This document shows, in pieces, positions 1 to 64,000 of a DNA stretch of 64,000 nucleotides. The position numbers were made by a program, and so were the translations under genes. The stretch lies in contig QMRC01000001.1 in assembly GCA_003649205.1 (NCBI GenBank), forward strand, positions 285,081 through 349,080, given 5' to 3'. The first letter of the stretch is position 1. Every line of letters starts with the position of its first letter. Below the pieces are notes generated by a model. That model saw only the letters and a program-made list of their open reading frames with translations, searched no databases and was not told the DNA's origin. Source of the stretch: Thermoprotei archaeon (GTDB taxonomy: Archaea; Thermoproteota; Thermoprotei; Thermoproteales; B15-G16).

Positions 1-1
1 T

Positions 2-151
2 GCGGATTTCATCCTATTCGGTCCAGTAAGTGATGCTGAATTCATAGTTCCTGCAATAGCAGTGATAAATGCAGCCTACGGACAGGTCCTCATGGAGGAG
101 GGAAGGCGTCCAAGACCAGATCACCCTAGGTTCAAGATATCCCGTCTATAA
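2..151 (+). CDS. C-terminal fragment of an unidentified protein (5' end outside window)
   Basis: Frame open from window edge to TAA at 149-151 (...AIAVINAAYGQVLMEEGRRPRPDHPRFKISRL*); no motif recognised. Confidence 0.3.
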   Translation, partial: ADFILFGPVSDAEFIVPAIAVINAAYGQVLMEEGRRPRPDHPRFKISRL

Positions 152-637
152 GCAATCTACAACCTTCTTCACTAATCTACATTGGGGAGGTTAGTGAGGT
201 ACCAATAGCGACTCACTAGAGCACTGATGGTAGCAAATAACTTCACTCACAGTGAATTTCTCCTCTCTACGTTGAAGTACTACTTACCTTTCTGAGCAAT
301 AGCAGTGAGTATATAATCTAGAGTGCTCCTACTTTCCTAAGTAGTGAAGTAGAGGTACTTAGCTGAGGGTAGGGGTATTAGGAATTGAATCTCCATGGCT
401 CTAGTAATTACTTAACCTATTGGGTAGTAGTGATGTGTTTTATGTAGAGGTAATGAAGGTTGGGTACAGAACCCACGTAGCGATTACGGATAGTAACTAT
501 GTAGACCTACAAATTTCACTACTGCTGAAGCACTAGTAGTGTATAGCTTTAGTTTTTCAAAGAGGTACCTAGAGGGTACTCAATAGGAGATTAATATATT
601 TTCGTTACTTTTCTGATCACATTCGGTGAGGAGTTAT

Positions 638-1285
638 ATGTCATTATCTGAGGAGATGGTTAGAGCTATTGTCGAGTTAGATGAGTCTAGAGCTATTGAG
701 ATTGCTAAGAAGAGACTTGAAGCTGGTGAAGATCCGCTCAAGATCCTCGATGATCTTAGGAGAGCTGCTGAAATAATTGGTGAGAAGTATGAGAGAGGTG
801 AGTACTTCGTCTCTGACCTCGTTATGGCTGGTGAGATCTTGAAGGGTATATCGGAGATTGTTAGACCTAAGCTTAAGGAACTTGGAGTATCTAGGAAGGT
901 TGTTGGAAAGCTCGTTATTGGTACTGTTGAAGGTGATATACACGATATTGGTAAGAACATCGTTGTGACAATGGCAGAAGCAGCAGGCTTCGAGGTTATT
1001 GACCTTGGTGTGGATGTACCACCACAGAGGTTTGTTGAGGCAATTAAACAGCATAATCCAGATATAGTTGGGATGTCAGGACTACTAACATTAGCAATAG
1101 ATTCCATGAAGAGAACTGTAGATGCGATAAAAGAGGCAGGGTTGAGGGATAAGGTAAAGATCATCATTGGTGGTGGTAGAGTAGATCAACACGCATGTGA
1201 GTACGTGGGAGCAGATGCCTGGACCAATGATGCATCGCAAGGAATAAGGATCATGCTTAAGTGGATGGAGGAGAAGAAGAGGTGA
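638..1285 (+). CDS. Corrinoid (B12-binding) methyl-carrier protein, MtaC/MtbC/MtoC-like
   Basis: DxHxxG cobalamin-ligand signature (GDIHDIGKN), downstream MSGLLT and IIIGGG motifs, N-terminal helical cap. ORF track starts at GTG 626, but ATG 638 follows GGTGAGGAG and is the likelier start. Confidence 0.9.
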   Translation: MSLSEEMVRAIVELDESRAIEIAKKRLEAGEDPLKILDDLRRAAEIIGEKYERGEYFVSDLVMAGEILKGISEIVRPKLKELGVSRKVVGKLVIGTVEGDIHDIGKNIVVTMAEAAGFEVIDLGVDVPPQRFVEAIKQHNPDIVGMSGLLTLAIDSMKRTVDAIKEAGLRDKVKIIIGGGRVDQHACEYVGADAWTNDASQGIRIMLKWMEEKKR

Positions 1286-1289
1286 TTGC

Positions 1290-2567
1290 ATGAGTAGGCA
1301 ACCTATAGATGAGTGGATAGAAAGACATGAGAAGGAACCGGATGTAGTAGCTAAGGAGAAATTAGAGAGATTGCTGAGAGTACTGGAGCTGAAGACCCCA
1401 GATAGAGTACCCATTAATGGCGTCATGGGTGATTTCCAGTGTAAGTACACTGGAGTAACATGGTACGAACTTTCATACGATCTAGATAAAGCAAGAGCTT
1501 CTACCTTAAAAATGCTGCACGACTTTCCAAGTGACTTCGCGATAACTTTCGTTCCAATGATGCTGGAGGGGTTCATACTAGCACTAGCCTTTGCTGACTA
1601 TCCCGACTTCTCAAACACAATAAGATTCCTAACAGGCTTCTATCACGATATATTGAGAGACCAATGGACTAAGTGGCCCGGTAGAGAACTTAGGAAAGAT
1701 CAGCACCCTCAATTCCCTGGAGGAAACTTCATGAAACCTGAGGAGTACAAGCACCTCATCGAGAACCCAATAGAGTTCATACACAACACCATACTGCCAA
1801 GAGCTTGCCCAGGTCTTGGAAAGCCTGGCTCCTCTCAATGGAATGGTGCTCTGATAAGGCTTGGAATGGCTATACAGAGAATAGTATCATTCCAGAGTTC
1901 CTTCTTTGCAGAAATCATGAAGCGCGGTTACGCTGCCTTACCAATGACTAATGCATACACACCCGCAGATATCATTGGTGACTTCCTCAGAATGCCAACG
2001 GGAGCTATGCTAGATATGAGGAGGTATCCAGACTTATTCAAGGCTGCATGTGAAGCTCTGGTAGAGCATGTAATTAAGGTAGCTACAGCAATACCGCCAA
2101 GTCCACCAGCAACCTTGTTCTTCATACCCCTACATCTAAACGAAATGCTATCACCAAAACTCTACAATGAGTTCTACTGGCCATACCTCAAGAAGATTAT
2201 AGAGACATTGGTATCTAAAGGTTATAAGGGCTTCATATTCTTTGAGGGTGATCATACACCACATCTAGATACTATTCTAGAGCTTCCAAAAGGATGGGGC
2301 ATAGCATGGTTTGAAAGACCTAGAGACTTCATGAAGGTTTGGGAGAAGCTTAAAGGACATACGACAGTCATGGGAGGAGTACCGACAAACCTACTTGTAG
2401 CAGGAACGCCAGAGAAGATTGAAGAGCATATCAAGAATCTGCTAAACCAGGTAAAGCCTGAAGGAGGATTCATAATATCGTTAGGCAATGCAGAGCTACC
2501 TGCAGGAACACCTGTTGAAAACGTTAGAGCTTACATAAACGCAGTACTGAAGTACGGTGTGTACTAG
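1290..2567 (+). CDS. URO-D/MtaA-superfamily corrinoid methyltransferase, paralog 1
   Basis: Family pattern ...LKTPDRVP..., RWPGRE, FIPLHLNEMLSPK, FFEGDHTPHLD, GG.P..LL..GTPEKIEEH...GGFI...G..LP.GTPVENV.A. Starts 4 nt after the corrinoid protein stop. Confidence 0.8.
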   Translation: MSRQPIDEWIERHEKEPDVVAKEKLERLLRVLELKTPDRVPINGVMGDFQCKYTGVTWYELSYDLDKARASTLKMLHDFPSDFAITFVPMMLEGFILALAFADYPDFSNTIRFLTGFYHDILRDQWTKWPGRELRKDQHPQFPGGNFMKPEEYKHLIENPIEFIHNTILPRACPGLGKPGSSQWNGALIRLGMAIQRIVSFQSSFFAEIMKRGYAALPMTNAYTPADIIGDFLRMPTGAMLDMRRYPDLFKAACEALVEHVIKVATAIPPSPPATLFFIPLHLNEMLSPKLYNEFYWPYLKKIIETLVSKGYKGFIFFEGDHTPHLDTILELPKGWGIAWFERPRDFMKVWEKLKGHTTVMGGVPTNLLVAGTPEKIEEHIKNLLNQVKPEGGFIISLGNAELPAGTPVENVRAYINAVLKYGVY

Positions 2568-2602
2568 ACGTAAATACTACCAATAATAAGACTCTTTACA
2601 TA

Positions 2603-3832
2603 GTGAAAAATGAAACTTTTTTCAACTATTTTAACAAAAAGTGTAACACAGAAGTGTGGTCCCAAATGAGTCAAACGCAACAAGCTGGAATTCTATCAGT
2701 GATTTTGTTGGTACTATCATCATTCCTAGCGGGTGTTGGTTTTGGTATCTATGCGCCATTGATACCCATACAAGCAACAGAGTTAGGTGCACCTGAAGCT
2801 ATTGCCACGGCAACAGTCCTAGCATTACCGTCGATTCTCGCAGTACTAGTGATGCTTCCTATGGGTATACTTGCTGATAAAACTGGTAGGAGAAAGGAAA
2901 TAGTTATGATTGGACTCCTACTTGGAGCTGTATTTAATGCATTGCTAGGCATAGCTACAAGCTGGGTTGAGCTAGCTATCTATAGGGCTTTTACGGGCAT
3001 AACCTTTGCATTGATATCGATATTTCTGTCAATAGCAGTTCTCATAGCTCCTGAGAGACTACGAGGAACTGTTATAGCTATTATGGGTGGAACTATGATG
3101 CTTGGAATGGGGATTTCACAGATGTTTGCTGGAGCTGTGTTCACAGCTCTTGGAAGAAGCTACCGAGCTCTGTATTTCCTTGCAGCTGCAGTAGCTCTTG
3201 CCGCAGCAATAATACTACTACCTGTTAAAGTTCCTAGGGTTCAGCTTCCAGCTATGAAGGGTTCCGATATCCTTGAGGCTTTAAAAGCGAGAGGTGTTTA
3301 CTGGGCTGGCATGGCTATACTTGTCTACCTAGTTGGATGGAATCTCATGTACCCATCTCTACCGATAGTTTTAACCTACATCTATAAAGCACCTCCAGAG
3401 ATTTCTAGCTTAGCTCTTGGCGTTGCATCTCTCATGCTGGGCTTAGGTACGTACATTTGGGGGCCTATTATCGATAAATTAGGTGGTAGAAGGACGTTGA
3501 TACTTGCCATACTCGCATCAGCTATAACAACGTTCGTAATGTATCCTGCTCTAGGCAACATGTGGGCATACATAGTACTATTTTGGATAGTGACATTCTT
3601 CGGTGTAGTAGGTGCTCCGGGTACGAGCTATGTGGCATCAAGAAGTGTTAAACCGGAGTTGATCTCAATTGCGCTTTCGACTATCTGGATATTCACGTCA
3701 TTAGCTGGAATAATAGGTGGGTTTGTAGCAGGTGCTTCAATAGCATCGCTAGGGCTTGCAACAACAATACTCATAGCAGCCGCTATAGAACTTGTAGGGG
3801 GTATACTGATGTTTGGATTACCTAAGGTATAA
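2603..3832 (+). CDS. MFS transporter
   Basis: About 12 predicted TM segments and the loop motif GILADKTGRRK between TM2 and TM3. Real start may be the internal MSQTQQ. Confidence 0.85.
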   Translation: MKNETFFNYFNKKCNTEVWSQMSQTQQAGILSVILLVLSSFLAGVGFGIYAPLIPIQATELGAPEAIATATVLALPSILAVLVMLPMGILADKTGRRKEIVMIGLLLGAVFNALLGIATSWVELAIYRAFTGITFALISIFLSIAVLIAPERLRGTVIAIMGGTMMLGMGISQMFAGAVFTALGRSYRALYFLAAAVALAAAIILLPVKVPRVQLPAMKGSDILEALKARGVYWAGMAILVYLVGWNLMYPSLPIVLTYIYKAPPEISSLALGVASLMLGLGTYIWGPIIDKLGGRRTLILAILASAITTFVMYPALGNMWAYIVLFWIVTFFGVVGAPGTSYVASRSVKPELISIALSTIWIFTSLAGIIGGFVAGASIASLGLATTILIAAAIELVGGILMFGLPKV

Positions 3833-3867
3833 GAAATACTTCGTATTAGTGAAAAGAAGGTGAATAT

Positions 3868-5133
3868 ATGAGTAAACAACCTATAGAGGAGTGGATGGAA
3901 AGGCATAGAAAAGAACCAGACATAGTAGTAAAGGAGAAAGCTGAGAGATTTCTAAAAGCTGTAGAGCTTAAGGAACCTGATAGAGTACCGTTAATGTTCT
4001 TTACATGTGGTCACGTATTTGCAAAGTGGTTTAAACTTTCAGAAGTATACTTCAACTACAGCAAGATGAGAGATGCTATCGTAAAGTTTGTCACTACCTT
4101 CCCTTCAGACATATTTATCGCTGCTCCTGCAGCTGAAGGCTTTGTATTGGCTGTAGCTTTTGCCGATGTTCCGCAGATAGCTCCTGTTGTTAGATTTATA
4201 ACAGGACCTATGCACGATATTTTAAAGGACAAGTGGACTAGGTGGCCTGGTAGGGAGTTAGCGGAACATCTACCGTTTCAATTTATTGGAGGAGAGTACA
4301 TGAAGCCTGAAGAGTACAAATACCTTATTGAAAATCCAGTAGAGTTCATACACAACACAATTCTACCGAGAGCTTGTGAAAATCTCTCAAAACCTGGCTC
4401 AGCACAACATGCACATACGATAGCTAAGTTAGCACTTGAAGCCATTAACTACCTAAATGCTTTAACGGAAATAAATAATACCTTACTGAAACTAGGATTC
4501 CCACCACTAGCAATAACGTTTGCATATGCACCTCTAGACTTCATAGGAGATTTTCTTAGACATCCTACAGGAGCTATGTTAGACATTAGGAGACGTCCAG
4601 ATGAGGTTAAGCAAGCTACGGAAGCTCTCATTAAGCCAATATTGCAAGTAGCGTTTATACTTAAACCTACAGGAGCTAAGTTCGCATTCATACCGTTACA
4701 CCTTAACTCAATGCTCTCTCCAAAGCTATATGATGAGTTCTATTGGCCATACCTAAAGAGAGTTATAACAGAACTCTATAGCAATGGTATAAAGTCATTT
4801 GTGTTATTTGAGGGTGATCATACACCGCATCTAGATACGATCCTAGAACTTCCAAAGGGCTGGGGCATAGGGGTATTTGAGCGTGGTGATATAAGGAAAA
4901 TCAAGGAGAAGCTGGAGGGTCACACATGTGTTGCTGGAGGTATATTACCAGGACAGTTAATAGGTTGGAGTCCTGAGAAGATAGAGGAGTACGTTAGAGA
5001 GCTTATAAAGGATCTTGCTCCTGGAGGAGGCTTCATACTAGCTCCAGGGATAGCGGAAATAGACCCAGCAATACCAGACGCGAACCTTAGAGCTCTAATA
5101 AATGCTGTTCTCAAGTACGGTGCACGTAAGTAG
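3868..5133 (+). CDS. URO-D/MtaA-superfamily corrinoid methyltransferase, paralog 2
   Basis: Collinear with the 1290-2567 product and clearly the closest of the three paralogs (SKQPIEEWMERHRKEPD..., RWPGRELAE, FIPLHLNSMLSPKLYDEFYWPYLK, LFEGDHTPHLDTILELPKGWG). Confidence 0.8.
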   Translation: MSKQPIEEWMERHRKEPDIVVKEKAERFLKAVELKEPDRVPLMFFTCGHVFAKWFKLSEVYFNYSKMRDAIVKFVTTFPSDIFIAAPAAEGFVLAVAFADVPQIAPVVRFITGPMHDILKDKWTRWPGRELAEHLPFQFIGGEYMKPEEYKYLIENPVEFIHNTILPRACENLSKPGSAQHAHTIAKLALEAINYLNALTEINNTLLKLGFPPLAITFAYAPLDFIGDFLRHPTGAMLDIRRRPDEVKQATEALIKPILQVAFILKPTGAKFAFIPLHLNSMLSPKLYDEFYWPYLKRVITELYSNGIKSFVLFEGDHTPHLDTILELPKGWGIGVFERGDIRKIKEKLEGHTCVAGGILPGQLIGWSPEKIEEYVRELIKDLAPGGGFILAPGIAEIDPAIPDANLRALINAVLKYGARK

Positions 5134-5147
5134 GTTGGGGTGTTAAG

Positions 5148-6425
5148 TTGATGACTGTAGATGTCTCAGCTAAGTTGAGGGAGAGAAAGGAGAGAATTGA
5201 GAGAGTTCTCACGGGTAAGGTGCCTGATCGTGTCCCATTTATACCTTCCTTCCACTTTTTCCCTGCTAGGTACATTGGTGTGAGTTACGCTGATTACTCG
5301 TCAGATTACAGGTTGTTTGTAAAGGCTGTGTTTGCTGTCTATAGGGATTTCGACTTTGATCTAGCTGGTTTAGCTCTTCCTGGAGCAGGCATGACTCTAC
5401 CGCTAAACTTTATCTTCATTGAGAGGTACCCAGATCTAGCAACAACAACATTCGCAATTGCGAGACCCTTCCACGATATTCTGAGAGATAAATACACTAG
5501 GTGGCCTGGTAGGGAACTTCCACCTAATGTTTCTGCTCAATTTATTGGGGGTAAGTTTATGGAAGCTGAAGAGTATGATGAGCTTGCTGAGAATCCTATA
5601 GAGTTCATTTCTAGGAAAATTATTCCTCGAGTTTACGAGGCTCTTAGAGACCCTACATCACCTGAAGCTTACGGAGCATTAGTTAGGTTTGGGATGGAGG
5701 TTGTGAAGTTCAGTGGTGCGCTCATGGAGTTAATGACCAAGTTGAGGGAAGAATTGGGATACCCCACAATTCCTCTGGGTATGGGATATGCACCGTTAGA
5801 CTTCATAGCTGATCACCTTAGGCACGTAACTTACACACTTACCGATCTCTATAGGTATCCTGATAAGGTTAAGAGAGCTTTAGACGCTTTAACACCTCTA
5901 ATTATAAAGTGGAGTAAGGCAAGCGTTTCACTACCGCCAAGCGTTCTTGAGGCATTTGATATAAAGATTCCACTTGTATTCATACCACTTCACTTAAATG
6001 AGATGGTTTCACCGAAATTCTTTAGGGAGTTCTACTGGGAACCTTTAAAGAGAGTTATTATAGAGCTTGTGAATGCTGGTGCGATTCCATGGATTTTCTT
6101 TGAGGGGAACTTCACACCATTTCTAGAGTATATCCTAGAGCTACCAAAAGGAAAAATAATAGCCTACTTCGAGCGTACGGATCTTAGGAAGGCTAGAGAG
6201 GTTTTGGGAGATCACGTTATAATCATGGGTGGTATATCACCGGCACTCTGCATCTATGGAACTCCAGAAAAGGTGTTTGAAGAGGCTTGTAAGCTCTTGA
6301 GCGATGTTAAAGAGCCTGGGGGATTCATATTTGCTGGTAGTCGTGTAGCTGGGATACCTGATGAAACAAAGCCAGAAAATCTGAGGGCTCTCATAGAAGC
6401 GGTAAGGAAGTGTGGGAGGTACTGA
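5148..6425 (+). CDS. URO-D/MtaA-superfamily corrinoid methyltransferase, divergent paralog 3
   Basis: Same blocks in diverged form (VPDRVPF, RWPGRELP, FIPLHLNEMVSPKFFREFYW, FFEGNFTPFLEYILELPKG, GTPEKVFEEA...GGFIF). Confidence 0.75.
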   Translation: MMTVDVSAKLRERKERIERVLTGKVPDRVPFIPSFHFFPARYIGVSYADYSSDYRLFVKAVFAVYRDFDFDLAGLALPGAGMTLPLNFIFIERYPDLATTTFAIARPFHDILRDKYTRWPGRELPPNVSAQFIGGKFMEAEEYDELAENPIEFISRKIIPRVYEALRDPTSPEAYGALVRFGMEVVKFSGALMELMTKLREELGYPTIPLGMGYAPLDFIADHLRHVTYTLTDLYRYPDKVKRALDALTPLIIKWSKASVSLPPSVLEAFDIKIPLVFIPLHLNEMVSPKFFREFYWEPLKRVIIELVNAGAIPWIFFEGNFTPFLEYILELPKGKIIAYFERTDLRKAREVLGDHVIIMGGISPALCIYGTPEKVFEEACKLLSDVKEPGGFIFAGSRVAGIPDETKPENLRALIEAVRKCGRY

Positions 6426-6668
6426 AGCTATCACGATACGAGGGGTGTTATCTAGCTGGGAAAGTATTACGGTTATGGTGGGGAGTATTCCATTTCTACT
6501 GTGAGAAGACAGGTACTTGAGGGAGGGGAGGGAGGAGATTTCTCATCGATACATTTACCATGGGTGTCTCTAGTCTTCAAGTAGCTGTGAATTTCCTTGC
6601 TGTGTCTAACAAACAGAGTTTTCAAATACTTTGTGGAGACTAATGACCTTATGGATGCTTGAGGTGAA

Positions 6669-8477
6669 ATGATGAGCGTCGTGGTAGTGTTTGAGCCTAT
6701 GGGGAGGAGGGTTAGGGCTTCTCCTGGTACTATTCTTGAGATTGCTAGGGAGGGTAATGTTCCTTTGCGGTCGGATTGTGGTGGGAGGGGGGTTTGTGGT
6801 AAGTGTAGGGTGGTTATTGTTGATGTGAAGGGGGAGATTAGTGAGGTAAGTGAGGTTGAGAAGAGGCATCTAACGCAGGAGGAGTTAGCTAGGGGTTATA
6901 GGCTTGCTTGTCAGGTGAAGGTGCTTAGTGGGTGTGTAGTGGTTTTTGTGCCTCCTGAGAGTAGGGTTGGTGTTAGGAAGGTTGTTGAGGGTGTGGTGGA
7001 GAGGAGGGTTGAGTTGAGACCGGCTGTGAGGAAAGTGCATCTTAAGTTGCCGGAGCCAAGTCTTGAGGATAATAGGCCTGATTTTGAGAGGTTGAGGGAT
7101 TTTCTAGGTGATGTTGAGATTCCTCTAGACTTACTGAGGAGGCTTCCGATTTTGCTTAGGGAGGCGAAGTGGGATGTTACTGTAGTTCTGTGGGGTAACA
7201 AGTTGATTGGTATTGAGAAGGGGGATACGAGTAATAGGGTCTTTGGTTTAGCGATAGATATTGGTTCTTCGAAGATAGTTTGCCATCTTGTTGATCTTGT
7301 TAGTGGGGAGACTGTAGCTAGGGGCTACATCGAGAATCCGCAGGTGGTGTATGGGGAGGACGTTGTTTCTCGTATAACCTACGCATCGAGGAGTGAGGAG
7401 AATTTGAGGAGGTTGCAGAGGATTGTTGTTGATGCTATAAATGAGGTAATTGATAGGCTATGTAAGGAGGCTGGTGTGAGGTTTGATGAGATTTATGAGG
7501 CTGTAGTGGTTGGGAACTCTGTGATGCATCATCTCTTCTTTGGTATTTATCCGAAGTTCATAGGTGTCTCTCCCTTTACACCAGCTGTTAGGAAGGGGAT
7601 AAGTTACCCGGCTAAGGAAGTGGGGCTTAGGATGAATAGTGAGGGGTACGTTACTTCACTACCGCTCATAGCTGGTTTCGTTGGTGCTGATGCTACGGCG
7701 AATCTCATAGTGACGAAGATTCACGAGAGGGATGAGGTAAGTATGGTGATAGACATAGGGACTAATACGGAGATTCTCCTTGGTAATAGAGATAGATTGC
7801 TCGTGTGCTCAGCGCCTTCTGGACCGGCTTTTGAAGGGGCGCACATAAGTCATGGTATGAAGGCTGTTAGTGGGGCGATTGAGAGGGTGAAGATTGTGGG
7901 GGATGAGGTTATCTACGAGACTATTGACAATGTTAAGCCAAGAGGGATATGTGGTAGTGGGATGATAGATCTAGTAGCTGAACTCTATAGAGCGGGGTTG
8001 ATAAATAGGTATGGGAAGTTCATTGGGGAGTCTAAGAGGATAGTTAAGGATCGTATTCCGAGGTTTGTTGTTGCTTGGGCAGATGAGACTGAGACAGGGA
8101 AGGAGATTACGGTTACGGAAAGGGATATAAATGAACTTCTACTAGCGAAGGCAGCAATAAGGGCAGGTTGGATGATTTTAATGGAGAAGCTCGGGATTAA
8201 GGAGAATGAGATTTCGAGGATTTACCTAGCTGGTTCCTTTGGGAGACACGTAGATGTTGAGAATGCGAAGCTCATAGGATTACTTCCAAAGGTTCCAAAC
8301 GATAGGGTGGTCTTTGTTGGGGATATAGCTGTTATTGGTGCAGAGATGGCACTTAAATCTGTTGAGGAGAGGAGGAATATTGAGAAGGTAGTTAACTCCA
8401 TTGAGTACATTGAGCTATCTGCAGACAAGAACTTTTACCAAACTTTCATAAAAGCAATTCCAATAGAGGGGGAGTAG
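6669..8477 (+). CDS. RACo-type reductive activator of corrinoid proteins (2Fe-2S ferredoxin domain + ASKHA ATPase, DUF4445)
   Basis: N-terminal plant-type ferredoxin Cys cluster (SDCGGRGVCGKCRV...LACQ). ASKHA phosphate motifs AIDIGSSKIV and DIGTNTEI, plus GICGSGMIDL. Confidence 0.85.
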   Translation: MMSVVVVFEPMGRRVRASPGTILEIAREGNVPLRSDCGGRGVCGKCRVVIVDVKGEISEVSEVEKRHLTQEELARGYRLACQVKVLSGCVVVFVPPESRVGVRKVVEGVVERRVELRPAVRKVHLKLPEPSLEDNRPDFERLRDFLGDVEIPLDLLRRLPILLREAKWDVTVVLWGNKLIGIEKGDTSNRVFGLAIDIGSSKIVCHLVDLVSGETVARGYIENPQVVYGEDVVSRITYASRSEENLRRLQRIVVDAINEVIDRLCKEAGVRFDEIYEAVVVGNSVMHHLFFGIYPKFIGVSPFTPAVRKGISYPAKEVGLRMNSEGYVTSLPLIAGFVGADATANLIVTKIHERDEVSMVIDIGTNTEILLGNRDRLLVCSAPSGPAFEGAHISHGMKAVSGAIERVKIVGDEVIYETIDNVKPRGICGSGMIDLVAELYRAGLINRYGKFIGESKRIVKDRIPRFVVAWADETETGKEITVTERDINELLLAKAAIRAGWMILMEKLGIKENEISRIYLAGSFGRHVDVENAKLIGLLPKVPNDRVVFVGDIAVIGAEMALKSVEERRNIEKVVNSIEYIELSADKNFYQTFIKAIPIEGE

Positions 8478-8590
8478 GGAAGGAAATGAAGAGATCGAGA
8501 TATTTTGAAGTCATCCAAGGAGAATTGCCATAGCTGTACTTGTTATTGCTTATCCAACGGTTGAGCAGATGAGGAGCTACAAATTCCCTT

Positions 8591-9109
8591 ATGTGGTGGT
8601 TTGTGGTGAGGCTTGAGGTAGGGCCTGGTTATACAAGGAGAGGTAGAGGCTATAGGTTTAATCCTCATTACGAACCAGGTTACGATGTAGTGTACCTCGA
8701 TGTCAACCAACCAGATTTTAAACTTAGTAGAAGTACATGGGTGGTTGCTGATGCTCAAAACCTACCATTTAGGAGTAGCTCAATAGATGAGGTGTTTTCA
8801 GCTCATGTCATTGAGCATTTAGAGAAACCGATGAAATTCCTAGAAGAGTGTAGAAGAGTTCTGAAGAGGGGAGGTGTAGTCACGATTGAAACTCCAAACT
8901 TCTTGTCTAAGTACGCCTATCTCGATCCAGATCACAAGCATGTGTTCAACATTGTGAAACTCTGGGTGTCGGTTAGGAAGGCTGGTCTGAGACCTCGCTT
9001 CCCGCCTCTGAACATAGGTTCTCTTATTCCTCAAAAATTAAGACTTCTTATCAGGTTAGTCCTACTACTTCTCTCGGATAACCTTACCATTAGGGGCGTG
9101 AAGGAGTAA
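8591..9109 (+). CDS. Class I SAM-dependent methyltransferase (Methyltransf_11-like)
   Basis: VADAQNLPF....IDEVFSAHVIEHLEKPMKFLEECRRVLKRGGVVTIETPN. Motif I is degenerate (LEVGPG). Confidence 0.55.
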   Translation: MWWFVVRLEVGPGYTRRGRGYRFNPHYEPGYDVVYLDVNQPDFKLSRSTWVVADAQNLPFRSSSIDEVFSAHVIEHLEKPMKFLEECRRVLKRGGVVTIETPNFLSKYAYLDPDHKHVFNIVKLWVSVRKAGLRPRFPPLNIGSLIPQKLRLLIRLVLLLLSDNLTIRGVKE

Positions 9110-9221
9110 GGACCCTGAAGATGGAGTTGAAGGTGTTTGTAAGTGTTTAGTTCTCTGATCCTTTCATATTGTGAACATCTTAGCGTCTAGTGTGGGGCTA
9201 CTCTTCGGCATCCTTGAAGTG

Positions 9222-10055
9222 CTATGTTCTTTTGCTTTGTCTTGGTTTGATGAGCCATGTGTCGAGTTCTTCTATGTACTTGATCTCGTATCTCTGCTTT
9301 ACCTGGTTTATTTTCCTCTTTATCTTGCTGTAGATTCCGTCATCTCTTACTATCTTTCCGTGCTGTTCTAGGTCGAGGAATTCTCTCTCTAGGTTTTCTA
9401 TGGCTTTTTCTGCTTCTTCTGGTGTGTAGGCTCTTATGTCTAGGTCTATTTCATCTGATAGGAGGAGGAGGTATCGCTGTATGCTTGGTGGGGGGAGGTT
9501 TTCTGCTATGAGGATTACGTCTATGTCGCTCCATGGTCTCCATATACCTTTTGCTCTTGACCCTATGATGGCTGCTAGCTTGATCTTTATGCCTTTCTTC
9601 TCTAGTTCTTGAAGCCACTTAAGTACCTCCCTATAGGCTTCTCTTCCATTCTCTAGCTTTCCTATGTCTGGTGTGCAGTCGTGTTCTCTTAGCTTTAGGA
9701 ATATCTCCCTTGTTCTGTAGTACATTGTCTCTACTCTTTGTTTGTTGTAGTACTCTTCTGAGATTCCATATCTTTGTCTGGCATCGGGGTACCTGCTTGC
9801 GTAGTAGTGTATTGTGAGTTCACGTAGGAAGTTAAGTTCTTCTGGAGTTAGTTGGTATCCTCTTGCAAGTAGGTGGAGAGCATGCGTTTTCGTAGGTTTG
9901 TATCCTCTCTTTATCAAGAGAGCTTTTAGTAGGAATTCAAGAGCTTGATGGAGATGGAATACTGCGAGTTTGTAGAGTCCTCTAGTTAGGAGGATATCTG
10001 CTGCATCTAGGTGGGAGTAAGCTGATTCCACATACTCATCTACGCTTTGCATCAT
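9222..10055 (-). CDS. HEPN domain fused to minimal nucleotidyltransferase (HEPN-MNT fusion)
   Basis: N-terminal HEPN helices (AADILLTRGLYKLAVFHLHQALEFLLKALL). C-terminal GS-x10-DxD NTase motif (IGSRAKGIWRPWSDIDVILIA). Confidence 0.75.
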   Translation of the reverse strand: MMQSVDEYVESAYSHLDAADILLTRGLYKLAVFHLHQALEFLLKALLIKRGYKPTKTHALHLLARGYQLTPEELNFLRELTIHYYASRYPDARQRYGISEEYYNKQRVETMYYRTREIFLKLREHDCTPDIGKLENGREAYREVLKWLQELEKKGIKIKLAAIIGSRAKGIWRPWSDIDVILIAENLPPPSIQRYLLLLSDEIDLDIRAYTPEEAEKAIENLEREFLDLEQHGKIVRDDGIYSKIKRKINQVKQRYEIKYIEELDTWLIKPRQSKRT

Positions 10056-10160
10056 CCATCTCTAGCCCCTATCTACTTTCTCGAGGTAGCTCTAGTACCT
10101 ATCTTGAGAGGTGATCTCTTGCAGGGTTTCCCTTCTTACTACCTACCTTATCTATGTCTG

Positions 10161-10571
10161 TTAGTAGCTATGTCTTGTCTTGAAGCCTAGTTCGTCTCTA
10201 AAGCACCAGAGTCCTTCTCCGAAGTCTAGGAGTACGATGCCTAATTTACCTAGGAGTTTATCGTTTAGGAGTACAGTGCTTATGCGTGAGATATAGGGGT
10301 ATGCTGGTACTGGTCCGACAACTCTATCTTCTGTGACTACGTACACGTTGACTGGTTCAACACATCTTACTAGGTTTATGGTAGAGCCATCGGCTAGAAT
10401 GCGTTTTACGGTTATGGTGGGTGGTTTATTGCCGAGGAGTTCTCTTGCTAGTGGTTCAGGTAGCATGATCTCTGGTTCGGCACCAATGAAGCCACTGTTG
10501 GCGAGTGCGAGGGTTTCAATGCATTTACTCTCTACTTGGAGTCTTACCCTTAATCTCAGCACGTGGCTCAC
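10161..10571 (-). CDS. Retropepsin-like (clan AA) fold protein with NSG in place of the catalytic DTG/DSG
   Basis: ETLALANSGFIGAEPEIMLPEPLARELLG aligns with the ...DTGA....lp..la..LG pattern. C-terminal VLLNDKLLGKLGIVLLDF resembles the second retropepsin block. Confidence 0.35.
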   Translation of the reverse strand: MSHVLRLRVRLQVESKCIETLALANSGFIGAEPEIMLPEPLARELLGNKPPTITVKRILADGSTINLVRCVEPVNVYVVTEDRVVGPVPAYPYISRISTVLLNDKLLGKLGIVLLDFGEGLWCFRDELGFKTRHSY

Positions 10572-11178
10572 CTAATAGCTCTGGTGGTAGGATGGTGAGT
10601 ATAGCGAACTTTGGTTCGAGTACTTCGGGTGGGAGTACTGTCGCAATGAGGTTCTCCATTGAGAAGCCCCATCTGTAGTGGTTGCTGAGGTTTATCTTAA
10701 GGTTTACTTCGAGATTGTTAGTTGGTATGTACCATCCTTACCTGCACTTAGTGAGCTTGGACTTGGGTTAACCTAGTCTGCGATATTATTACTCATTAAT
10801 GAATTGGTATTGCAGGGTACATAACGTAGTGTCTTATCAGCAAGATGGTGCTCATCTGCTCTTTACAGGAAGTTTGCACTAGAACAGGGATTAGAATAAG
10901 GTAGTAGGTACTGAACGATGAGGGATATACATGGAGTTTAGACTACACATGATCTACAGAGCAGCCTTAGTACTCGATGTTCTAGGGATTTCACACTAAT
11001 AGCATACAGCAGATTACTTACAGCACACATAGTACGCAATGCAAGACACGGAACTAGTGAAACATCTGTGAAGGGATCAAAATGACCAAGAGAACAAGTC
11101 CTCTTATCCACTGGAAGATAATTGAGAGCACGTTCCTGTCATAGCTTTGAAGCTTAGGGGCCTGGTGAGTGAGAGCCA

Positions 11179-11676
11179 TTGTGGTATTCGGTCTGCAGGG
11201 TGATTGGGTTAGTTGTAGCTGTACTTATTTTGTTTTTATGTTGTATTTCTGTGGTGATTGGTGTGGGTGTTATTGAGAGGGTGAGGATTTATCTTGAGGA
11301 TGCTTGGGAGTTCTATAGGCGTGGTAGGGAGGAGCTTTTGAGAGGTCTTGAGAAAGGATATGTGTATGAGGTGAGGGATGGTGCTGAGAAGCTTTGGAAT
11401 GCTGTTGTTCAGGCTACTAATGCTCTAATTCTTCATCTCTTAGGTTTGGTTCCTGCTAGTCATTGGGAGTGGAGGAGGAAGTTGATGGAGCTTGAGGGTA
11501 GGTTTGAGGAAGTTGGTAAGCTTGGTCTCTGTGATAGGTATTGTGCGAGGGAACGTCATCTACGTGGTATGACGTTTTATGAGGGTATAGTTGATGAGGA
11601 TTTGCTTAGGTATGAGGTGCAGAAGGTTGAGAGGTATCTTAGGGATGTTGAGGATCTAATTCGTAGGTTAAGGTAG
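11179..11676 (+). CDS. PaREP1-family (HEPN-related) protein
   Basis: YLEDAWEFYRRGREELL...VRDGAEKLWNAVVQATNALILH matches the PaREP1 helical pattern. The hydrophobic N-terminal 35 aa may lie upstream of the true start. Confidence 0.6.
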   Translation: MWYSVCRVIGLVVAVLILFLCCISVVIGVGVIERVRIYLEDAWEFYRRGREELLRGLEKGYVYEVRDGAEKLWNAVVQATNALILHLLGLVPASHWEWRRKLMELEGRFEEVGKLGLCDRYCARERHLRGMTFYEGIVDEDLLRYEVQKVERYLRDVEDLIRRLR

Positions 11677-11746
11677 TACGCTGCTCCTTGACTCTTAATT
11701 GAGATCTTCTACTCTATCTGTTGAGTAGTTGTTGAGGGATTTTTCC

Positions 11747-12160
11747 CTATACGTAGGTGTGTACTTTGTATCTCTTTTCCTGGTCTTTCCATGGTTTTAG
11801 GTAGTTGAAGTAGAGGTATTCGTAGAGGTTGAGTTCATTTCTTGCCCATATTACTACGTGGTTTTTAATTATTGATATCTGGATGTGGAGTGGTAGTAGT
11901 TCAAATACTCTGAGGTCGTATTTACTGAAGTCTAGTGGTACTTCTCTCCATGCTTCCTGTATGAGCTGTATTCCTTCGTCTGGGTTTTTCCTTGTTTCTG
12001 GTACTACGAGGCATATGTCTATGTCTGATCGTGGTGTTGCTTCTTTGCGTGCATGTGAGCCGTAGAGTAGTATTGCTTCTACTTCTCTGTGTTTTTCGAG
12101 GAATTTACTGAAGGCTTCTCTAACTGTCTTGATTATTGTCTCGATTTCTTCTGTAGCCAT
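11747..12160 (-). CDS. mntA: Minimal nucleotidyltransferase antitoxin (MntA-type)
   Basis: ILLYGSHARKEATPRSDIDICLVV (GS-x9-DxD). Overlaps the upstream DUF86 gene by 28 nt. Confidence 0.8.
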   Translation of the reverse strand: MATEEIETIIKTVREAFSKFLEKHREVEAILLYGSHARKEATPRSDIDICLVVPETRKNPDEGIQLIQEAWREVPLDFSKYDLRVFELLPLHIQISIIKNHVVIWARNELNLYEYLYFNYLKPWKDQEKRYKVHTYV

Positions 12161-12573
12161 TTCTTAACTACCTCACTGAACTCTACTACGGAATTTCTTA
12201 ACTTAAGTATGCTGGTGTAGGCTAATCTATCGTCTATGCCATTGTACCTATGTACCAACACGTTCCTGAGACCATTTAGTTCACGTAGTTTTCCAAGTAG
12301 TTCATCCGTGATCAATCCTAGCTGCTTTAGGGTGTGTAGGTTTGTGTAGTCGTCTTTAACGACTTTACCCTCGTCTCTCACCATCATTGCGACAATATCC
12401 ATTATGCAGTCAGCTAGTTCCTGTACCACTTTGTACACTGCTTTCTTAGTTTTTACGTCTCTCAGAAATTCCTCTATGTTGGGTGGTATCCACTCCTTGA
12501 GTAGTGTTAGGCATTCGTGTATGAATTCCAGCTTCTCTTCGTATCTCTTTATGCGTTCGGTATCTAGTTTCAT
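12133..12573 (-). CDS. hepT: HEPN/DUF86 RNase toxin (HepT-type)
   Basis: Rx4HxY motif present (GLRNVLVHRYNGID). Size and pairing with the MNT gene are typical. Confidence 0.85.
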   Translation of the reverse strand: MKLDTERIKRYEEKLEFIHECLTLLKEWIPPNIEEFLRDVKTKKAVYKVVQELADCIMDIVAMMVRDEGKVVKDDYTNLHTLKQLGLITDELLGKLRELNGLRNVLVHRYNGIDDRLAYTSILKLRNSVVEFSEVVKKWLQKKSRQ

Positions 12574-13671
12574 GATACTTCCTCTCTGATTTCTTGGATT
12601 ATGTCTTTTGGTTCTATGTTTAGTGTTTGTTTTTGTACCATGGTTCTTATTGTCCAGTAGTGTGCTGGAAGTTGGTATGCTGTGTCTTCTCCGATCCAGT
12701 ATGTCTTACTTGGTTTCTTGTCTAGCCATTTGCTGTATAGTGGTGTTACTATGTTGTTTCTCAGCATGTAGTCCCATATTGGGTGTAGTTCGAGTTCATC
12801 TATGTTGTCTAGTGTTTGCTTTAGTTCCTGTAGTACCTGTATTGGTGGTTTCTGTTTTTCTCTGCAGTATTCCTTGATTGTTGTCTTCACTATCTCGATT
12901 ATCTTCTGAAGCCAACTGCCTATGTTCCATTTCTGTATGTGTAGTTCGTATATTGCTCTTGGGTTTCCTCCTGTTAGTTGCCAGAGTTGGTTGTGGTTTA
13001 GTGGTGTTTTTAGTTTGTTCAGTAGTTCATCATGTGCCTCTCTATCTAGGTTCCATATCTGGTACATGAGTATGTTCTTACCTTCTTCTCTCTTGAAGTG
13101 TTTTTGCTGCTGTTTGTTCGCTTGTTAGTAGGATTACGTGTACTTGACATCTGTGCTCGTGTGCTATGTCGTAGATTTCCTTGCTTAGTCCTGTTACTAG
13201 GTCTCTTATCGTTAGTCTGTACCTGTTTAGTGGTACTGTTACTTCATCGAATATGAGCACTAGTTTCCTTCCTTTGAGGTTTAGTCTCTTGGCTATGTAC
13301 TTGACGATGTTGTAGAGGTGGAGTAGTAGTTTTGCTCTATCTCCTACTAGTTCCTTGACTAGATTTTCTAGGGCCTCTACTACGCTGTCTTCGGTTGCTA
13401 TGTAGAATTCCTCTCTTACTGCTGCTTTTGGTAGGTTCATGTACGTGATCAGGATTTCTGGGTCTTGTTGTAGTGCGTGTGTTGTCGCTCTCATGAATTC
13501 CGTTTTTCCGCAGCCCCATGGTCCTGTTATTACGAGGTTTAGTGAGTGTTCTGGTTTTGTTTCTTCGCCGTACCTTATTAGCTCTAGTAGTTTCTCGTAT
13601 TCTCGATCTCTATCTACGAAATTTATGTTGAGGTCTGGGACTATGTACTTGTGTAGTTTCGTGGTTTTCAT
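12570..13671 (-). pseudogene. Arch_ATPase (PF01637-like) paralog interrupted by a frameshift
   Basis: ORF 13078-13671 carries the Walker A (GPWGCGKTEF) and stops at ...TAAKTLQERRR*. In the next frame the same DNA reads HFKREEGKNILMYQIWNLD, collinear with the intact paralog (HFLREQGKNMFTYLMWNLS). The shift maps to a T5/A5 run at 13101-13105. Confidence 0.75.
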
Positions 13672-13871
13672 TGGTTATTCGTCTATACTTTGTTCCTTTG
13701 GTGTTTATAATTCTGTTCTCTGCTGTGTTGTTTGAGGTGTTTTGTCTATGGTTCTTGTTTGTGGTGATGTTGTTGAGAGGATTGGGGTTATTGCTAGGTT
13801 TTCTGAGGTTGCTTTTTGTTGCTGTTGTCGGTTCTGTTGCTGTGAGGAGGTATTAGTTAGTTGTTGAGGCT

Positions 13872-14186
13872 ATGAACGATTCCTGTAGGCACATTGTCTC
13901 AGCTAGAGGTTGGGGTCCTGATTTCTCAGCTAAGGACTTCGTGGAGCTAGCTGTTAAGCACGGTGTTGTGTCTAGTGAATTAGCTAGGGAGATCATTATG
14001 GCTATTCGCTTGGGGAGTATAATCGTTTACAGGTACCTAGGTATTAACTATGAGGAGCTCTATAGGGGGGTTCAAAAGCTCACTACATTAGCTAGGGATT
14101 TTGAGAGGGAGGTAGTTAGCTTCCTTAGAAAGGTACTGGGTATCTCGCGAGTGAGTTATCTAGGTGTTCTCCTCTATAGTCTCTAG
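13872..14186 (+). CDS. Degenerate DUF86/HEPN remnant
   Basis: DUF86-like C-terminal half (HGVVSSELAREIIMAIRLGSIIVYRY) with the Rx4HxY site destroyed. N-terminal half missing and no partner NTase. Confidence 0.4.
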   Translation: MNDSCRHIVSARGWGPDFSAKDFVELAVKHGVVSSELAREIIMAIRLGSIIVYRYLGINYEELYRGVQKLTTLARDFEREVVSFLRKVLGISRVSYLGVLLYSL

Positions 14187-15311
14187 TACCTTTCTCGGTG
14201 TTGGTTTTTCTCCGGTTTCAAGTGCTGTCTTCAGTATCCAATAGTAGATTGGTGTCTGGAATGCGTACTCTCTACCAATCCATGGCTCTCCTCTAGGTAT
14301 CTTCGATAGCTTTCTAAATCTCTCATCGATGTTCATCACTATGTTCTCCTCTATCAACCTCCTAGATACTATGTACTCTGGTAGCTGAATACCTGGTTGA
14401 TATGGCTTTACACAATCTACACACTCAACTACTTCCCTTAGATAGTTCTCTACACTTAGATCTTGAGCTAACTTAATGAGCGGTAGTACCTTCCCTATCT
14501 TAGCACTTAGGTACCGATCTAGATTCCACCTCCATGCCCTTAACTCAGCTACTTCTCTCGGATTTCCTCCTGTTACCTTCCACACTAGCTCGTAATCTAA
14601 TGGGCACTCTAGCTTTTGGAGTAGTTGCTCTGTTGCTTGTTTACTAAGATTCCACATCAGGTACGTGAACATGTTCTTTCCCTGTTCTCTTAGGAAGTGC
14701 TGAACTGCTGTCTGATCACTAGTAAATGCTATTGGGTACAGGTACTCTAGCTCAAGTTCATCCCTTATCTCAAAGATCTTGTAGCTCAAGCTACTAACGA
14801 AGTCCCTAATGGTTACTCCATACTTCTCAAGGGATTTAGTAACCTCATCTATCAGCAATATCACTTTTGCACCTCTTACTCTGAATCTCTTTGATAGTTC
14901 TCTGAGGAATGTGTAGAGCTGTATTGGTACCTTAGCTACGTCACCTAGTACGTTGAGTACTATCTCCATACACGTCTCCACTACTCTCGATCTAAGTGGT
15001 TGAAAGACCTTACTTAGGTCCTGCTCTGTTAAGTCCATGTATATCGCTACGAAGTTCCCATAGCTGTCTAAGGCATGAGCTAGTGCTCTCGCGAACTGAG
15101 TTTTCCCACAACCCCACGGTCCTGTCACTACAAGTAGATGTTCGTAACCTCTCTCACGTATGTGCTCCTGAAGTAGTGTCTCAACTTCGTACTCTCTATT
15201 CACGAACTCTATCCCAAGATCAGGTACGCGGTACCTGTACAGTTTACTCACTACATCACGCATCCCATACCTCGTCAATGCTCTACTCACTCCCCATGCT
15301 TTACACCTCAA
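14160..15311 (-). CDS. Arch_ATPase family P-loop NTPase (intact paralog)
   Basis: Walker A GPWGCGKTQF and Walker B ILLIDEV. Conserved blocks MWNLS, GGNPRE and WIGREYAFQTPIYYW are shared with three other copies in the window. Confidence 0.8.
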   Translation of the reverse strand: MRCKAWGVSRALTRYGMRDVVSKLYRYRVPDLGIEFVNREYEVETLLQEHIRERGYEHLLVVTGPWGCGKTQFARALAHALDSYGNFVAIYMDLTEQDLSKVFQPLRSRVVETCMEIVLNVLGDVAKVPIQLYTFLRELSKRFRVRGAKVILLIDEVTKSLEKYGVTIRDFVSSLSYKIFEIRDELELEYLYPIAFTSDQTAVQHFLREQGKNMFTYLMWNLSKQATEQLLQKLECPLDYELVWKVTGGNPREVAELRAWRWNLDRYLSAKIGKVLPLIKLAQDLSVENYLREVVECVDCVKPYQPGIQLPEYIVSRRLIEENIVMNIDERFRKLSKIPRGEPWIGREYAFQTPIYYWILKTALETGEKPTPRKVLETIEENT

Positions 15312-15494
15312 TCTAGCTTAAGTACGTTGTTACCTTGATCCTCACTACATCTCCACTGTGATGTCCACTCAGTACCTAGTGCACGATCCTGTCTCAGGAT
15401 TTTTATAGGTGTGTTAGTTCTGATCTCTCGGGAGGACTCCTCGGTGAGGACCTAGTTCTCGGGCTTCGATGATCCGAGGGCCGGGCGGCTTACC

Positions 15495-16061
15495 TCACTT
15501 CTCCTCCTGTTCCTGTAGCAGATCCAGTAGTGTCACTTTCTGTGTTGTCTCCCTCTTGAGGACCCTCTCCACGAAGTGATCTCGAACCGGTTTGTAGACG
15601 TACTCAAAGAACTTCTGTGGATCCCTCAACACAGTTGTTGGAAACTTCTTCACGTACTCAACAGCCTTCTGCCACACTTCATCCCACGGTGCTATAGCCT
15701 CTACCTTAGCCCTGATCTGCCTATCAAAGTCTTCTGGTCTCTGCTCCTTACCACCCATCTCAAACCAACCACTTGGACCTACCGGTACCTCCTCACTACC
15801 TGGGCCGAAGACCTTCACCATACTCCTCCCACCACCTCTAGTCTCCTCACCAGGTATGTAGAACCTCCTACCACTCCTCGATACCTTACTCGACTGAGGA
15901 CCATAGTACTTCAACCACGCGTAGAAGATCGCCCTATTGAGTCCAAAGCTCTTAGCCTTCTGTAAATCACCTGTCAGTACGTAGTACCTCGCTGCCTGTA
16001 GCAAAGCCATAACCTCAAACCTACCAATCTTCCTCTCATCCCTAGTACTCAAGGTAATCAC
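15495..16061 (-). CDS. Hypothetical protein
   Basis: 188-aa ORF with coding-like composition between ATPase paralogs; no motif recognised. Confidence 0.45.
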   Translation of the reverse strand: MITLSTRDERKIGRFEVMALLQAARYYVLTGDLQKAKSFGLNRAIFYAWLKYYGPQSSKVSRSGRRFYIPGEETRGGGRSMVKVFGPGSEEVPVGPSGWFEMGGKEQRPEDFDRQIRAKVEAIAPWDEVWQKAVEYVKKFPTTVLRDPQKFFEYVYKPVRDHFVERVLKRETTQKVTLLDLLQEQEEK

Positions 16062-16193
16062 CCTACTTCAGTGAGATGTACGTATCTAAAGTCTTCTCCT
16101 ACATCTACTCAACGTAGTACCTCACATGTCAAAGACTGAAGCTTCACCTAATTTCGCATTCTATTTAAGTCCTCCACCTCCTCTACTCCCTTC

Positions 16194-16246
16194 AGGTGAT
16201 GAGGTTCGTTAGGACTGAACACTGATGACCGCTCGCGACCCTGATT
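16194..16246 (+). ncRNA. C/D box sRNA
   Basis: GTGATGA(16196-16202)-GGTTCGTTAGGA-CTGA-ACAC-TGATGA-CCGCTCGCGACC-CTGA(16241-16244); both guides exactly 12 nt. Confidence 0.8.
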
Positions 16247-16253
16247 TACTTCC

Positions 16254-17375
16254 TCACGTACTCACTTCCCTCAATATGGTTTCAGACGTAGGTTTCTGCT
16301 CTTTCTCAAGTATAGCCCTGAAGATGTAGTAGTAGAGAGGTACTTGCCAAGCCCATTCCCTACCAATCCACTCCTCTCTAGGCACTTCACTTAGTAAGTG
16401 ATTAGTAGGCTCTAGCGGTATGACCATGTTCTGTCTCAGCAACTCCTGCGTTAATGCTACTTCAGGTAGCTGCTGCTTAAGCTCCTCAGTAATAGGTATA
16501 GGAGCTAGAGAATCAATTTCCTCAACTACGCTCCTCAAGTACTTAAGCAACACATCACTACGCCTAATCATTGAGTAGAGTGACCAACACCTCACAATTT
16601 CCCTCTCTAACCACCTCTCTACATCCCATGCATAGACATTCCTCAATTCGTAGATCAATCTTGGATTACCACCACACAATCTCCACAGGATCTCATAATC
16701 TAGCGGGCACTTAACCTCCTCAAGTAACCTCATGAAAGCACTCTTCGATAAGTTCCACATCTCATAGATAGATAGTGTCTTACCGACTTCCCTCCTAAAG
16801 TACTGAATCAGTGACAGTTCACTAGTTAGAAGTACTGTAACAATATTCCTGAGACCAAGCTCCCTTCTCCACTCATGAATAGCCTTATCCAATGCTGAGA
16901 CGTAGTCCCTAATACTGATCCTATATCTGTCGAGAGATCTAGTAACCTCATCCATGAAGATAACCAAGTACCTACCAACTAGCTTGTACACCTCACATAG
17001 CTTCCTCAACAGAGCAAATACCTTGAGAGGAAACTTAAGCAAGTCCTCACACACCCTCTGAACTAACTCAAGGAGTAACTCCTTAACACCATACCTTGCG
17101 TAAATAGCTTGATGCAGCTCACTTTGAGTCAGATCAACATATAGGAAAACGAAGTCATTAAGCTCCTCTACAGCATACGTCACAGCTCTAGCAAATTCAG
17201 TCTTCCCACAACCCCAAGGACCATACACAACGTAATTCCAGGAAACACCCCTAAGAACCCAATCAAGAACATACCTAACCTCCCTCTCACGATCAACAAA
17301 GTAAATACCCAACCCTGGCACCACATACCTACCTAAGCAACTAACAACAACCTCAGTAACATCACCACAACACAT
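16254..17375 (-). CDS. Arch_ATPase family P-loop NTPase (paralog)
   Basis: GPWGCGKTEF, VIFMDEV, MWNLS, GGNPRL, WIGREWAWQVPLYYY. Confidence 0.8.
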   Translation of the reverse strand: MCCGDVTEVVVSCLGRYVVPGLGIYFVDREREVRYVLDWVLRGVSWNYVVYGPWGCGKTEFARAVTYAVEELNDFVFLYVDLTQSELHQAIYARYGVKELLLELVQRVCEDLLKFPLKVFALLRKLCEVYKLVGRYLVIFMDEVTRSLDRYRISIRDYVSALDKAIHEWRRELGLRNIVTVLLTSELSLIQYFRREVGKTLSIYEMWNLSKSAFMRLLEEVKCPLDYEILWRLCGGNPRLIYELRNVYAWDVERWLEREIVRCWSLYSMIRRSDVLLKYLRSVVEEIDSLAPIPITEELKQQLPEVALTQELLRQNMVIPLEPTNHLLSEVPREEWIGREWAWQVPLYYYIFRAILEKEQKPTSETILREVST

Positions 17376-17432
17376 CTAGACAGCACCAACCCAAATAAGA
17401 CAACAACAGAACTTTACCCTTACCCCCAACAA

Positions 17433-18064
17433 CTAGGAAACCTTCAACGGCTTCACAACCTCAAGAAACCTCCTAGCCTCCTTAACAGAGAAAGTACACA
17501 GCTCGTACTTAGGAGTAACCCTGTAAGCATCCATGTAAGGACCCTCCATGTGAAATCTCTGAAATCCTAGTAGCTGCAAACACTCCAACACTATCTCAAG
17601 CAGTCGACGATTAGTATTGACAAACTTCAACTTAACCCTCCTCTCAGTATAGGTCCTACTACCTCGCCTCCTCGTATAAGTATAGAACTTCAGATGTCCC
17701 TCCGCATCAAAGAAACCACGAACAAACTCTCTAGCATAATCCTTTGACCTCAAGACTAGCGACCTTAAGGCCTCTAGATCACGCCTATACCTCACAACCC
17801 ACTTACAGAAATCTAGGCTAAAGGTCACAACACAGTACACAGGTTTCTTACCAGGTTTTCCACTTGATCTAGGGGGTAATGGTACATCACGGTGCGCGCT
17901 GCAACATACTTCCTAACTATGGTCATGTAGTACTCTGCTACCTTTAGACACGTAATCAGCAATTCAACACGCTTAAGCCTAAAGTTAACATATCCATCAC
18001 CTAGCAATACACCAAGCACATAACACATATCAGGGTTTTCAGGTATGCTCACCATGCGTCCCAC
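17433..18064 (-). pseudogene. Free-standing double-motif LAGLIDADG homing endonuclease-like gene, split by a frameshift near 17825-17840
   Basis: ORF 17825-18064 has motif 1 (YVLGVLLGDGYV). ORF 17433-17840 has motif 2 (FVRGFFDAEGHLKF), followed by NRRLLEIVLECLQLLGF as in I-DmoI-type enzymes. The two ORFs overlap by 16 nt in different frames. Confidence 0.65.
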
Positions 18065-18178
18065 CTTCCAACATCATAGGGACGCAATGAATTATAAGGG
18101 ACTCAACATTATGACGCAATAATGGACGCAGTTAATTAGTGCGTCAAGTATATAAGGAGCGGTGGAACGTACTGTATC

Positions 18179-18748
18179 GTGCACTCTACCTTCAGGATAA
18201 GGTGTACACAGAAGAAAGCTGATGGGAGTACAGAAGTCATTGAATTAGAGGTTAGTGTAGAGGATCTGGAGAAGCCAGAAGTAAAGAAGCTACTTCAAGA
18301 CTTCTTAAGCCATTACTTGAGAGATTACAGCGGAGTCGAGATTAGAGTTGAGAAGAAAAGCTATCACACGCAACGCAAGGACTTTCACGTAGAAGCATTG
18401 AAAAAAGCAGCTGAGAGAGGTTTAGTCTTGAATTACGATGATGGAACCGTAGTGATAGATAGGGAGAACTCAAGAATTTACTTTTGGCCTCGAAACTGGT
18501 CTCAAACAACAGCTTCCAGAATGTACATTAAGTACGAAGATCTCTACATCCTATTAACCAAAGTCAAGGCTAGACTAGGATTGAGTAGAGAGATTAATTC
18601 CAGTACCATCATCACTAAAGTACTTGAAGAAGTGAAAACAAGTAGTAAGACATCAGCACTACTAAAGAGATTGCTGAAATACAGCGTAGTGAAGAGGTTA
18701 CTAGTCACACTACTACAGGAAATAGTACAGGGAAGGATTACCCTGTAA
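18179..18748 (+). CDS. Hypothetical protein, paralog of the 19824-20396 product
   Basis: Shares blocks V.DRE..RIYFWPRNWSQTT / YVDRVEGKMYVKPRGWSWTT and the C-terminal SALLKRLL....LLVTLLQEIV / RALTRLL....LLLVEFLWKVV. Confidence 0.55.
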   Translation: MHSTFRIRCTQKKADGSTEVIELEVSVEDLEKPEVKKLLQDFLSHYLRDYSGVEIRVEKKSYHTQRKDFHVEALKKAAERGLVLNYDDGTVVIDRENSRIYFWPRNWSQTTASRMYIKYEDLYILLTKVKARLGLSREINSSTIITKVLEEVKTSSKTSALLKRLLKYSVVKRLLVTLLQEIVQGRITL

Positions 18749-18788
18749 AATACACCGAGAATATGTAGGAGAAGTTAGTAGAAGTAAC

Positions 18789-18848
18789 TGGTAGCGGGGG
18801 GTGGATTTGAACCACCGACCTCGGGGTCTCTACGGCGGTCGCGGCGGC
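18789..18848 (-). tRNA. 3' half of split initiator tRNA-Met, with 15-nt complementary leader
   Basis: Minus strand: GCCGCCGCGACCGCC GUAGAG A38 CCCCG AGGUC GGUGG UUCAAAU CCACC CCCCGCU A CCA. It supplies the anticodon-stem 3' strand, variable loop, T arm, acceptor 3' strand, discriminator and an encoded CCA. Confidence 0.8.
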
Positions 18849-18870
18849 CGAGTTTCACTCCACACTTACG

Positions 18871-18889
18871 TGCTTATAAATCTTTCTCT
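18871..18889 (-). promoter_or_regulatory. BRE/TATA promoter of the tRNA 3' half
   Basis: Minus strand AGAGAAAGATTTATAAGCA. It ends 22 nt upstream of the leader and matches 17/19 nt of the element upstream of the 5' half. Confidence 0.6.
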
Positions 18890-18953
18890 TTGCTTTCCCT
18901 CAAGAGTTTGCTTAAGTTCTCTACGTAGTTGTTCTAGGTCTTGGAGAGTTTGG

Positions 18954-19304
18954 TCAAGTACTCTTGCCGAGTTTAGTATTACACGACACGTACCATAGGG
19001 GGTGTTTGCCTTGTCTAATCTTGGAGGGTTTCCTAACGTAGCTTTTCCAGAAGTTTTCTCGTGGAATACCTAATTCCTGACTCCAGAACTCGATAGCTTC
19101 GTCTTCATTCACACCTTCCCAGATCGTTAGGCGACACTTTAGCTCTCTAGGATCAACTTCATAAAACTGCTTGAGACTATAGATGAAGAGCTTTAGTAGG
19201 AGTGGATCCGTTGATGTCAAGGCAACTTTCCTACTTCTACCTCTCTTCGACTTATCACCTTCACACCAGTAGAGCATAAGCCACTCACGCTTAGACAGTA
19301 CCAT
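18954..19304 (-). CDS. Single-motif LAGLIDADG endonuclease-like protein
   Basis: EWLMLYWCEGDKSKRG...VALTSTDPLLLKLFIYSLKQ resembles the second I-DmoI motif region as I recall it (GLYVAEGDKT...NKNKALLEIVSRWL). Confidence 0.45.
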   Translation of the reverse strand: MVLSKREWLMLYWCEGDKSKRGRSRKVALTSTDPLLLKLFIYSLKQFYEVDPRELKCRLTIWEGVNEDEAIEFWSQELGIPRENFWKSYVRKPSKIRQGKHPLWYVSCNTKLGKST

Positions 19305-19827
19305 ATCTACTCAACTCCTCACTACACCTCTTAATGAACATCTCTAGGTTACTTACCGTATGCTGTATCTCCGGTACATGGCTGTAAGGATATAGCCATC
19401 CTACTAAGGTACGAGCAGATACTAGCATTAACCGAAGAGCTTCAGGGTATGGTTTAGCAATGACCATATAGCCAAAGGCCGTAGGTTCACTGCCATTGTC
19501 ACGTAGTAAGCCCAACGCCATTAGACTTAATTTGTCATTGCTGATAGTCCTTGGGTTTCTTGACCTTAGTCTTTCAGGAAGTTTCTTATTAATTTCACGG
19601 CAGTCACATACGCCTTGGTCTATGAGCTTAAGGATGTGCAAGAGCCTCTGTGGGCGCGCATAGCGGAAGTAGGGATACTTGAGAGCTATGTTCCGTTTAT
19701 CGACTGCTTTGCAGCTACAGTAATAGTTGCAGCATGAGTAGACTCCGTCCACAAGTGCTAGCGGTGCACTGCATTTCGGACAGTATGGTACAAGAAAAGA
19801 CCTTATAACTAACTTACACAGCGTCAT
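19291..19827 (-). CDS. Zinc-ribbon plus probable wHTH protein
   Basis: N-terminal CPKC...CCNYYCSC Cys cluster. Overlaps both neighbours (ATGA overlap at 19824-19827; 14-nt overlap at 19291-19304), implying one operon. Confidence 0.5.
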   Translation of the reverse strand: MTLCKLVIRSFLVPYCPKCSAPLALVDGVYSCCNYYCSCKAVDKRNIALKYPYFRYARPQRLLHILKLIDQGVCDCREINKKLPERLRSRNPRTISNDKLSLMALGLLRDNGSEPTAFGYMVIAKPYPEALRLMLVSARTLVGWLYPYSHVPEIQHTVSNLEMFIKRCSEELSRYGTV

Positions 19828-20396
19828 AGTACATCCCTCAGCTCATTCCTAACAACCTTCCATAAAAACTCGACAAGGAGTAGCTTACTACTACTTGAGG
19901 ATAGTAGCCTTGTCAGTGCCCTAGGGCTACTAGGCATAGAGGCAAATCTCCATAACACAGTCTCTACATCTGATATGCTAGAGGCGTTGCGTAGATTCTC
20001 AACGATCTGCTTAACTGTCTCCAGCGATAATGACGCACGAGTGACAGTAGTCCAGCTCCAACCTCTAGGCTTGACGTACATCTTTCCCTCTACGCGATCT
20101 ACGTAAACTTCTCCTGCACTGAGTTGTATTACCTTTATAGCACCTCTCTTGATTTGGTTAAGTAATTTGCGCACCCTAGGATCTTCCAGTGCCTCCTTTT
20201 GTTCTCCCCCTCCTACTGGAGGCTGCACTGACGCTGTACCTAGTATACTAACGAGGATTTGCGAAATGGCGTCGACAGGACCGCGTAGGTGAACTCTGAC
20301 GCCATCCTTCTCAATGGTAACTTCCACTTCTGGCATAATCTGCACCTCTGCATGGTCACTGACGCGCAGGCTTATAAACTTTGCGCATGGTGCCAT
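19824..20396 (-). CDS. Hypothetical protein, paralog of the 18179-18748 product
   Basis: See 18179-18748. The true start may be the internal MPEVEV (about 20336). Confidence 0.55.
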   Translation of the reverse strand: MAPCAKFISLRVSDHAEVQIMPEVEVTIEKDGVRVHLRGPVDAISQILVSILGTASVQPPVGGGEQKEALEDPRVRKLLNQIKRGAIKVIQLSAGEVYVDRVEGKMYVKPRGWSWTTVTRASLSLETVKQIVENLRNASSISDVETVLWRFASMPSSPRALTRLLSSSSSKLLLVEFLWKVVRNELRDVL

Positions 20397-20603
20397 TCAT
20401 AGATAGCTGCTTAGCGCGACCTTGATAAGCGCGAGAACCTTCTTTGAATTCTACATTATGGGATCCGAACACTATGTGGCTAAGTAGCAGGACTAGTAGT
20501 GCTCCGTAAGCTACATGGATCTATATATTGTGAAGCTCGGTTAGCCAGAGAACGATATTTCACAGCATTGAGGTAGGTGAACTAATGGAAAATTAGTGGA
20601 GGA

Positions 20604-20657
20604 GCCGCCGCGACCGCCTTATGAGCCCCGCGGGATACCTGGCTTCCCCACCCCGCT
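20604..20657 (-). tRNA. 5' half of split initiator tRNA-Met (anticodon CAU), with 15-nt complementary trailer
   Basis: Minus strand: AGCGGGG UG GGGA AGCCAGGUA UCCC G CGGGG CUCAUA A GGCGGUCGCGGCGGC. It supplies the acceptor 5' strand, a complete D arm, the anticodon-stem 5' strand and the loop through A37. Confidence 0.8.
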
Positions 20658-20687
20658 GCTATAGCCGGTACTCCTCCTTTCTTCTGA

Positions 20688-20706
20688 TGTTTATAAGTCT
20701 TTCTCT
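20688..20706 (-). promoter_or_regulatory. BRE/TATA promoter of the tRNA 5' half
   Basis: Minus strand AGAGAAAGACTTATAAACA. It ends 30 nt upstream of A1. Confidence 0.6.
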
Positions 20707-20739
20707 GTTTCTTGAATTGTGGCTTCTGGTGTTCTCTCA

Positions 20740-22092
20740 CTATTTGTCTTGTTGGAGTGCTTGCTTTATTGCTTCTAGGGTCTCTGGATCTAGTAGGTTC
20801 TGTGCATACTTCAGTGCTACTGCTGCTAGCTTTCTAGCGTTGTTTCCTGTTAGTTCTAGTACTCTCTTGAATTGCCTATTTGCTGGTTTCGTTATCCCTA
20901 GTACTTGTCTCGTGTACTCGTATGCTCTTCTAACTTCTACGTACTTGCTCAGTCCTGTTATGTAGACGTGTAGGTACTTCCCCTTCTTTAGCCGTGCTCT
21001 CATGTGTTTTGCTATGAGTTTGATCGCTGTGACTAGGCTCATCTCTGTCTGTGTGTACTGTGCTATGTGTAGTAGGTCAGTACGTACTTGTGCTAGTTTC
21101 AGTACTTTTCTTGGCCATAGGTAGCTCGGGTGTGTAGCTACTGCTCTTAGCATGAGTACTAGGCCTCTGTACCTTGCTTGATCTAGGAGTACTAGACGGT
21201 CTTTCTGTATCTCGATTCTTGGTCCTAGTGTTTGCTCTAGTTTTTCTGCCAGTAGTTTACGTAGGTTGTGTGGTAGTCTCGTACTGTACTTTAGCCTTAC
21301 CTCTACTTCTCCTCTTTTGCGTTTTATGGTTTTGAGTATACCATCCCCTATGAGTAAGCCGGCTACTAGTTCCTCTGCTAGGTTCTGTGTTGTGTTTAGT
21401 GTGTGGTGCCAGAGCTGTAGTTTGTTCTCTAGTATGTGCTGTGGAGCACTGTTCTGTAATCTGTGGTCTGTACTGAAGGTTATCGTGTAGCAGGTGTCTA
21501 CTAGATTTCCTGTCCGTATGTAGTACATCAGTGTTCTTGCTTGTAGTGGTGTTCCTAGTAGTGTTGCTACGTAGGTTATGTACTGTGTATCTGATGTTGC
21601 TAGTTGTAGTGCCCCATTTCTTGTACTGAGGTCTGTTAGTAGTAGTCCTAGTAGTAGCTTACGTTGATCGTACTGGTGCTGTATACCTGTTATCTCTGTA
21701 CCTATTCTTGCCTTGACTATGAGTCTTGGTTCTGTTGGTTTTAAGACCTTTAGCTTCTTTACTCTGGTCGTTAGCTTATCTACTGAGGTACGTTCTTCTA
21801 CTCTGTAGTTCTCGATGGAGTTTAGTACCTTGTTGACTGCTATTGCTCGTAATTTGGTGAGTGTGTACCATAGTTCTGCTGGTGTAACTTCGCCTAGCTT
21901 CACCTCTGTGATCCTTCTATCCACTTCCTCTACTATGTCTCGTAGTTGTCTTAGTACATGTTTCCTTATGGTTACTTCGTGGGTGTGGGTGAGTTCTTTG
22001 TTCATGTAGTGTTCTCTGACTTCTACTCTCATGACTATGCTGTTGTTGTCTTCCTGTAGTACTTCTTCTCTTAGCTCTATTGCTGGTTTCAC
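20740..22092 (-). CDS. Large LAGLIDADG-domain protein (450 aa)
   Basis: Two motif-like segments about 100 aa apart (KLLLGLLLTDLSTRNG and ELVAGLLIGDGILKT), flanked by N- and C-terminal extensions of unknown function. Confidence 0.55.
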   Translation of the reverse strand: MKPAIELREEVLQEDNNSIVMRVEVREHYMNKELTHTHEVTIRKHVLRQLRDIVEEVDRRITEVKLGEVTPAELWYTLTKLRAIAVNKVLNSIENYRVEERTSVDKLTTRVKKLKVLKPTEPRLIVKARIGTEITGIQHQYDQRKLLLGLLLTDLSTRNGALQLATSDTQYITYVATLLGTPLQARTLMYYIRTGNLVDTCYTITFSTDHRLQNSAPQHILENKLQLWHHTLNTTQNLAEELVAGLLIGDGILKTIKRKRGEVEVRLKYSTRLPHNLRKLLAEKLEQTLGPRIEIQKDRLVLLDQARYRGLVLMLRAVATHPSYLWPRKVLKLAQVRTDLLHIAQYTQTEMSLVTAIKLIAKHMRARLKKGKYLHVYITGLSKYVEVRRAYEYTRQVLGITKPANRQFKRVLELTGNNARKLAAVALKYAQNLLDPETLEAIKQALQQDK

Positions 22093-22296
22093 GTAGTTCT
22101 CTACTTCTCTAAGTGCTTTAGGGGGTTCATGATTGCTCTGTTCCTGGTTTGGGGTTAGGTATTTGTGTTCTCTTGCTGTTCTCTACTTCTGTGTGATGAG
22201 GAGTGCCGCGGTTTGATTGGTGATGTTTCTTCCTTTCCCTCGCTGATTGCTTTTCTTGGTTCATGTTTTTGAGTGGGTTATCTCTTTCTTCTCTAG

Positions 22297-23313
22297 GTGG
22301 TTTGTGTGGGTGTGGTTGGTCTTGCTGTTGTTGGTCTTGGTCGTATGGGTAGGTTGTACGTGGATGTTGTTGCTAGGTTTGTTGATGGTGTTAGGTTGGT
22401 TGGTGTCTTCACTAGGACGTTTGCTAAGGCTGAGGCTGTTGCTAGGGAGTATGGTGTTAAGGCGTATAGGTGTCTTGATGAGTTGTTGAGAGATCCTGAT
22501 GTCGATGGTGTAATCATTGCTACTCCGACGTACACTCATGCTGATTTCATTGTTAGGGTTGCTGAGGTTGGTAAGCATGTTTTCTGTGAGAAACCTATTG
22601 ATGTTGATCTTGTGAAGGCTAAGAGGGCTGTTGAGGTTGTTGAGAGGTGTGGTGTTAAGTTGCTTGTTGGTTACATGAGGAGATTTGATCGTGCTTACAG
22701 GAGGGCTAAGGAGGTTGTTGATAGGGGTGAGATTGGTGTGCCTCTTGTGTACATTGGTGTTTCTAGGGATCCTGAGGCTCCTCCTGAGGGTTGGTTGAGG
22801 GACCCTAGGTTGAGCGGTGGTCTCGTGCTTGATCTCATGTCTCATGACTTTGATTTAGCTAGGTGGTTTCTCGGTGATGAGGTTGTTGAGGTGTATGCTC
22901 ATGGTGGTGTATTCGTGTACGACTTCATGAGGGATCTCGGTGATTTCGATACTGTTGTTGCTTACTTGAGGTTCTCTCGTGGTAAGGTTGCTGTTGTGTA
23001 CGGTAGTAGGAGGGCTCCTCACGGTTATGGCATTAGGTGTGAGGTACATGGTACAGAGGGCTCTATCTCAATTGGTGTTGACTATGACTATAGTGTTAGG
23101 TTAGCTACTTCTAGTGGTGTGAGGTTTAGTGGTTTAGCTTGGTTTCAAGAGAGATTCTTCTCTGCGTATGTCGAGGAGATTAAGCACTTTAGAGATGTCA
23201 TCAGGTACGACATCAAGCCCCTGGTCTCTGGTTACGATGCTATTAAGGCTCTCGAGCTTGCTCAAGCAGTCACTAGGTCAATTATCGAGAGGAGACCTAT
23301 TGCCGTAAGTTAA
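22297..23313 (+). CDS. Gfo/Idh/MocA-family NAD(P)-dependent oxidoreductase
   Basis: N-terminal Rossmann motif (VGVVGLGRMGR) and the family EKP motif (FCEKPID). Confidence 0.85.
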   Translation: MVCVGVVGLAVVGLGRMGRLYVDVVARFVDGVRLVGVFTRTFAKAEAVAREYGVKAYRCLDELLRDPDVDGVIIATPTYTHADFIVRVAEVGKHVFCEKPIDVDLVKAKRAVEVVERCGVKLLVGYMRRFDRAYRRAKEVVDRGEIGVPLVYIGVSRDPEAPPEGWLRDPRLSGGLVLDLMSHDFDLARWFLGDEVVEVYAHGGVFVYDFMRDLGDFDTVVAYLRFSRGKVAVVYGSRRAPHGYGIRCEVHGTEGSISIGVDYDYSVRLATSSGVRFSGLAWFQERFFSAYVEEIKHFRDVIRYDIKPLVSGYDAIKALELAQAVTRSIIERRPIAVS

Positions 23314-24419
23314 ATAGTACTCACTATGGAGTCCATTAACCTACTCCACCTATATCTGAAGTTCCTGTAGCTAAATAACCTACTCCACTCTCTGCACATA
23401 GTTGAGAACTTAGTCCTTAACTTGCTATCTGTGACTAGTGTGTACGTTCTCTTAGCTAGCTCAGCTACGTCCCCCCATGGAACTACGTATCCTGTTAATC
23501 CATCTACTACGCAGTCCCTAACTCCTCCACAGTCATATGCTACAACTGGTGTACCTACGGTCTCAGCTTCTAGTGCTGTTATGGAAAATCCCTCTCTAAA
23601 GCTTGTAAGGACGTACACCCAGGAGCTTGAGAGTATTCTCCACTTCTCGAACTCGCTTACACACCACCTTAGCTCTAGTACATCCCCTATACCCCACTTC
23701 ATAGCTAGTTCTCGTAATCTCGTGAACTCAACATAGTTGCCTCTACCGGCTACTATGACCCTCAGCTCAGGTATGTGGGGTTTAAGTAGCTTTGTTAGGT
23801 AGAGTACGTGGTCTATGAACTTGTACCTCATTACTCGACCAAGGTATGTGATTGTTGGTGTTGATGACTTTGGGTGTAGTTCTTTCGGTGAGTCAGTACA
23901 GGGATTGATTACGGTGATTCTACTTCGAGGTATACCATATCTACGCTGTACCTCACTCTTCACGTACCTCGATACTGTCACGAAGATGGCAGATCTATGG
24001 AGTGTAGTGAGTAGTTCACCTACGTAAGCTCCTACTGCTCTGTGGAGTGGTTCCTCTATGAAGTACTGAAGAGTGTGGATGTGGTGAATCAGGAGTATTC
24101 GGTACCTACCGCAATTGAGTAATGTGGTGTTGTATGGTACACCACCTCCAAGACTCTCAATGACTACGTCTGGTCTCAAGCTCTTAGCTACGTAGGGAGC
24201 TACTAGGTGTATGCTGTACATGGTACCGCAGTGGTGTACAGGAAGCTCGTACCCATCGATCTCTATCTTGTCGTGTACCTGCCCACACCTTGAGCACAGT
24301 AACGTAACTCTGTATCCCTGCTCTATCAGTGCTCTTGCTAAGTTCCTGACGTAGTACTCAGCACCACCAGCTCGTGCATCGAGTAGGCACTTCCAGTTAA
24401 TGATTAGTACCTTGACCAC
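23310..24419 (-). CDS. Glycosyltransferase family 4
   Basis: C-terminal EGFSITALEAETVGTPVVAYDCGGVRDCV (E-x7-E region); GT-B layout. Confidence 0.85.
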   Translation of the reverse strand: MVKVLIINWKCLLDARAGGAEYYVRNLARALIEQGYRVTLLCSRCGQVHDKIEIDGYELPVHHCGTMYSIHLVAPYVAKSLRPDVVIESLGGGVPYNTTLLNCGRYRILLIHHIHTLQYFIEEPLHRAVGAYVGELLTTLHRSAIFVTVSRYVKSEVQRRYGIPRSRITVINPCTDSPKELHPKSSTPTITYLGRVMRYKFIDHVLYLTKLLKPHIPELRVIVAGRGNYVEFTRLRELAMKWGIGDVLELRWCVSEFEKWRILSSSWVYVLTSFREGFSITALEAETVGTPVVAYDCGGVRDCVVDGLTGYVVPWGDVAELAKRTYTLVTDSKLRTKFSTMCREWSRLFSYRNFRYRWSRLMDSIVSTI

Positions 24420-25848
24420 GAATCTTCCCTCTAGGTAGAATCACCATAGCTAATCTCACTACTAACGTCAGCACTCGTATTCCTAGCTTCTCAAGTAGTA
24501 ACATCATTACTAGAGCTACGATTAGTGAGGTGAGTAGCTCTAAGTACATACTCTCGATAGGATTTAAGATGTACACTAGGTAGAGGAGTGCTGCCACTAA
24601 TATCGAGGGAATCATTCGGAGCCAAGGTATTTCCATACCTAACCTAGCTGCAACCAGCACAGCTATACCTGCGCCAAGGCTGAGACTTACAACTCTAGCA
24701 TACGCAGCACCTATCGAACCTAGTGAAGGTACGAGAACTATGTACAGTACTACCTGAAGTATACTAGATGGTAGAGCGTAGGTAAGTACTTGCTCTGGTC
24801 TAGATGCTATGTAGGATGATGACCACGCAACGTTCATTGCTATTGCCAGTGGTATTGATGTAAGTAGTACCTGTATGAGTGGTATTGCTCTGAGGTACGT
24901 AGTACCTAGTAGAGATAGGAAGAATCTAGCAAGATAGAGCCCAACAACCATCAACACCAGTGATAGACCTAGAGACAAACTTGCTACTTCACTATAGTTC
25001 GGTGATTTAGATCCGTCGCTCTCCGATGAACTACTCATGGGGACTAGTAGTGTAGTTGCTAGTGTTGGTAGAAATGTCAGTGCCTGTGTGTAGGCTAGTG
25101 CTATGTAGAAGAGACCTGTCTCCTCACCACCATAGTACGATGATACTAGGAGAACACCGAAGAGGGATGGCGATGCAGATACTACGTTAGGTAGGTACGT
25201 AGGTAAGGAGTACCTAAGTACTAGGTGGAAGTCTAGTCTACTACTTTGTGGCAACAGGTGTATCAGTACTTCTCGAATGATTATTGTGTAGAGTATAGTG
25301 CCGAGAACTGTAGAGATCAAGTAACCCAGTACTACACCTAGAGCACCAAGCCCTATCACAGCTAGTGTACAGGCGGCTACAATCCTACATACCGCTACTA
25401 CCACATCTATGGTAGCTACCTGAGTACACTTGAGTAGTGAAATCCCGATGTACCTAGCTAGGTAACATATAGCATTCACTACTAGCCAGAGGGCTACAGC
25501 TACAATACATGTACGAGGTACGTTGAGTATGTGGGATATCGTGTGGGAGAATAGGTACAGTAGAGTAGCGGTTACTCCACTCGTTGTTAGTACTAGGATC
25601 GTTGATGTTGTAATTACCGTCTTTCTGTGTTCTTGATTTGGTACGAATTTGAGTATTGGTCCGTGAATTCCTAGGTTTACGAGTAGTGAGAGTAGGTATA
25701 GGAGGCTAAAAGAGGCGGAAGCTACTCCAAGTACCTTGAGGGATACTACCTTCGTTAGTATGAACCAGGTGAGGTACGAGAGTAGCATTGCAGTAGCTTG
25801 TGCTATGGATAGCACTAATGCTGACGACCACACACGTACTTCACTCAA
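24397..25848 (-). CDS. Polysaccharide/oligosaccharide flippase (MOP/Wzx-like) membrane protein
   Basis: 483 aa, 12-14 TM segments, overlaps the GT4 gene. Confidence 0.7.
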   Translation of the reverse strand: MSEVRVWSSALVLSIAQATAMLLSYLTWFILTKVVSLKVLGVASASFSLLYLLSLLVNLGIHGPILKFVPNQEHRKTVITTSTILVLTTSGVTATLLYLFSHTISHILNVPRTCIVAVALWLVVNAICYLARYIGISLLKCTQVATIDVVVAVCRIVAACTLAVIGLGALGVVLGYLISTVLGTILYTIIIREVLIHLLPQSSRLDFHLVLRYSLPTYLPNVVSASPSLFGVLLVSSYYGGEETGLFYIALAYTQALTFLPTLATTLLVPMSSSSESDGSKSPNYSEVASLSLGLSLVLMVVGLYLARFFLSLLGTTYLRAIPLIQVLLTSIPLAIAMNVAWSSSYIASRPEQVLTYALPSSILQVVLYIVLVPSLGSIGAAYARVVSLSLGAGIAVLVAARLGMEIPWLRMIPSILVAALLYLVYILNPIESMYLELLTSLIVALVMMLLLEKLGIRVLTLVVRLAMVILPRGKIRGQGTNH

Positions 25849-25914
25849 GTGATTGTACCTCCAGTACTTAGGTAGTGAAGCTATGTGTCTCTAGCATGTT
25901 GGTGAATTTAAGAG

Positions 25915-25967
25915 TTTCAGTGCTGCCCACCTTCTTCATCAATCTGACTGAGATAGATTCATCACTG
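25915..25967 (-). ncRNA. C/D box sRNA
   Basis: Minus strand GTGATGA-ATCTATCTCAGT-CAGA-TTGA-TGAAGA-AGGTGGGCAGCA-CTGA. C box at 25959-25965 and D box at 25917-25920. Confidence 0.65.
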
Positions 25968-26027
25968 AACGTAGTCTCGATGCTAAGGTTTATAACTTAA
26001 CTCCTCCACTAAGCACATTAGCTCTCG

Positions 26028-26297
26028 GTGTTGGGTGATTTTGTGAAGCAGATTGTTAGGGAGTACTTAACTAGGTTGATTTGGGATTCAGGTATTGTGA
26101 GGAGTGACTACGTATTTACCTATGTGTGTAGGGGTGAGGTAGGTGATAGAGCTGAGTTCTCTGGTGATCAAGTGATTAAGGTTGGTAAGTCCTATGTCGT
26201 TATCCAGACTAGTACTGGGTTAAGGAGCATTCCTCTTCACAGAATTGTCGAGATTAGGTATCGTGGTAGAGTTGTATGGCGATCACCTAGGTTCTAG
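26028..26297 (+). CDS. DUF504/UPF0248-family small protein
   Basis: C-terminal SIPLHRIVEIRYRGRVVWR matches the family signature as I recall it. Confidence 0.5.
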   Translation: MLGDFVKQIVREYLTRLIWDSGIVRSDYVFTYVCRGEVGDRAEFSGDQVIKVGKSYVVIQTSTGLRSIPLHRIVEIRYRGRVVWRSPRF

Positions 26298-26349
26298 ATC
26301 AGTCTAGAGACACCTCTTCACCTATCTGTGAGGTGCGGCTTCATCACCT
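26297..26349 (-). ncRNA. C/D box sRNA
   Basis: Minus strand GTGATGA-AGCCGCACCTCA-CAGA-TAGG-TGAAGA-GGTGTCTCTAGA-CTGA. C box at 26341-26347 and D box at 26299-26302. Confidence 0.75.
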
Positions 26350-26430
26350 ACGTACTGTGTTAATCATTGTAGAGATTACCTGTCGCAACATAGGTTCTAC
26401 GTAGAGATTTTAATCACTACTGAGATACTG

Positions 26431-27228
26431 GTGATGGTGAGGCTGTTGAGTGCTCAGGATAGGTACGATCCCATTGATAGAGCTAGGGTAGTTTACTCAA
26501 TTGTGTGTAGATCGGTAGGTGATGTTGAGGAGAGGAAGTACTATAGATTTCGTGGTGGCTTATGGTATGGTGGGATTGCGACTGCTGATTGCGTTGGTTG
26601 TAATTTGCTCTGTAGATTTTGTTGGGGTTGGAGGACTAGAGATAGGTTTGATAAGGTTGGTTCATTTTACTCACCTCAGGTAGTTGCTGAGAAGCTAATC
26701 TCAATAGCTAGGAGGTATGGGTATAGGAGGGTTCGTATTAGTGGTGGTGAACCAACTATATCTAGGAAGCACTTGATACAGGTTCTCCAGTGTTTAAATG
26801 AGAGGGTACCTGATTTACTATTCATACTTGAGACGAATGGTGTATTGATTGGTGCTGATCCCTCGTATGCTAGGGAGTTAGCTCAGTTCAAAAACATTCA
26901 TGTTAGGGTTTCGTTGAAGGGTTGCTGTCCTGAAGAGTTTGAGCTGTTGACAGGTGCAAGAAAGGAGTTCTTTGAGTACCAGCTAAGAGCACTGAAGTAC
27001 TTACTCGATGCAGGCGTCCCATGTCATCCCGCTGTGATGATTAGCTTCAGTACGAGGGAAAGTATGGAGTACCTCATCAGCAAACTCATGGAGATCGATG
27101 AGAGGTTAGTTTCCGAGGTTGAGGAGGAGTATGTAATCCTGTACCCGCATGTCCTCGAGATCATGAAGAGGTATGGACTTAAACCTCGAGTAGCTATAAG
27201 ACCTAATGGAACAGTAGTCAAATCATAG
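26431..27228 (+). CDS. Radical SAM protein
   Basis: CNLLCRFC (Cx3Cx2C) cluster motif and GGEPT glycine-rich SAM motif (ISGGEPTI). Confidence 0.8.
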   Translation: MMVRLLSAQDRYDPIDRARVVYSIVCRSVGDVEERKYYRFRGGLWYGGIATADCVGCNLLCRFCWGWRTRDRFDKVGSFYSPQVVAEKLISIARRYGYRRVRISGGEPTISRKHLIQVLQCLNERVPDLLFILETNGVLIGADPSYARELAQFKNIHVRVSLKGCCPEEFELLTGARKEFFEYQLRALKYLLDAGVPCHPAVMISFSTRESMEYLISKLMEIDERLVSEVEEEYVILYPHVLEIMKRYGLKPRVAIRPNGTVVKS

Positions 27229-27244
27229 CACGTTACTGGTTTAA

Positions 27245-28249
27245 TTGCGAGGCACCTACATGACATCTAAGCTACCGCATCTCAAGCTAAGTATCTACGG
27301 TCTAAGGATTAGGTTTGTTAATCGTGAGCACGAGGTAAGGTACCTACTTGAACTTCTTGATAGGAGATATGCTTTTCCACTAGCTATATACGGTCCAGAG
27401 GGTTGCGGTAAGACTACACTACTGAAGTACCTAGGCCTAGTACTTGAGTCACTACCCAATACAACCTTCATATATGTTGATGCTCTCGAACAACAAGACA
27501 TTAAGAGAGCACTGACACTTAGAGACAAGTATCTTTGGGAGCTAGTTGAGGATTTAATTCACGAAGTCCCTGTAGGTAAGAGCATTGCTTTAAGCATAAT
27601 GAAGCTTATTCGAGAGTACGCACAGAGGAGAGGGTTGAGAGGTAGAAAGATCGTGGTTGCTGTTGATGATGCCTACGAAGCTATTGGTCTAGAGAACGTT
27701 ACTAGGTACACGAAGTCTATGTACGAGTGGATTAAGGTACTGTACGAGGAGTTTTATGTTGACTCTGTACTCATACTGCTAACTACATCAGAGGGAAGGT
27801 CGAAGAGAGTACTGTCAAGACATACCTATGTACATACCTACATGATCTGGAACCTACCGAGAAAAGGATTTGAGGAACTTGTAGAGCAGTTTTCACCACC
27901 TCACTCCACTGACTACCTATGGTCATTAACAGGAGGTAATCCAAGAGCATTGATTGAGTTGATGTTGATGAAATGGGATGTAGATAGGTGGATTAGCAGT
28001 ATTGTGGAGTCGAGAATTCGTAAGGTATTACGGGAATTTCCAGCTAGTAGACTTAGGGCTGTTATTGAGGACCCTGATGCAGATCCTGAAGTTGCTGAGA
28101 AGCTAGAGGATTGTGGGCTCATGATTGAGTTGAGAAGAGTCATGACTATTAGTGAGGTACCTGAGAGATGCCCTGAGCTAGGTATAGGGTATGAGTGGGC
28201 TTGGCAGATACCTGCATACAAGTATGCTCTATCAAGGGTCCTGAAGTAG
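27245..28249 (+). CDS. Arch_ATPase family P-loop NTPase (fourth paralog)
   Basis: YGPEGCGKTTL, VVAVDDA, IWNLP, GGNPRA, IGYEWAWQIPAYKY. Confidence 0.8.
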   Translation: MRGTYMTSKLPHLKLSIYGLRIRFVNREHEVRYLLELLDRRYAFPLAIYGPEGCGKTTLLKYLGLVLESLPNTTFIYVDALEQQDIKRALTLRDKYLWELVEDLIHEVPVGKSIALSIMKLIREYAQRRGLRGRKIVVAVDDAYEAIGLENVTRYTKSMYEWIKVLYEEFYVDSVLILLTTSEGRSKRVLSRHTYVHTYMIWNLPRKGFEELVEQFSPPHSTDYLWSLTGGNPRALIELMLMKWDVDRWISSIVESRIRKVLREFPASRLRAVIEDPDADPEVAEKLEDCGLMIELRRVMTISEVPERCPELGIGYEWAWQIPAYKYALSRVLK

Positions 28250-28499
28250 AGTACTGATCACTTCCTTCTCACTAGGTATCTCAGTAGACAAACCTCTAAA
28301 TCCCATGGTGTATGCTGCAGCTACTGCAAGTGCTTAGCTATCAGTGCTAAAGTCATGAACACTACAAGCATCTTCCTCATCAATTTTACGTAGATCCACC
28401 TTGAGTCAACTCAGTAACTGAACCGTAATTTTCGCTTCTGTTCAGATAATATCTGAGTTAGTTCAATGATGAAGTTCAATTAAGTTCTCTTAACCACTC

Positions 28500-29075
28500 T
28501 TGATTACCCCCAATTTCAAGATTTCAAGTATGTTGAGTAAGCTATTTAAGGAGGGAGCTAGCTGTCTGCGAGGGATTCTCGTGATTACAATCTATAGAGA
28601 TCTCGTCCGTAAAACCTATACCTTTGGAAGAATATTGATTTTAACTATTGAGATTGTTGCAATCTCTATAGTTATCGTCATGATAGGTTTCACGGCTTAC
28701 TACGTGGTCTGTGATCTCCTTGATCTAGCTCTTGAGGGTGGTGGTGTTGACAAGATCCAGCTACTTGTAAGTGACGTCTTCCTACTAATAATACTAGCTG
28801 AGATAGTACGTAGCTTCCTAGAAGCATATAGGAGACCTGAGATGTATATTGTTGGTGTTACTGAGGTTGGTCTTGTAGTTGCTATTCGAGAGATTGTTTT
28901 ATGTGCTATAACAGGTTCGCTCTACGATATGTTGCTTGCTAGCCTAGCTGCTCTAGTCCTAGCTGGTGCGCTCTGGATACTTGTAACGCACGTTGTTAAG
29001 AGTAGCCACTACTCAGCACTTGGTGAAGGAATTAGGGAGAAGGGTAAAGAGAAAGAAAGAACCTCCTCAATGTAG
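28500..29075 (+). CDS. Membrane protein (possibly PsiE-like)
   Basis: Four hydrophobic segments; the likely start is MLSKLF at about 28530. Confidence 0.45.
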   Translation: MITPNFKISSMLSKLFKEGASCLRGILVITIYRDLVRKTYTFGRILILTIEIVAISIVIVMIGFTAYYVVCDLLDLALEGGGVDKIQLLVSDVFLLIILAEIVRSFLEAYRRPEMYIVGVTEVGLVVAIREIVLCAITGSLYDMLLASLAALVLAGALWILVTHVVKSSHYSALGEGIREKGKEKERTSSM

Positions 29076-29211
29076 TTAGCCGCTTTGGAAGGACTAAGTG
29101 AATTTCTTTGAGTTGGTGTAGCGATGATGGGTTACATGAAGTTACAAGTGATGGATCTCCAATAGTCTGATCTGTGGTGTATGGGACAGCTGATTATTAG
29201 GAGTAGAGGAG

Positions 29212-29268
29212 CGTCAGAGTACCGTGAGCTCGTCACCTATCTAGCATAGGGGAGTGAAGTCATCATCC
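29212..29268 (-). ncRNA. C/D box sRNA candidate with degenerate D' region
   Basis: Minus strand ATGATGA-CTTCACTCCCCT-ATGC-TAGATAGG-TGACGA-GCTCACGGTACT-CTGA. C box at 29260-29266 and D box at 29214-29217. Confidence 0.5.
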
Positions 29269-29293
29269 AGGAAGAACTACTTGATAGAGGGTA

Positions 29294-30091
29294 TTAATGT
29301 ACCTTGCTCCACCTACCATCGACCAATTTGTACAGACTCACATCAACTACTCGACCTAATTCGAATCTCAGTACACAGGCAGTAAGGGATGGATTTACTC
29401 TAAGTACCTTCCTCATCCATGAACCACAGTTAACGACTTTACTACCGTAGTCTATACCAGATATGTGCGTGTGACCCATTATCAACCAATCACCTCTACC
29501 TAGCTTCAGTACGCTACGTCCTAACTTCTCCAGAAATAGGTCACCGAATACCCTGTTAATTACGTGAGCTACAAAACCATTCCTACACAGATAATCTCCG
29601 TGAAGTACGTATACTCTCGACCTATCTACCTCAAGAACTAGAATACCTTCAACAATGAGAATATTCACTCCACGTACTTTGACTACCGTACTTGAGTTCC
29701 AGAGATCGTAGTCGTGAGAGGACATCGATAGTACGTGAACTACGAAGTTAATTGAGTTCCATAGGTTGAGTGCGGTAAGAGCTCTCTCATACATGTCAAC
29801 TAGTTCCTGAGGTGTAGTAACTCTCCTCCTCTCCTCAAATAGGTCACCTGCTACTATAAGTGCTGTTGCATTGACCTTCCTACAGAGATCACCTATGTAC
29901 TTGATCTCAGGTACTGAGTACCAGAGATGTACATCAGATACTACAACATACGTACCTGAACCACTTAACTTGAGAATAAACGTACTTGGAAACCAGTACC
30001 TAGTTACCCAGGGAAAACACCAGAGAGAGTAGGTTATCGCCGCTACAGCAATAGCGATTAAAGTAGCTACAGGTAGGAGATGTAGCTTCAT
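29294..30091 (-). CDS. Calcineurin-like metallophosphoesterase with N-terminal TM anchor
   Basis: Motifs VVSDVHL, VAGDLFE, VLHGDY and GHTH. Confidence 0.8.
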   Translation of the reverse strand: MKLHLLPVATLIAIAVAAITYSLWCFPWVTRYWFPSTFILKLSGSGTYVVVSDVHLWYSVPEIKYIGDLCRKVNATALIVAGDLFEERRRVTTPQELVDMYERALTALNLWNSINFVVHVLSMSSHDYDLWNSSTVVKVRGVNILIVEGILVLEVDRSRVYVLHGDYLCRNGFVAHVINRVFGDLFLEKLGRSVLKLGRGDWLIMGHTHISGIDYGSKVVNCGSWMRKVLRVNPSLTACVLRFELGRVVDVSLYKLVDGRWSKVH

Positions 30092-30181
30092 AAACTCACC
30101 ACGTGAGCACTAGACATGTACTTAAGGTAAATATAAAGGTAAATACAAAAAGTAGATGTAGATGTCTTCAAACAGGTAACT

Positions 30182-30237
30182 CGGTGATGAGGGGTAGCAA
30201 AGCTGAGATCAGTTGATGAACCCTAGTGTAACTGACC
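30182..30237 (+). ncRNA. C/D box sRNA
   Basis: GTGATGA(30184-30190)-GGGGTAGCAAAG-CTGA-GATCAGT-TGATGA-ACCCTAGTGTAA-CTGA(30232-30235). Confidence 0.85.
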
Positions 30238-30287
30238 TACCTAAGAGTCTTACGAGAAACACTATGTTCCTGTACTTACTCACACAA

Positions 30288-31082
30288 TTAATAGATCGTT
30301 TGAAGTACGACAACTATACCAACAGCACTGATAGCTACTCCATAAGCTATCCTCAGTATCCAGGCCTGTGTCACCTTAGCTGCCTTAGCACCTAACCAAC
30401 TGAAGAGAAGAGTGACAAGACCTACACCAATGAATGCTAATGCATTGAAGTACCCATGGAGTGCTAAGTTCATAGCACCTACACCACCTGTCAGTATCAT
30501 CATAGCGCTTGACGTACCTACTGCTATGTGTACAGGGTACTTCATTAAGTCAGCAAGTATAGGTACGTAGTATATACCACCACCGAAACCACAGAGACCT
30601 GTTGCAACACCTGCACCATACATTGAACCTACTAGTTTGCAACCTATCGGTAATCTACCGACTTGATCAATGGTTATCCTAGGTGGTATCTTCCCTCTAG
30701 TCTTCAATGTTCTCAAAATAACGTAGATACCGATTATAGCACAAGCAATACCGAATATCAACCTCAGTACAAGTCTAGGAGTGTAGACCACTAACTGAGT
30801 TCCAGTAATGACTCCTAATGTAGCTGATATACCTGCAATGACAGCACCTCTAACGTACACGTGTCTGTTCCTGTAGTGAACCACTACACCCGGTATGGTT
30901 GTTAACGCTATGACAGCCATGTTAACACAGTAAGCCTCCTTTATACTCAAACCAAGTAACCACATCATTAGTGGTATTCTCAAGAAACATCCACCAACCC
31001 CTAGCCACGTAGCTAGGAAACCAGCTACAGCACCTATGAGCAATACGCTAAGTACATAGCTTAGGAGGTCCATAGTACTCAC
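30288..31082 (-). CDS. TauE/SafE (TSUP, DUF81) family anion permease
   Basis: Seven to eight TM segments with the two repeated glycine motifs (LGVGGCFLRIPLMM and CGFGGGIYYVPIL). Confidence 0.85.
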   Translation of the reverse strand: MSTMDLLSYVLSVLLIGAVAGFLATWLGVGGCFLRIPLMMWLLGLSIKEAYCVNMAVIALTTIPGVVVHYRNRHVYVRGAVIAGISATLGVITGTQLVVYTPRLVLRLIFGIACAIIGIYVILRTLKTRGKIPPRITIDQVGRLPIGCKLVGSMYGAGVATGLCGFGGGIYYVPILADLMKYPVHIAVGTSSAMMILTGGVGAMNLALHGYFNALAFIGVGLVTLLFSWLGAKAAKVTQAWILRIAYGVAISAVGIVVVLQTIY

Positions 31083-31121
31083 CGGAGTCAGGTGCGATGT
31101 AGGTAAAGTTCTTTTAGCCTA

Positions 31122-31715
31122 GTGTTTCAACTTGAAACCGTGTTTAGTGATCGAAATTCTGTGCTCGTGATAAGGGATAGGTGCTTGAAGTTGCTTAGGT
31201 TATTTTGTAGTGATGTTAGGAAGTCCTTCACAAAGCTAGGTAGAGAACTAGGTTTAAGTCATACTGCTGTAAGAAAATGTTACCTCAAACTACTTGAGCT
31301 AGGTATCATGAAACCAACGACATTGGTGAACTACAGAGCCTTCGAATTAAGACTTCTCCTTTTAACTCTACTCATGTCTAAGTTACCTGAGTGGCTTACT
31401 TCATGTCCGAGAATCCTACTATTCTGTACCGTGGACGATGGTGCTAATCTCGCTCTTGTACTTGCTGAGAGCTGGAAAGTACGTGAAGTCCTGGAGAAGA
31501 GAAGTTGCTCAATTACATCAAGTAACTGGGTTAGAGAGGTGCGGATCAACGAAGTACGTAGGTTACTGCCACAGTACGTATATCCAAAATTCCTTGAAGT
31601 TGGTAGCGAGGAAGTTTGTCCTTGCGGTCAGAGGTGTGACCAGTGCCCTGAATACGATCTCGGATGTCCTGGCTGTCCAGCAACAGTATGGTACAGAGGA
31701 GTACTCAGAAATTAG
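31122..31715 (+). CDS. Lrp/AsnC-like HTH regulator with C-terminal Cys-rich domain
   Basis: HTH segment FTKLGRELGLSHTAVRKCYLKLLELGIM. C-terminus CPCGQRCDQCPEYDLGCPGCP. Confidence 0.6.
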   Translation: MFQLETVFSDRNSVLVIRDRCLKLLRLFCSDVRKSFTKLGRELGLSHTAVRKCYLKLLELGIMKPTTLVNYRAFELRLLLLTLLMSKLPEWLTSCPRILLFCTVDDGANLALVLAESWKVREVLEKRSCSITSSNWVREVRINEVRRLLPQYVYPKFLEVGSEEVCPCGQRCDQCPEYDLGCPGCPATVWYRGVLRN

Positions 31716-32609
31716 CATCAGACCACATCTCGCAACGTACATCTAAGGTACTGATATTGCACCGTAAAGTCAAGTGATGTGAGGTACATCTTGAGAATTG
31801 GTACAGGGATTTTAGTCGTGGTCATTGCTGGTATAGTAAGCACAGTATCAAATGTTGCACCACGGAAAAGTGTGGATAGCACTCAGTACAGTACGGTGAT
31901 TGTAGTCATGATAGCACTCCAGATACTCATACCATCTTTACCTGATCTCCTCCTATTCAAGTGAGCTGTTGATGTACTAATCAATACCTTTCACGAGGTA
32001 AAGGAAAGGGTAAGAGAAAAACCAGATAGCAACTTCATTCTATGGAATGCTCCAGCCAATTTGTTTAGAGGCATCTGTGAGGGATTTAGCAAGTAGGGAC
32101 TACGATATGCATTTGATAAGCACTTCGAGAAGCTAGGTAGCAGTGCTCTTGAGAAAAGAAAGAAGGAACTCATGAGGAAAGCACGAGGAGGAACGATAAC
32201 ACTTGAGGAAGCTCGTGAACTAGAGCAACTACTAAGGGAGCAGAAGGAAAAAGTGAGCGAAGGGAGAATATTGTTGGGGCAGCACTCATTAGCTCAGCCA
32301 TTCTCTTCGTCTTAGGAATAGTATCAACTCTTATCTCTCAGAGAGGAGGAGTTAGAGAAGTCAAGCACATAACCCACATTTGTGCTACCAACACTTTTTC
32401 ATGGCTATGATATAGAGCTACCACTACATCCGAGAAAACACTTGAATAAGTAAAGTAGATTTAACGAGATACGAATTACCATAGGAGAACAAGAAACTAC
32501 TTCAGCAACAGCAAAGTGCTACATAAAGGGAAAAAGAAACAAAGTTTTCCTAACTCCACCTCTCCTTCCCTATACCTAATCCCTGTACTTGCTAATGCAC
32601 TAGTAAGCT

Positions 32610-34073
32610 CTAGAACCCTGCTCCTGCGGCCCATTTTAGCAAAGTGAGTATCGCTGACACGGAATAGAAGCACATGAACTGAAAGCCAACATGGACGCCT
32701 AATTTATGTAGGAAGCCTCCGACGAGTGCTATCAGCATTGTTAGGCATAGTCCTGTTATTCCTGCTTCGTAGTAACCTATTGTGGCTACTATGGCTATGA
32801 AGAGTGCTAGTAGTGCTTCGTGGCTTATGTACTTCAGTACTAGTTCTGTTATCCTCCTTGCGTACCTCATTGCTATTGGGTAGTTGGGTACTAGTAATCC
32901 TATGACGATTCCTATGAGTCCGAATATGAGGTAGTCTACCGGTGTTAGTAGTGTGTGTAGGTTGTGTAGCTCCTTTGAGAATGGTGGGCAGGTGAATCTT
33001 GGTGGTGCGTAGAATAGTGGTAGTGCTGGTCCCATTGCCATTGGGCTTAGCGGTATCCCAAACGCCATTAGTGGTATTATTGTCTGTGCTACGTATGTCG
33101 CACTGGTTATTGCGTCCATCGTTGCTATTGTCGTAGCGTCTTTGAATGCTATGTCCTTGGGGCTCTCTAGCTTTCGGAATGACCCAGCTACTATCTCACC
33201 GAACATTATCGTCATTCCTGCTGGACTTAGGAAGAATAGTGGTGATGTTACTGCACTTAGACTCGATGCTAGTGCTATCTGTTTCCTCTTTAGTACCTTA
33301 AATGGATTGGGGAATAGCTTGTACGGTACTTCAGGTGCTAGGTAGATTCTAGATGGACCTTCTCTGGTTAATTGCTGTCTAAGTGTTGGTACGAGTAGTG
33401 AAAATAGCTCGAATATCATTGGTCCAACGGTTATTCCCATGAAGACACTGATGACTATTGGTCTACCCCACATCATCTTCGATATGTGCTGACAACCAGC
33501 TATCAGTAGTGAGAATGGTACTAGTGCCGCCAGGCATGCCCACCTAGCCTTTGCTAGGAGTCCAATCACTATTGCACCGGCTAGGAAGAACCACTTGACA
33601 TATGGCTTTATTACCTCAGCTATGCCGTATGTAGCGAGTGGGTATGCTAGTGCTAGTGCTATGAAGAAGCCTATGAAGGTTCCTATGAATGAGCCAGCAG
33701 CCATCTTCCTCATAGCTACGTGTGCTAGGCCAAGTTTCTTCATCTCAGCACAGTAAGGTACCATTGGTACAGCCATGACGCCTCCCGGTAGTGCGGCAAC
33801 TGCTGTAGGTATTGTGTGTGCTAGCTTGAACGCTGCGCATGCGGCCATGAACCACGCTAGTAGTACTCGTGGGTCAAGACCCATTAGCACGAGTGCTAGT
33901 GTTAGAGGAGCCATTGTGGCTGTCTCATCTGTTCCAGGAATTACACCGATTAGTAGGTAGATGAAGCTAGCTGCTAGTGCTAAAGCTATTGCCTGTGCCA
34001 CTACATCAGGTGTTACCGCCGCTACCTCAGTAGCTTGTCTAGCTACTTCCAAGATTAAGGGGGCAAACATCAT
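32610..34073 (-). CDS. TctA-family (DUF112) tripartite tricarboxylate transporter large permease
   Basis: 487 aa, more than 10 TM segments, GVIPGTDETATMAPLTLAL block typical of the family. Confidence 0.7.
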   Translation of the reverse strand: MMFAPLILEVARQATEVAAVTPDVVAQAIALALAASFIYLLIGVIPGTDETATMAPLTLALVLMGLDPRVLLAWFMAACAAFKLAHTIPTAVAALPGGVMAVPMVPYCAEMKKLGLAHVAMRKMAAGSFIGTFIGFFIALALAYPLATYGIAEVIKPYVKWFFLAGAIVIGLLAKARWACLAALVPFSLLIAGCQHISKMMWGRPIVISVFMGITVGPMIFELFSLLVPTLRQQLTREGPSRIYLAPEVPYKLFPNPFKVLKRKQIALASSLSAVTSPLFFLSPAGMTIMFGEIVAGSFRKLESPKDIAFKDATTIATMDAITSATYVAQTIIPLMAFGIPLSPMAMGPALPLFYAPPRFTCPPFSKELHNLHTLLTPVDYLIFGLIGIVIGLLVPNYPIAMRYARRITELVLKYISHEALLALFIAIVATIGYYEAGITGLCLTMLIALVGGFLHKLGVHVGFQFMCFYSVSAILTLLKWAAGAGF

Positions 34074-34372
34074 ATTTCCTCCTCCCTTACAATGCCTTCA
34101 GTTGGAGCTTCCTCGACCAGTATTCTCTTTGGTTTGAAGATGGAAGCCGCTATGCCGCAGGCCACTGCAGCTGCGAGTAGGCTTGAGACTAATTGCCAGA
34201 CTCTAACCTTTGCTGGTTCCATGCCTGGGAACATCGACTCTACTACTGGTTTTATGCCGAAGAATGTGCCAAATGCTATGACTAGGCATAGCAGTGTTGC
34301 CTTAACTAGGTCACCTATGTCAACGACATCATACCATATCTCTACGTATCTACTTCTCCCTTTCCCTGACAT
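34070..34372 (-). CDS. Small membrane protein translationally coupled to TctA (TctB-like role possible)
   Basis: Two TM segments and an ATGA stop/start overlap with the TctA gene. Confidence 0.45.
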   Translation of the reverse strand: MSGKGRSRYVEIWYDVVDIGDLVKATLLCLVIAFGTFFGIKPVVESMFPGMEPAKVRVWQLVSSLLAAAVACGIAASIFKPKRILVEEAPTEGIVREEEI

Positions 34373-34462
34373 GCACTATGACCCTCGCCTATTAATTGTT
34401 GGATCTCTACCCGACGATTGATATATAAGTTACACCATGGCGAACTCAGTTGGTACTCTTAG

Positions 34463-36049
34463 TTAAAGTAGACCTAGTAGTTTTGATGCTATTGTGAAGT
34501 ATACGGAGAGACCGCAGATGTCGGATATCGTCGTTATGAGAGGTGATGATATTGTTGCTGGATCTACTCTGAGTACCATAGCTACTATAGGTAGTAAACC
34601 ACCAATCAAGCTAGCAATTAGAGTTACAGCAACAACAGCTAGTGCTATAGACACTACGATCAGTATGTTCTGTGTGAGTAGGTAAGCTAGGAGTGACGCT
34701 ATGGGCATGAGTGTTAGACCGAGTAGTAGCGCTGTTGCTGCTTCCTTACCAACTATCTTGAGGAAGTCCTTTGGAGTTAACTCACCTACTGCTAGTGCTC
34801 TGATGACTAGTGATGCTGATTGCGCACCTGCATTACCTCCTGTATCGCAGAGTACGGGTATGAAGAGAGCTAGTGCAGCTACTTTGGATATTATTGCTTC
34901 GTAGGTCTTGAGTACACCAGCGGTTAGGAATTCAAGTACGTACAGTGCTATTAACCAGAAGACTCTCCTCTTGAATAGGTCGAGTACTGTTGCTGACATG
35001 TACCTCCATATTGCTCTAGTTTCGATTAGGCCACCGAATCTAATCAGGTCTTCACTGCTCTCGCTAATGATGACGTCAACTAGGTCATCTATTGTGACTA
35101 CACCGAGGAATCTACCTCTCTCATCTACGACAGGGACTTCAAGTAGGTCGTACCTAGCTGCTATCTTAGCTACAACTTCCTGATCTACATCTGGTGTCAC
35201 GGGTACGAAGTCTCTTCTAGCTAGGTTGTTCACTACCTCATCTCTCTTAGCTCTCAGCAACTCTGTCACTGGTATATACCCAACTAGTCTACCTTCATCA
35301 TCGATTACGTACACGTACCTCGTGCTCTCGAACTTCCGTGGTTCAGCTATTTCCTGAAGAACTTCACCTACTGTCGTACCTAACTTCGCTATTGGTACTT
35401 TGGTTATCATGAGTCCACCAGCTGTATCTGGTGGGTACTCGAGTACCTTCTTCACCTCTCTAACCTTGTCTTCAGGTAATCTCCTCAATAGCTCTCTTCT
35501 TGCCGTGTGTGGTAGTTTCGATATTACGTCAGCGAGGTTGTCTACAGGGAGTTGCGCTGCTATTCTCGTAACTCTATCTACTCCAACTACCTCCATGACT
35601 TCGGTCAGTAGTTGTGGTGGTAGTTGATGTAGAATCTCTACGTAGTAGCTATCTGGTATTAGTGGGTAGAGTCTTCTTCTTGTCTTCTCATCTAGACGGA
35701 GTAGTATGTCTGTGAGGTACTCTGGGTGTACTAGCTTAGGTACGTCGCTTATGGAGATGTAGCCTCTCTCTAGGTACTCAACTATTGTCGTTGCTAGCTC
35801 TGTGAAGATGTCACTGTACTCTGGTATTTCGGTTACGTCTACTGCTACTACATTGGGTACGTTGGTTAGTTGTTGCTTTATTGTGTCTGGATCTGCTTCT
35901 CCTTCAGCTACTAGTAGGAGGTACGCGTACCCCTCTTTTGCTGTTGTGTAGCTATGGAGAATGTTCATTCCGTTTCTAGACATTACATCTGCTATGTCTC
36001 TCATCAAGCCAATTCTGTCGTATGCTCTTATGAATACTGTACATAGCAT
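34463..36049 (-). CDS. mgtE: Mg2+ transporter MgtE with N-terminal ACT domain
   Basis: ACT-like N-terminus (VFIRAYDRIGLMRDIADVMSRNGMNIL). MgtE N domain, tandem CBS domains, and TM domain with CDTGGNAGAQSA. Confidence 0.9.
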   Translation of the reverse strand: MLCTVFIRAYDRIGLMRDIADVMSRNGMNILHSYTTAKEGYAYLLLVAEGEADPDTIKQQLTNVPNVVAVDVTEIPEYSDIFTELATTIVEYLERGYISISDVPKLVHPEYLTDILLRLDEKTRRRLYPLIPDSYYVEILHQLPPQLLTEVMEVVGVDRVTRIAAQLPVDNLADVISKLPHTARRELLRRLPEDKVREVKKVLEYPPDTAGGLMITKVPIAKLGTTVGEVLQEIAEPRKFESTRYVYVIDDEGRLVGYIPVTELLRAKRDEVVNNLARRDFVPVTPDVDQEVVAKIAARYDLLEVPVVDERGRFLGVVTIDDLVDVIISESSEDLIRFGGLIETRAIWRYMSATVLDLFKRRVFWLIALYVLEFLTAGVLKTYEAIISKVAALALFIPVLCDTGGNAGAQSASLVIRALAVGELTPKDFLKIVGKEAATALLLGLTLMPIASLLAYLLTQNILIVVSIALAVVAVTLIASLIGGLLPIVAMVLRVDPATISSPLITTISDICGLSVYFTIASKLLGLL

Positions 36050-36619
36050 TAAACCATCTCTGATATTGGTTAGTGAGGTACTGACACTGTCTCTAATGGG
36101 GTACTTGAATACTTATCGGTGGTTTCTCACAAGGAGACAATATTGATCCTCCTTGATGATGAAGGGGCTGAGGTTAATTATGGGGCTGAGTTGTGTGATT
36201 TCTTGGTTAGTTCCGGTATTGAGTTTGTGGTTGCTTATACTCGTGAGATCGATATCCTTGAAGGATATCGTGATTACACGGAGAGATGTAAGGAGATGAG
36301 AAGTACATTGACAAGATGTGCCTCGCAGTTTCCATTCGATACTTACCTCAGACTAGAGAGCGCTTTAACCATGGGCTACTACCTGAGGTACTCAGCGAGA
36401 GAATTGATTTCGTTGGCAATGCCGCAGGAAGTGATGTAGTGGCGCTACCTAAGTCAGTGAAGTTGAGAGAAGAGACAAAGGTATGTAAACTATCTACGCA
36501 TCCATTGTTTAGAGAGAGACATTCATTAGAAGAACTCTCTACCCTCTACATACAGGTCCATCACTGTACTCAACCACATTCTCGGAAATTAAGGCATCTA
36601 AGGTACCACCTAAGCTACG

Positions 36620-37753
36620 TTAGCAGGAACCTGTAGTTAGTTTGAGTAGTAGGTAAGTGACCTTTAGACCACTACCTGTTAGTGGAGCAAAGACTACATC
36701 TCCACTCTCTAGAATCCTGTAATCGATTAACTTCTCAATAGCTGCGAGGACTGAAGCTGATGTTGGTTCAACTACGAAGCCCCACTTACACAATGTCTTG
36801 AGTGCCTTAATTACGTGATTGTTGTTAGTCAAGATACAGAGGCCACCTGACTTATTGATTACATCAACTAGTTGACTTAACCTAGGAGGGTTGGGTACCC
36901 TAAGAGCATCCAGTAGTGACGATGAGCCTTCACACGGTATTGTCTTGACGTACCTAGCTAGAGGAGCTACATCAGTACCCTGAACAGCTACGTAAATGGG
37001 GTCACTACTCACTAGTCCCAACTGCTTCAACTCCCTAAATCCCTTAGCTAGACCAAGTAGTAAGGTACCTGAAGCAACTGGGACAACGACAAAGCTTGGG
37101 AAGTCAGTTATAGAGAGTTCACGAAGTTGAAGAGCTAGTTCATAAGCTATTGTCTTGACACCGTCTATGTAGATAGGGTTCCAAAGATGACCGACGTAGG
37201 TGTAGCCACTTAACTCAGCACATGTAGCTTCTCTATACGCTACCTCACGTGAGGGACACTCGATTAGTTCTGCACCAAATAGCTCAATGAGGTGCCTCTT
37301 GCTCTCAGGGCTATCTCTGGGAACGTAGATACGGCACTTAACCGAGAAGGAGCTTGAGTAAGCAGCAAGTGAGAGACCTGCATTTCCTGAAGAATCCTCA
37401 CATATGCGGTGTATTCCTAGCTCAAGTACCTTAGAGAGAGTAACAGCAGATCCTCTATCCTTAAATGATCCTGTAGGATTTAGATATTCTAGCTTAAGCA
37501 GTAGCTTTACTCCCCTAAACTCTCTAATCACTAGTGGAGTAGATCCCTCACCGAGGTAGGTAATGAATTTCTCTGAACAGGGTAGAACATCTATGAACTT
37601 CCAGATTCCTGGATAGTTACGTGGAATAGTGACTTTACCTAGATCTAGCTCTGTATCGAGTGGTGAGTAACAGCTTGAGCATCTCCAAATCCACTTACTG
37701 CTGAGGCTATATACTCTACCGCACTTTAAGCACTTTAACCAGAACTTGTGCAC
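36620..37753 (-). CDS. thrC: Threonine synthase-family PLP enzyme
   Basis: PLP-lysine motif NPTGSFKDRGS, SSGNAG, and an N-terminal CxxC...CxxC zinc ribbon. Confidence 0.8.
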   Translation of the reverse strand: MHKFWLKCLKCGRVYSLSSKWIWRCSSCYSPLDTELDLGKVTIPRNYPGIWKFIDVLPCSEKFITYLGEGSTPLVIREFRGVKLLLKLEYLNPTGSFKDRGSAVTLSKVLELGIHRICEDSSGNAGLSLAAYSSSFSVKCRIYVPRDSPESKRHLIELFGAELIECPSREVAYREATCAELSGYTYVGHLWNPIYIDGVKTIAYELALQLRELSITDFPSFVVVPVASGTLLLGLAKGFRELKQLGLVSSDPIYVAVQGTDVAPLARYVKTIPCEGSSSLLDALRVPNPPRLSQLVDVINKSGGLCILTNNNHVIKALKTLCKWGFVVEPTSASVLAAIEKLIDYRILESGDVVFAPLTGSGLKVTYLLLKLTTGSC

Positions 37754-37788
37754 GTACGTACTGAGAGTTTACCGCTAAATATCGGTAA

Positions 37789-38166
37789 CTACATGAACGT
37801 GTGTTCTGGTTCCTCAAAACCCTCATCAAGAACTAGTTTACTAGGTAACTTATCCTTTGTTGAGTTAGCTATCTCCTTAATTGCCTTAGCTAGAGTAGAT
37901 CCCTTGAGAAGTAGCTGAACTGCTCCAGCTCTAGATGCTTCGTCGGGGCATACAGATGATATGACGTATAGTATACCTGCTACGGTAGCCATGGTCTCAG
38001 CTATGGCCTTACTCCCTGTATATCTCCTCGTGATCTCCTCAATTGTGATGATGTAGTCACAGAGGTAGTCGTCCTGCATGAGCTTGGTCGTGAATAGCTG
38101 GGCTACTGCCTTATGTCCTCTAAACTTCCAGTTCATCCAAAGAGAGAAATTCTTCATAATGTTCAA
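37789..38166 (-). CDS. Hypothetical protein
   Basis: 125-aa ORF; no motif recognised. Confidence 0.4.
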   Translation of the reverse strand: MNIMKNFSLWMNWKFRGHKAVAQLFTTKLMQDDYLCDYIITIEEITRRYTGSKAIAETMATVAGILYVISSVCPDEASRAGAVQLLLKGSTLAKAIKEIANSTKDKLPSKLVLDEGFEEPEHTFM

Positions 38167-38289
38167 GGTAGGTCCCCCAGCAGTTCAATGCTGGTATTAC
38201 CCCCTCTATATTTGTTTCTTCCTTAGTAAATAAGTAATTTGAGATTGCTCTGCTCTTGTGTTACATGTGTAAAGTGGAGTGATATTGCG

Positions 38290-38991
38290 TTAGGTAAGTA
38301 CTGCTCTAGCATCCACAACTTTACACTTGTCTGCGTATGTCTTAACTGGGTTTAGATCGAGCTCCTTAATGTAATGCTCGAGATCTGATATCATTTGAGA
38401 GCACCTTGCTATTACGTCGGCAAGTACTTCTAGGTTAACTTCCTCTCCACCTCTATAACCTTTAAGGATTGTAGCGCCCTTCAGCTCAGTAATCATTTCA
38501 AGCGCTTCATTTTTGGTTATCGGTGCTAGTCTAAAAGATATATCGCGTAGAACCTCTACGAATATACCACCAAGACCGAAGAGCACCACTGGTCCAAATA
38601 CTGAGTCCTCCATACCACCGATAAATACCTCATGACCCTTAGTTACCATCTCTTGAACAGCAATACCCCAAATCCTTGCTTTAGGTGCCTTAACCTTAAT
38701 ATTTTCCAGAATACTCTCATAAGCTTTCACTAACTCCTCTTCACTCTGAATCCCGATAACCACACCACCTACATCGAACTTATGTACGATATCAGGTGAC
38801 ACAATCTTCAACACAACAGGGAAGCCAATTCTCTTAGCATACTCAATTGCTTCATCGACGCTCCTAGCTATGTGGGTCTCTGCTACGGGGATTCCGTAGT
38901 GTTTAAGGATTTCGAAGACCTCTGTGAAAACTAGGATCTTACGGCCCTCAGCTTTAGCTCTCTCGATTACTTGAAGTGACTTAGAGATCAT
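38290..38991 (-). CDS. ADP-forming acetyl-CoA synthetase beta subunit (ATP-grasp)
   Basis: EVFEILKHYGIPV...AKRIGFPVVLKIVSPDIVHKFDVGGV pattern; about 233 aa; no alpha subunit adjacent. Confidence 0.8.
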   Translation of the reverse strand: MISKSLQVIERAKAEGRKILVFTEVFEILKHYGIPVAETHIARSVDEAIEYAKRIGFPVVLKIVSPDIVHKFDVGGVVIGIQSEEELVKAYESILENIKVKAPKARIWGIAVQEMVTKGHEVFIGGMEDSVFGPVVLFGLGGIFVEVLRDISFRLAPITKNEALEMITELKGATILKGYRGGEEVNLEVLADVIARCSQMISDLEHYIKELDLNPVKTYADKCKVVDARAVLT

Positions 38992-39070
38992 CGAATCCCT
39001 TTATGATTAATTAGTTGTGTGAGGCTTTTAAACTTGATTACCTTAGGCTTGAGTGAGGTACTGGTGCTGA

Positions 39071-39811
39071 ATGAGGAGTGGAGACGTGACGAGCATTAAG
39101 AGGCGTATTAGGGAGAGGATTTGGAGTGAGATGGAGAGGAGGAATATAGCTGTGTTCCCGAGACCGTGCTATGGTAGGATACCTAATTTTCGAGGTCACG
39201 AAGTTGCTGCTAAGAAATTCATTGAGTCTAAGCTCTTCGAGAGAGCTGATGTTATCTTCTGCTGTCCCGACTCACCACAGAGGCCAATTAGAGAAGCTGT
39301 CATTGCATCAGGTAAGGTGCTGATAATGGCTACACCTAGGTTACGACAGGGATTCCTCATTATTAAGCCAGGTGACGTACCTAGAGGACAGGAGAGAAAA
39401 GCATCTACTATAGCTGGTGCGTTCAAGTACGGTCGTACTGTCGATACTATACCGTACAGAATAGATGTCAAGGTAACTGGGTCGGTTGCCGTCACAGTAC
39501 AAGGTGCTAGATTAGGTAAGGGTGGTGGTTACTCAGATCTAGAGTACGCTATTCTTCGTGAGATGGGTGTCGTAGATGAGAAGACACCAGTTGTGACTAC
39601 AGTTCACGACATACAGATTGTTGACTACATACCGATGACAAGACATGACGTACCCATAGACTACATCTTCACACCGACGAAGAGTATAGAGATTAAGGAC
39701 TCACCATTTAGGAAACCTGAAGGTATTTACTGGGATGAACTAGATATCAACAAGATACGTGAGATACCCATACTCATGAAGTTAGCTAGGGAGAGAGGGA
39801 TTGTGAAGTGA
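39071..39811 (+). CDS. 5-formyltetrahydrofolate cyclo-ligase family protein
   Basis: GARLGKGGGYSDLEYAIL motif. Confidence 0.7.
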   Translation: MRSGDVTSIKRRIRERIWSEMERRNIAVFPRPCYGRIPNFRGHEVAAKKFIESKLFERADVIFCCPDSPQRPIREAVIASGKVLIMATPRLRQGFLIIKPGDVPRGQERKASTIAGAFKYGRTVDTIPYRIDVKVTGSVAVTVQGARLGKGGGYSDLEYAILREMGVVDEKTPVVTTVHDIQIVDYIPMTRHDVPIDYIFTPTKSIEIKDSPFRKPEGIYWDELDINKIREIPILMKLARERGIVK

Positions 39812-40395
39812 GTGTGAGTGTCTTCAAGAAAGGTATACGTGCTCTAGGTATTGCTGAGTGCTTCATAAAGGGTAGGTCAAAGTACTCGATACTTGCTGGA
39901 GTAGTCATGAGGGGTGATGGCGTTATCGATGGTTGCGCTATGGCGAAGATAACTGTTGGCGGTCTCGACGCAACAGATGGAGTACTCAACATATTTCGTA
40001 GTCTGAGCAGAACCGATATCTCGGTAATAATGTTAAACGGATGTATAATAGCTTGGTACAACGTCATAGACCTCATTAGGGTTCACGAGGAGACCAAGGT
40101 ACCTCTCATATGTGTAACCTACGAGGAATCTGAAGGATTAGAGGAGTACTTCAGGAAGTACTTTCCTCAGGATTGTGAGAAGAGGATAGAGATCTATAGG
40201 AGGAATGGTGAGAGAGTACCTATAGTACTCAAGACAGGGTATAGAGTCTACGTTAGGTTCTTTGGTATGGAGAAGTGGGAGTGCATACACGTACTCAATA
40301 GATTCACGAAGACTGGTTCTATACCTGAACCGCTTAGAGTAGCTAGATTAGTAGCGAAAGCAGTAGCAAGAGATTTAGGAGCAGATATAGCTTAG
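39808..40395 (+). CDS. DUF99/UPF0215 family protein
   Basis: IRALGIAECF...VVMRGDGVIDG...VIMLNGCIIAWYNVIDL...KVPLICV. Confidence 0.65.
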   Translation: MSVSVFKKGIRALGIAECFIKGRSKYSILAGVVMRGDGVIDGCAMAKITVGGLDATDGVLNIFRSLSRTDISVIMLNGCIIAWYNVIDLIRVHEETKVPLICVTYEESEGLEEYFRKYFPQDCEKRIEIYRRNGERVPIVLKTGYRVYVRFFGMEKWECIHVLNRFTKTGSIPEPLRVARLVAKAVARDLGADIA

Positions 40396-40475
40396 TATTT
40401 CCAAACACGTTCCTGTATTCGTAACTTAAAGAAGCAATCCCCATGACAGTGGTCGCTAATGCGCAGTTGATTCTC

Positions 40476-42899
40476 CTATCCTCTTCCTTTCGTTGGTCCT
40501 GCGTAGAATAGTGGTATCTCGAAATCCCCTATGTAGTACTTGAGCAGTACCTTAGCTACGTCTCTTAGCGATAGCATGAGCGTAACTGGTGGCATCTTTA
40601 GCTCCTGTGCTGCTAGTTTCCAACTCTTTGACTGTAGCACCTTAACTATCATCATGTACTCATGTAATGGTAGTAGCTTCGGTCTCCTCTTCGAAGTATC
40701 GTAGAAGTACGCCTTAACTAATTCCATGAGCGCATCTACGACGTTCTCATATGTCATTGGCCCATATGCGTACGCTATTAACCTCTCTAGCTGTGCTTTC
40801 GTTAGTCTTGGTTTATAGTCCTCAAACACCGGTTCACCCCAGTCCTCTAGCAGCATCCTAGCTACTTCGTACTCCAGGTCAAAGTATGGTCCACAGAGTG
40901 AGTTAATGAGTCTTAACCTAAATTCTCTGTTCATGTACATGACAAGTCTCTTAGCTTCCTCAGTTAGTGGCTTGATGAGTAGTATACTGTACTCACCACT
41001 GACAGGGTTTCTCTCTGGACTTATGTGAACTGGTATGAAGCCATTTCTCAACCAAAATCTCAGTAATTCTGGATTTACACCGAACCCTGTACCTACCCAA
41101 TCATAGCCTCGTTTCTTAGCTTCTTCGCATATGAACTCAATCATCCTGGAACCTAGTCCTTTCCTCTGTACTTGTGGGTGTGTTGCTATTCTAACTATCC
41201 TCCAACCCTTCATCTTTGCGAATTCTCGTACTCTCCAATACTTGACCACTCTATCAGGTATTATGTTTCCTGGTAGCTTTATTCCTCTAATAAGCTCATC
41301 ATACATCTCGTCAGGTATTGGCCCTTCTTCAGCTAGCTCAACTGCTACCACGATCTTCCCACTCTTTAACCTTAGTGCTCTAACTGTGTGGTGCGGTGCA
41401 TCCATCATCATGCCTAAGTCATCTGGTCTATTTCTATAGTGTGCCTGTACGTAGATTCCGAAGAATTGCCTTAGTTCATCTTCCTTCTTGAGGAAGAACT
41501 CTTCTAGTTCTGGTACGTAGTACTCCACCTCCATTCTCTCAATCATTCTCAGGTCCTCGTCCGTTAGCTCTGCTGGTTCGGCATCTAGGAGCAGTGTGTC
41601 AAAGAGCCAGTTCTCTATGGGGTCATTCTCTGCGTACCTTATGGGCTCTGTCATCTCGTACTCTACGACCTCAGTATTGGGGTCATTCTTGAGGTACCTC
41701 AGGAATCTCACGGTGAAGCCTCTACCCGCTCCCTCATATCCGTGTATTGTTGATGAGAAGATCATTCTGTCAAACTTGCTATGTATCTTGTAGAGGATTG
41801 GTACTGGTATTCCTGCTGCTTCATCAACAGCTACTATGTCTGCTCTCTGTCTGCTAAGTACCTCGAATGGTGTTAGGTAGTCTATGAATATGTTCTTAGC
41901 TCTTAGAGATACTACGTAACCCCCTCTCTTCTCGATATATGGGTCGTAGCCTAGTGTCCTAAATGTCTTTATAGCTAGCTCGAAGAGAGACTGTACGTTA
42001 GATTCATGTGGTGCTGTTACTACAATCCTTGCACTACCCTTAGCTTTTCTCAACTTGTGTCCTAGTGCTACTAGCCCTATACCTATCGCACATGACTTGC
42101 CTCTGCCTCTGTCAGCAGTTATCACTATAGCTAGCTTCTTCTCAGGTCTCTCGTAGAGTTTCTCTAGGATTCTGAGGACATTTACCTGGTCCTGCGTTAG
42201 TGCTAACCTATAGACCTTTTCTGGGAATCTAGGTCTTGGTGGTATTGTCGGTTCTCTCTTAACCCACTTCTTCGCACTTGGGTCTGGTTGTGGTTCTCTA
42301 ATGAATTTCCTCGAGTCTACATCCACGATTGCTATTCCAGGGTACTCAAATAGCTTAGTTACGAATCTCTTCTTGAAGTAGTGCCTTAGGTATTCTGGTC
42401 CGTACTGAGGTACTAGGAGATTCTTCTGGAACTTAGTGACTATCTTATCCCACTCCTCAAATCGCGGTGTGTACAGGATGTAGAAACCACCACCTCTAAC
42501 TACACCACCTAATCTACCTACGTCATTAGGTTTGAGGTCATTGATGAGGTCTAGTACTGCAAAGTCGTAGGTTGTTCCGAGAATCTCTTCAGTGTCCTTA
42601 TAAGGGAGTAGGTCCAATGTAATGCCGTAATTCTTTAGTATCCTCTCGTACATCTGCCTCATCAGAGTTTGTCGACGCATTCCATCACTAAACTCTGGCT
42701 GGTAACAATACACACCCTTCAACTCCTTTACCTCACCTACTGTGACGTAAGCCTCAATTACTTCAATTGTTGCCTTAACAAAATTCTCGTCGGTAGATCC
42801 AGTAAACACAATCATCCTCCTATGATTTGCTTGAATACCCTCTCTGATGGATACCATTATTTTCTCCAGTATCTCTCTTGACAAAACTCTGCTACACAC
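40476..42899 (-). CDS. tmcA: tRNA cytidine N4-acetyltransferase (TmcA/Nat10 family)
   Basis: 807 aa. Helicase-type Walker A (ADRGRGKS), IHGYEGAGRGF block, and a GNAT domain (HPQVQRKGLGSRM). Confidence 0.9.
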   Translation of the reverse strand: MCSRVLSREILEKIMVSIREGIQANHRRMIVFTGSTDENFVKATIEVIEAYVTVGEVKELKGVYCYQPEFSDGMRRQTLMRQMYERILKNYGITLDLLPYKDTEEILGTTYDFAVLDLINDLKPNDVGRLGGVVRGGGFYILYTPRFEEWDKIVTKFQKNLLVPQYGPEYLRHYFKKRFVTKLFEYPGIAIVDVDSRKFIREPQPDPSAKKWVKREPTIPPRPRFPEKVYRLALTQDQVNVLRILEKLYERPEKKLAIVITADRGRGKSCAIGIGLVALGHKLRKAKGSARIVVTAPHESNVQSLFELAIKTFRTLGYDPYIEKRGGYVVSLRAKNIFIDYLTPFEVLSRQRADIVAVDEAAGIPVPILYKIHSKFDRMIFSSTIHGYEGAGRGFTVRFLRYLKNDPNTEVVEYEMTEPIRYAENDPIENWLFDTLLLDAEPAELTDEDLRMIERMEVEYYVPELEEFFLKKEDELRQFFGIYVQAHYRNRPDDLGMMMDAPHHTVRALRLKSGKIVVAVELAEEGPIPDEMYDELIRGIKLPGNIIPDRVVKYWRVREFAKMKGWRIVRIATHPQVQRKGLGSRMIEFICEEAKKRGYDWVGTGFGVNPELLRFWLRNGFIPVHISPERNPVSGEYSILLIKPLTEEAKRLVMYMNREFRLRLINSLCGPYFDLEYEVARMLLEDWGEPVFEDYKPRLTKAQLERLIAYAYGPMTYENVVDALMELVKAYFYDTSKRRPKLLPLHEYMMIVKVLQSKSWKLAAQELKMPPVTLMLSLRDVAKVLLKYYIGDFEIPLFYAGPTKGRG

Positions 42900-43245
42900 G
42901 GTATATACCTCCTACAGTTTCGCAAGTTAGAAGAGAGCCGTTACTATTTAGACGTAGCGTCATAACGAAATCACTTAGCAAATCACAAAGAGGTTTAGGT
43001 ATAGAGATAGTGAAGTTACCGATACGGCTTCTAGTACATGCTTGATATCGTTTAAGTACTTCAACAATAGACCCAATCAACCTTTCCCGCCATCTCAATT
43101 CCTCAGGACATACCTTAAGCTCATTACTAACACGAACAAAGAAAAATACCGATTCACGAAGAACAAAGACAAATCTCTCACAAGCTCTCTCCAACCTCAG
43201 TAAATGCACTAGGATCATTGTAAGCAACTCTAAGCCTAGCAACAC
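42892..43245 (-). CDS. Hypothetical protein overlapping the tmcA start
   Basis: 117-aa ORF with an 8-nt overlap with tmcA; no motif. Confidence 0.3.
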   Translation of the reverse strand: MLLGLELLTMILVHLLRLERACERFVFVLRESVFFFVRVSNELKVCPEELRWRERLIGSIVEVLKRYQACTRSRIGNFTISIPKPLCDLLSDFVMTLRLNSNGSLLTCETVGGIYRV

Positions 43246-44141
43246 TCTCTACAACAGCAACACCATTAATAGCGTACTCACGAACCTACTCAAACCCAAG
43301 TTCAAGAGCATCGAGATGACAAAAATCAATACTTATTGAGATATCGTCATCAGCAAAACACATAATGACCCACATGCACGGGCCGAGAGTAAAGCAAGAG
43401 TAAAGTACGGGAATAAAAATCATTGTAGTCAATGTAATCGAATAACTACAGAAACCACAACAACTCTTCACTCAATCTAAGGCATCTTATTGAGGTACCT
43501 CACATAAAATGAGAGGCACCAAAATAAGCTACCTAGAGGCACTATGTGGAGATACCAGAGCAACAATTAAGGGTCAAACACAAAACTAAGGGATATTCTT
43601 CTCTCCTCGAAACCATACATAGCAAAACCTCCAAAGAAATAGAGCATAACGAAGAAAAAGAACCTCATGAAAGCATTAGAAAACTTCAGGATAGAGGTAT
43701 TGAAGTTGCTAACAAGCTAGGTAGCTCATCGAGAAGCCTATTAAGCAAAGTATTGTCATTATCCCTTACCAATCTACCAGTCACACCATCCCTGACAAAA
43801 ACTTACTTCACAATCCCCCCAAATAACAACACTTACCTAACCACCATCACCATTACGATTTAAGATACTAACAATCGAAACAATACCTCTCTTAAAGTAT
43901 TCGTATTCAAGTAATTTACCAATTAGCAAGAATAAACGTGAGCACCTTGAAGCACCTCTCTTAAACCTCTCAAACTTCCTTAGTTATTCTCTGAGGTACG
44001 GAATTCAAGTAATAGACCCGTACCCTCTTCAACTTAACCTCAGAACACCGCAAAATATTGTAACATGGTAAAGTACTGAGAATCTCACCAATAGAAATGC
44101 TTAAATTAGGTCTAGGGTTAGGTACTTGACACGGTCTGTAC

Positions 44142-44591
44142 ATGTTAGAGACCTCAGTGTTTAGACTTTCACTTCCACCAGCTGCGCTGATTACGGTTGT
44201 GATCTTGTGTTGTGTTCTAATAGTTGCATTAGTGTTGACGATACTACCCATAGTGTTGTTCAGTATCTACGTCGATAGAGATTCCATAGCTGTTCGTGCT
44301 CCACCATTCATTCATTTACATGTTAGGAGAGATGATGTGGTGTTTGCTATGGTTCTAGATCTTAGGTACCACCCGGAGCTCAAGCCTACTATAAGACTCT
44401 ACGGCATAGGTTTACCTAGCTGGAGAGTTGGGTGGTATAGGCTTAGCAACGGTTCGAAAGCTTTCATAGCCATAAACGATCTCGGTCAAGCACTCGTACT
44501 CAAACTTAAAAACGACAACTACATCATACTATCGCCTAAGGATTTCGATAGATTCATAGAAACACTGAAGTGCCTCGGATGGCTTCCATAG
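44142..44591 (+). CDS. Membrane-anchored hypothetical protein (PH-like C-terminal domain possible)
   Basis: One or two N-terminal TM segments, then GWYRLSNGSKAFIAINDLGQALVLKL. Confidence 0.4.
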   Translation: MLETSVFRLSLPPAALITVVILCCVLIVALVLTILPIVLFSIYVDRDSIAVRAPPFIHLHVRRDDVVFAMVLDLRYHPELKPTIRLYGIGLPSWRVGWYRLSNGSKAFIAINDLGQALVLKLKNDNYIILSPKDFDRFIETLKCLGWLP

Positions 44592-44602
44592 AAACACTGA
44601 AG
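44555..44602. repeat. 16-nt direct repeat pair CATAGAAACACTGAAG (44555-44570 and 44587-44602)
   Basis: Exact duplicate 32 nt apart, straddling the stop codon of the 44142-44591 ORF. Confidence 0.8.
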
Positions 44603-45724
44603 CTCGTCACCCCATCCCAGGGCTGAATAACTTCTACTAATGTATGTCGAAAAGCTAGATCTCACCAAGCTTCGTATTGAATAGCTTAAATACTTACCTA
44701 CGTTGCTCCGAGGCTTACAATAATGTTGACATGTATTGCCTTGACAAAAACCAGCAAGCGCCCCTATGTAAGTCCATGCTTCAGCACTTCCCTACATAGC
44801 TGTAGAGATACTGAGCTAGCTGATAAAAACGGTAAAACGTATTGGCTGGGTATAGTCATAGCCTAGGGAAGTTAACGACGTTCAACGTCCACGATTACGC
44901 TCTCCTCAAATACTCTTTCAGCATTGCCAACTGTGTGAGGAGTGTCATTAGTAATGCCTATAGGAATCCTAGGATCATAGAGTCTGTGAACGGCATAGGC
45001 TCTCTGTACCTGGTGTAGTGTGGAAGAACTGTGAACACCAACACAAAACTTGAAATCACGCAATGAGATGTAGGCTACTGAGGTGATTCCTGAGCAATAT
45101 GCGATGAGGGGGGCCTCCTGTCCAATGTCAGGATAAGAGAGGTAGTACCTAGCGAAGGGAGGTGGGGACAAGAGCTTTCAGTGAATCAGTGAAGTAATGT
45201 TGGTCAGTGTTTCATGAAACTTACCAATGTTCCATTACCCTGATGACCTTCACCTTATCTCTTCACCTTCCTTCATCTTGAAGTAATATGGGGTCAAGAA
45301 TTCAGGAATGGTGAGATGAGGCGGGATAAGGGGGTTGTTTGGTCTAGTGTGTACTTGCCGTTTTATAGGGTTGTTTTGAGGTTGAAGAGGTTCTTTGATG
45401 AGGTTGCTATGAAGGTTCAGTCTACTCTTTTAGCTGAGGAGGAAACTAAGAGGAAGATCGTTGAGGAAATTGAGAGGAAGAAGGTGTACTTCATTAATGT
45501 ACGGAAGTTGGATGTAGTGGATAGGGTACGTAGTTCGTTGTCAGTTAAGAATCTGCCTTCATATTAATTTGGTTTAGCTATAACTGATGGTACTAGTCCT
45601 AAGGAGTTGCAGCTTTGTAGGTTCTATGGGGTTGGGATAGCTAAATCGCCATCTTCTAATAGTGTTGGAGTTAATAACCCGTGGTGTATGGGTTTTTGCG
45701 GTTGCTTAGTGGATTAGGGGGTTC

Positions 45725-46252
45725 ATGTTCGTGAATGAGCTTGTTGACGTTCTTGTGAATTTAGGTTATCGAGTATTGAGGATTGTTGAGGGGTGTGTTC
45801 TGATCTACGACTCTCCTAGTCCTATTGGTGTTTTTCCTGAGGAGTTCTCTAATGCTGTTATCCTCTATAGGGGATCTCAGTGTGTTGTTGATGTGGTTCA
45901 TGAGCTTGTACGTGAATACGTTCCGAAGTATGTTCTCTGGATTGGTGCTAGAGGTACCTTTCTGGAAATTGCGTGCCCTGACTTAGAGAGTGCTACTAAG
46001 TTGCTGAAGTTGGTTAAACTTGTTGACTTTAAGCACTCCGGTATAACATCTTTACGTGACCTCATTAATGTGTCGTTGTGGTCTATGTATAGACTTGACT
46101 TTCCCGTCAAGATTGGTCATGAGTGCCTAATCTCTACTCAGGATTTGGGTAAGGTAGTTGATCTAGTTAATAGCTTTGTTGAGAGAGATCGTGAGGTTCT
46201 TGCTAGGGTTTGTTCAGTGCTTAAACGTCAGTTAGGTCGGTTTCGGTCATGA
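45725..46252 (+). CDS. Hypothetical protein
   Basis: 175-aa ORF with coding-like composition. Confidence 0.4.
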   Translation: MFVNELVDVLVNLGYRVLRIVEGCVLIYDSPSPIGVFPEEFSNAVILYRGSQCVVDVVHELVREYVPKYVLWIGARGTFLEIACPDLESATKLLKLVKLVDFKHSGITSLRDLINVSLWSMYRLDFPVKIGHECLISTQDLGKVVDLVNSFVERDREVLARVCSVLKRQLGRFRS

Positions 46253-46275
46253 ATCCCTCTATCCCACGGTCATCA

Positions 46276-46328
46276 CGTCAGTGCCCAAGGACTACATCAC
46301 ACTTCAGCTGCCCATCAGTTCATCACAC
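46276..46328 (-). ncRNA. C/D box sRNA
   Basis: Minus strand GTGATGA-ACTGATGGGCAG-CTGA-AGTG-TGATGT-AGTCCTTGGGCA-CTGA. C box at 46320-46326 and D box at 46278-46281. Confidence 0.8.
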
Positions 46329-46392
46329 GTAGAGAGGTTTACTTTAAGCCCTAAATATACCCAGCTCACATACATAATATCTGGGATACGTA

Positions 46393-46989
46393 TTGATTCC
46401 TCAAATTGATGCAGTATCTATGCTACTCTTGATCAAGTACATGAGGAGAATAGGTAGGTACACCATAAGTAAGTTAACCGGTCTGGGTGAGGGTAAGGTA
46501 CGTAGATTTCTACAGCAGCTAGTTAACTCAGGATTAGCTCAGACAACTAGAGGAGGTACGGCACTTACAGAGCACGGTCTTCAATACCTCAATGAAACTC
46601 TCAGTAGGCTGAACGTACTTCACATCGTGATACTGAATAACTTCCCCCTAGCAAGTACTAAGTACACAACACTATTCTACTGTACAGACCTAACACACGT
46701 ACTATCGAGGTACTGTCTTGAGGAGAGAGATGTAGCTATTAGGTACGGTGCAGATGGGGCGGTGCTCATGCTCGTTGGTAGGAATGGTAGAATCTCGATA
46801 CCTGGTGTCTGTAGTGACTTAAGTGCGTACTCGAGACCTACTTACAACATTGTGAGTACGTACTTGAGAACTGGAACAGACCTTGTAATAGCTACCTTCT
46901 CAAATAACATCTACGGTGCTATTCGTGGAGGAGTAGCTCTCCTCTACCACCTCAATGCAAAGCTTAGGGAACTAGGTGAATCAGCATGA
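46393..46989 (+). CDS. wHTH-domain protein (DUF4443-like)
   Basis: ISKLTGLGEGKVRRFLQQLVNSGLAQTTRGG. Confidence 0.45.
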   Translation: MIPQIDAVSMLLLIKYMRRIGRYTISKLTGLGEGKVRRFLQQLVNSGLAQTTRGGTALTEHGLQYLNETLSRLNVLHIVILNNFPLASTKYTTLFYCTDLTHVLSRYCLEERDVAIRYGADGAVLMLVGRNGRISIPGVCSDLSAYSRPTYNIVSTYLRTGTDLVIATFSNNIYGAIRGGVALLYHLNAKLRELGESA

Positions 46990-47218
46990 GTACCAGTGTA
47001 AGAAGCATAAAGACGAGACCTATTATCAGAGCAATAGCCGCTAAATTCCTCTCACCAAACACTATGGGTATGGGCCCAATGAATACAACACCACCAACTC
47101 TAGCTCTACCTCTACCCATTATCGATAGAAGTAAACCTATGGTCAGCAATATGAAACCCATCACGATGATCAATATAGCTAGTACCATGTAGTTCATGTA
47201 CTTACCTCCATAAACCAA
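46964..47218 (-). CDS. DUF131-family small membrane protein
   Basis: Two TM segments around GGVVFIGPIPIVFG. Confidence 0.55.
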   Translation of the reverse strand: MVYGGKYMNYMVLAILIIVMGFILLTIGLLLSIMGRGRARVGGVVFIGPIPIVFGERNLAAIALIIGLVFMLLTLVLMLIHLVP

Positions 47219-48449
47219 GTGCTATCAGTACTATTGTAAGTACTCTCCTAAAACAACTTACTCTCAATCTAGGTTCAAGGTAGAACTTAACCAAGTACTT
47301 AACTCGTAGGAGTACATGAGGATGCATTGAGAGGAGAGAACTACGTAGTAGAGGTATCTTCCTACTATGTACTTCGCGAGAGAGAACCGAAGCTACGTCA
47401 TGAGAACACACCTTCACAAGAGCAGATGCTAGAGCTAGCGGATTGATCACCTCAAGTGAACGTATGTCAGCTCTTATCTCAAGGAATCTGCTAAAAATAG
47501 CAAAGACGTAGATCACGGCCACTAGGTAGATCAGTATTGTGAGTAGGAACTCAATAGGACTTCGATAGAATAGGTGTGTAATGACTAGTAGTCGAAGTAG
47601 GTACTCAGCTACAGCGAAGAGCCATACGTGAACGAAGTCTAGTCCTCTTACGTGACTAAGCTCGTGAGCTAGCACGGCCTCTAGCTCATCAATACTCAAC
47701 ATGGAGAGTAGACCATGAGATAGAACTAACATAGGTTTTGGTAGTGGTATGACAATAGCTAGTACTCGACCAGTAGGTAGTACCGATACTACTACTTCTC
47801 TTCCCATACCTAACTTTCTAGCTATTGGGTAGATAATAGATTTGAGAGGTAGCTCAGTGCCGCTCACAACTATGTTCTCTATGACGTACTTACTCAGTGT
47901 GAATCTCATCGCTAGTAGCATTACGAACCACATAGTGAAGGCTGTTACTATCACGAGGAGGGGAATGTACGTAATGTCTATAGGGCCGATGAAACACTGA
48001 GTAAGTACTAGAAGTGCTACTACTGTGAAGTAGCTAATAGCAAGTGAGAAGGGGCTAGCTACTGTTGTTAGGAACCACGTGAGGTAATTACTACCTTCAT
48101 GACAATGCCTGTGAATTCGAACAGTGTTTTTGTCTATCTTGGATAGTATCGATGTTATTATCGAGAGGTACTTTAGCTCACGTAGTGTCTTAGGGTTGAT
48201 AGGTTTCGATGAATATAGCTTGAAGATGATCTCTGATGTGTGTTGTTTCTCAATGACTAGAATTGAATTTACCTTTCGGAGCAAGATCTTAAGTCTATCA
48301 CTTGAAACTTCTAAGGGGGTTGGATCGTAATTGCTAAAGAGGTTGCTTATTAGCTTCACTGAGGGTGTACTGCATACCTGGTTATGTAGCTTGTACTCGT
48401 GAGGAGGTAGGGCATTGCTGCACTTCTGCCTTGCTGGTGTTTGCATCAA
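47202..48449 (-). CDS. M48-family (HtpX-like) membrane zinc metalloprotease
   Basis: HELSHV (HExxH) between TM segments. Confidence 0.75.
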   Translation of the reverse strand: MMQTPARQKCSNALPPHEYKLHNQVCSTPSVKLISNLFSNYDPTPLEVSSDRLKILLRKVNSILVIEKQHTSEIIFKLYSSKPINPKTLRELKYLSIITSILSKIDKNTVRIHRHCHEGSNYLTWFLTTVASPFSLAISYFTVVALLVLTQCFIGPIDITYIPLLVIVTAFTMWFVMLLAMRFTLSKYVIENIVVSGTELPLKSIIYPIARKLGMGREVVVSVLPTGRVLAIVIPLPKPMLVLSHGLLSMLSIDELEAVLAHELSHVRGLDFVHVWLFAVAEYLLRLLVITHLFYRSPIEFLLTILIYLVAVIYVFAIFSRFLEIRADIRSLEVINPLALASALVKVCSHDVASVLSREVHSRKIPLLRSSLLSMHPHVLLRVKYLVKFYLEPRLRVSCFRRVLTIVLIALGLWR

Positions 48450-48604
48450 TAGCCTGTGTCCTTACCAGGTTTATTTCGGTAACATTCAGATATTATACAG
48501 ATGACATTTAACTGATACAGACCCATGTACACACCCCTAGTCCTCACCTTACTTAACTGTTGACTTTATACCCATGAACTACAAATACACGACTTGGTAA
48601 TTAC

Positions 48605-50287
48605 ATGAGTGACCTGAGAATTGGTATAATCTTTGAGACCACAACAACGGAATCTATCAAGTTCAGAGTGTTCCCTCATTGCGAACACTTGATTACTGTT
48701 GGTAGTTTCGTTAAGGTACCTAACTACGACAAGAAGTGTAGTGGTGACGACTATGCACTTGCTAGAGTCGTTCACGTAACTAGGAAGAACTACCTCGCTG
48801 AGGAAAAGCTAGTCATTCACTTGACTAGTGATGAGTACCTCGAGCACATGAGGGAGAGAGGTTACCTAGTTGATAACATTACGGAGATAACCATTGCTAC
48901 AGCTGTCATAGTTGGTAGGGTGGTAGATGGTAGATTTGAGAAACCGAAGATACCACCTAAACCGTTTGACTACGTTTACTTTGCAGATGATGAATTCATT
49001 AAGTCTCAACTACTATCAGCACAGAGAAGTGAATCTCACATAGTGATTGGTTACATAAGAGGTCATCCGAGGATACCAGCTACAATTGATGCTGATAGAC
49101 TGGTTACTCAGCACTGTGCTATACTTGCCGCTACTGGTGGTGGTAAGTCATGGACTGCAGCTGTAATTTGTGAAGAGCTGTGTCACAGATTCAACATACC
49201 GATAGTAATCATCGATCCACATGGTGAGTATAGCTCTATGCAGGTACCTGCGTACATGGATCCCTTCTGCAAGTATTCTCTCAGTGAAGAGGAGAGAAAG
49301 TTAGCTGATTTAATAGCTAGTAGAGTTAAGGTGTTTGTACCTGCTAGGGTTAGTACTGAGATCTTCGATAAGTACTTTGAGAAGAGGTTTGGTGTTAAGA
49401 GGAGGTACACTAGAGTTGGTGTCTACCCTAGATTACTATCGTTTAGAGCATTGGTTAAGCTACTTGACTACTACTACGGTATTACTGAAGCTCAGAAGAG
49501 AGTTCTCGAGGAGGGTTGGAAGGAGATTCAGATTGGTGATTTATCGGGTGTTGAGTTTGAGGATGTTGACGAGTTGATTGATGAAGTTATTAGGCGTGGT
49601 GAGCACGCCGCACCTCCAGGTCCTGGCGGTAAGATGGCACTTCAAAGTCTTGAGACTAAGCTTAGGTTGCTCTTCCGTAATAGACCGTTCTTCATAACTA
49701 CTGTTGGTGAGGAATTTCGTGGTGAACAAATTAAGTTACTTAACATGAAGGAGATACTACTTGAACGAGGTATTGCTGTATTTGATCTAAGTGGTTTAGA
49801 TAGGGTGGATCAACAGGCCTTTGCATCTGTGATTCTCGATAGCATATTCTACCTCGCTACTCAGAGAAAAATACCACCGACCTTCATAATTGTTGAGGAA
49901 GCTCACGTATTTGCTCCTGTTGGTGAGGATGCTCCATCGAAGTACTCCCTAATGAGGATTGCCTCTGAAGGTAGAAAATTCATGATTGGACTATGCATAA
50001 TTTCTCAGAGACCATCTAGAGTTGATCCGAACATAACGTCGCAGTGCATGACTCAGATATTTAAGAGGATGATTAATCCGAAGGATCTACACTACGTTAA
50101 GATGGTTTCCGAGTCAATAACTGAGAGCGACATACTTGAGATCAAGGCTTTGAGTGATCAAGATGCATTAGTTACTGGTGTTAGTGTTCCCTTTACATTA
50201 CCTATTGTTGTTAGGAAGAGGTATACTGCTCATGGTGGTGCTGTTCTAAGCTTAAGAGTTGCGTTGGAGATGTTTGGTGGGGTGTAG
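48605..50287 (+). CDS. HerA/DUF87-type ATPase
   Basis: N-terminal barrel-like region, Walker A ILAATGGGKSWT, Walker B FIIVEEAH, and CIISQRPS. Confidence 0.8.
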   Translation: MSDLRIGIIFETTTTESIKFRVFPHCEHLITVGSFVKVPNYDKKCSGDDYALARVVHVTRKNYLAEEKLVIHLTSDEYLEHMRERGYLVDNITEITIATAVIVGRVVDGRFEKPKIPPKPFDYVYFADDEFIKSQLLSAQRSESHIVIGYIRGHPRIPATIDADRLVTQHCAILAATGGGKSWTAAVICEELCHRFNIPIVIIDPHGEYSSMQVPAYMDPFCKYSLSEEERKLADLIASRVKVFVPARVSTEIFDKYFEKRFGVKRRYTRVGVYPRLLSFRALVKLLDYYYGITEAQKRVLEEGWKEIQIGDLSGVEFEDVDELIDEVIRRGEHAAPPGPGGKMALQSLETKLRLLFRNRPFFITTVGEEFRGEQIKLLNMKEILLERGIAVFDLSGLDRVDQQAFASVILDSIFYLATQRKIPPTFIIVEEAHVFAPVGEDAPSKYSLMRIASEGRKFMIGLCIISQRPSRVDPNITSQCMTQIFKRMINPKDLHYVKMVSESITESDILEIKALSDQDALVTGVSVPFTLPIVVRKRYTAHGGAVLSLRVALEMFGGV

Positions 50288-50291
50288 GGGT

Positions 50292-51083
50292 ATGGTTAGT
50301 GCTTCACTTAGTGAGAGGGAGAGGGTGCTGTGGTCTAGGTATACGTGGTGTGAGCTTAAGAGCTTGATCCCTGAGTTGGCTGCTGTCATCATTCCTACCG
50401 GATCCATTGAACAGCATGGTCCTCACTTACCACTTGATACCGATGCCTACATTGCTGAGGAGCTTGCGATTAGAGTAGCTATGGAGTGTTGGAAGAAGGG
50501 ATTGAAGGTGCTGGTTGTGCCTACTGTTGTGATTGGTTGTAGTTCGCATTTCCTGCCTTATCCAGGTACGTTGACACTTAGCTTTGATACCTTCATGAAA
50601 TTACTTGAAGAGGTTTGTACATCAGTTATACACCATGGAGTTAAGAGGATTCTTCTCCTGAATGCTCATGGAGGGAATACGGAGTGTCTTCACTTAGTTG
50701 CTAGGAAGTTACGAGAGAGGTTTGACGTTGTAATTGCTGTTGTTAATTGGTGGGATCTCGCTCGTGATATTATTGAGGAGGTCTGTGAATCACCTATGTA
50801 CCATGCATGCGAGGTCGAGACCTCCCTTGCTCTAGCTCTCTCCCAGAGAGTGATTATGGAGTTAGCTAGAGGAGAGCTTAAGAAACCTAAATCTAGGTTC
50901 GAGAGTACGGACCTCACTAAGCCAGGTATGGTGTATGTATATAGAGGGAGAGGGAGAAAGGAATTGAGTACTGGTGCTGTTGGTTTACCTGAGAAAGCTA
51001 CCTACGATAAGGGTAGTAAAATACTTTCTACGCTAGTTACTAGACTGGTCGAGGTCATTGAAGATCTTGTGAAGCTTGGTTAG
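50292..51083 (+). CDS. Creatininase-family amidohydrolase
   Basis: PTGSIEQHGPHLPLDTD and NAHGGN motifs. ATG 50292 was chosen over track start 50259 because it removes the overlap with the upstream gene. Confidence 0.8.
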   Translation: MVSASLSERERVLWSRYTWCELKSLIPELAAVIIPTGSIEQHGPHLPLDTDAYIAEELAIRVAMECWKKGLKVLVVPTVVIGCSSHFLPYPGTLTLSFDTFMKLLEEVCTSVIHHGVKRILLLNAHGGNTECLHLVARKLRERFDVVIAVVNWWDLARDIIEEVCESPMYHACEVETSLALALSQRVIMELARGELKKPKSRFESTDLTKPGMVYVYRGRGRKELSTGAVGLPEKATYDKGSKILSTLVTRLVEVIEDLVKLG

Positions 51084-51132
51084 CGTATTAGTTTTCGGAA
51101 AGTTTTTAAGTGTGTAGTAAAGGGCTCAAGGT

Positions 51133-52296
51133 ATGGATTTCGAGCGTTTTATTCAAGAAAAGGTCGAGGAGATTAGGAGGGTTGTTGGTCCTGAGCGAGT
51201 TCTATGTGCTATTTCTGGTGGTGTTGATAGTACAACTACTGCATTCCTAGTTAAGAGAGCTATTGGGGATAGATTGGTACCTGTCATACTGGATACTGGA
51301 TTTCTTAGAGAGAATGAGGTTCAGGATGTTGTATCAACTCTTTCAGGTTACCTAGATTTGAAGGTTATTGACGTGAAGGATGTATTCTACAGGTATCTTC
51401 TCGGTTTAGAGGATGCTGAGGAGAAGAGAAAGACCTTTAGACACGTCTTCTACAGCGTGCTTGCTAAGGTAGCTAAGGAGTATGGATGTAGGTTTCTAGC
51501 TCAGGGAACTATTGCTCCTGACTGGATCGAGACCGTTAAAGGTATAAAGACTCAACATAATGTACTAACTCAACTAGGTCTTCAGGTCGAAGACCTCTAT
51601 GGCTTCTCCGTTATTGAGCCTCTACAGGATCTCTACAAGGACCAAGTTCGTGAAGTTGCTAGGAGATTAGGTGTTCCTGAGAAGATATTAAAGAGACAAC
51701 CATTTCCTGGTCCTGGTTTACTAGTTCGTTGTGTTGGTAGGGTTGATCTAGAGAAGTTAGATATCTTGAGAAAGGCTACAGCTGTTGTTGAGGAAATGCT
51801 ATTGAGTTTCTCTCCATCGCAGTACTTCGCAGTTATCCTAGATAACCAAGTCATCAGTGTGGGGTATGAAGGGAGGTTACGTGAAGTAGCCTGTAAGTAC
51901 TTCACCACAGGTGTCAATGTCAAGTACTTAGGTACCAAGGCAACAGGCGTGAGAGGTGGTTCAAGAGTATACGGTAGGGTACTAGCTATTGAGGCTAGGG
52001 ATCTCTGTGAGGTACCGTATAGCAAACTACATAATCTAGTAATGGATCTCGTCTCCTTAGACAACGAGATAACACATGTAATCCTCAAGATATGTGACAA
52101 CAATCCAGTTGGTAAGTACGTAATAGTCATTAGGTCAATTGAGACACGTGACTTTATGACAGCAACCATAAGTGAGATCCCCCTAAACTACCTCGAGAAA
52201 GTTAGCACCAAGATATGTGAAGTCTGTGGAGACTACGTAGCAGCAGTTTACTATGACATTACCTCGAAGCCACCTGCAACCATCGAGTTCGAGTAG
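51133..52296 (+). CDS. guaA: GMP synthase subunit B (ATP pyrophosphatase)
   Basis: PP-loop SGGVDSTT, QPFPGPGL, and C-terminal DITSKPPATIEFE. Confidence 0.85.
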   Translation: MDFERFIQEKVEEIRRVVGPERVLCAISGGVDSTTTAFLVKRAIGDRLVPVILDTGFLRENEVQDVVSTLSGYLDLKVIDVKDVFYRYLLGLEDAEEKRKTFRHVFYSVLAKVAKEYGCRFLAQGTIAPDWIETVKGIKTQHNVLTQLGLQVEDLYGFSVIEPLQDLYKDQVREVARRLGVPEKILKRQPFPGPGLLVRCVGRVDLEKLDILRKATAVVEEMLLSFSPSQYFAVILDNQVISVGYEGRLREVACKYFTTGVNVKYLGTKATGVRGGSRVYGRVLAIEARDLCEVPYSKLHNLVMDLVSLDNEITHVILKICDNNPVGKYVIVIRSIETRDFMTATISEIPLNYLEKVSTKICEVCGDYVAAVYYDITSKPPATIEFE

Positions 52297-52302
52297 ATCT
52301 CT

Positions 52303-52854
52303 ATGGTTACCGTACTCGTAGCCTCACTTATTGATCAGTGCGATCACTTAATAGCTAGGTCGCTGAAGGAGGTCGATGTAGAATCTGTACTGAAGCTAAA
52401 TACACAGGTAGCAGATGAGCTACTAGCTAGGTTTGATGTAGTTATTCTAGGTGGTAGACCATTTAGGTTACCGTATGACTGTCCGAAGATAATTAATGTA
52501 CCGACTACTGTCCTTAAATCAGGTAAACCTGTACTTGGTATATGTCTCGGACATCAACTAATTGCTTATGCTCATGAAGTATCCGCGGATCCATCTACGA
52601 GACCTGAGTATGGGCTTTCTGAGCTTATTGTAGACGAGATAAATGACCTCTACGTCAGTTTACCACGTCGATTTACAGTGCGGGAATCACATAATGACGA
52701 GGTTGAGGAAATTCCACAACTTCATAAACCTAGCATAAACTGCTACGTGCAGTTACTTAAACACGTCGAGAAATCAATATACACTATTCAGTACCATCTG
52801 GGGGTATACCATACGAAGTGTGTGAGAGTGAGATCTTCAGTATGTAGGAGGTAG
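52303..52854 (+). CDS. guaA: GMP synthase subunit A (class I glutamine amidotransferase), atypical active-site region
   Basis: GICLGHQL nucleophile elbow and SHNDEV. The expected FHPE reads YHLG. Confidence 0.65.
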   Translation: MVTVLVASLIDQCDHLIARSLKEVDVESVLKLNTQVADELLARFDVVILGGRPFRLPYDCPKIINVPTTVLKSGKPVLGICLGHQLIAYAHEVSADPSTRPEYGLSELIVDEINDLYVSLPRRFTVRESHNDEVEEIPQLHKPSINCYVQLLKHVEKSIYTIQYHLGVYHTKCVRVRSSVCRR

Positions 52855-52916
52855 ATCAGTAAGGTTTTTCACAATATGTACTACATCACAAAGAAAAGGA
52901 GTTGGAGGTCATGTAG

Positions 52917-54350
52917 ATGGTTAGTTTTCGTGATAAGTTAGTCCACGCACCGGTAGCTTATACCTTCCGCGACGTAATCATAGTTCCTGGATTTGCTGAG
53001 GTAGAGCCATCTGAGGTTGACCTCAGTACTAAGGTGACGAAGAGTTTCAGCATAAAGGTACCAATCGTATCTTCACCCATGGACACAGTAACCGAGGAGA
53101 GAATGGCTATAACACTAGCTAGATTAGGATCACTCGGTGTATTACACAGGAATTGCTCCAAGGAGCGAGCAATCGAGATGGCTAGAAACGTTAAGGAAGC
53201 TAGTGAAGTAATTGATTCAGTACCAACATTGAGTCCTAACGATAGTGTAGCTAGAGCGCTAGAGCTGATGAGAGAGTACGACATTGACGTGCTTCCTGTT
53301 GTCGATGGTGATGGTAGGTTACTAGGTACGGTCATAAAGGTTGATGTACTGCTCAGCTTATCAGAGGAACCCGTTGCGTCCATAGTGAGGAGAGATATCC
53401 CGATACTTGATACAGCAGCAGATGTGAGCTACGCAGCATCGCTAATGAGGGAGAGTAAGCTAACGGCATTACCTGTCGTGACTAAGGATGGGAGGTACCT
53501 AGGTTTCATAAGAGCTGAGATGCTCAGTACTAGAGAGAAAGGTGTTGAGCCATCTAGGGGTAGAGATGGGAGGTTACTGTGTGCAGCAGCTATATCACCC
53601 TTCGATATCGATAGAGCAAGAGCACTCGATAGGTACGTGGATATCCTAGTCATAGACGTAGCACACTTCCACAATAGAAACTGCATCAATGCAACTAAGA
53701 GGTTGGTAAAGGAGGTATCTGCAGATGTCGTGATCGGTAACATAGGTACGTACAAGGCTGCTGAAGATGTTGTGACAGGTATAGAGAGAGTAGATGGATT
53801 GAGGGTTGGTATTAGTTCAGGAAGTATATGCAGTACAGGAGAGGTAACGGGAGCAGCGGCACCAACACTCTTCGCAGTTGCTGAGGTCGCAGATGCGCTG
53901 AAGGACTACGGTTTGGAGATACCTGTAATAGCAGATGGTGGTATCAGGTCGGCTGCTGATGCAGCAAAGGCTTTTGCTGTTGGTGCTTGGTGTGTTATGT
54001 GTGGTTACCTCTTTGCTGGTTGTGATGAATCCCCCAGTCCAGTAGTTAGAATCGGCGGTAAGCTGTACAAGTACTACCGTGGTATGGGCTCACATGCAGC
54101 TAGAGTACAGCGGTACATACTCGATAGGTATAGTCCAGTAGCTAAGCACGTTGCTGAAGGTATTGAGGCTTTAGTACCGTACAGAGGACCTGTATCCAAG
54201 GTCTTAAGAGAGTTCGTGGCTGCTCTAAAGGCTGCTCTTGGATATGCAGGTGCGAAGTCCATTAGGGACATGTGGGAAAAAGCGAGAATAGCCGTAATTA
54301 CTGAGCAAGGTGCAGGAGAGATCAGACCTCATTCAGTGGAGCCGCTTTAA
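52917..54350 (+). CDS. guaB: IMP dehydrogenase
   Basis: SSPMDTVTE, tandem CBS insert, catalytic loop GISSGSICST, and IADGGIR. Confidence 0.9.
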   Translation: MVSFRDKLVHAPVAYTFRDVIIVPGFAEVEPSEVDLSTKVTKSFSIKVPIVSSPMDTVTEERMAITLARLGSLGVLHRNCSKERAIEMARNVKEASEVIDSVPTLSPNDSVARALELMREYDIDVLPVVDGDGRLLGTVIKVDVLLSLSEEPVASIVRRDIPILDTAADVSYAASLMRESKLTALPVVTKDGRYLGFIRAEMLSTREKGVEPSRGRDGRLLCAAAISPFDIDRARALDRYVDILVIDVAHFHNRNCINATKRLVKEVSADVVIGNIGTYKAAEDVVTGIERVDGLRVGISSGSICSTGEVTGAAAPTLFAVAEVADALKDYGLEIPVIADGGIRSAADAAKAFAVGAWCVMCGYLFAGCDESPSPVVRIGGKLYKYYRGMGSHAARVQRYILDRYSPVAKHVAEGIEALVPYRGPVSKVLREFVAALKAALGYAGAKSIRDMWEKARIAVITEQGAGEIRPHSVEPL

Positions 54351-54364
54351 TGCGTACCCACTGT

Positions 54365-55033
54365 CTAAGCTGTAGTTAATACACGGATGATGTTTTCATT
54401 GACGTAGGTAGCTAGCTTTCTGAGGACCATCTCCTCAGCTATACTCTTCACAGTATCTTTGCTAAGGATGAGGTCATAGTCCTCCTCAAATATTCTCTGT
54501 ATCTGATCTAGAGATACCTCAGCTATATTGCGTTCCTTTAGCGATGTAGTTAGTAAATCTATTACATCTTCGTAGAACTCCCATGGATAGATTACCCATA
54601 CCCACTCCCTAACTTCTTCAGCATAGAAGTTTGGTGGGTACTTACAGCTACTTGACTTGTAGTGGAGAACTGCTGTCTTAACTTCTCGCGGGTTACAGCA
54701 CTTCATCACGTAGTTGCTAGCGACTTTGAGTGTTTCTCCCGTATCAGCTACATCATCAACTAGTAGAACCCTCTTGTCATGAAGATTAACAGTGAGGGGA
54801 TTACGTATCTTTGGCTCCTTCTTCCTAACAGCTGTTCTCCAGTACTCAATCTGGAGACTAACCAAGTCAGTAACACCTAGGTAGTCACAGAGTAATCTCG
54901 CCGGTACGTATCCACCTCTTGCAACAGCAATTATGACATCAGGTATGTACTCCTCATTCCTTATCTTATGCGATAGTACTCTACAGAGTTCTGTAGCTCT
55001 TTCCCATGTGATGTAGATGCATCTAATCTTCAT
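54365..55033 (-). CDS. Purine phosphoribosyltransferase with C-terminal extension
   Basis: PRPP motif VLLVDDVADTGETL. Confidence 0.8.
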   Translation of the reverse strand: MKIRCIYITWERATELCRVLSHKIRNEEYIPDVIIAVARGGYVPARLLCDYLGVTDLVSLQIEYWRTAVRKKEPKIRNPLTVNLHDKRVLLVDDVADTGETLKVASNYVMKCCNPREVKTAVLHYKSSSCKYPPNFYAEEVREWVWVIYPWEFYEDVIDLLTTSLKERNIAEVSLDQIQRIFEEDYDLILSKDTVKSIAEEMVLRKLATYVNENIIRVLTTA

Positions 55034-55039
55034 GTACCT

Positions 55040-55726
55040 TTAGATTGACTTAACTCTGTAAATTACTTTCCCCTCTCTTTCAATCTTCTCTAAAACACCC
55101 TTCTCAACTAGCATCTCGAGAGCTTTCCTGTAGTAGAAGTCACCAACATCAATACCGTACCACTCCCTGAATGTATTGACGATCTCTTCATATGTCCACT
55201 CCTGCTTCTTATCCTTCTCCTCCCTTAGGAATCTCGTGATGAACTGAACAGTATCCTCAAGTCTAGTCCATGGGTATTGATACCAGATCCATTCCTTAAC
55301 TTCCTCAACGTAGTAATCTGGCTTCATCTTGCATACTGGTGAGATCCACTGCATTGTAGCTATCCTGAGTTCAGCTGGTTTCCAGTTCTCCAGTATGAAC
55401 TTCTTAGCTAGGATGAGGCTCTCACCTGTATCAGCAATATCATCGACGAGGAGAACCTTCTTACCACTTAGATCAACTGTGTATGGGAATTTCAGAATTG
55501 CCTTTTCTGCCATCTTAGCTGCTTCAGTCCAGTGCTGTGACTGGATTGAGAGTAGGTTCTCTACACCTAGGAAGTCGCAGAGTAATCTAGCTGGTGTGAA
55601 ACCACCTCTCGCAACGGCTACAATGACGTCGGGTTTGTACCCTGACTCCTTGATCTTCTCAGCTAACTTAGCGCACCACTCCACAATTTCATCCCATGAA
55701 ACTAACTTACACCTAACCTTAACCAT
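55040..55726 (-). CDS. Purine phosphoribosyltransferase with C-terminal wHTH-like extension (tandem paralog)
   Basis: VLLVDDIADTGESL; C-terminus ALEMLVEKGVLEKIEREGKVIYRV. Confidence 0.8.
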   Translation of the reverse strand: MVKVRCKLVSWDEIVEWCAKLAEKIKESGYKPDVIVAVARGGFTPARLLCDFLGVENLLSIQSQHWTEAAKMAEKAILKFPYTVDLSGKKVLLVDDIADTGESLILAKKFILENWKPAELRIATMQWISPVCKMKPDYYVEEVKEWIWYQYPWTRLEDTVQFITRFLREEKDKKQEWTYEEIVNTFREWYGIDVGDFYYRKALEMLVEKGVLEKIEREGKVIYRVKSI

Positions 55727-55798
55727 TTAATTCACCCATTAATGTAAAGTATTGGGACGGTATTTTAGTGTTAACTAAGTACCTCATATATCGTTTCA

Positions 55799-57019
55799 TT
55801 AATTAATTAAATGATTTAGAGTACGGAGGTAGTTAAGTAGTTGAGGAATTAGGTAGTGACCACGTTCGCTTATTAGGCCTGTGCCTAGTACATCACTTAC
55901 CCAGATACCTCTAGCGACTTCCTTCTCAAGTTCGTACCTCATGTAGTAGCCACGTATCATCATGTGGAGTAGTATTGATACTGATGTTGTCGTTATGATT
56001 AGCGTGTAGATCGGTGTTGGAAGTTTATGAATTGCAAAGTAGGTTGGTACTCTGCTAAGTACTTCAGCTATGTAGTTGAGCAACATGTTTTTCGCAGTAT
56101 CACTGATTTGTATTCTGTAGAACTTCTCCAGTGCGTAGCTAATTGTTGGTGCTGATACGAATTCTCTACGGAATACATCGGGTAACTTCAACACACCATA
56201 CTTGAGGTAGGGCCTCATCAACGTGCTGTAAAGTACCTGGTATAGCTCACGTACAATGTCTTCAGGTATCTGAAGTGAAGTCCATATTTCCTCAAGTTCT
56301 TGAAGTAATGGCTTTACGTACAGGACGTTACCTAGAACGTGATACTTTGCTGTATGTAGAGTGAAGTAGAGCTTTAGAGGGAGCCTCACTAATTCCCTTA
56401 CGAAGTTCTGGGTAGGTACTTGCCGTAGTATTTCTCCTATGGTAGTACCTATCCTATTGAGTAGTTCTCTTCTGTGAAGTGGAGATAGTACGACTTGACC
56501 TTTATTATCTAGAGGTACTTGAGGGGAAATGTTGGGTATTATCTTCAGGTACTCATCTAGGAACTTAAGTTCTCTGAGTATGGAGTTTACGTATGTGAGG
56601 TCTACGGTAGCTCCTTCAGTAAATGTGCCTGGACAATTGAGAACGTCTACGATGAGTATGTCTTCATGTTTTAGGTAACCCATGAATAGTGGGTATACTC
56701 GACAGTAGTTTGGTCTCTTATCGTATATCATGCAGCAACCCACATCATCTACATACTTGAAGAATGGACATCTCTGGAGAAATACCGACTCAACTCTCCT
56801 CCTAGGTGAGAGTACGTACCTAGGTCCTGCACTGAGTGCTTGATCTCTCTGGTACTTGATCACTATATAGGATTTAAGCCAAGGATACTCACTTGTGAGG
56901 AATTTAACCTCACTTGGACATAGCTCAACTCCAGAGTAACAGCAGGTACCACAGCGTAAGCACTTGAAACTTTTACCACTTACCGTTACGATAAACCTCA
57001 AGTTACTACCTCCCTTCAC
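55799..57019 (-). CDS. YkgJ/UPF0153 (CxxCxxCC) family Fe-S/zinc protein with long C-terminal domain
   Basis: KCLRCGTCC and CPFF...CCMIYDKRPNYCRVYP. Confidence 0.65.
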   Translation of the reverse strand: MKGGSNLRFIVTVSGKSFKCLRCGTCCYSGVELCPSEVKFLTSEYPWLKSYIVIKYQRDQALSAGPRYVLSPRRRVESVFLQRCPFFKYVDDVGCCMIYDKRPNYCRVYPLFMGYLKHEDILIVDVLNCPGTFTEGATVDLTYVNSILRELKFLDEYLKIIPNISPQVPLDNKGQVVLSPLHRRELLNRIGTTIGEILRQVPTQNFVRELVRLPLKLYFTLHTAKYHVLGNVLYVKPLLQELEEIWTSLQIPEDIVRELYQVLYSTLMRPYLKYGVLKLPDVFRREFVSAPTISYALEKFYRIQISDTAKNMLLNYIAEVLSRVPTYFAIHKLPTPIYTLIITTTSVSILLHMMIRGYYMRYELEKEVARGIWVSDVLGTGLISERGHYLIPQLLNYLRTLNHLIN

Positions 57020-57025
57020 TATATC

Positions 57026-57397
57026 GTGGTGAGCACTGTGTCAGTACTACGTAGTGACGATGTCATAGTCACTACTCTAGACTCAATACCTGGGTATAAG
57101 ATAGTAAAGGTTTACGGATTGGTGTACGCTATTGCTGACTACAGGAGAGAAGTTAGAAGTGCCATTCCTGTAGTTACGCAACCTGTAGATAGTGAGTTAA
57201 TTGATGACTTACTGACAGATGCTATGGATGACTTAGTTGAGAAAGCTAGGGAAGTCGGTGCTAATGCTGTGCTCGGTCTAAGGATTGAGCTTAGGGAACT
57301 CACCGTATCTGCAGGAGCCGTTATGGATATTGTTATTGTGTACGGCACAGCTGCTCTCGTTGAACCTGAGAGTAGACGAAATTCTTCACTGTATTGA
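57026..57397 (+). CDS. YbjQ/UPF0145 family protein
   Basis: IPGYKIVKVYGLV...GANAVLGLRIE. Confidence 0.7.
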   Translation: MVSTVSVLRSDDVIVTTLDSIPGYKIVKVYGLVYAIADYRREVRSAIPVVTQPVDSELIDDLLTDAMDDLVEKAREVGANAVLGLRIELRELTVSAGAVMDIVIVYGTAALVEPESRRNSSLY

Positions 57398-57791
57398 GGT
57401 AATTAAGTAACCTAATCTTGAGGAGTTCGCTGTAGAGACTTGAAGTGCTATTAAGTAGCCATAGCCTCTTCTCTCTAAGTACTTCAGCTAGGTAGCTAGC
57501 TGTGAATACACCTAGCTGTAGATCTCTCTTAGCTCTTTCCTCGAATATAGTGAAGTCCCACGTAATCTCAATACATACTTTAGTTAAGTCACTTGAAAGT
57601 TCCTCTAGCTCAGCTACAACCAAGATATTTTCACTTAGTGGATCTCTCTCGGTTATCATGCCTTCAGACCACATGATGACGTACTTAGGTGCCAATATGT
57701 ACGTGGTGTCTCTAGACTCTATGAAGCTCTGGAGTACTGAAAACACCTTACCAAGTGGTAGGGGTACTGTGAATACCTCTCTAATCCTCAA
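57333..57791 (-). CDS. Hypothetical protein
   Basis: 152-aa ORF; convergent 65-nt overlap with the YbjQ gene. Confidence 0.35.
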   Translation of the reverse strand: MRIREVFTVPLPLGKVFSVLQSFIESRDTTYILAPKYVIMWSEGMITERDPLSENILVVAELEELSSDLTKVCIEITWDFTIFEERAKRDLQLGVFTASYLAEVLREKRLWLLNSTSSLYSELLKIRLLNYLNTVKNFVYSQVQREQLCRTQ

Positions 57792-57843
57792 GGAAATGCA
57801 CCTACAGGATATGGATCACAAACTTATTTAAGCTTAAACCTGT

Positions 57844-58467
57844 TTGTGTATGGGGTTCTCAATGTCGACACAACTTGAGAAAGTTAAGAAGGTTCTAGCT
57901 AAGGTAGCCACCGAGCTGTACAGGAATGACGTTGACTTCGTCGTTATTGGTAGCTTCGTTATACCCTTACTGTACAACGTACCTTGGTCAACATACGACA
58001 TTGACCTCTTCATAACGAACAAAAGTACAGTTGCCGAATACGAACTCTTCGAGAAGATAGCTATTGAAAATGGTTGGGATGTAGGTACCACACCCTACGG
58101 TACACCCTACTACGAAATCTACTACGATGGTGAAGTCATTAGGATAGACTTACTCGAGAATGTGTACGACATCTACGTCCCAAAGAGGATCATTGAGAGA
58201 GCTAAGGAGGTGAATGTAGAGGGTGTGAAGATCAAGGTCATAAGGCTAGAGGATCAGCTAGTACTAAAGGCTAGAGCAGCTTCCGAGGAAGATGTATCAT
58301 TCCTCAAGTCAATACTGGAGAAGTTAGTCAGGAAAAATCTCGTGAAAATAACGATAGGCAATATCGAGGAAGCAATACAGGCATTTCCAGAGACAGAGCA
58401 GAACTCCATTAGGAGAAGGCTAGCACTAGTAGGATTCTACACAACTCTAAGCGAGAAATTTGAGTAG
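57844..58467 (+). CDS. Nucleotidyltransferase-fold protein (DUF2204/AbiEii-like)
   Basis: VDFVVIGSFV...STYDIDLFI. Confidence 0.45.
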   Translation: MCMGFSMSTQLEKVKKVLAKVATELYRNDVDFVVIGSFVIPLLYNVPWSTYDIDLFITNKSTVAEYELFEKIAIENGWDVGTTPYGTPYYEIYYDGEVIRIDLLENVYDIYVPKRIIERAKEVNVEGVKIKVIRLEDQLVLKARAASEEDVSFLKSILEKLVRKNLVKITIGNIEEAIQAFPETEQNSIRRRLALVGFYTTLSEKFE

Positions 58468-58522
58468 GATGTAAGTGTCTTGAAGTAAAGTAAATTTTCA
58501 GGTCAGATAGAGATCGATATCG

Positions 58523-58587
58523 GTCCCCTCCCCCTCGACAACCCGGAGAGGGTGGGATGAGAGGGGAAGGGACGTATTCACCGCGCG
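58523..58587 (-). other. Strand-specific GC hairpin plus 20-nt 16S-rRNA-identical segment in the thrS 3' flank
   Basis: Minus-strand arms GUCCCUUCCCCUC / GAGGGGGAGGGGAC pair over 13 bp including two G-U pairs, which become C-A mismatches on the other strand. CGCGCGGTGAATACGTCCCT lies at 58568-58587. Confidence 0.5.
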
Positions 58588-58603
58588 ACACATGCTTACT
58601 TCT

Positions 58604-60460
58604 CTAACTACTTGTCTTATACCTTGGTCTCCTACTTAGGAACCTCGGTAACTTTATCTCTGTTCTCGGATATCCCTTGACCTCCTCCTCAAGTAACTTA
58701 ATCAACTCAGGTAGCGACAGCTCCTTAACACCAACACCTCTAATTCTCACACTTAACCTACCTGACTCAAGCTCTTTCTTCCCAACTACAACAATGTACG
58801 GTATCCAGCTAACCTCAGCTTCTCTAATCTTCCTGCTAACAGTTTCATCTCTATCATCTACGTCAACTCTAAAACCATGCCTCTCGAGTTCATCAGCTAT
58901 CTCACATGCGAATTTAACGTACTCAGACGATACAGGAATAACCCTGATCTGAACTGGGCATAGCCACGTAGGTATCTTAGGCACCTCTCCTCTCAACTCC
59001 ATCTGTGCTGCCGTATCTAGTACGGTATAGAGGTACCGCTCTAGAGAACCTATAAGTGCTGTGTGAATTATTACTGGGTACCTCTCCTGACCCTTCTCAT
59101 CAACGTACTTAATACCAAACCTCTCCGCATTACCGACATCTATCTGGAACGTAGCTATCTCCCTTGGCCTACCAAGCTCATCAATTATGTGATACTCGAC
59201 ATTGATTACCCAGTAGTACTTACCTTCCTCAACAAAGTGCAACAAGACAGGTCTACCCTCTAGCTTAACTAGTTCCTGGATGAAGTCCCTATGTGCATTG
59301 AAGAAGCTCTCTGTGAGGTTGTACAGTGACACATATCTTCTACCTAGCTTACGAGCTTCCTCAAGGATCTTGACATGAACCCTCTTAGCTATCTCCTTAG
59401 CTTCTTCAAGATCTCTACACAGTATGTGTAGATCAGGCATGAGGAATTTCCTAAGTCTAAAGCAAAGTAGCAGTTCGCCAGGTTGCTCTAGTCTATAGCT
59501 ATCAGCTAGCTCAAAGACACCAAAGGGTAGGTCTCTATAGCTTATGACCCAATCCTTCAACATACTAAACTGCTGATGACAAGCAGCAAATCTAAGGACG
59601 TAGAACTTACCATCCACTTCAATGGTGTACATCCTCTCTCCAAAGAGTTCCGCATGCTTCCTCACTGGAGGTACGTCTAGGTTGAACATGTTTGTACCTG
59701 ATACCCTGTACACTGGTATTCCAAGTTCATTAGCTACCTGCCATGAATACTTAGCTATCAAGTCCATTAGTATTGTTGCTTCTGGACCAAATCTCATGTG
59801 ACCTATATCTGAGAATCCTTCCCACTCAATACCGAATTTCCTACAGTAATCAATTATCTTCGGCTCTCTCCCACCCGGTAGCTCCTTTCTCAACGCCTCT
59901 TTCTCAACCAGTACCCTAACCTCATCATCGTTACAGTACTTTTCAACAAATTCCTGAGGATCATATAGCGCCCCTTCCGGTGTGAGCACTAGGTACTTGC
60001 GTGGCTTCGGTGGTGGATGAGTAGGTACCTTCTCAGCTGGAGTTATTGTTCTCGATAGTTCTGAAAGTGGGTGACCAATGCACTTTATTTCAAAGCTCTT
60101 GTAGTACCCAAAGGGTGCACGTATGACCTCTATACCACGTTCCTTGAGCTTTTCCTCAAGCATCTTAAGTACTCTAACTGCTGTAATTGGATCAGCTAGC
60201 TTCTGAGATAGGTGAGCGTATGGATATAGGACTACCGAGCTAGCTCTAACTTTTGACATTATGCTCAGTACTTCGCTACATGCGCTCTCGGCTATGGCTT
60301 CGGGATTACGTTCATCACCTTTCTCAACAGTACAGAAACAGACGAGAGTATTTCTGGATTCAGCTTCAGACTTCACACCATCTAGCTCCTCAGCAGATTC
60401 AATAGCTTTCTCACGTACTTTGTACCTGAAGTACTCAGCGTGAATTAGTAGGAGCCTCAT
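58604..60460 (-). CDS. thrS: Threonyl-tRNA synthetase, archaeal type with N-terminal editing domain
   Basis: MRLLLIHAEYFRY editing-domain start, class II core motifs, and a C-terminal anticodon-binding domain. Confidence 0.92.
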   Translation of the reverse strand: MRLLLIHAEYFRYKVREKAIESAEELDGVKSEAESRNTLVCFCTVEKGDERNPEAIAESACSEVLSIMSKVRASSVVLYPYAHLSQKLADPITAVRVLKMLEEKLKERGIEVIRAPFGYYKSFEIKCIGHPLSELSRTITPAEKVPTHPPPKPRKYLVLTPEGALYDPQEFVEKYCNDDEVRVLVEKEALRKELPGGREPKIIDYCRKFGIEWEGFSDIGHMRFGPEATILMDLIAKYSWQVANELGIPVYRVSGTNMFNLDVPPVRKHAELFGERMYTIEVDGKFYVLRFAACHQQFSMLKDWVISYRDLPFGVFELADSYRLEQPGELLLCFRLRKFLMPDLHILCRDLEEAKEIAKRVHVKILEEARKLGRRYVSLYNLTESFFNAHRDFIQELVKLEGRPVLLHFVEEGKYYWVINVEYHIIDELGRPREIATFQIDVGNAERFGIKYVDEKGQERYPVIIHTALIGSLERYLYTVLDTAAQMELRGEVPKIPTWLCPVQIRVIPVSSEYVKFACEIADELERHGFRVDVDDRDETVSRKIREAEVSWIPYIVVVGKKELESGRLSVRIRGVGVKELSLPELIKLLEEEVKGYPRTEIKLPRFLSRRPRYKTSS

Positions 60461-60654
60461 CCTAAATCTCCTCTACAGTAGCGGGGAAACGGAATTAAAA
60501 CATTAACATTTACTCAGGTAGTGGTTAATTTAGCGACGGTTATAGAGGTGTGGAGTGTAAGGCCCGAGGTTTCATCCTCCCACTTTGGGGTGTCTACCTC
60601 GGGTCGCGGGTCTTTTTATCAAAAGCCCTCTGGGAGTTAAAAAGCGTTTAGTTA

Positions 60655-62340
60655 CTATGTTGTTCTTGCTCTTATGTCCTTCAGTACATCTGCGAGCACG
60701 TCCATTGTTGAGATGTGGTAGTAAGCTCCACCACCGATCTTTGAGACTTTTTGTAGGAATTTCTCATCTATGTAATCTCCAACAGCTACTACAGATATCG
60801 TTACTCCTCTCTTGTGGAGGTACTTAGCTTGTGCTAGGCATAGGTTTGTAAAGAGTGTTCTACCATCAGTTATACACACTACGTGTCTACAGGTGCTTCT
60901 CGATCTCTTGAGTACGTTAGTAGCTAACTTAAGTGCTGCATACATGTTCGTTCCACCGGCAGCCCATACGTGTGTGAGTAAGCTAACCATCTTCTTCCAG
61001 TACTTCTTTACTGGAAGTAGGTTCCATAGTAGGTCTGCTCTATAGTTGAAGAGTATGAGCGCGAGCTTGTCATCTGATTTGACAAGGTACTGGATATACC
61101 TTGCTAGTGCTTCCTTAGCTATCTCAATCTTAGGTCTAACACCACAGAATTCTCTCATGGAGCCTGATACGTCGAGACATATTATTGTGTCTGTTTGCTT
61201 ACCAGGTAGGTACTCGTAGACCACGACATCTCTACTGGTAATGGGTCTATTAGTCAACTGCTTTCTCACTATGTTCATTGAGGTTCTCATTACGTCTACA
61301 CACCATGAACTATCTCCAATCTCGTAGTGACGTACCATAGCTATCGCTGATGTGGGTACTTTCGACATGTAGTGCCTCTCCTTCTTGATAGCAGACTTCG
61401 TTGTTATCGATGATAGATGTCTGTAGAGTCGAACCTTCGTCAGTTCATTTAGTTTCTTCTCATAACTTACCCTCTGAGAAGAACGCTTTAGTAGAGCTTG
61501 CTCTAGGAAGGCAACCTCTGATTCCGGTATTCTCTTAAGCTGAGAGACTATCCTCCTAGCAATCTCAAGCCTAACACCTATTGGTGCGGTAATGGGACAT
61601 AGCATGTTGATCAGTTGTGCGATATTGGGGTACTCCTCCATACCGTACCCGTACACAATTTCGTACAACTTCATCTCATCGATATTCCTAGCTTCTCTCA
61701 GTATCGAGATAAGTACTTCAGGAGATAAATCGGTCGGAGTGATAGCTGAGTAACTCCTCCTACACTGATCGAGATCACTTTGTTGAGGCTGCTGAGTGGG
61801 TGCTGCAACAGTTCTCAAGCTACCACTACACACATTGTCGATCTCAGAAGGCTCCTCACTACTACGTTGTTGACGAAATCTCTTCTCAAGTTCAGAAGCA
61901 AACTTCTCAAAGAGAGAAATCAAGCTCTGAAGCAACTTATCTAGAGACCTCTGCTTATCCTGAGAGCTGGTACTCTTCTTCTCTCCTTCTAAAAATTTCT
62001 TGATAGCTGATTGAAGACCGTGAACAATGTCTTCAGCACCTAGAGCCCTCCTAACAGCTTCCTCAATTATTTCCCTCTTCTTAGTCTCGTCAGAGACCCT
62101 AACTGATGAAGCTAAATTGGCTACAGCAGTTCTCACAATCGTATCAACCATCTTATCCACAGAATACTCCTCGTGAGAGAACCTAGAGATATCGAGGAGA
62201 AGCGCAACAGCAGTATCGACTGTAGCGTAGATGTAGCTCCTAACCGAGCCAGGGTGCATGACCTCATCATTACTAAGGAGGTACTCGTAGACCTTGCTGT
62301 AGACTTCGAGTAGGGGTAGTACCAAGACCTTAGTTAACAT
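60655..62340 (-). CDS. VWA-domain protein with long N-terminal helical region
   Basis: MIDAS motif LDVSGSM plus downstream GGTN and TDG. Confidence 0.8.
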   Translation of the reverse strand: MLTKVLVLPLLEVYSKVYEYLLSNDEVMHPGSVRSYIYATVDTAVALLLDISRFSHEEYSVDKMVDTIVRTAVANLASSVRVSDETKKREIIEEAVRRALGAEDIVHGLQSAIKKFLEGEKKSTSSQDKQRSLDKLLQSLISLFEKFASELEKRFRQQRSSEEPSEIDNVCSGSLRTVAAPTQQPQQSDLDQCRRSYSAITPTDLSPEVLISILREARNIDEMKLYEIVYGYGMEEYPNIAQLINMLCPITAPIGVRLEIARRIVSQLKRIPESEVAFLEQALLKRSSQRVSYEKKLNELTKVRLYRHLSSITTKSAIKKERHYMSKVPTSAIAMVRHYEIGDSSWCVDVMRTSMNIVRKQLTNRPITSRDVVVYEYLPGKQTDTIICLDVSGSMREFCGVRPKIEIAKEALARYIQYLVKSDDKLALILFNYRADLLWNLLPVKKYWKKMVSLLTHVWAAGGTNMYAALKLATNVLKRSRSTCRHVVCITDGRTLFTNLCLAQAKYLHKRGVTISVVAVGDYIDEKFLQKVSKIGGGAYYHISTMDVLADVLKDIRARTT

Positions 62341-62345
62341 AGTAA

Positions 62346-63383
62346 CTACCCACTACCTCTAGTTACCATGTACACAGCTCTCTCAAATACCTTCTCTAGA
62401 TACGTCTTCTTGTCTGTTTCACTCTGAAACTCACCACGTATAGAGGGTATGAAGTTCTGAATAACTTCACGTTTGAGATCTTCAAGTGTAGGTTCTCTAC
62501 GCTCAACTAGTGCTCTAGCAATGGTAGATGCAACAGCATAGATGCAAGCTCTAATACTTGGACCTGCTTCAATTAAACCCTCACTACGCATAATACCTAT
62601 CATAGCTACTATCGTATCGAGAAACTCCTCAGGAATCTTAATTACGTCGTAGTTTCTAACTATCTGATCTACTTTCCACCTAATTATCGCTTTAAGTAAG
62701 TCAGCATCTGGGTAATTGAGCTCTACGTACTTCATTCTATCCGCCAGTGCTTCAGTTAATTCGAATACACCGGAGTACTCAACGGGATTTGCTGTTGCTA
62801 TTACGAGGAAGTCGCTCCTAATCCTTATACCCCTAATGACTACGTAGTGTTCTTGTAATGCTTGTAGTAGTGCTGCTTGGCTATAGGGTGAGAGTCTGTT
62901 GATTTCATCCAGTATGAGTATTCTTCCATGAGCCATGACTAGTGGACCCGGTATGTATGCTAGAGGATGGTCAAGTCCCGCCTGCAGCGCAACTGCTATA
63001 TCTATGTCACCTGTTAGCTCTGTTGCCGTCATATGTGAATGACATGCACAGAATATGTATGGCGGCTCATCTAGGTGGAGTATCTCTGCTATTGCCTCAG
63101 CTAGACTAGTTTTACCTATCCCTACAGGTCCTACAAGTAGTACATGTCGACCGACACAGAGCGCGCTAAGTACATCGATAGCTACTTCGTGAAGCCCCTT
63201 AAGGTAGTTATCTAGTTCTCTCAATATGTTACTGATACCTCGCTCGAGGACTATCTTCGTTACCTTTTCCTCTACCCTAATGGGCCTTCTCTGAAGTAAC
63301 TCTGATAATCGTGGTAACCTTACACCCATTAGCTGTAGATTCTGTGTCATCTGCTGTGCCCCATGTCCCTTACTCGGGGACAC
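62346..63383 (-). CDS. MoxR-like AAA+ ATPase
   Basis: Walker A GPVGIGKTS, Walker B ILILDEINR, and ATANP sensor region. Confidence 0.85.
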   Translation of the reverse strand: MSPSKGHGAQQMTQNLQLMGVRLPRLSELLQRRPIRVEEKVTKIVLERGISNILRELDNYLKGLHEVAIDVLSALCVGRHVLLVGPVGIGKTSLAEAIAEILHLDEPPYIFCACHSHMTATELTGDIDIAVALQAGLDHPLAYIPGPLVMAHGRILILDEINRLSPYSQAALLQALQEHYVVIRGIRIRSDFLVIATANPVEYSGVFELTEALADRMKYVELNYPDADLLKAIIRWKVDQIVRNYDVIKIPEEFLDTIVAMIGIMRSEGLIEAGPSIRACIYAVASTIARALVERREPTLEDLKREVIQNFIPSIRGEFQSETDKKTYLEKVFERAVYMVTRGSG

Positions 63384-63413
63384 ATTATAGTAGATGTAGC
63401 GAAGTATATAATC

Positions 63414-63824
63414 TTACCCACTTCTCACAAGCTCGATTAGGTCTACTATCTCTAGCTCCTTGAACTTTGACACCTCCTCCGATAGCTTCTTTCTAACATC
63501 TTCACTAATTTCCCTGCTTACTTCCTCACACAGTTTAGCTCCTTTCTGTGTCACTCTATACACCTTATCGTAGAGTTCATGATACTTCCTACTTAGGACC
63601 AGTACTTCCTCCACAAGACCTAACTCAATTAGTTGCTTTAGGTCTCTATGTAGTTCTGGTGAGTACACTGCTTCTCCTGTATCGAGAAATCTGTAGCCTA
63701 GGTCTATTCCTCTCTTTGCGAGTAAGAGGGTTAGTAGGTGTAGTCGATATAGGTTCTCTATTTCCTTAGCTACCGATATTAAGTAGAGTAAGAGCTTTTG
63801 TCTCTGTGATAGTTGGGTACTCAT
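63414..63824 (-). CDS. Small helical/wHTH-like protein, first gene of the MoxR-VWA operon
   Basis: 136-aa ORF 30 nt upstream of the MoxR gene. Confidence 0.4.
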   Translation of the reverse strand: MSTQLSQRQKLLLYLISVAKEIENLYRLHLLTLLLAKRGIDLGYRFLDTGEAVYSPELHRDLKQLIELGLVEEVLVLSRKYHELYDKVYRVTQKGAKLCEEVSREISEDVRKKLSEEVSKFKELEIVDLIELVRSG

Positions 63825-63885
63825 GGTTTCCCGGAGGGGAGTTTAAGCTATTTTGAGTATATATACTTCGTGGTGGTTCTGCACA

Positions 63886-64000
63886 TGACTGAGCTTTGTG
63901 AGCTGTGTGAGGAGCTCCCTAGTGAGTACACATGTCGTATATGTGGTAGATTGGTTTGTAGGTTGGATTACGTTCTCAATGAGGGAATTTGTGTAGTTTG
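63886..64000 (+). CDS. N-terminal fragment of a zinc-ribbon protein (continues past window)
   Basis: ATG 63886; MTELCELCEELPSEYTCRICGRLVC (CxxC-x11-CxxC); TATATATA box about 30 nt upstream. Confidence 0.35.

Follow-up and report, generated by a model that had tools for sequence, protein, structure and literature searches.

Split tRNA genes have been debated since 2005, either as ancient two-piece relics or as recent products of mobile elements. Endonuclease-bearing introns of archaea were, to our knowledge, previously known from rRNA genes. In archaeal rRNA introns of the bulge-helix-bulge (BHB) type, such as the Desulfurococcus mobilis 23S rRNA intron encoding I-DmoI, the host is a stable-RNA gene and the ORF nearly fills an intron that is spliced by proteins. 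Both features recur in the locus described here and its relatives, but the host is in this case a tRNA gene, interrupted at position 37/38 of its anticodon loop. In cyanobacteria, a group I intron of tRNA-fMet, which is a self-splicing ribozyme, encodes I-Ssp6803I, a PD-(D/E)XK enzyme. That system also places a homing endonuclease gene inside the anticodon-loop intron of an initiator tRNA gene, but differs from ours in being bacterial, in its ribozyme intron, and in its PD-(D/E)XK enzyme. Among the described split tRNAs, those of Nanoarchaeum equitans include a tRNA-iMet split at 37/38, and the halves of the Staphylothermus tRNA-Lys lie 4.5 kb apart on one strand, with flanks pairing over 13 bp (PMC3218864). 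At the tRNA-Thr gene of Caldiarchaeum subterraneum, a 1.8-kb DNA-recombinase element leaves a duplicated 5' tRNA fragment (PMC3293823). Finally, collaborative homing in phages combines a free-standing endonuclease gene with an ORF-less intron, in this case a group I intron in a protein-coding gene (PMC3984707).

The locus lies in a 64,000-nucleotide stretch of DNA from a Thermoprotei archaeon, hereafter the window, and all parts of it described below are on the minus strand. The 5' half of a tRNA-iMet gene (positions 1-38, ending in CTCATAA) is located at 20619..20657 and the 3' half (positions 39-76, with an encoded CCA) at 18789..18826. Between A37/A38 and C39 stands an insert of 1792 nt (18827-20618). 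In the raw window, ARAGORN finds no tRNA and Rfam nothing at gathering score, and the sole match of an E-value Rfam search is a sub-threshold, tmRNA-like one on the 3' half. Joining the halves yields a 77-nt tRNA-Met(CAT) in ARAGORN, with A1:U72 and three G:C pairs at 29-31/39-41 as initiator features, and removal of the insert from the canonical 37/38 position restores the cloverleaf. The junction, CTCATAA|CCCCG, is set by L060, a relative with a syntenic contig (94.8% nucleotide identity over 2385 bp of flank), which reads ...GGGGCTCATAA|CCCCGAGGTCGGTGGT without interruption. The original prediction had placed the insert exactly at the canonical anticodon-loop intron site and had proposed looking among relatives for an uninterrupted tRNAi-Met allele; this empty site (CTCATAA|CCCCGAGGTCGGTGGT) bears out the placement and provides the allele. 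The 5' half has the same sequence as the corresponding part of the L060 tRNA, and the first 16 nt of the 3' half are identical to the end of the L060 contig, which breaks off 16 nt into the 3' exon. The tRNA exon sequence is 100% identical between the two, while the flank has diverged by 5%. The difference between the alleles could reflect either a gain in the window or a precise loss in L060. An assembly artefact was considered and rejected: besides the 485-kb ENA/NCBI contig, a Logan contig of independent origin has the same sequence and covers the full insert, and JGI gene calls agree, as given below for ORF3. Taken with the evidence below, the insert probably descends from a mobile, endonuclease-type BHB intron that has decayed and expanded and is turning the host into a split tRNA gene.

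Just inside the exons, two GC-rich 15-mers can form a perfect 15-bp helix, with the 5' arm at 20604..20618 (GGCGGTCGCGGCGGC as RNA) and the 3' arm at 18834..18848 (GCCGCCGCGACCGCC as RNA). Read on the forward strand, positions 18834-18848 carry GGCGGTCGCGGCGGC and positions 20604-20618 its reverse complement; the window contains no further match even when 2 mismatches are allowed (chance expectation, 0.00). A repeat search also returns this pair, as an inverted repeat of 30 nt whose arms are separated by 1755 nt. All coordinates of the earlier description, complementary 15-mers enclosing 1755 bp with three same-strand ORFs whose stops and starts overlap, are hereby confirmed. Two compensatory double changes relative to L017 and L058 preserve the pairing of the helix (window GGCGGTCGCGGCGGC/GCCGCCGCGACCGCC compared to L017 GGCGGCCGCGGCGGT/ACCGCCGCGGCCGCC). 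This is similar to the split tRNAs of Nanoarchaeum and Staphylothermus, in which GC-rich flanks also pair perfectly (13 bp in Staphylothermus, 15 bp here), promoter-like elements stand upstream of both halves, and the split falls at an intron position. However, the window differs from those split tRNAs in its colinear halves, 1.8 kb apart and enclosing a recognizable ORF-bearing intron, in having a relative with 95% flank identity that is unsplit, and in a splice motif that is relaxed rather than a canonical hBHBh'.

The near-identical promoter-like 19-mers that precede both halves suggest split-tRNA expression. The first, AGAGAAAGACTTATAAACA, combines a purine-rich, BRE-like stretch with a TATA sequence and is located at 20688..20706, some 30 nt before the tRNA begins; the same 19-mer stands upstream of the uninterrupted tRNA of L060. 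The second, AGAGAAAGATTTATAAGCA, is located at 18871..18889, where it overlaps the end of the repaired ORF3 described below, and the end of its TATA precedes the 3' helix arm by 26 nt. The two agree at 17 of 19 positions, each lying ~26-31 nt upstream of its half. For AGAGAAAGAYTTATAARCA, the 64-kb window contains two exact matches, compared to a chance expectation of 0.14, and a third site has 3 mismatches. A further TATA-like box, CAATATATAG, at 20521..20530, is conserved in L017, where the promoter-like box ahead of the only intron ORF corresponds to it when the spacer downstream of the L017 5' half is aligned with the window. Downstream of the 5' half, a T4 run at 20589..20592, 12 nt after the helix arm, could act as a weak terminator, and pyrimidine/T-rich tracts occupy this position in L017 and L058. 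These promoter and terminator assignments are possible ones, made by sequence resemblance, and the T-run measures just 4 nt.

The same region could instead be transcribed as one long precursor of ~1.9 kb that includes the three ORFs, making the insert a giant cis-intron and the gene not a split tRNA. We regard this as possible but somewhat doubtful. In its favor, only 1.8 kb separates the two colinear halves, which share a strand and stand at a single locus instead of separate ones, and the introns of the compact relatives are clearly spliced in cis, leaving no space for promoters. The putative terminator of just T4 points the same way, as does the ORF operon, from which read-through would reach the 3' half. 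Against it, a 17/19 copy of the tRNA promoter region stands at the right distance before the 3' arm, with the motif otherwise absent from the 64 kb, and TATA-like boxes are kept at the equivalent place upstream of the 3' half in L017 and L058. In addition, the halves of the nearest precedent, that of Staphylothermus, share one strand at a distance of 4.5 kb and have been interpreted as separately transcribed (PMC3218864).

Of the three ORFs, the one nearest the 3' half links the insert to mobile introns. In L017, the closest relative, the insert is about 616 nt long and contains a single intact ORF of 141 aa, with 71% amino acid identity to ORF3 of the window. ORF3 itself (18866..19304) is the frameshifted remnant of a LAGLIDADG-like gene resembling the C-terminal domain of I-DmoI, annotated as a 116-aa ORF at 18954-19304. 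An extra C in the C-run at 18998-19002 truncates this ORF, and the next frame continues with PYGTCRVILNSARVLDQ..., matching the C terminus of the family, up to the original stop codon TAA at 18866-18868. As annotated, the protein is thus without its last strand and helix, and JGI gene calls on a 372-kb contig have the same truncated C terminus. The ORF has decayed independently in L058/L059 (nonsense mutation plus deletion) and in L016. Across relatives, the site is seen empty (L060), with an intact ORF (L017), and with a decayed one (the window, L058/L059, and L016), and 15 loci carry the gene inside the intron.

The original prediction had likened the 116-aa ORF to the second LAGLIDADG motif of I-DmoI. 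Profile searches reproduce this resemblance: against the PDB, the family profile matches chains of I-DmoI only, with an E value of 0.005, or 4.6e-4 with a broader profile (next match, E=1.5), over a span of only ~45 residues in the second LAGLIDADG domain. In the alignment, LYWCEGxK of the family corresponds to LYVAEGDKT (113-121) of I-DmoI, and E15 of the window protein to chain residue E117, which we take to be the catalytic glutamate. E15 and G16 are invariant in the family and K18 nearly so, consistent with a LAGLIDADG motif-helix that keeps its conserved acidic residue. A comparison of the family with I-DmoI by hhalign gives an E value of 1.2e-4 at a probability of only 38-55% over about 35 columns, and with I-CreI, the LAGLIDADG_3 ORF of the window, and the 450-aa ORF, the same method yields no signal. 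Searches with the Pfam LAGLIDADG_1/2/3 profiles, suggested earlier for the 116-aa ORF, give nothing that reaches threshold, and neither this ORF nor its repaired version matches a LAGLIDADG model in Pfam, NCBIfam, or PHROGs, or anything in PADLOC. LAGLIDADG_3, the only Pfam family matched by more than one member, is hit by 2 of 29 members with a best E value of 0.015, below threshold. Structure prediction gave a confident AlphaFold model of the repaired, 145-aa protein (pLDDT 94), but Foldseek searches with this model matched no LAGLIDADG structure and did not confirm the alpha-beta-beta-alpha-beta-beta-alpha fold. Compared to I-DmoI, a two-domain monomer, the family protein is a single domain of ~125-145 aa, and therefore presumably a homodimer. 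Its third and fourth strands are, moreover, separated by an additional helix-plus-strand segment (FWS..LGIP..F.K), and the protein falls outside the Pfam LAGLIDADG models. The proposal that an endonuclease-bearing insert split the gene hence stands in part: the empty site and the intron-borne homologs favor it, while the ORF is frameshifted here and no curated profile recognizes it.

The ORF3 family is large and unannotated. A word-indexed homolog search with the 116-aa ORF returned 2 matches, whereas a full HMMER scan recovered the family, with 970 relatives (about 1000 representatives at 50% identity). Related loci were collected with a pattern derived from a 5-sequence alignment; a 15-sequence alignment was too diverse. 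In 15 of the 52 related loci, from diverse archaea, the homolog is the sole ORF inside a 37/38 intron of tRNA-iMet, on the same strand as the two halves that enclose it. In 2 of the 52, the tRNA-iMet arrangement is cut by the contig end. The ORF-bearing introns are often very compact (402 nt), with a Shine-Dalgarno-like GAGG within the 5' helix arm. In the compact introns, the ORF terminates within the H helix of the splice motif: the conserved UGAG strand, which pairs with the anticodon-loop CUCA, supplies the UGA stop codon. In a further 11 of the 52 loci, the homolog is found directly downstream of a full, intron-containing tRNA-iMet gene. These 11 archaeal loci resemble collaborative homing in that the presumed target is interrupted by the short intron of the tRNA-iMet gene that stands just before the ORF, and they correspond to the precursor state that this model predicts for an ORF-containing mobile intron. 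Unlike in the phage cases, the introns are of the BHB type and reside in a cellular tRNA gene, and both target and cleavage are putative. In a Saccharibacteria locus (L014), a family homolog directly follows a tRNA-fMet-like gene that is interrupted by a group I intron.

The intron could also be associated with tRNA-iMet in the way described without its ORF family being a DNA endonuclease. The protein could then bind DNA or RNA and act on tRNA genes or their transcripts, for example as a regulator, as a maturase-like factor, or as the product of some other type of tRNA-linked selfish gene, and the intron would spread by other means. Such a role would agree with the lack of matches to curated nuclease profiles and, in Foldseek, to the LAGLIDADG fold. 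It would also suit the wider family, as most of the 3302 relatives in a profile search are ~220-aa CPR bacterial proteins with an N-terminal HTH, annotated as hypothetical or regulator, and distant bacterial members are found beside various tRNA genes and not inside them. We nevertheless consider it unlikely. The only PDB match is to a homing endonuclease, across the catalytic motif, and E-G-x-K is kept in the family. Moreover, the locus shows an empty site, an intact ORF, and decayed ORFs, as endonuclease-driven elements do, and the layout in which the ORF fills the intron is like that familiar from LAGLIDADG-encoding archaeal rRNA introns.

The splice motif bears on whether the interrupted gene is functional. 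Its 3' strand, GUAGAGA, is located at 18827..18833, where relatives have UGAG and a 3-nt bulge. In the 3-4-3 register, the central helix has only 2 Watson-Crick pairs out of 4, and bulges of 1 nt are seen in the MFE structure; the motif of L017 is likewise non-canonical. A textbook hBHBh', with a CUCA/UGAG helix and bulges UAA and AUA/ACA/GAA, is present in L026, L008, L016, and L046. The non-canonical MFE structure, together with the decay of the endonuclease-like ORF, could indicate a dead tRNA pseudogene, with another tRNA-iMet copy serving the cell. This seems quite improbable, given that the exons are 100% identical to those of the intact L060 allele in spite of the 5% divergence of the flank. 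The perfect helix arms that covary with L017 and L058, the retained promoter-like elements, and the presence of GUAGAGA in both the window and L017, despite only 71.7% DNA identity of the ORF region, argue against a pseudogene as well.

Integration of a virus or plasmid by an integrase, a mechanism put forward for other disrupted tRNAs of archaea, or primordial tRNA halves with unrelated genes between them, is highly improbable. In favor, tRNA genes classically serve as integration sites, the neighborhood contains other LAGLIDADG-like genes and ORFans, and the tRNA-Thr gene of Caldiarchaeum is disrupted by a recombinase element of 1.8 kb (PMC3293823). Against, profile searches find no integrase or recombinase here, the arms are inverted and complementary with no direct att repeats, relatives hold single-ORF versions and an empty site, and the insert enters exactly at the 37/38 splice site. 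The Caldiarchaeum tRNA-Thr locus and the window are alike in a mobile element of ~1.8 kb that is polymorphic at the population level and linked to intron gain and tRNA fragmentation; the window differs in having no recombinase and no duplication, and in the insertion lying exactly at the splice site.

Under the preferred reading of a decaying and expanding mobile intron, the original cargo would have been one small LAGLIDADG-like gene for a presumed homing endonuclease. The single-domain enzyme, presumably a homodimer, would cut the intron-less tRNA-iMet gene at the palindromic DNA of the anticodon stem, and double-strand-break repair would copy the intron into the cut gene. Once the intron was fixed, the endonuclease gene would decay. 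In the window, ORF3 is also separated from the promoter-like box of the intron by an insertion of ~1.2 kb that carries the two ORFan genes. In the window lineage, the halves would be transcribed separately from the BRE/TATA-like 19-mers, with the T-run following the 5' arm. The two transcripts would then anneal via the 15-bp helix, the splicing endonuclease would cut the relaxed BHB, and tRNA ligase would join the exons. The same gene is found uninterrupted, with a one-gene intron, and with a 1.8-kb insert and a promoter-like element per half, a series that favors the direction from intron to split gene and names a candidate enzyme for the mobility of archaeal tRNA introns.

More tentatively, and with slightly less than even confidence, these loci may represent a new class of mobile BHB introns in the anticodon loops of initiator tRNAs, present in many archaeal phyla and driven by a small, single-domain LAGLIDADG-like endonuclease. 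Free-standing kin would stand beside group-I-interrupted tRNA-fMet genes in CPR, and decay and expansion of the introns would offer a direct route to split tRNA genes. If so, the stages of this route would be preserved as an empty site, a free-standing gene with a short intron, a compact ORF-containing intron, a promoter-bearing intron, and a split gene with foreign cargo. tRNA genes would join the targets of endonuclease-bearing archaeal introns. The loci also define a large family of unannotated proteins that is linked to tRNA genes in both archaea and CPR bacteria. Full-text literature searches returned no report of such endonuclease-type tRNA-iMet introns or of a tRNA-linked family of this kind.

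The two remaining ORFs appear to be of different origin. The insert had been described as a three-gene operon, but its original unit seems to be a single ORF, as L017 carries the ORF3 homolog alone. Because this closest relative has only one ORF, ORF1 and ORF2 are regarded as later additions. In a blastn comparison, nucleotides 65-126 of L017 match the 5' half and arm of the window, nucleotides 251-761 match from the start of ORF3 onward, and no match is found in between. The secondary insertion absent from L017 thus amounts to ~1.2 kb and contains ORF1 and ORF2 (19325..20510, boundaries approximate); a repeat search revealed no convincing direct repeats or target-site duplications around it. 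Both genes are ORFans: neither has a family match at E<=0.01 in Pfam, NCBIfam, or PHROGs, or any in PADLOC, homolog searches return only the proteins themselves, and there is no PDB or phage match. ORF2 (19291..19827) encodes a 178-aa protein in which Cys residues cluster at the N terminus (CPKC...CC...CxC). Its earlier label as a zinc-ribbon/wHTH protein derives from this Cys pattern and finds no profile or PDB match behind it, and the window contains no paralog of ORF2. ORF1 (19824..20396) encodes at most 190 aa and has itself as sole database match. Its translation probably starts at the ATG at 20336, giving 170 aa as in the NCBI call, and a Shine-Dalgarno-like GAGGTG and TTTATAA are found upstream of this ATG. 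Further LAGLIDADG-like genes and ORFans are present in the neighborhood of the insert, and a paralog of ORF1 with 28% identity is located on the plus strand at 18179-18748.

The minus strand of the window carries an initiator tRNA-Met gene (tRNA-iMet) in two pieces. The 5' half, AGCGGGG...GGGGCTCATAA (20657-20619), is directly followed by a helix arm, GGCGGTCGCGGCGGC (20618-20604). The complementary 3' arm, GCCGCCGCGACCGCC (18848-18834), precedes GTAGAGA and the 3' half, CCCCGAGGTCGGTGGTTCAAATCCACCCCCCGCTACCA (18826-18789). The 15-mer and its complement, spaced exactly 1755 nt apart, are the sole two matches in the 64 kb with up to two mismatches allowed (chance expectation, 0.00). The joined exons form a 77-nt tRNA-Met(CAT), identified as the initiator by its A1:U72 pair and three G:C pairs adjoining the anticodon loop. 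In the unspliced window, no tRNA was found by ARAGORN, or by Rfam at the gathering score. The insert contains three minus-strand ORFs with overlapping stops and starts, encoding 190 (ORF1, 19824-20396), 178 (ORF2, 19291-19827), and 116 aa (ORF3, 18954-19304). The arrangement described in the original prediction, with tRNA halves, complementary 15-mers, 1755 bp, and three overlapping ORFs, is thus borne out by the coordinates and the joined tRNA. The source contig belongs to a metagenome-assembled 'Thermoprotei archaeon' (locus tags DRJ40_01675-01690; ENA ERZ1742239 NODE_2, 485 kb).

Each tRNA half has an exact minus-strand copy of the 19-mer AGAGAAAGAYTTATAARCA upstream of it (20706-20688 and 18889-18871). 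The window has no other exact match, and a third site has three mismatches (chance expectation, 0.14). Archaeal TATA boxes are centered approximately 26 to 27 nt upstream of the start site. At this spacing, a short 5' leader would follow from the first copy, and a start 2 to 3 nt before the 3' arm from the second. In the related loci L017 and L058, TATA-like boxes occupy the place of the second 19-mer, on the ORF stop codon. Both relatives, like the window, also have a pyrimidine/T-rich tract after the 5' arm. The promoter-like 19-mers, conserved TATA-like boxes, and T-rich tracts together point to three transcription units, which would be one for each tRNA half and another for the ORF operon. 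The tract in the window is a T4 run only (20592-20589), and one long precursor, rather than separately transcribed halves, is a possible, if somewhat doubtful, alternative to the units that the repeated 19-mer suggests. Separately transcribed halves would anneal via the 15-bp helix, the same design as in the split tRNAs of Nanoarchaeum and Staphylothermus (PMC3218864).

The window junction is not a canonical bulge-helix-bulge (BHB) motif. In place of UGAG and 3 nt, its 3' strand has GUAGAGA, leaving only two Watson-Crick pairs in the 3-4-3 register, and its minimum free energy structure has 1-nt bulges. GUAGAGA is identical in L017, though the ORF-region DNA is only 71.7% identical, which argues that the noncanonical junction is tolerated. 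Splicing endonucleases of the (alpha-beta)2 and epsilon2 types are reported to be able to cleave noncanonical introns (PMC5829648). An assembly artifact is ruled out, since an independent Logan contig (L002, SRR6823441) is 100% identical to window positions 20647..18801, reaching from within one tRNA half to within the other, and the truncated ORF3 C terminus also appears in JGI gene calls from a 372-kb contig. The Logan contig ends within both tRNA halves, pointing to a branching assembly graph there, which suggests that allelic variants of the locus coexist in the SRR6823441 sample.

The original prediction had proposed a search of related genomes for an uninterrupted tRNA-iMet allele, and L060 (GCA_964647155.1) has one. 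This locus is 94.8% identical to the upstream flank of the window over 2385 bp, with the glycosyltransferase, the oxidoreductase, the 450/507-aa ORF, and the promoter 19-mer in common; past the flank, it reads GGGGCTCATAA-CCCCGAGGTCGGTGGT to the contig end. In L017 (JGI Ga0190369_1009758), a window-like architecture holds one intact 141-aa ORF (71% identical) in an insert of ~616 nt. The 5' half and arm are 93.5% identical to those of the window, and the two positions that differ in the helix arms are each compensated in the partner arm. L058 and L059 resemble L017, with an ORF broken by a nonsense codon and a deletion, and the ORF of L016 is broken too. In the window, ORF3 is frameshifted by one additional C in the run at 18998-19002. 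The neighboring frame then encodes PYGTCRVILNSARVLDQTLQDLEQL... as far as the TAA at 18866-18868, a stretch that matches the final strand and helix conserved among the ORF3-related proteins (here, the family), and L017, the closest relative, has the unbroken reading GKHPYGTCRVIF... in this region. The ORF3 gene is dead in the window. An empty site, an intron with an intact ORF, and independently decayed ORFs form the pattern expected of a homing-endonuclease element.

Window 20521-20590 aligns with the spacer of L017, including its TATATAG box, and homology restarts ~20 nt ahead of the ORF3 start codon. The ~1.2 kb with ORF1 and ORF2 is therefore a secondary insertion between the promoter-like box and the original gene, making these two ORFs later cargo. 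Of the three-gene operon originally predicted as the insert, the three ORFs stand, but one is frameshifted and the other two are additions to a single-ORF element. ORF1 and ORF2 are ORFans, with no homologs in the databases searched apart from a local paralog of ORF1, a 189-aa ORFan (28% identity; E = 2e-9) on the plus strand at 18179-18748, directly outside the 3' half. Given its opposite orientation beside the 3' half, the insert cargo may derive from a local inverted duplication.

Related loci were collected by exact look-up, from one genome per species (9 loci), and from metagenomes (41 loci), and were scanned with a profile of the spliced tRNA-iMet. Fifteen loci have the ORF between the 5' half (model positions 1 to 41) and the 3' half (41 to 79) of a tRNA-iMet, both halves always being on the strand of the ORF; two further loci show the 5' half and then the contig end. 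Among the ORF-in-tRNA loci are MAGs of Micrarchaeota (L016) and Hodarchaeota (L009), an unclassified archaeon (L008), and GCA_054017035.1 (L003), the protein of which is 53% identical. The ORF-bearing introns are often 402 to 415 nt long with a textbook hBHBh' motif, in which CUCA (positions 32 to 35) pairs with UGAG between bulges UAA and AUA/ACA/GAA. Coding and splicing signals overlap in these compact introns: a Shine-Dalgarno-like GAGG lies within the 5' helix arm, and in the 402- to 412-nt introns of L008, L024, L026, L030, and L046 the stop codon is the UGA of UGAG, 3 nt from the intron end. These homologs in tRNA-iMet introns, together with the uninterrupted gene of L060, support the core of the earlier proposal, in which the gene became split through an endonuclease-type insert at the canonical intron site. 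The 5' halves of L003 and L009 have additional sequence inserted in the D-loop region, probably a second intron, and L003 has another 3'-half-like tRNA piece after a GC-rich arm, GGGGCGGCGGGGGGG-TAGAGA-CCCGG...; these features lie at about 420-490 and 4907-4968 in L003 and at 2909-2994 in L009.

Another 11 loci (Bathyarchaeota L010 and L011 among them) have the ORF 70 to 120 nt downstream of a complete short-intron tRNA-iMet/Met(CAT), and inspection showed the same for Heimdallarchaeota L013. Often, a tRNA copy that is partial or degenerate comes next. Such copies of the same tRNA follow the ORF in L005 to L007, L010, L011, L013, L018, L023, and L029; that of L010 covers model positions 9 to 79 with a mutated anticodon loop, and that of L013 is a perfect 3'-terminal repeat of ~30 nt. 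In the bacterial MAGs L012 and L014 (Saccharibacteria), at 2650-3460, a homolog directly follows a tRNA-fMet-like gene whose anticodon loop contains a group I intron (L014, Rfam Intron_gpI, 57 bits, 2676-2898) and precedes another tRNA-Met(CAT).

ORF3 has no match in Pfam or NCBIfam, and its PHROGs match is at chance level only. An exhaustive HMMER scan returned 970 cluster representatives of its relatives at E ≤ 0.001, sharing the core LYWcEGxK...(T/N)SDP...FWS..LgIP..F.K...hG.cR, with no variation at Glu15 and Gly16 and very little at Tyr12 and Lys18. The majority are ~220-aa CPR-bacterial proteins with an extra N-terminal HTH, all annotated as hypothetical, and the members closest to ORF3 are archaeal (125 to 145 aa). 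Distant homologs (29 to 38% identity; L044, L045, and L051 to L055) lie within ~20 to 100 nt of Met, Trp, or Arg tRNA genes, and a link to tRNA genes may extend to the entire family.

All PDB sequences were searched with profiles of 30 short family members and then of 64 members. The top seven matches of the first were all I-DmoI, the LAGLIDADG homing endonuclease from a Desulfurococcus mobilis 23S rRNA intron (best E = 0.005); with the second, I-DmoI reached E = 4.6e-4 and the best other match E = 1.5. Family positions 8 to 52 align with I-DmoI residues 102 to 144, placing LYWCEGxK onto LYVAEGDKT and thus Glu15 onto Glu117 (PDB chain numbering), the catalytic glutamate. An hhalign comparison gave E = 1.2e-4 (probability, 55%), and Pfam LAGLIDADG_3 matched 2 of 29 members, below threshold. 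Neither I-CreI nor the LAGLIDADG_3 ORF of the window showed any similarity. The AlphaFold model of the frameshift-repaired ORF3 (pLDDT 94; pTM 0.85) retrieved no LAGLIDADG structure from PDB or BFVD by Foldseek. At the motif level, the kinship to I-DmoI is real and specific, and it is at this level only that the predicted LAGLIDADG-like character of ORF3 holds; neither a Pfam match above threshold nor a Foldseek match followed.

Archaeal rRNA BHB introns carry LAGLIDADG genes, and bacterial tRNA genes can contain group I introns that encode endonucleases. Split tRNA genes are known, including the Nanoarchaeum equitans tRNA-iMet split at 37/38 (PMC3218864), as is a Caldiarchaeum tRNA-Thr disrupted by a recombinase element (PMC3293823). 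The archaeal loci with a free-standing ORF and a short tRNA intron resemble collaborative homing (PMC3984707), as does the Saccharibacteria homolog after its group-I-interrupted tRNA-fMet-like gene. Searches of open-access full-text literature turned up neither a tRNA gene with an ORF-bearing BHB intron nor any account of the ORF3 family. The window locus is thus probably an unreported variant, in which a BHB intron of the endonuclease type interrupts a tRNA and is becoming a split gene.

About 725 nt past the tRNA 3' end, the minus strand has a second LAGLIDADG gene (17433-18064). Its two overlapping ORFs, of 79 aa (LGVLLGDGY) and 135 aa (FFDAEGH; Pfam LAGLIDADG_3, E = 1e-5), look like the parts of one endonuclease gene with two motifs and a frameshift. 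The 450-aa minus-strand ORF (20740-22092; 507 aa in L060) immediately upstream of the tRNA promoter has two LAGLIDADG-looking motifs, LLGLLLTDLS and LVAGLLIGDGIL, and no significant profile match. Next to the locus, at 9200-17400, genes for archaeal ATPases (PF01637/AAA_16) and HEPN/nucleotidyltransferase pairs are densely clustered, indicating a variable, defense-like neighborhood. The window also encodes tmcA, a tRNA(Met) cytidine acetyltransferase (40476-42899).
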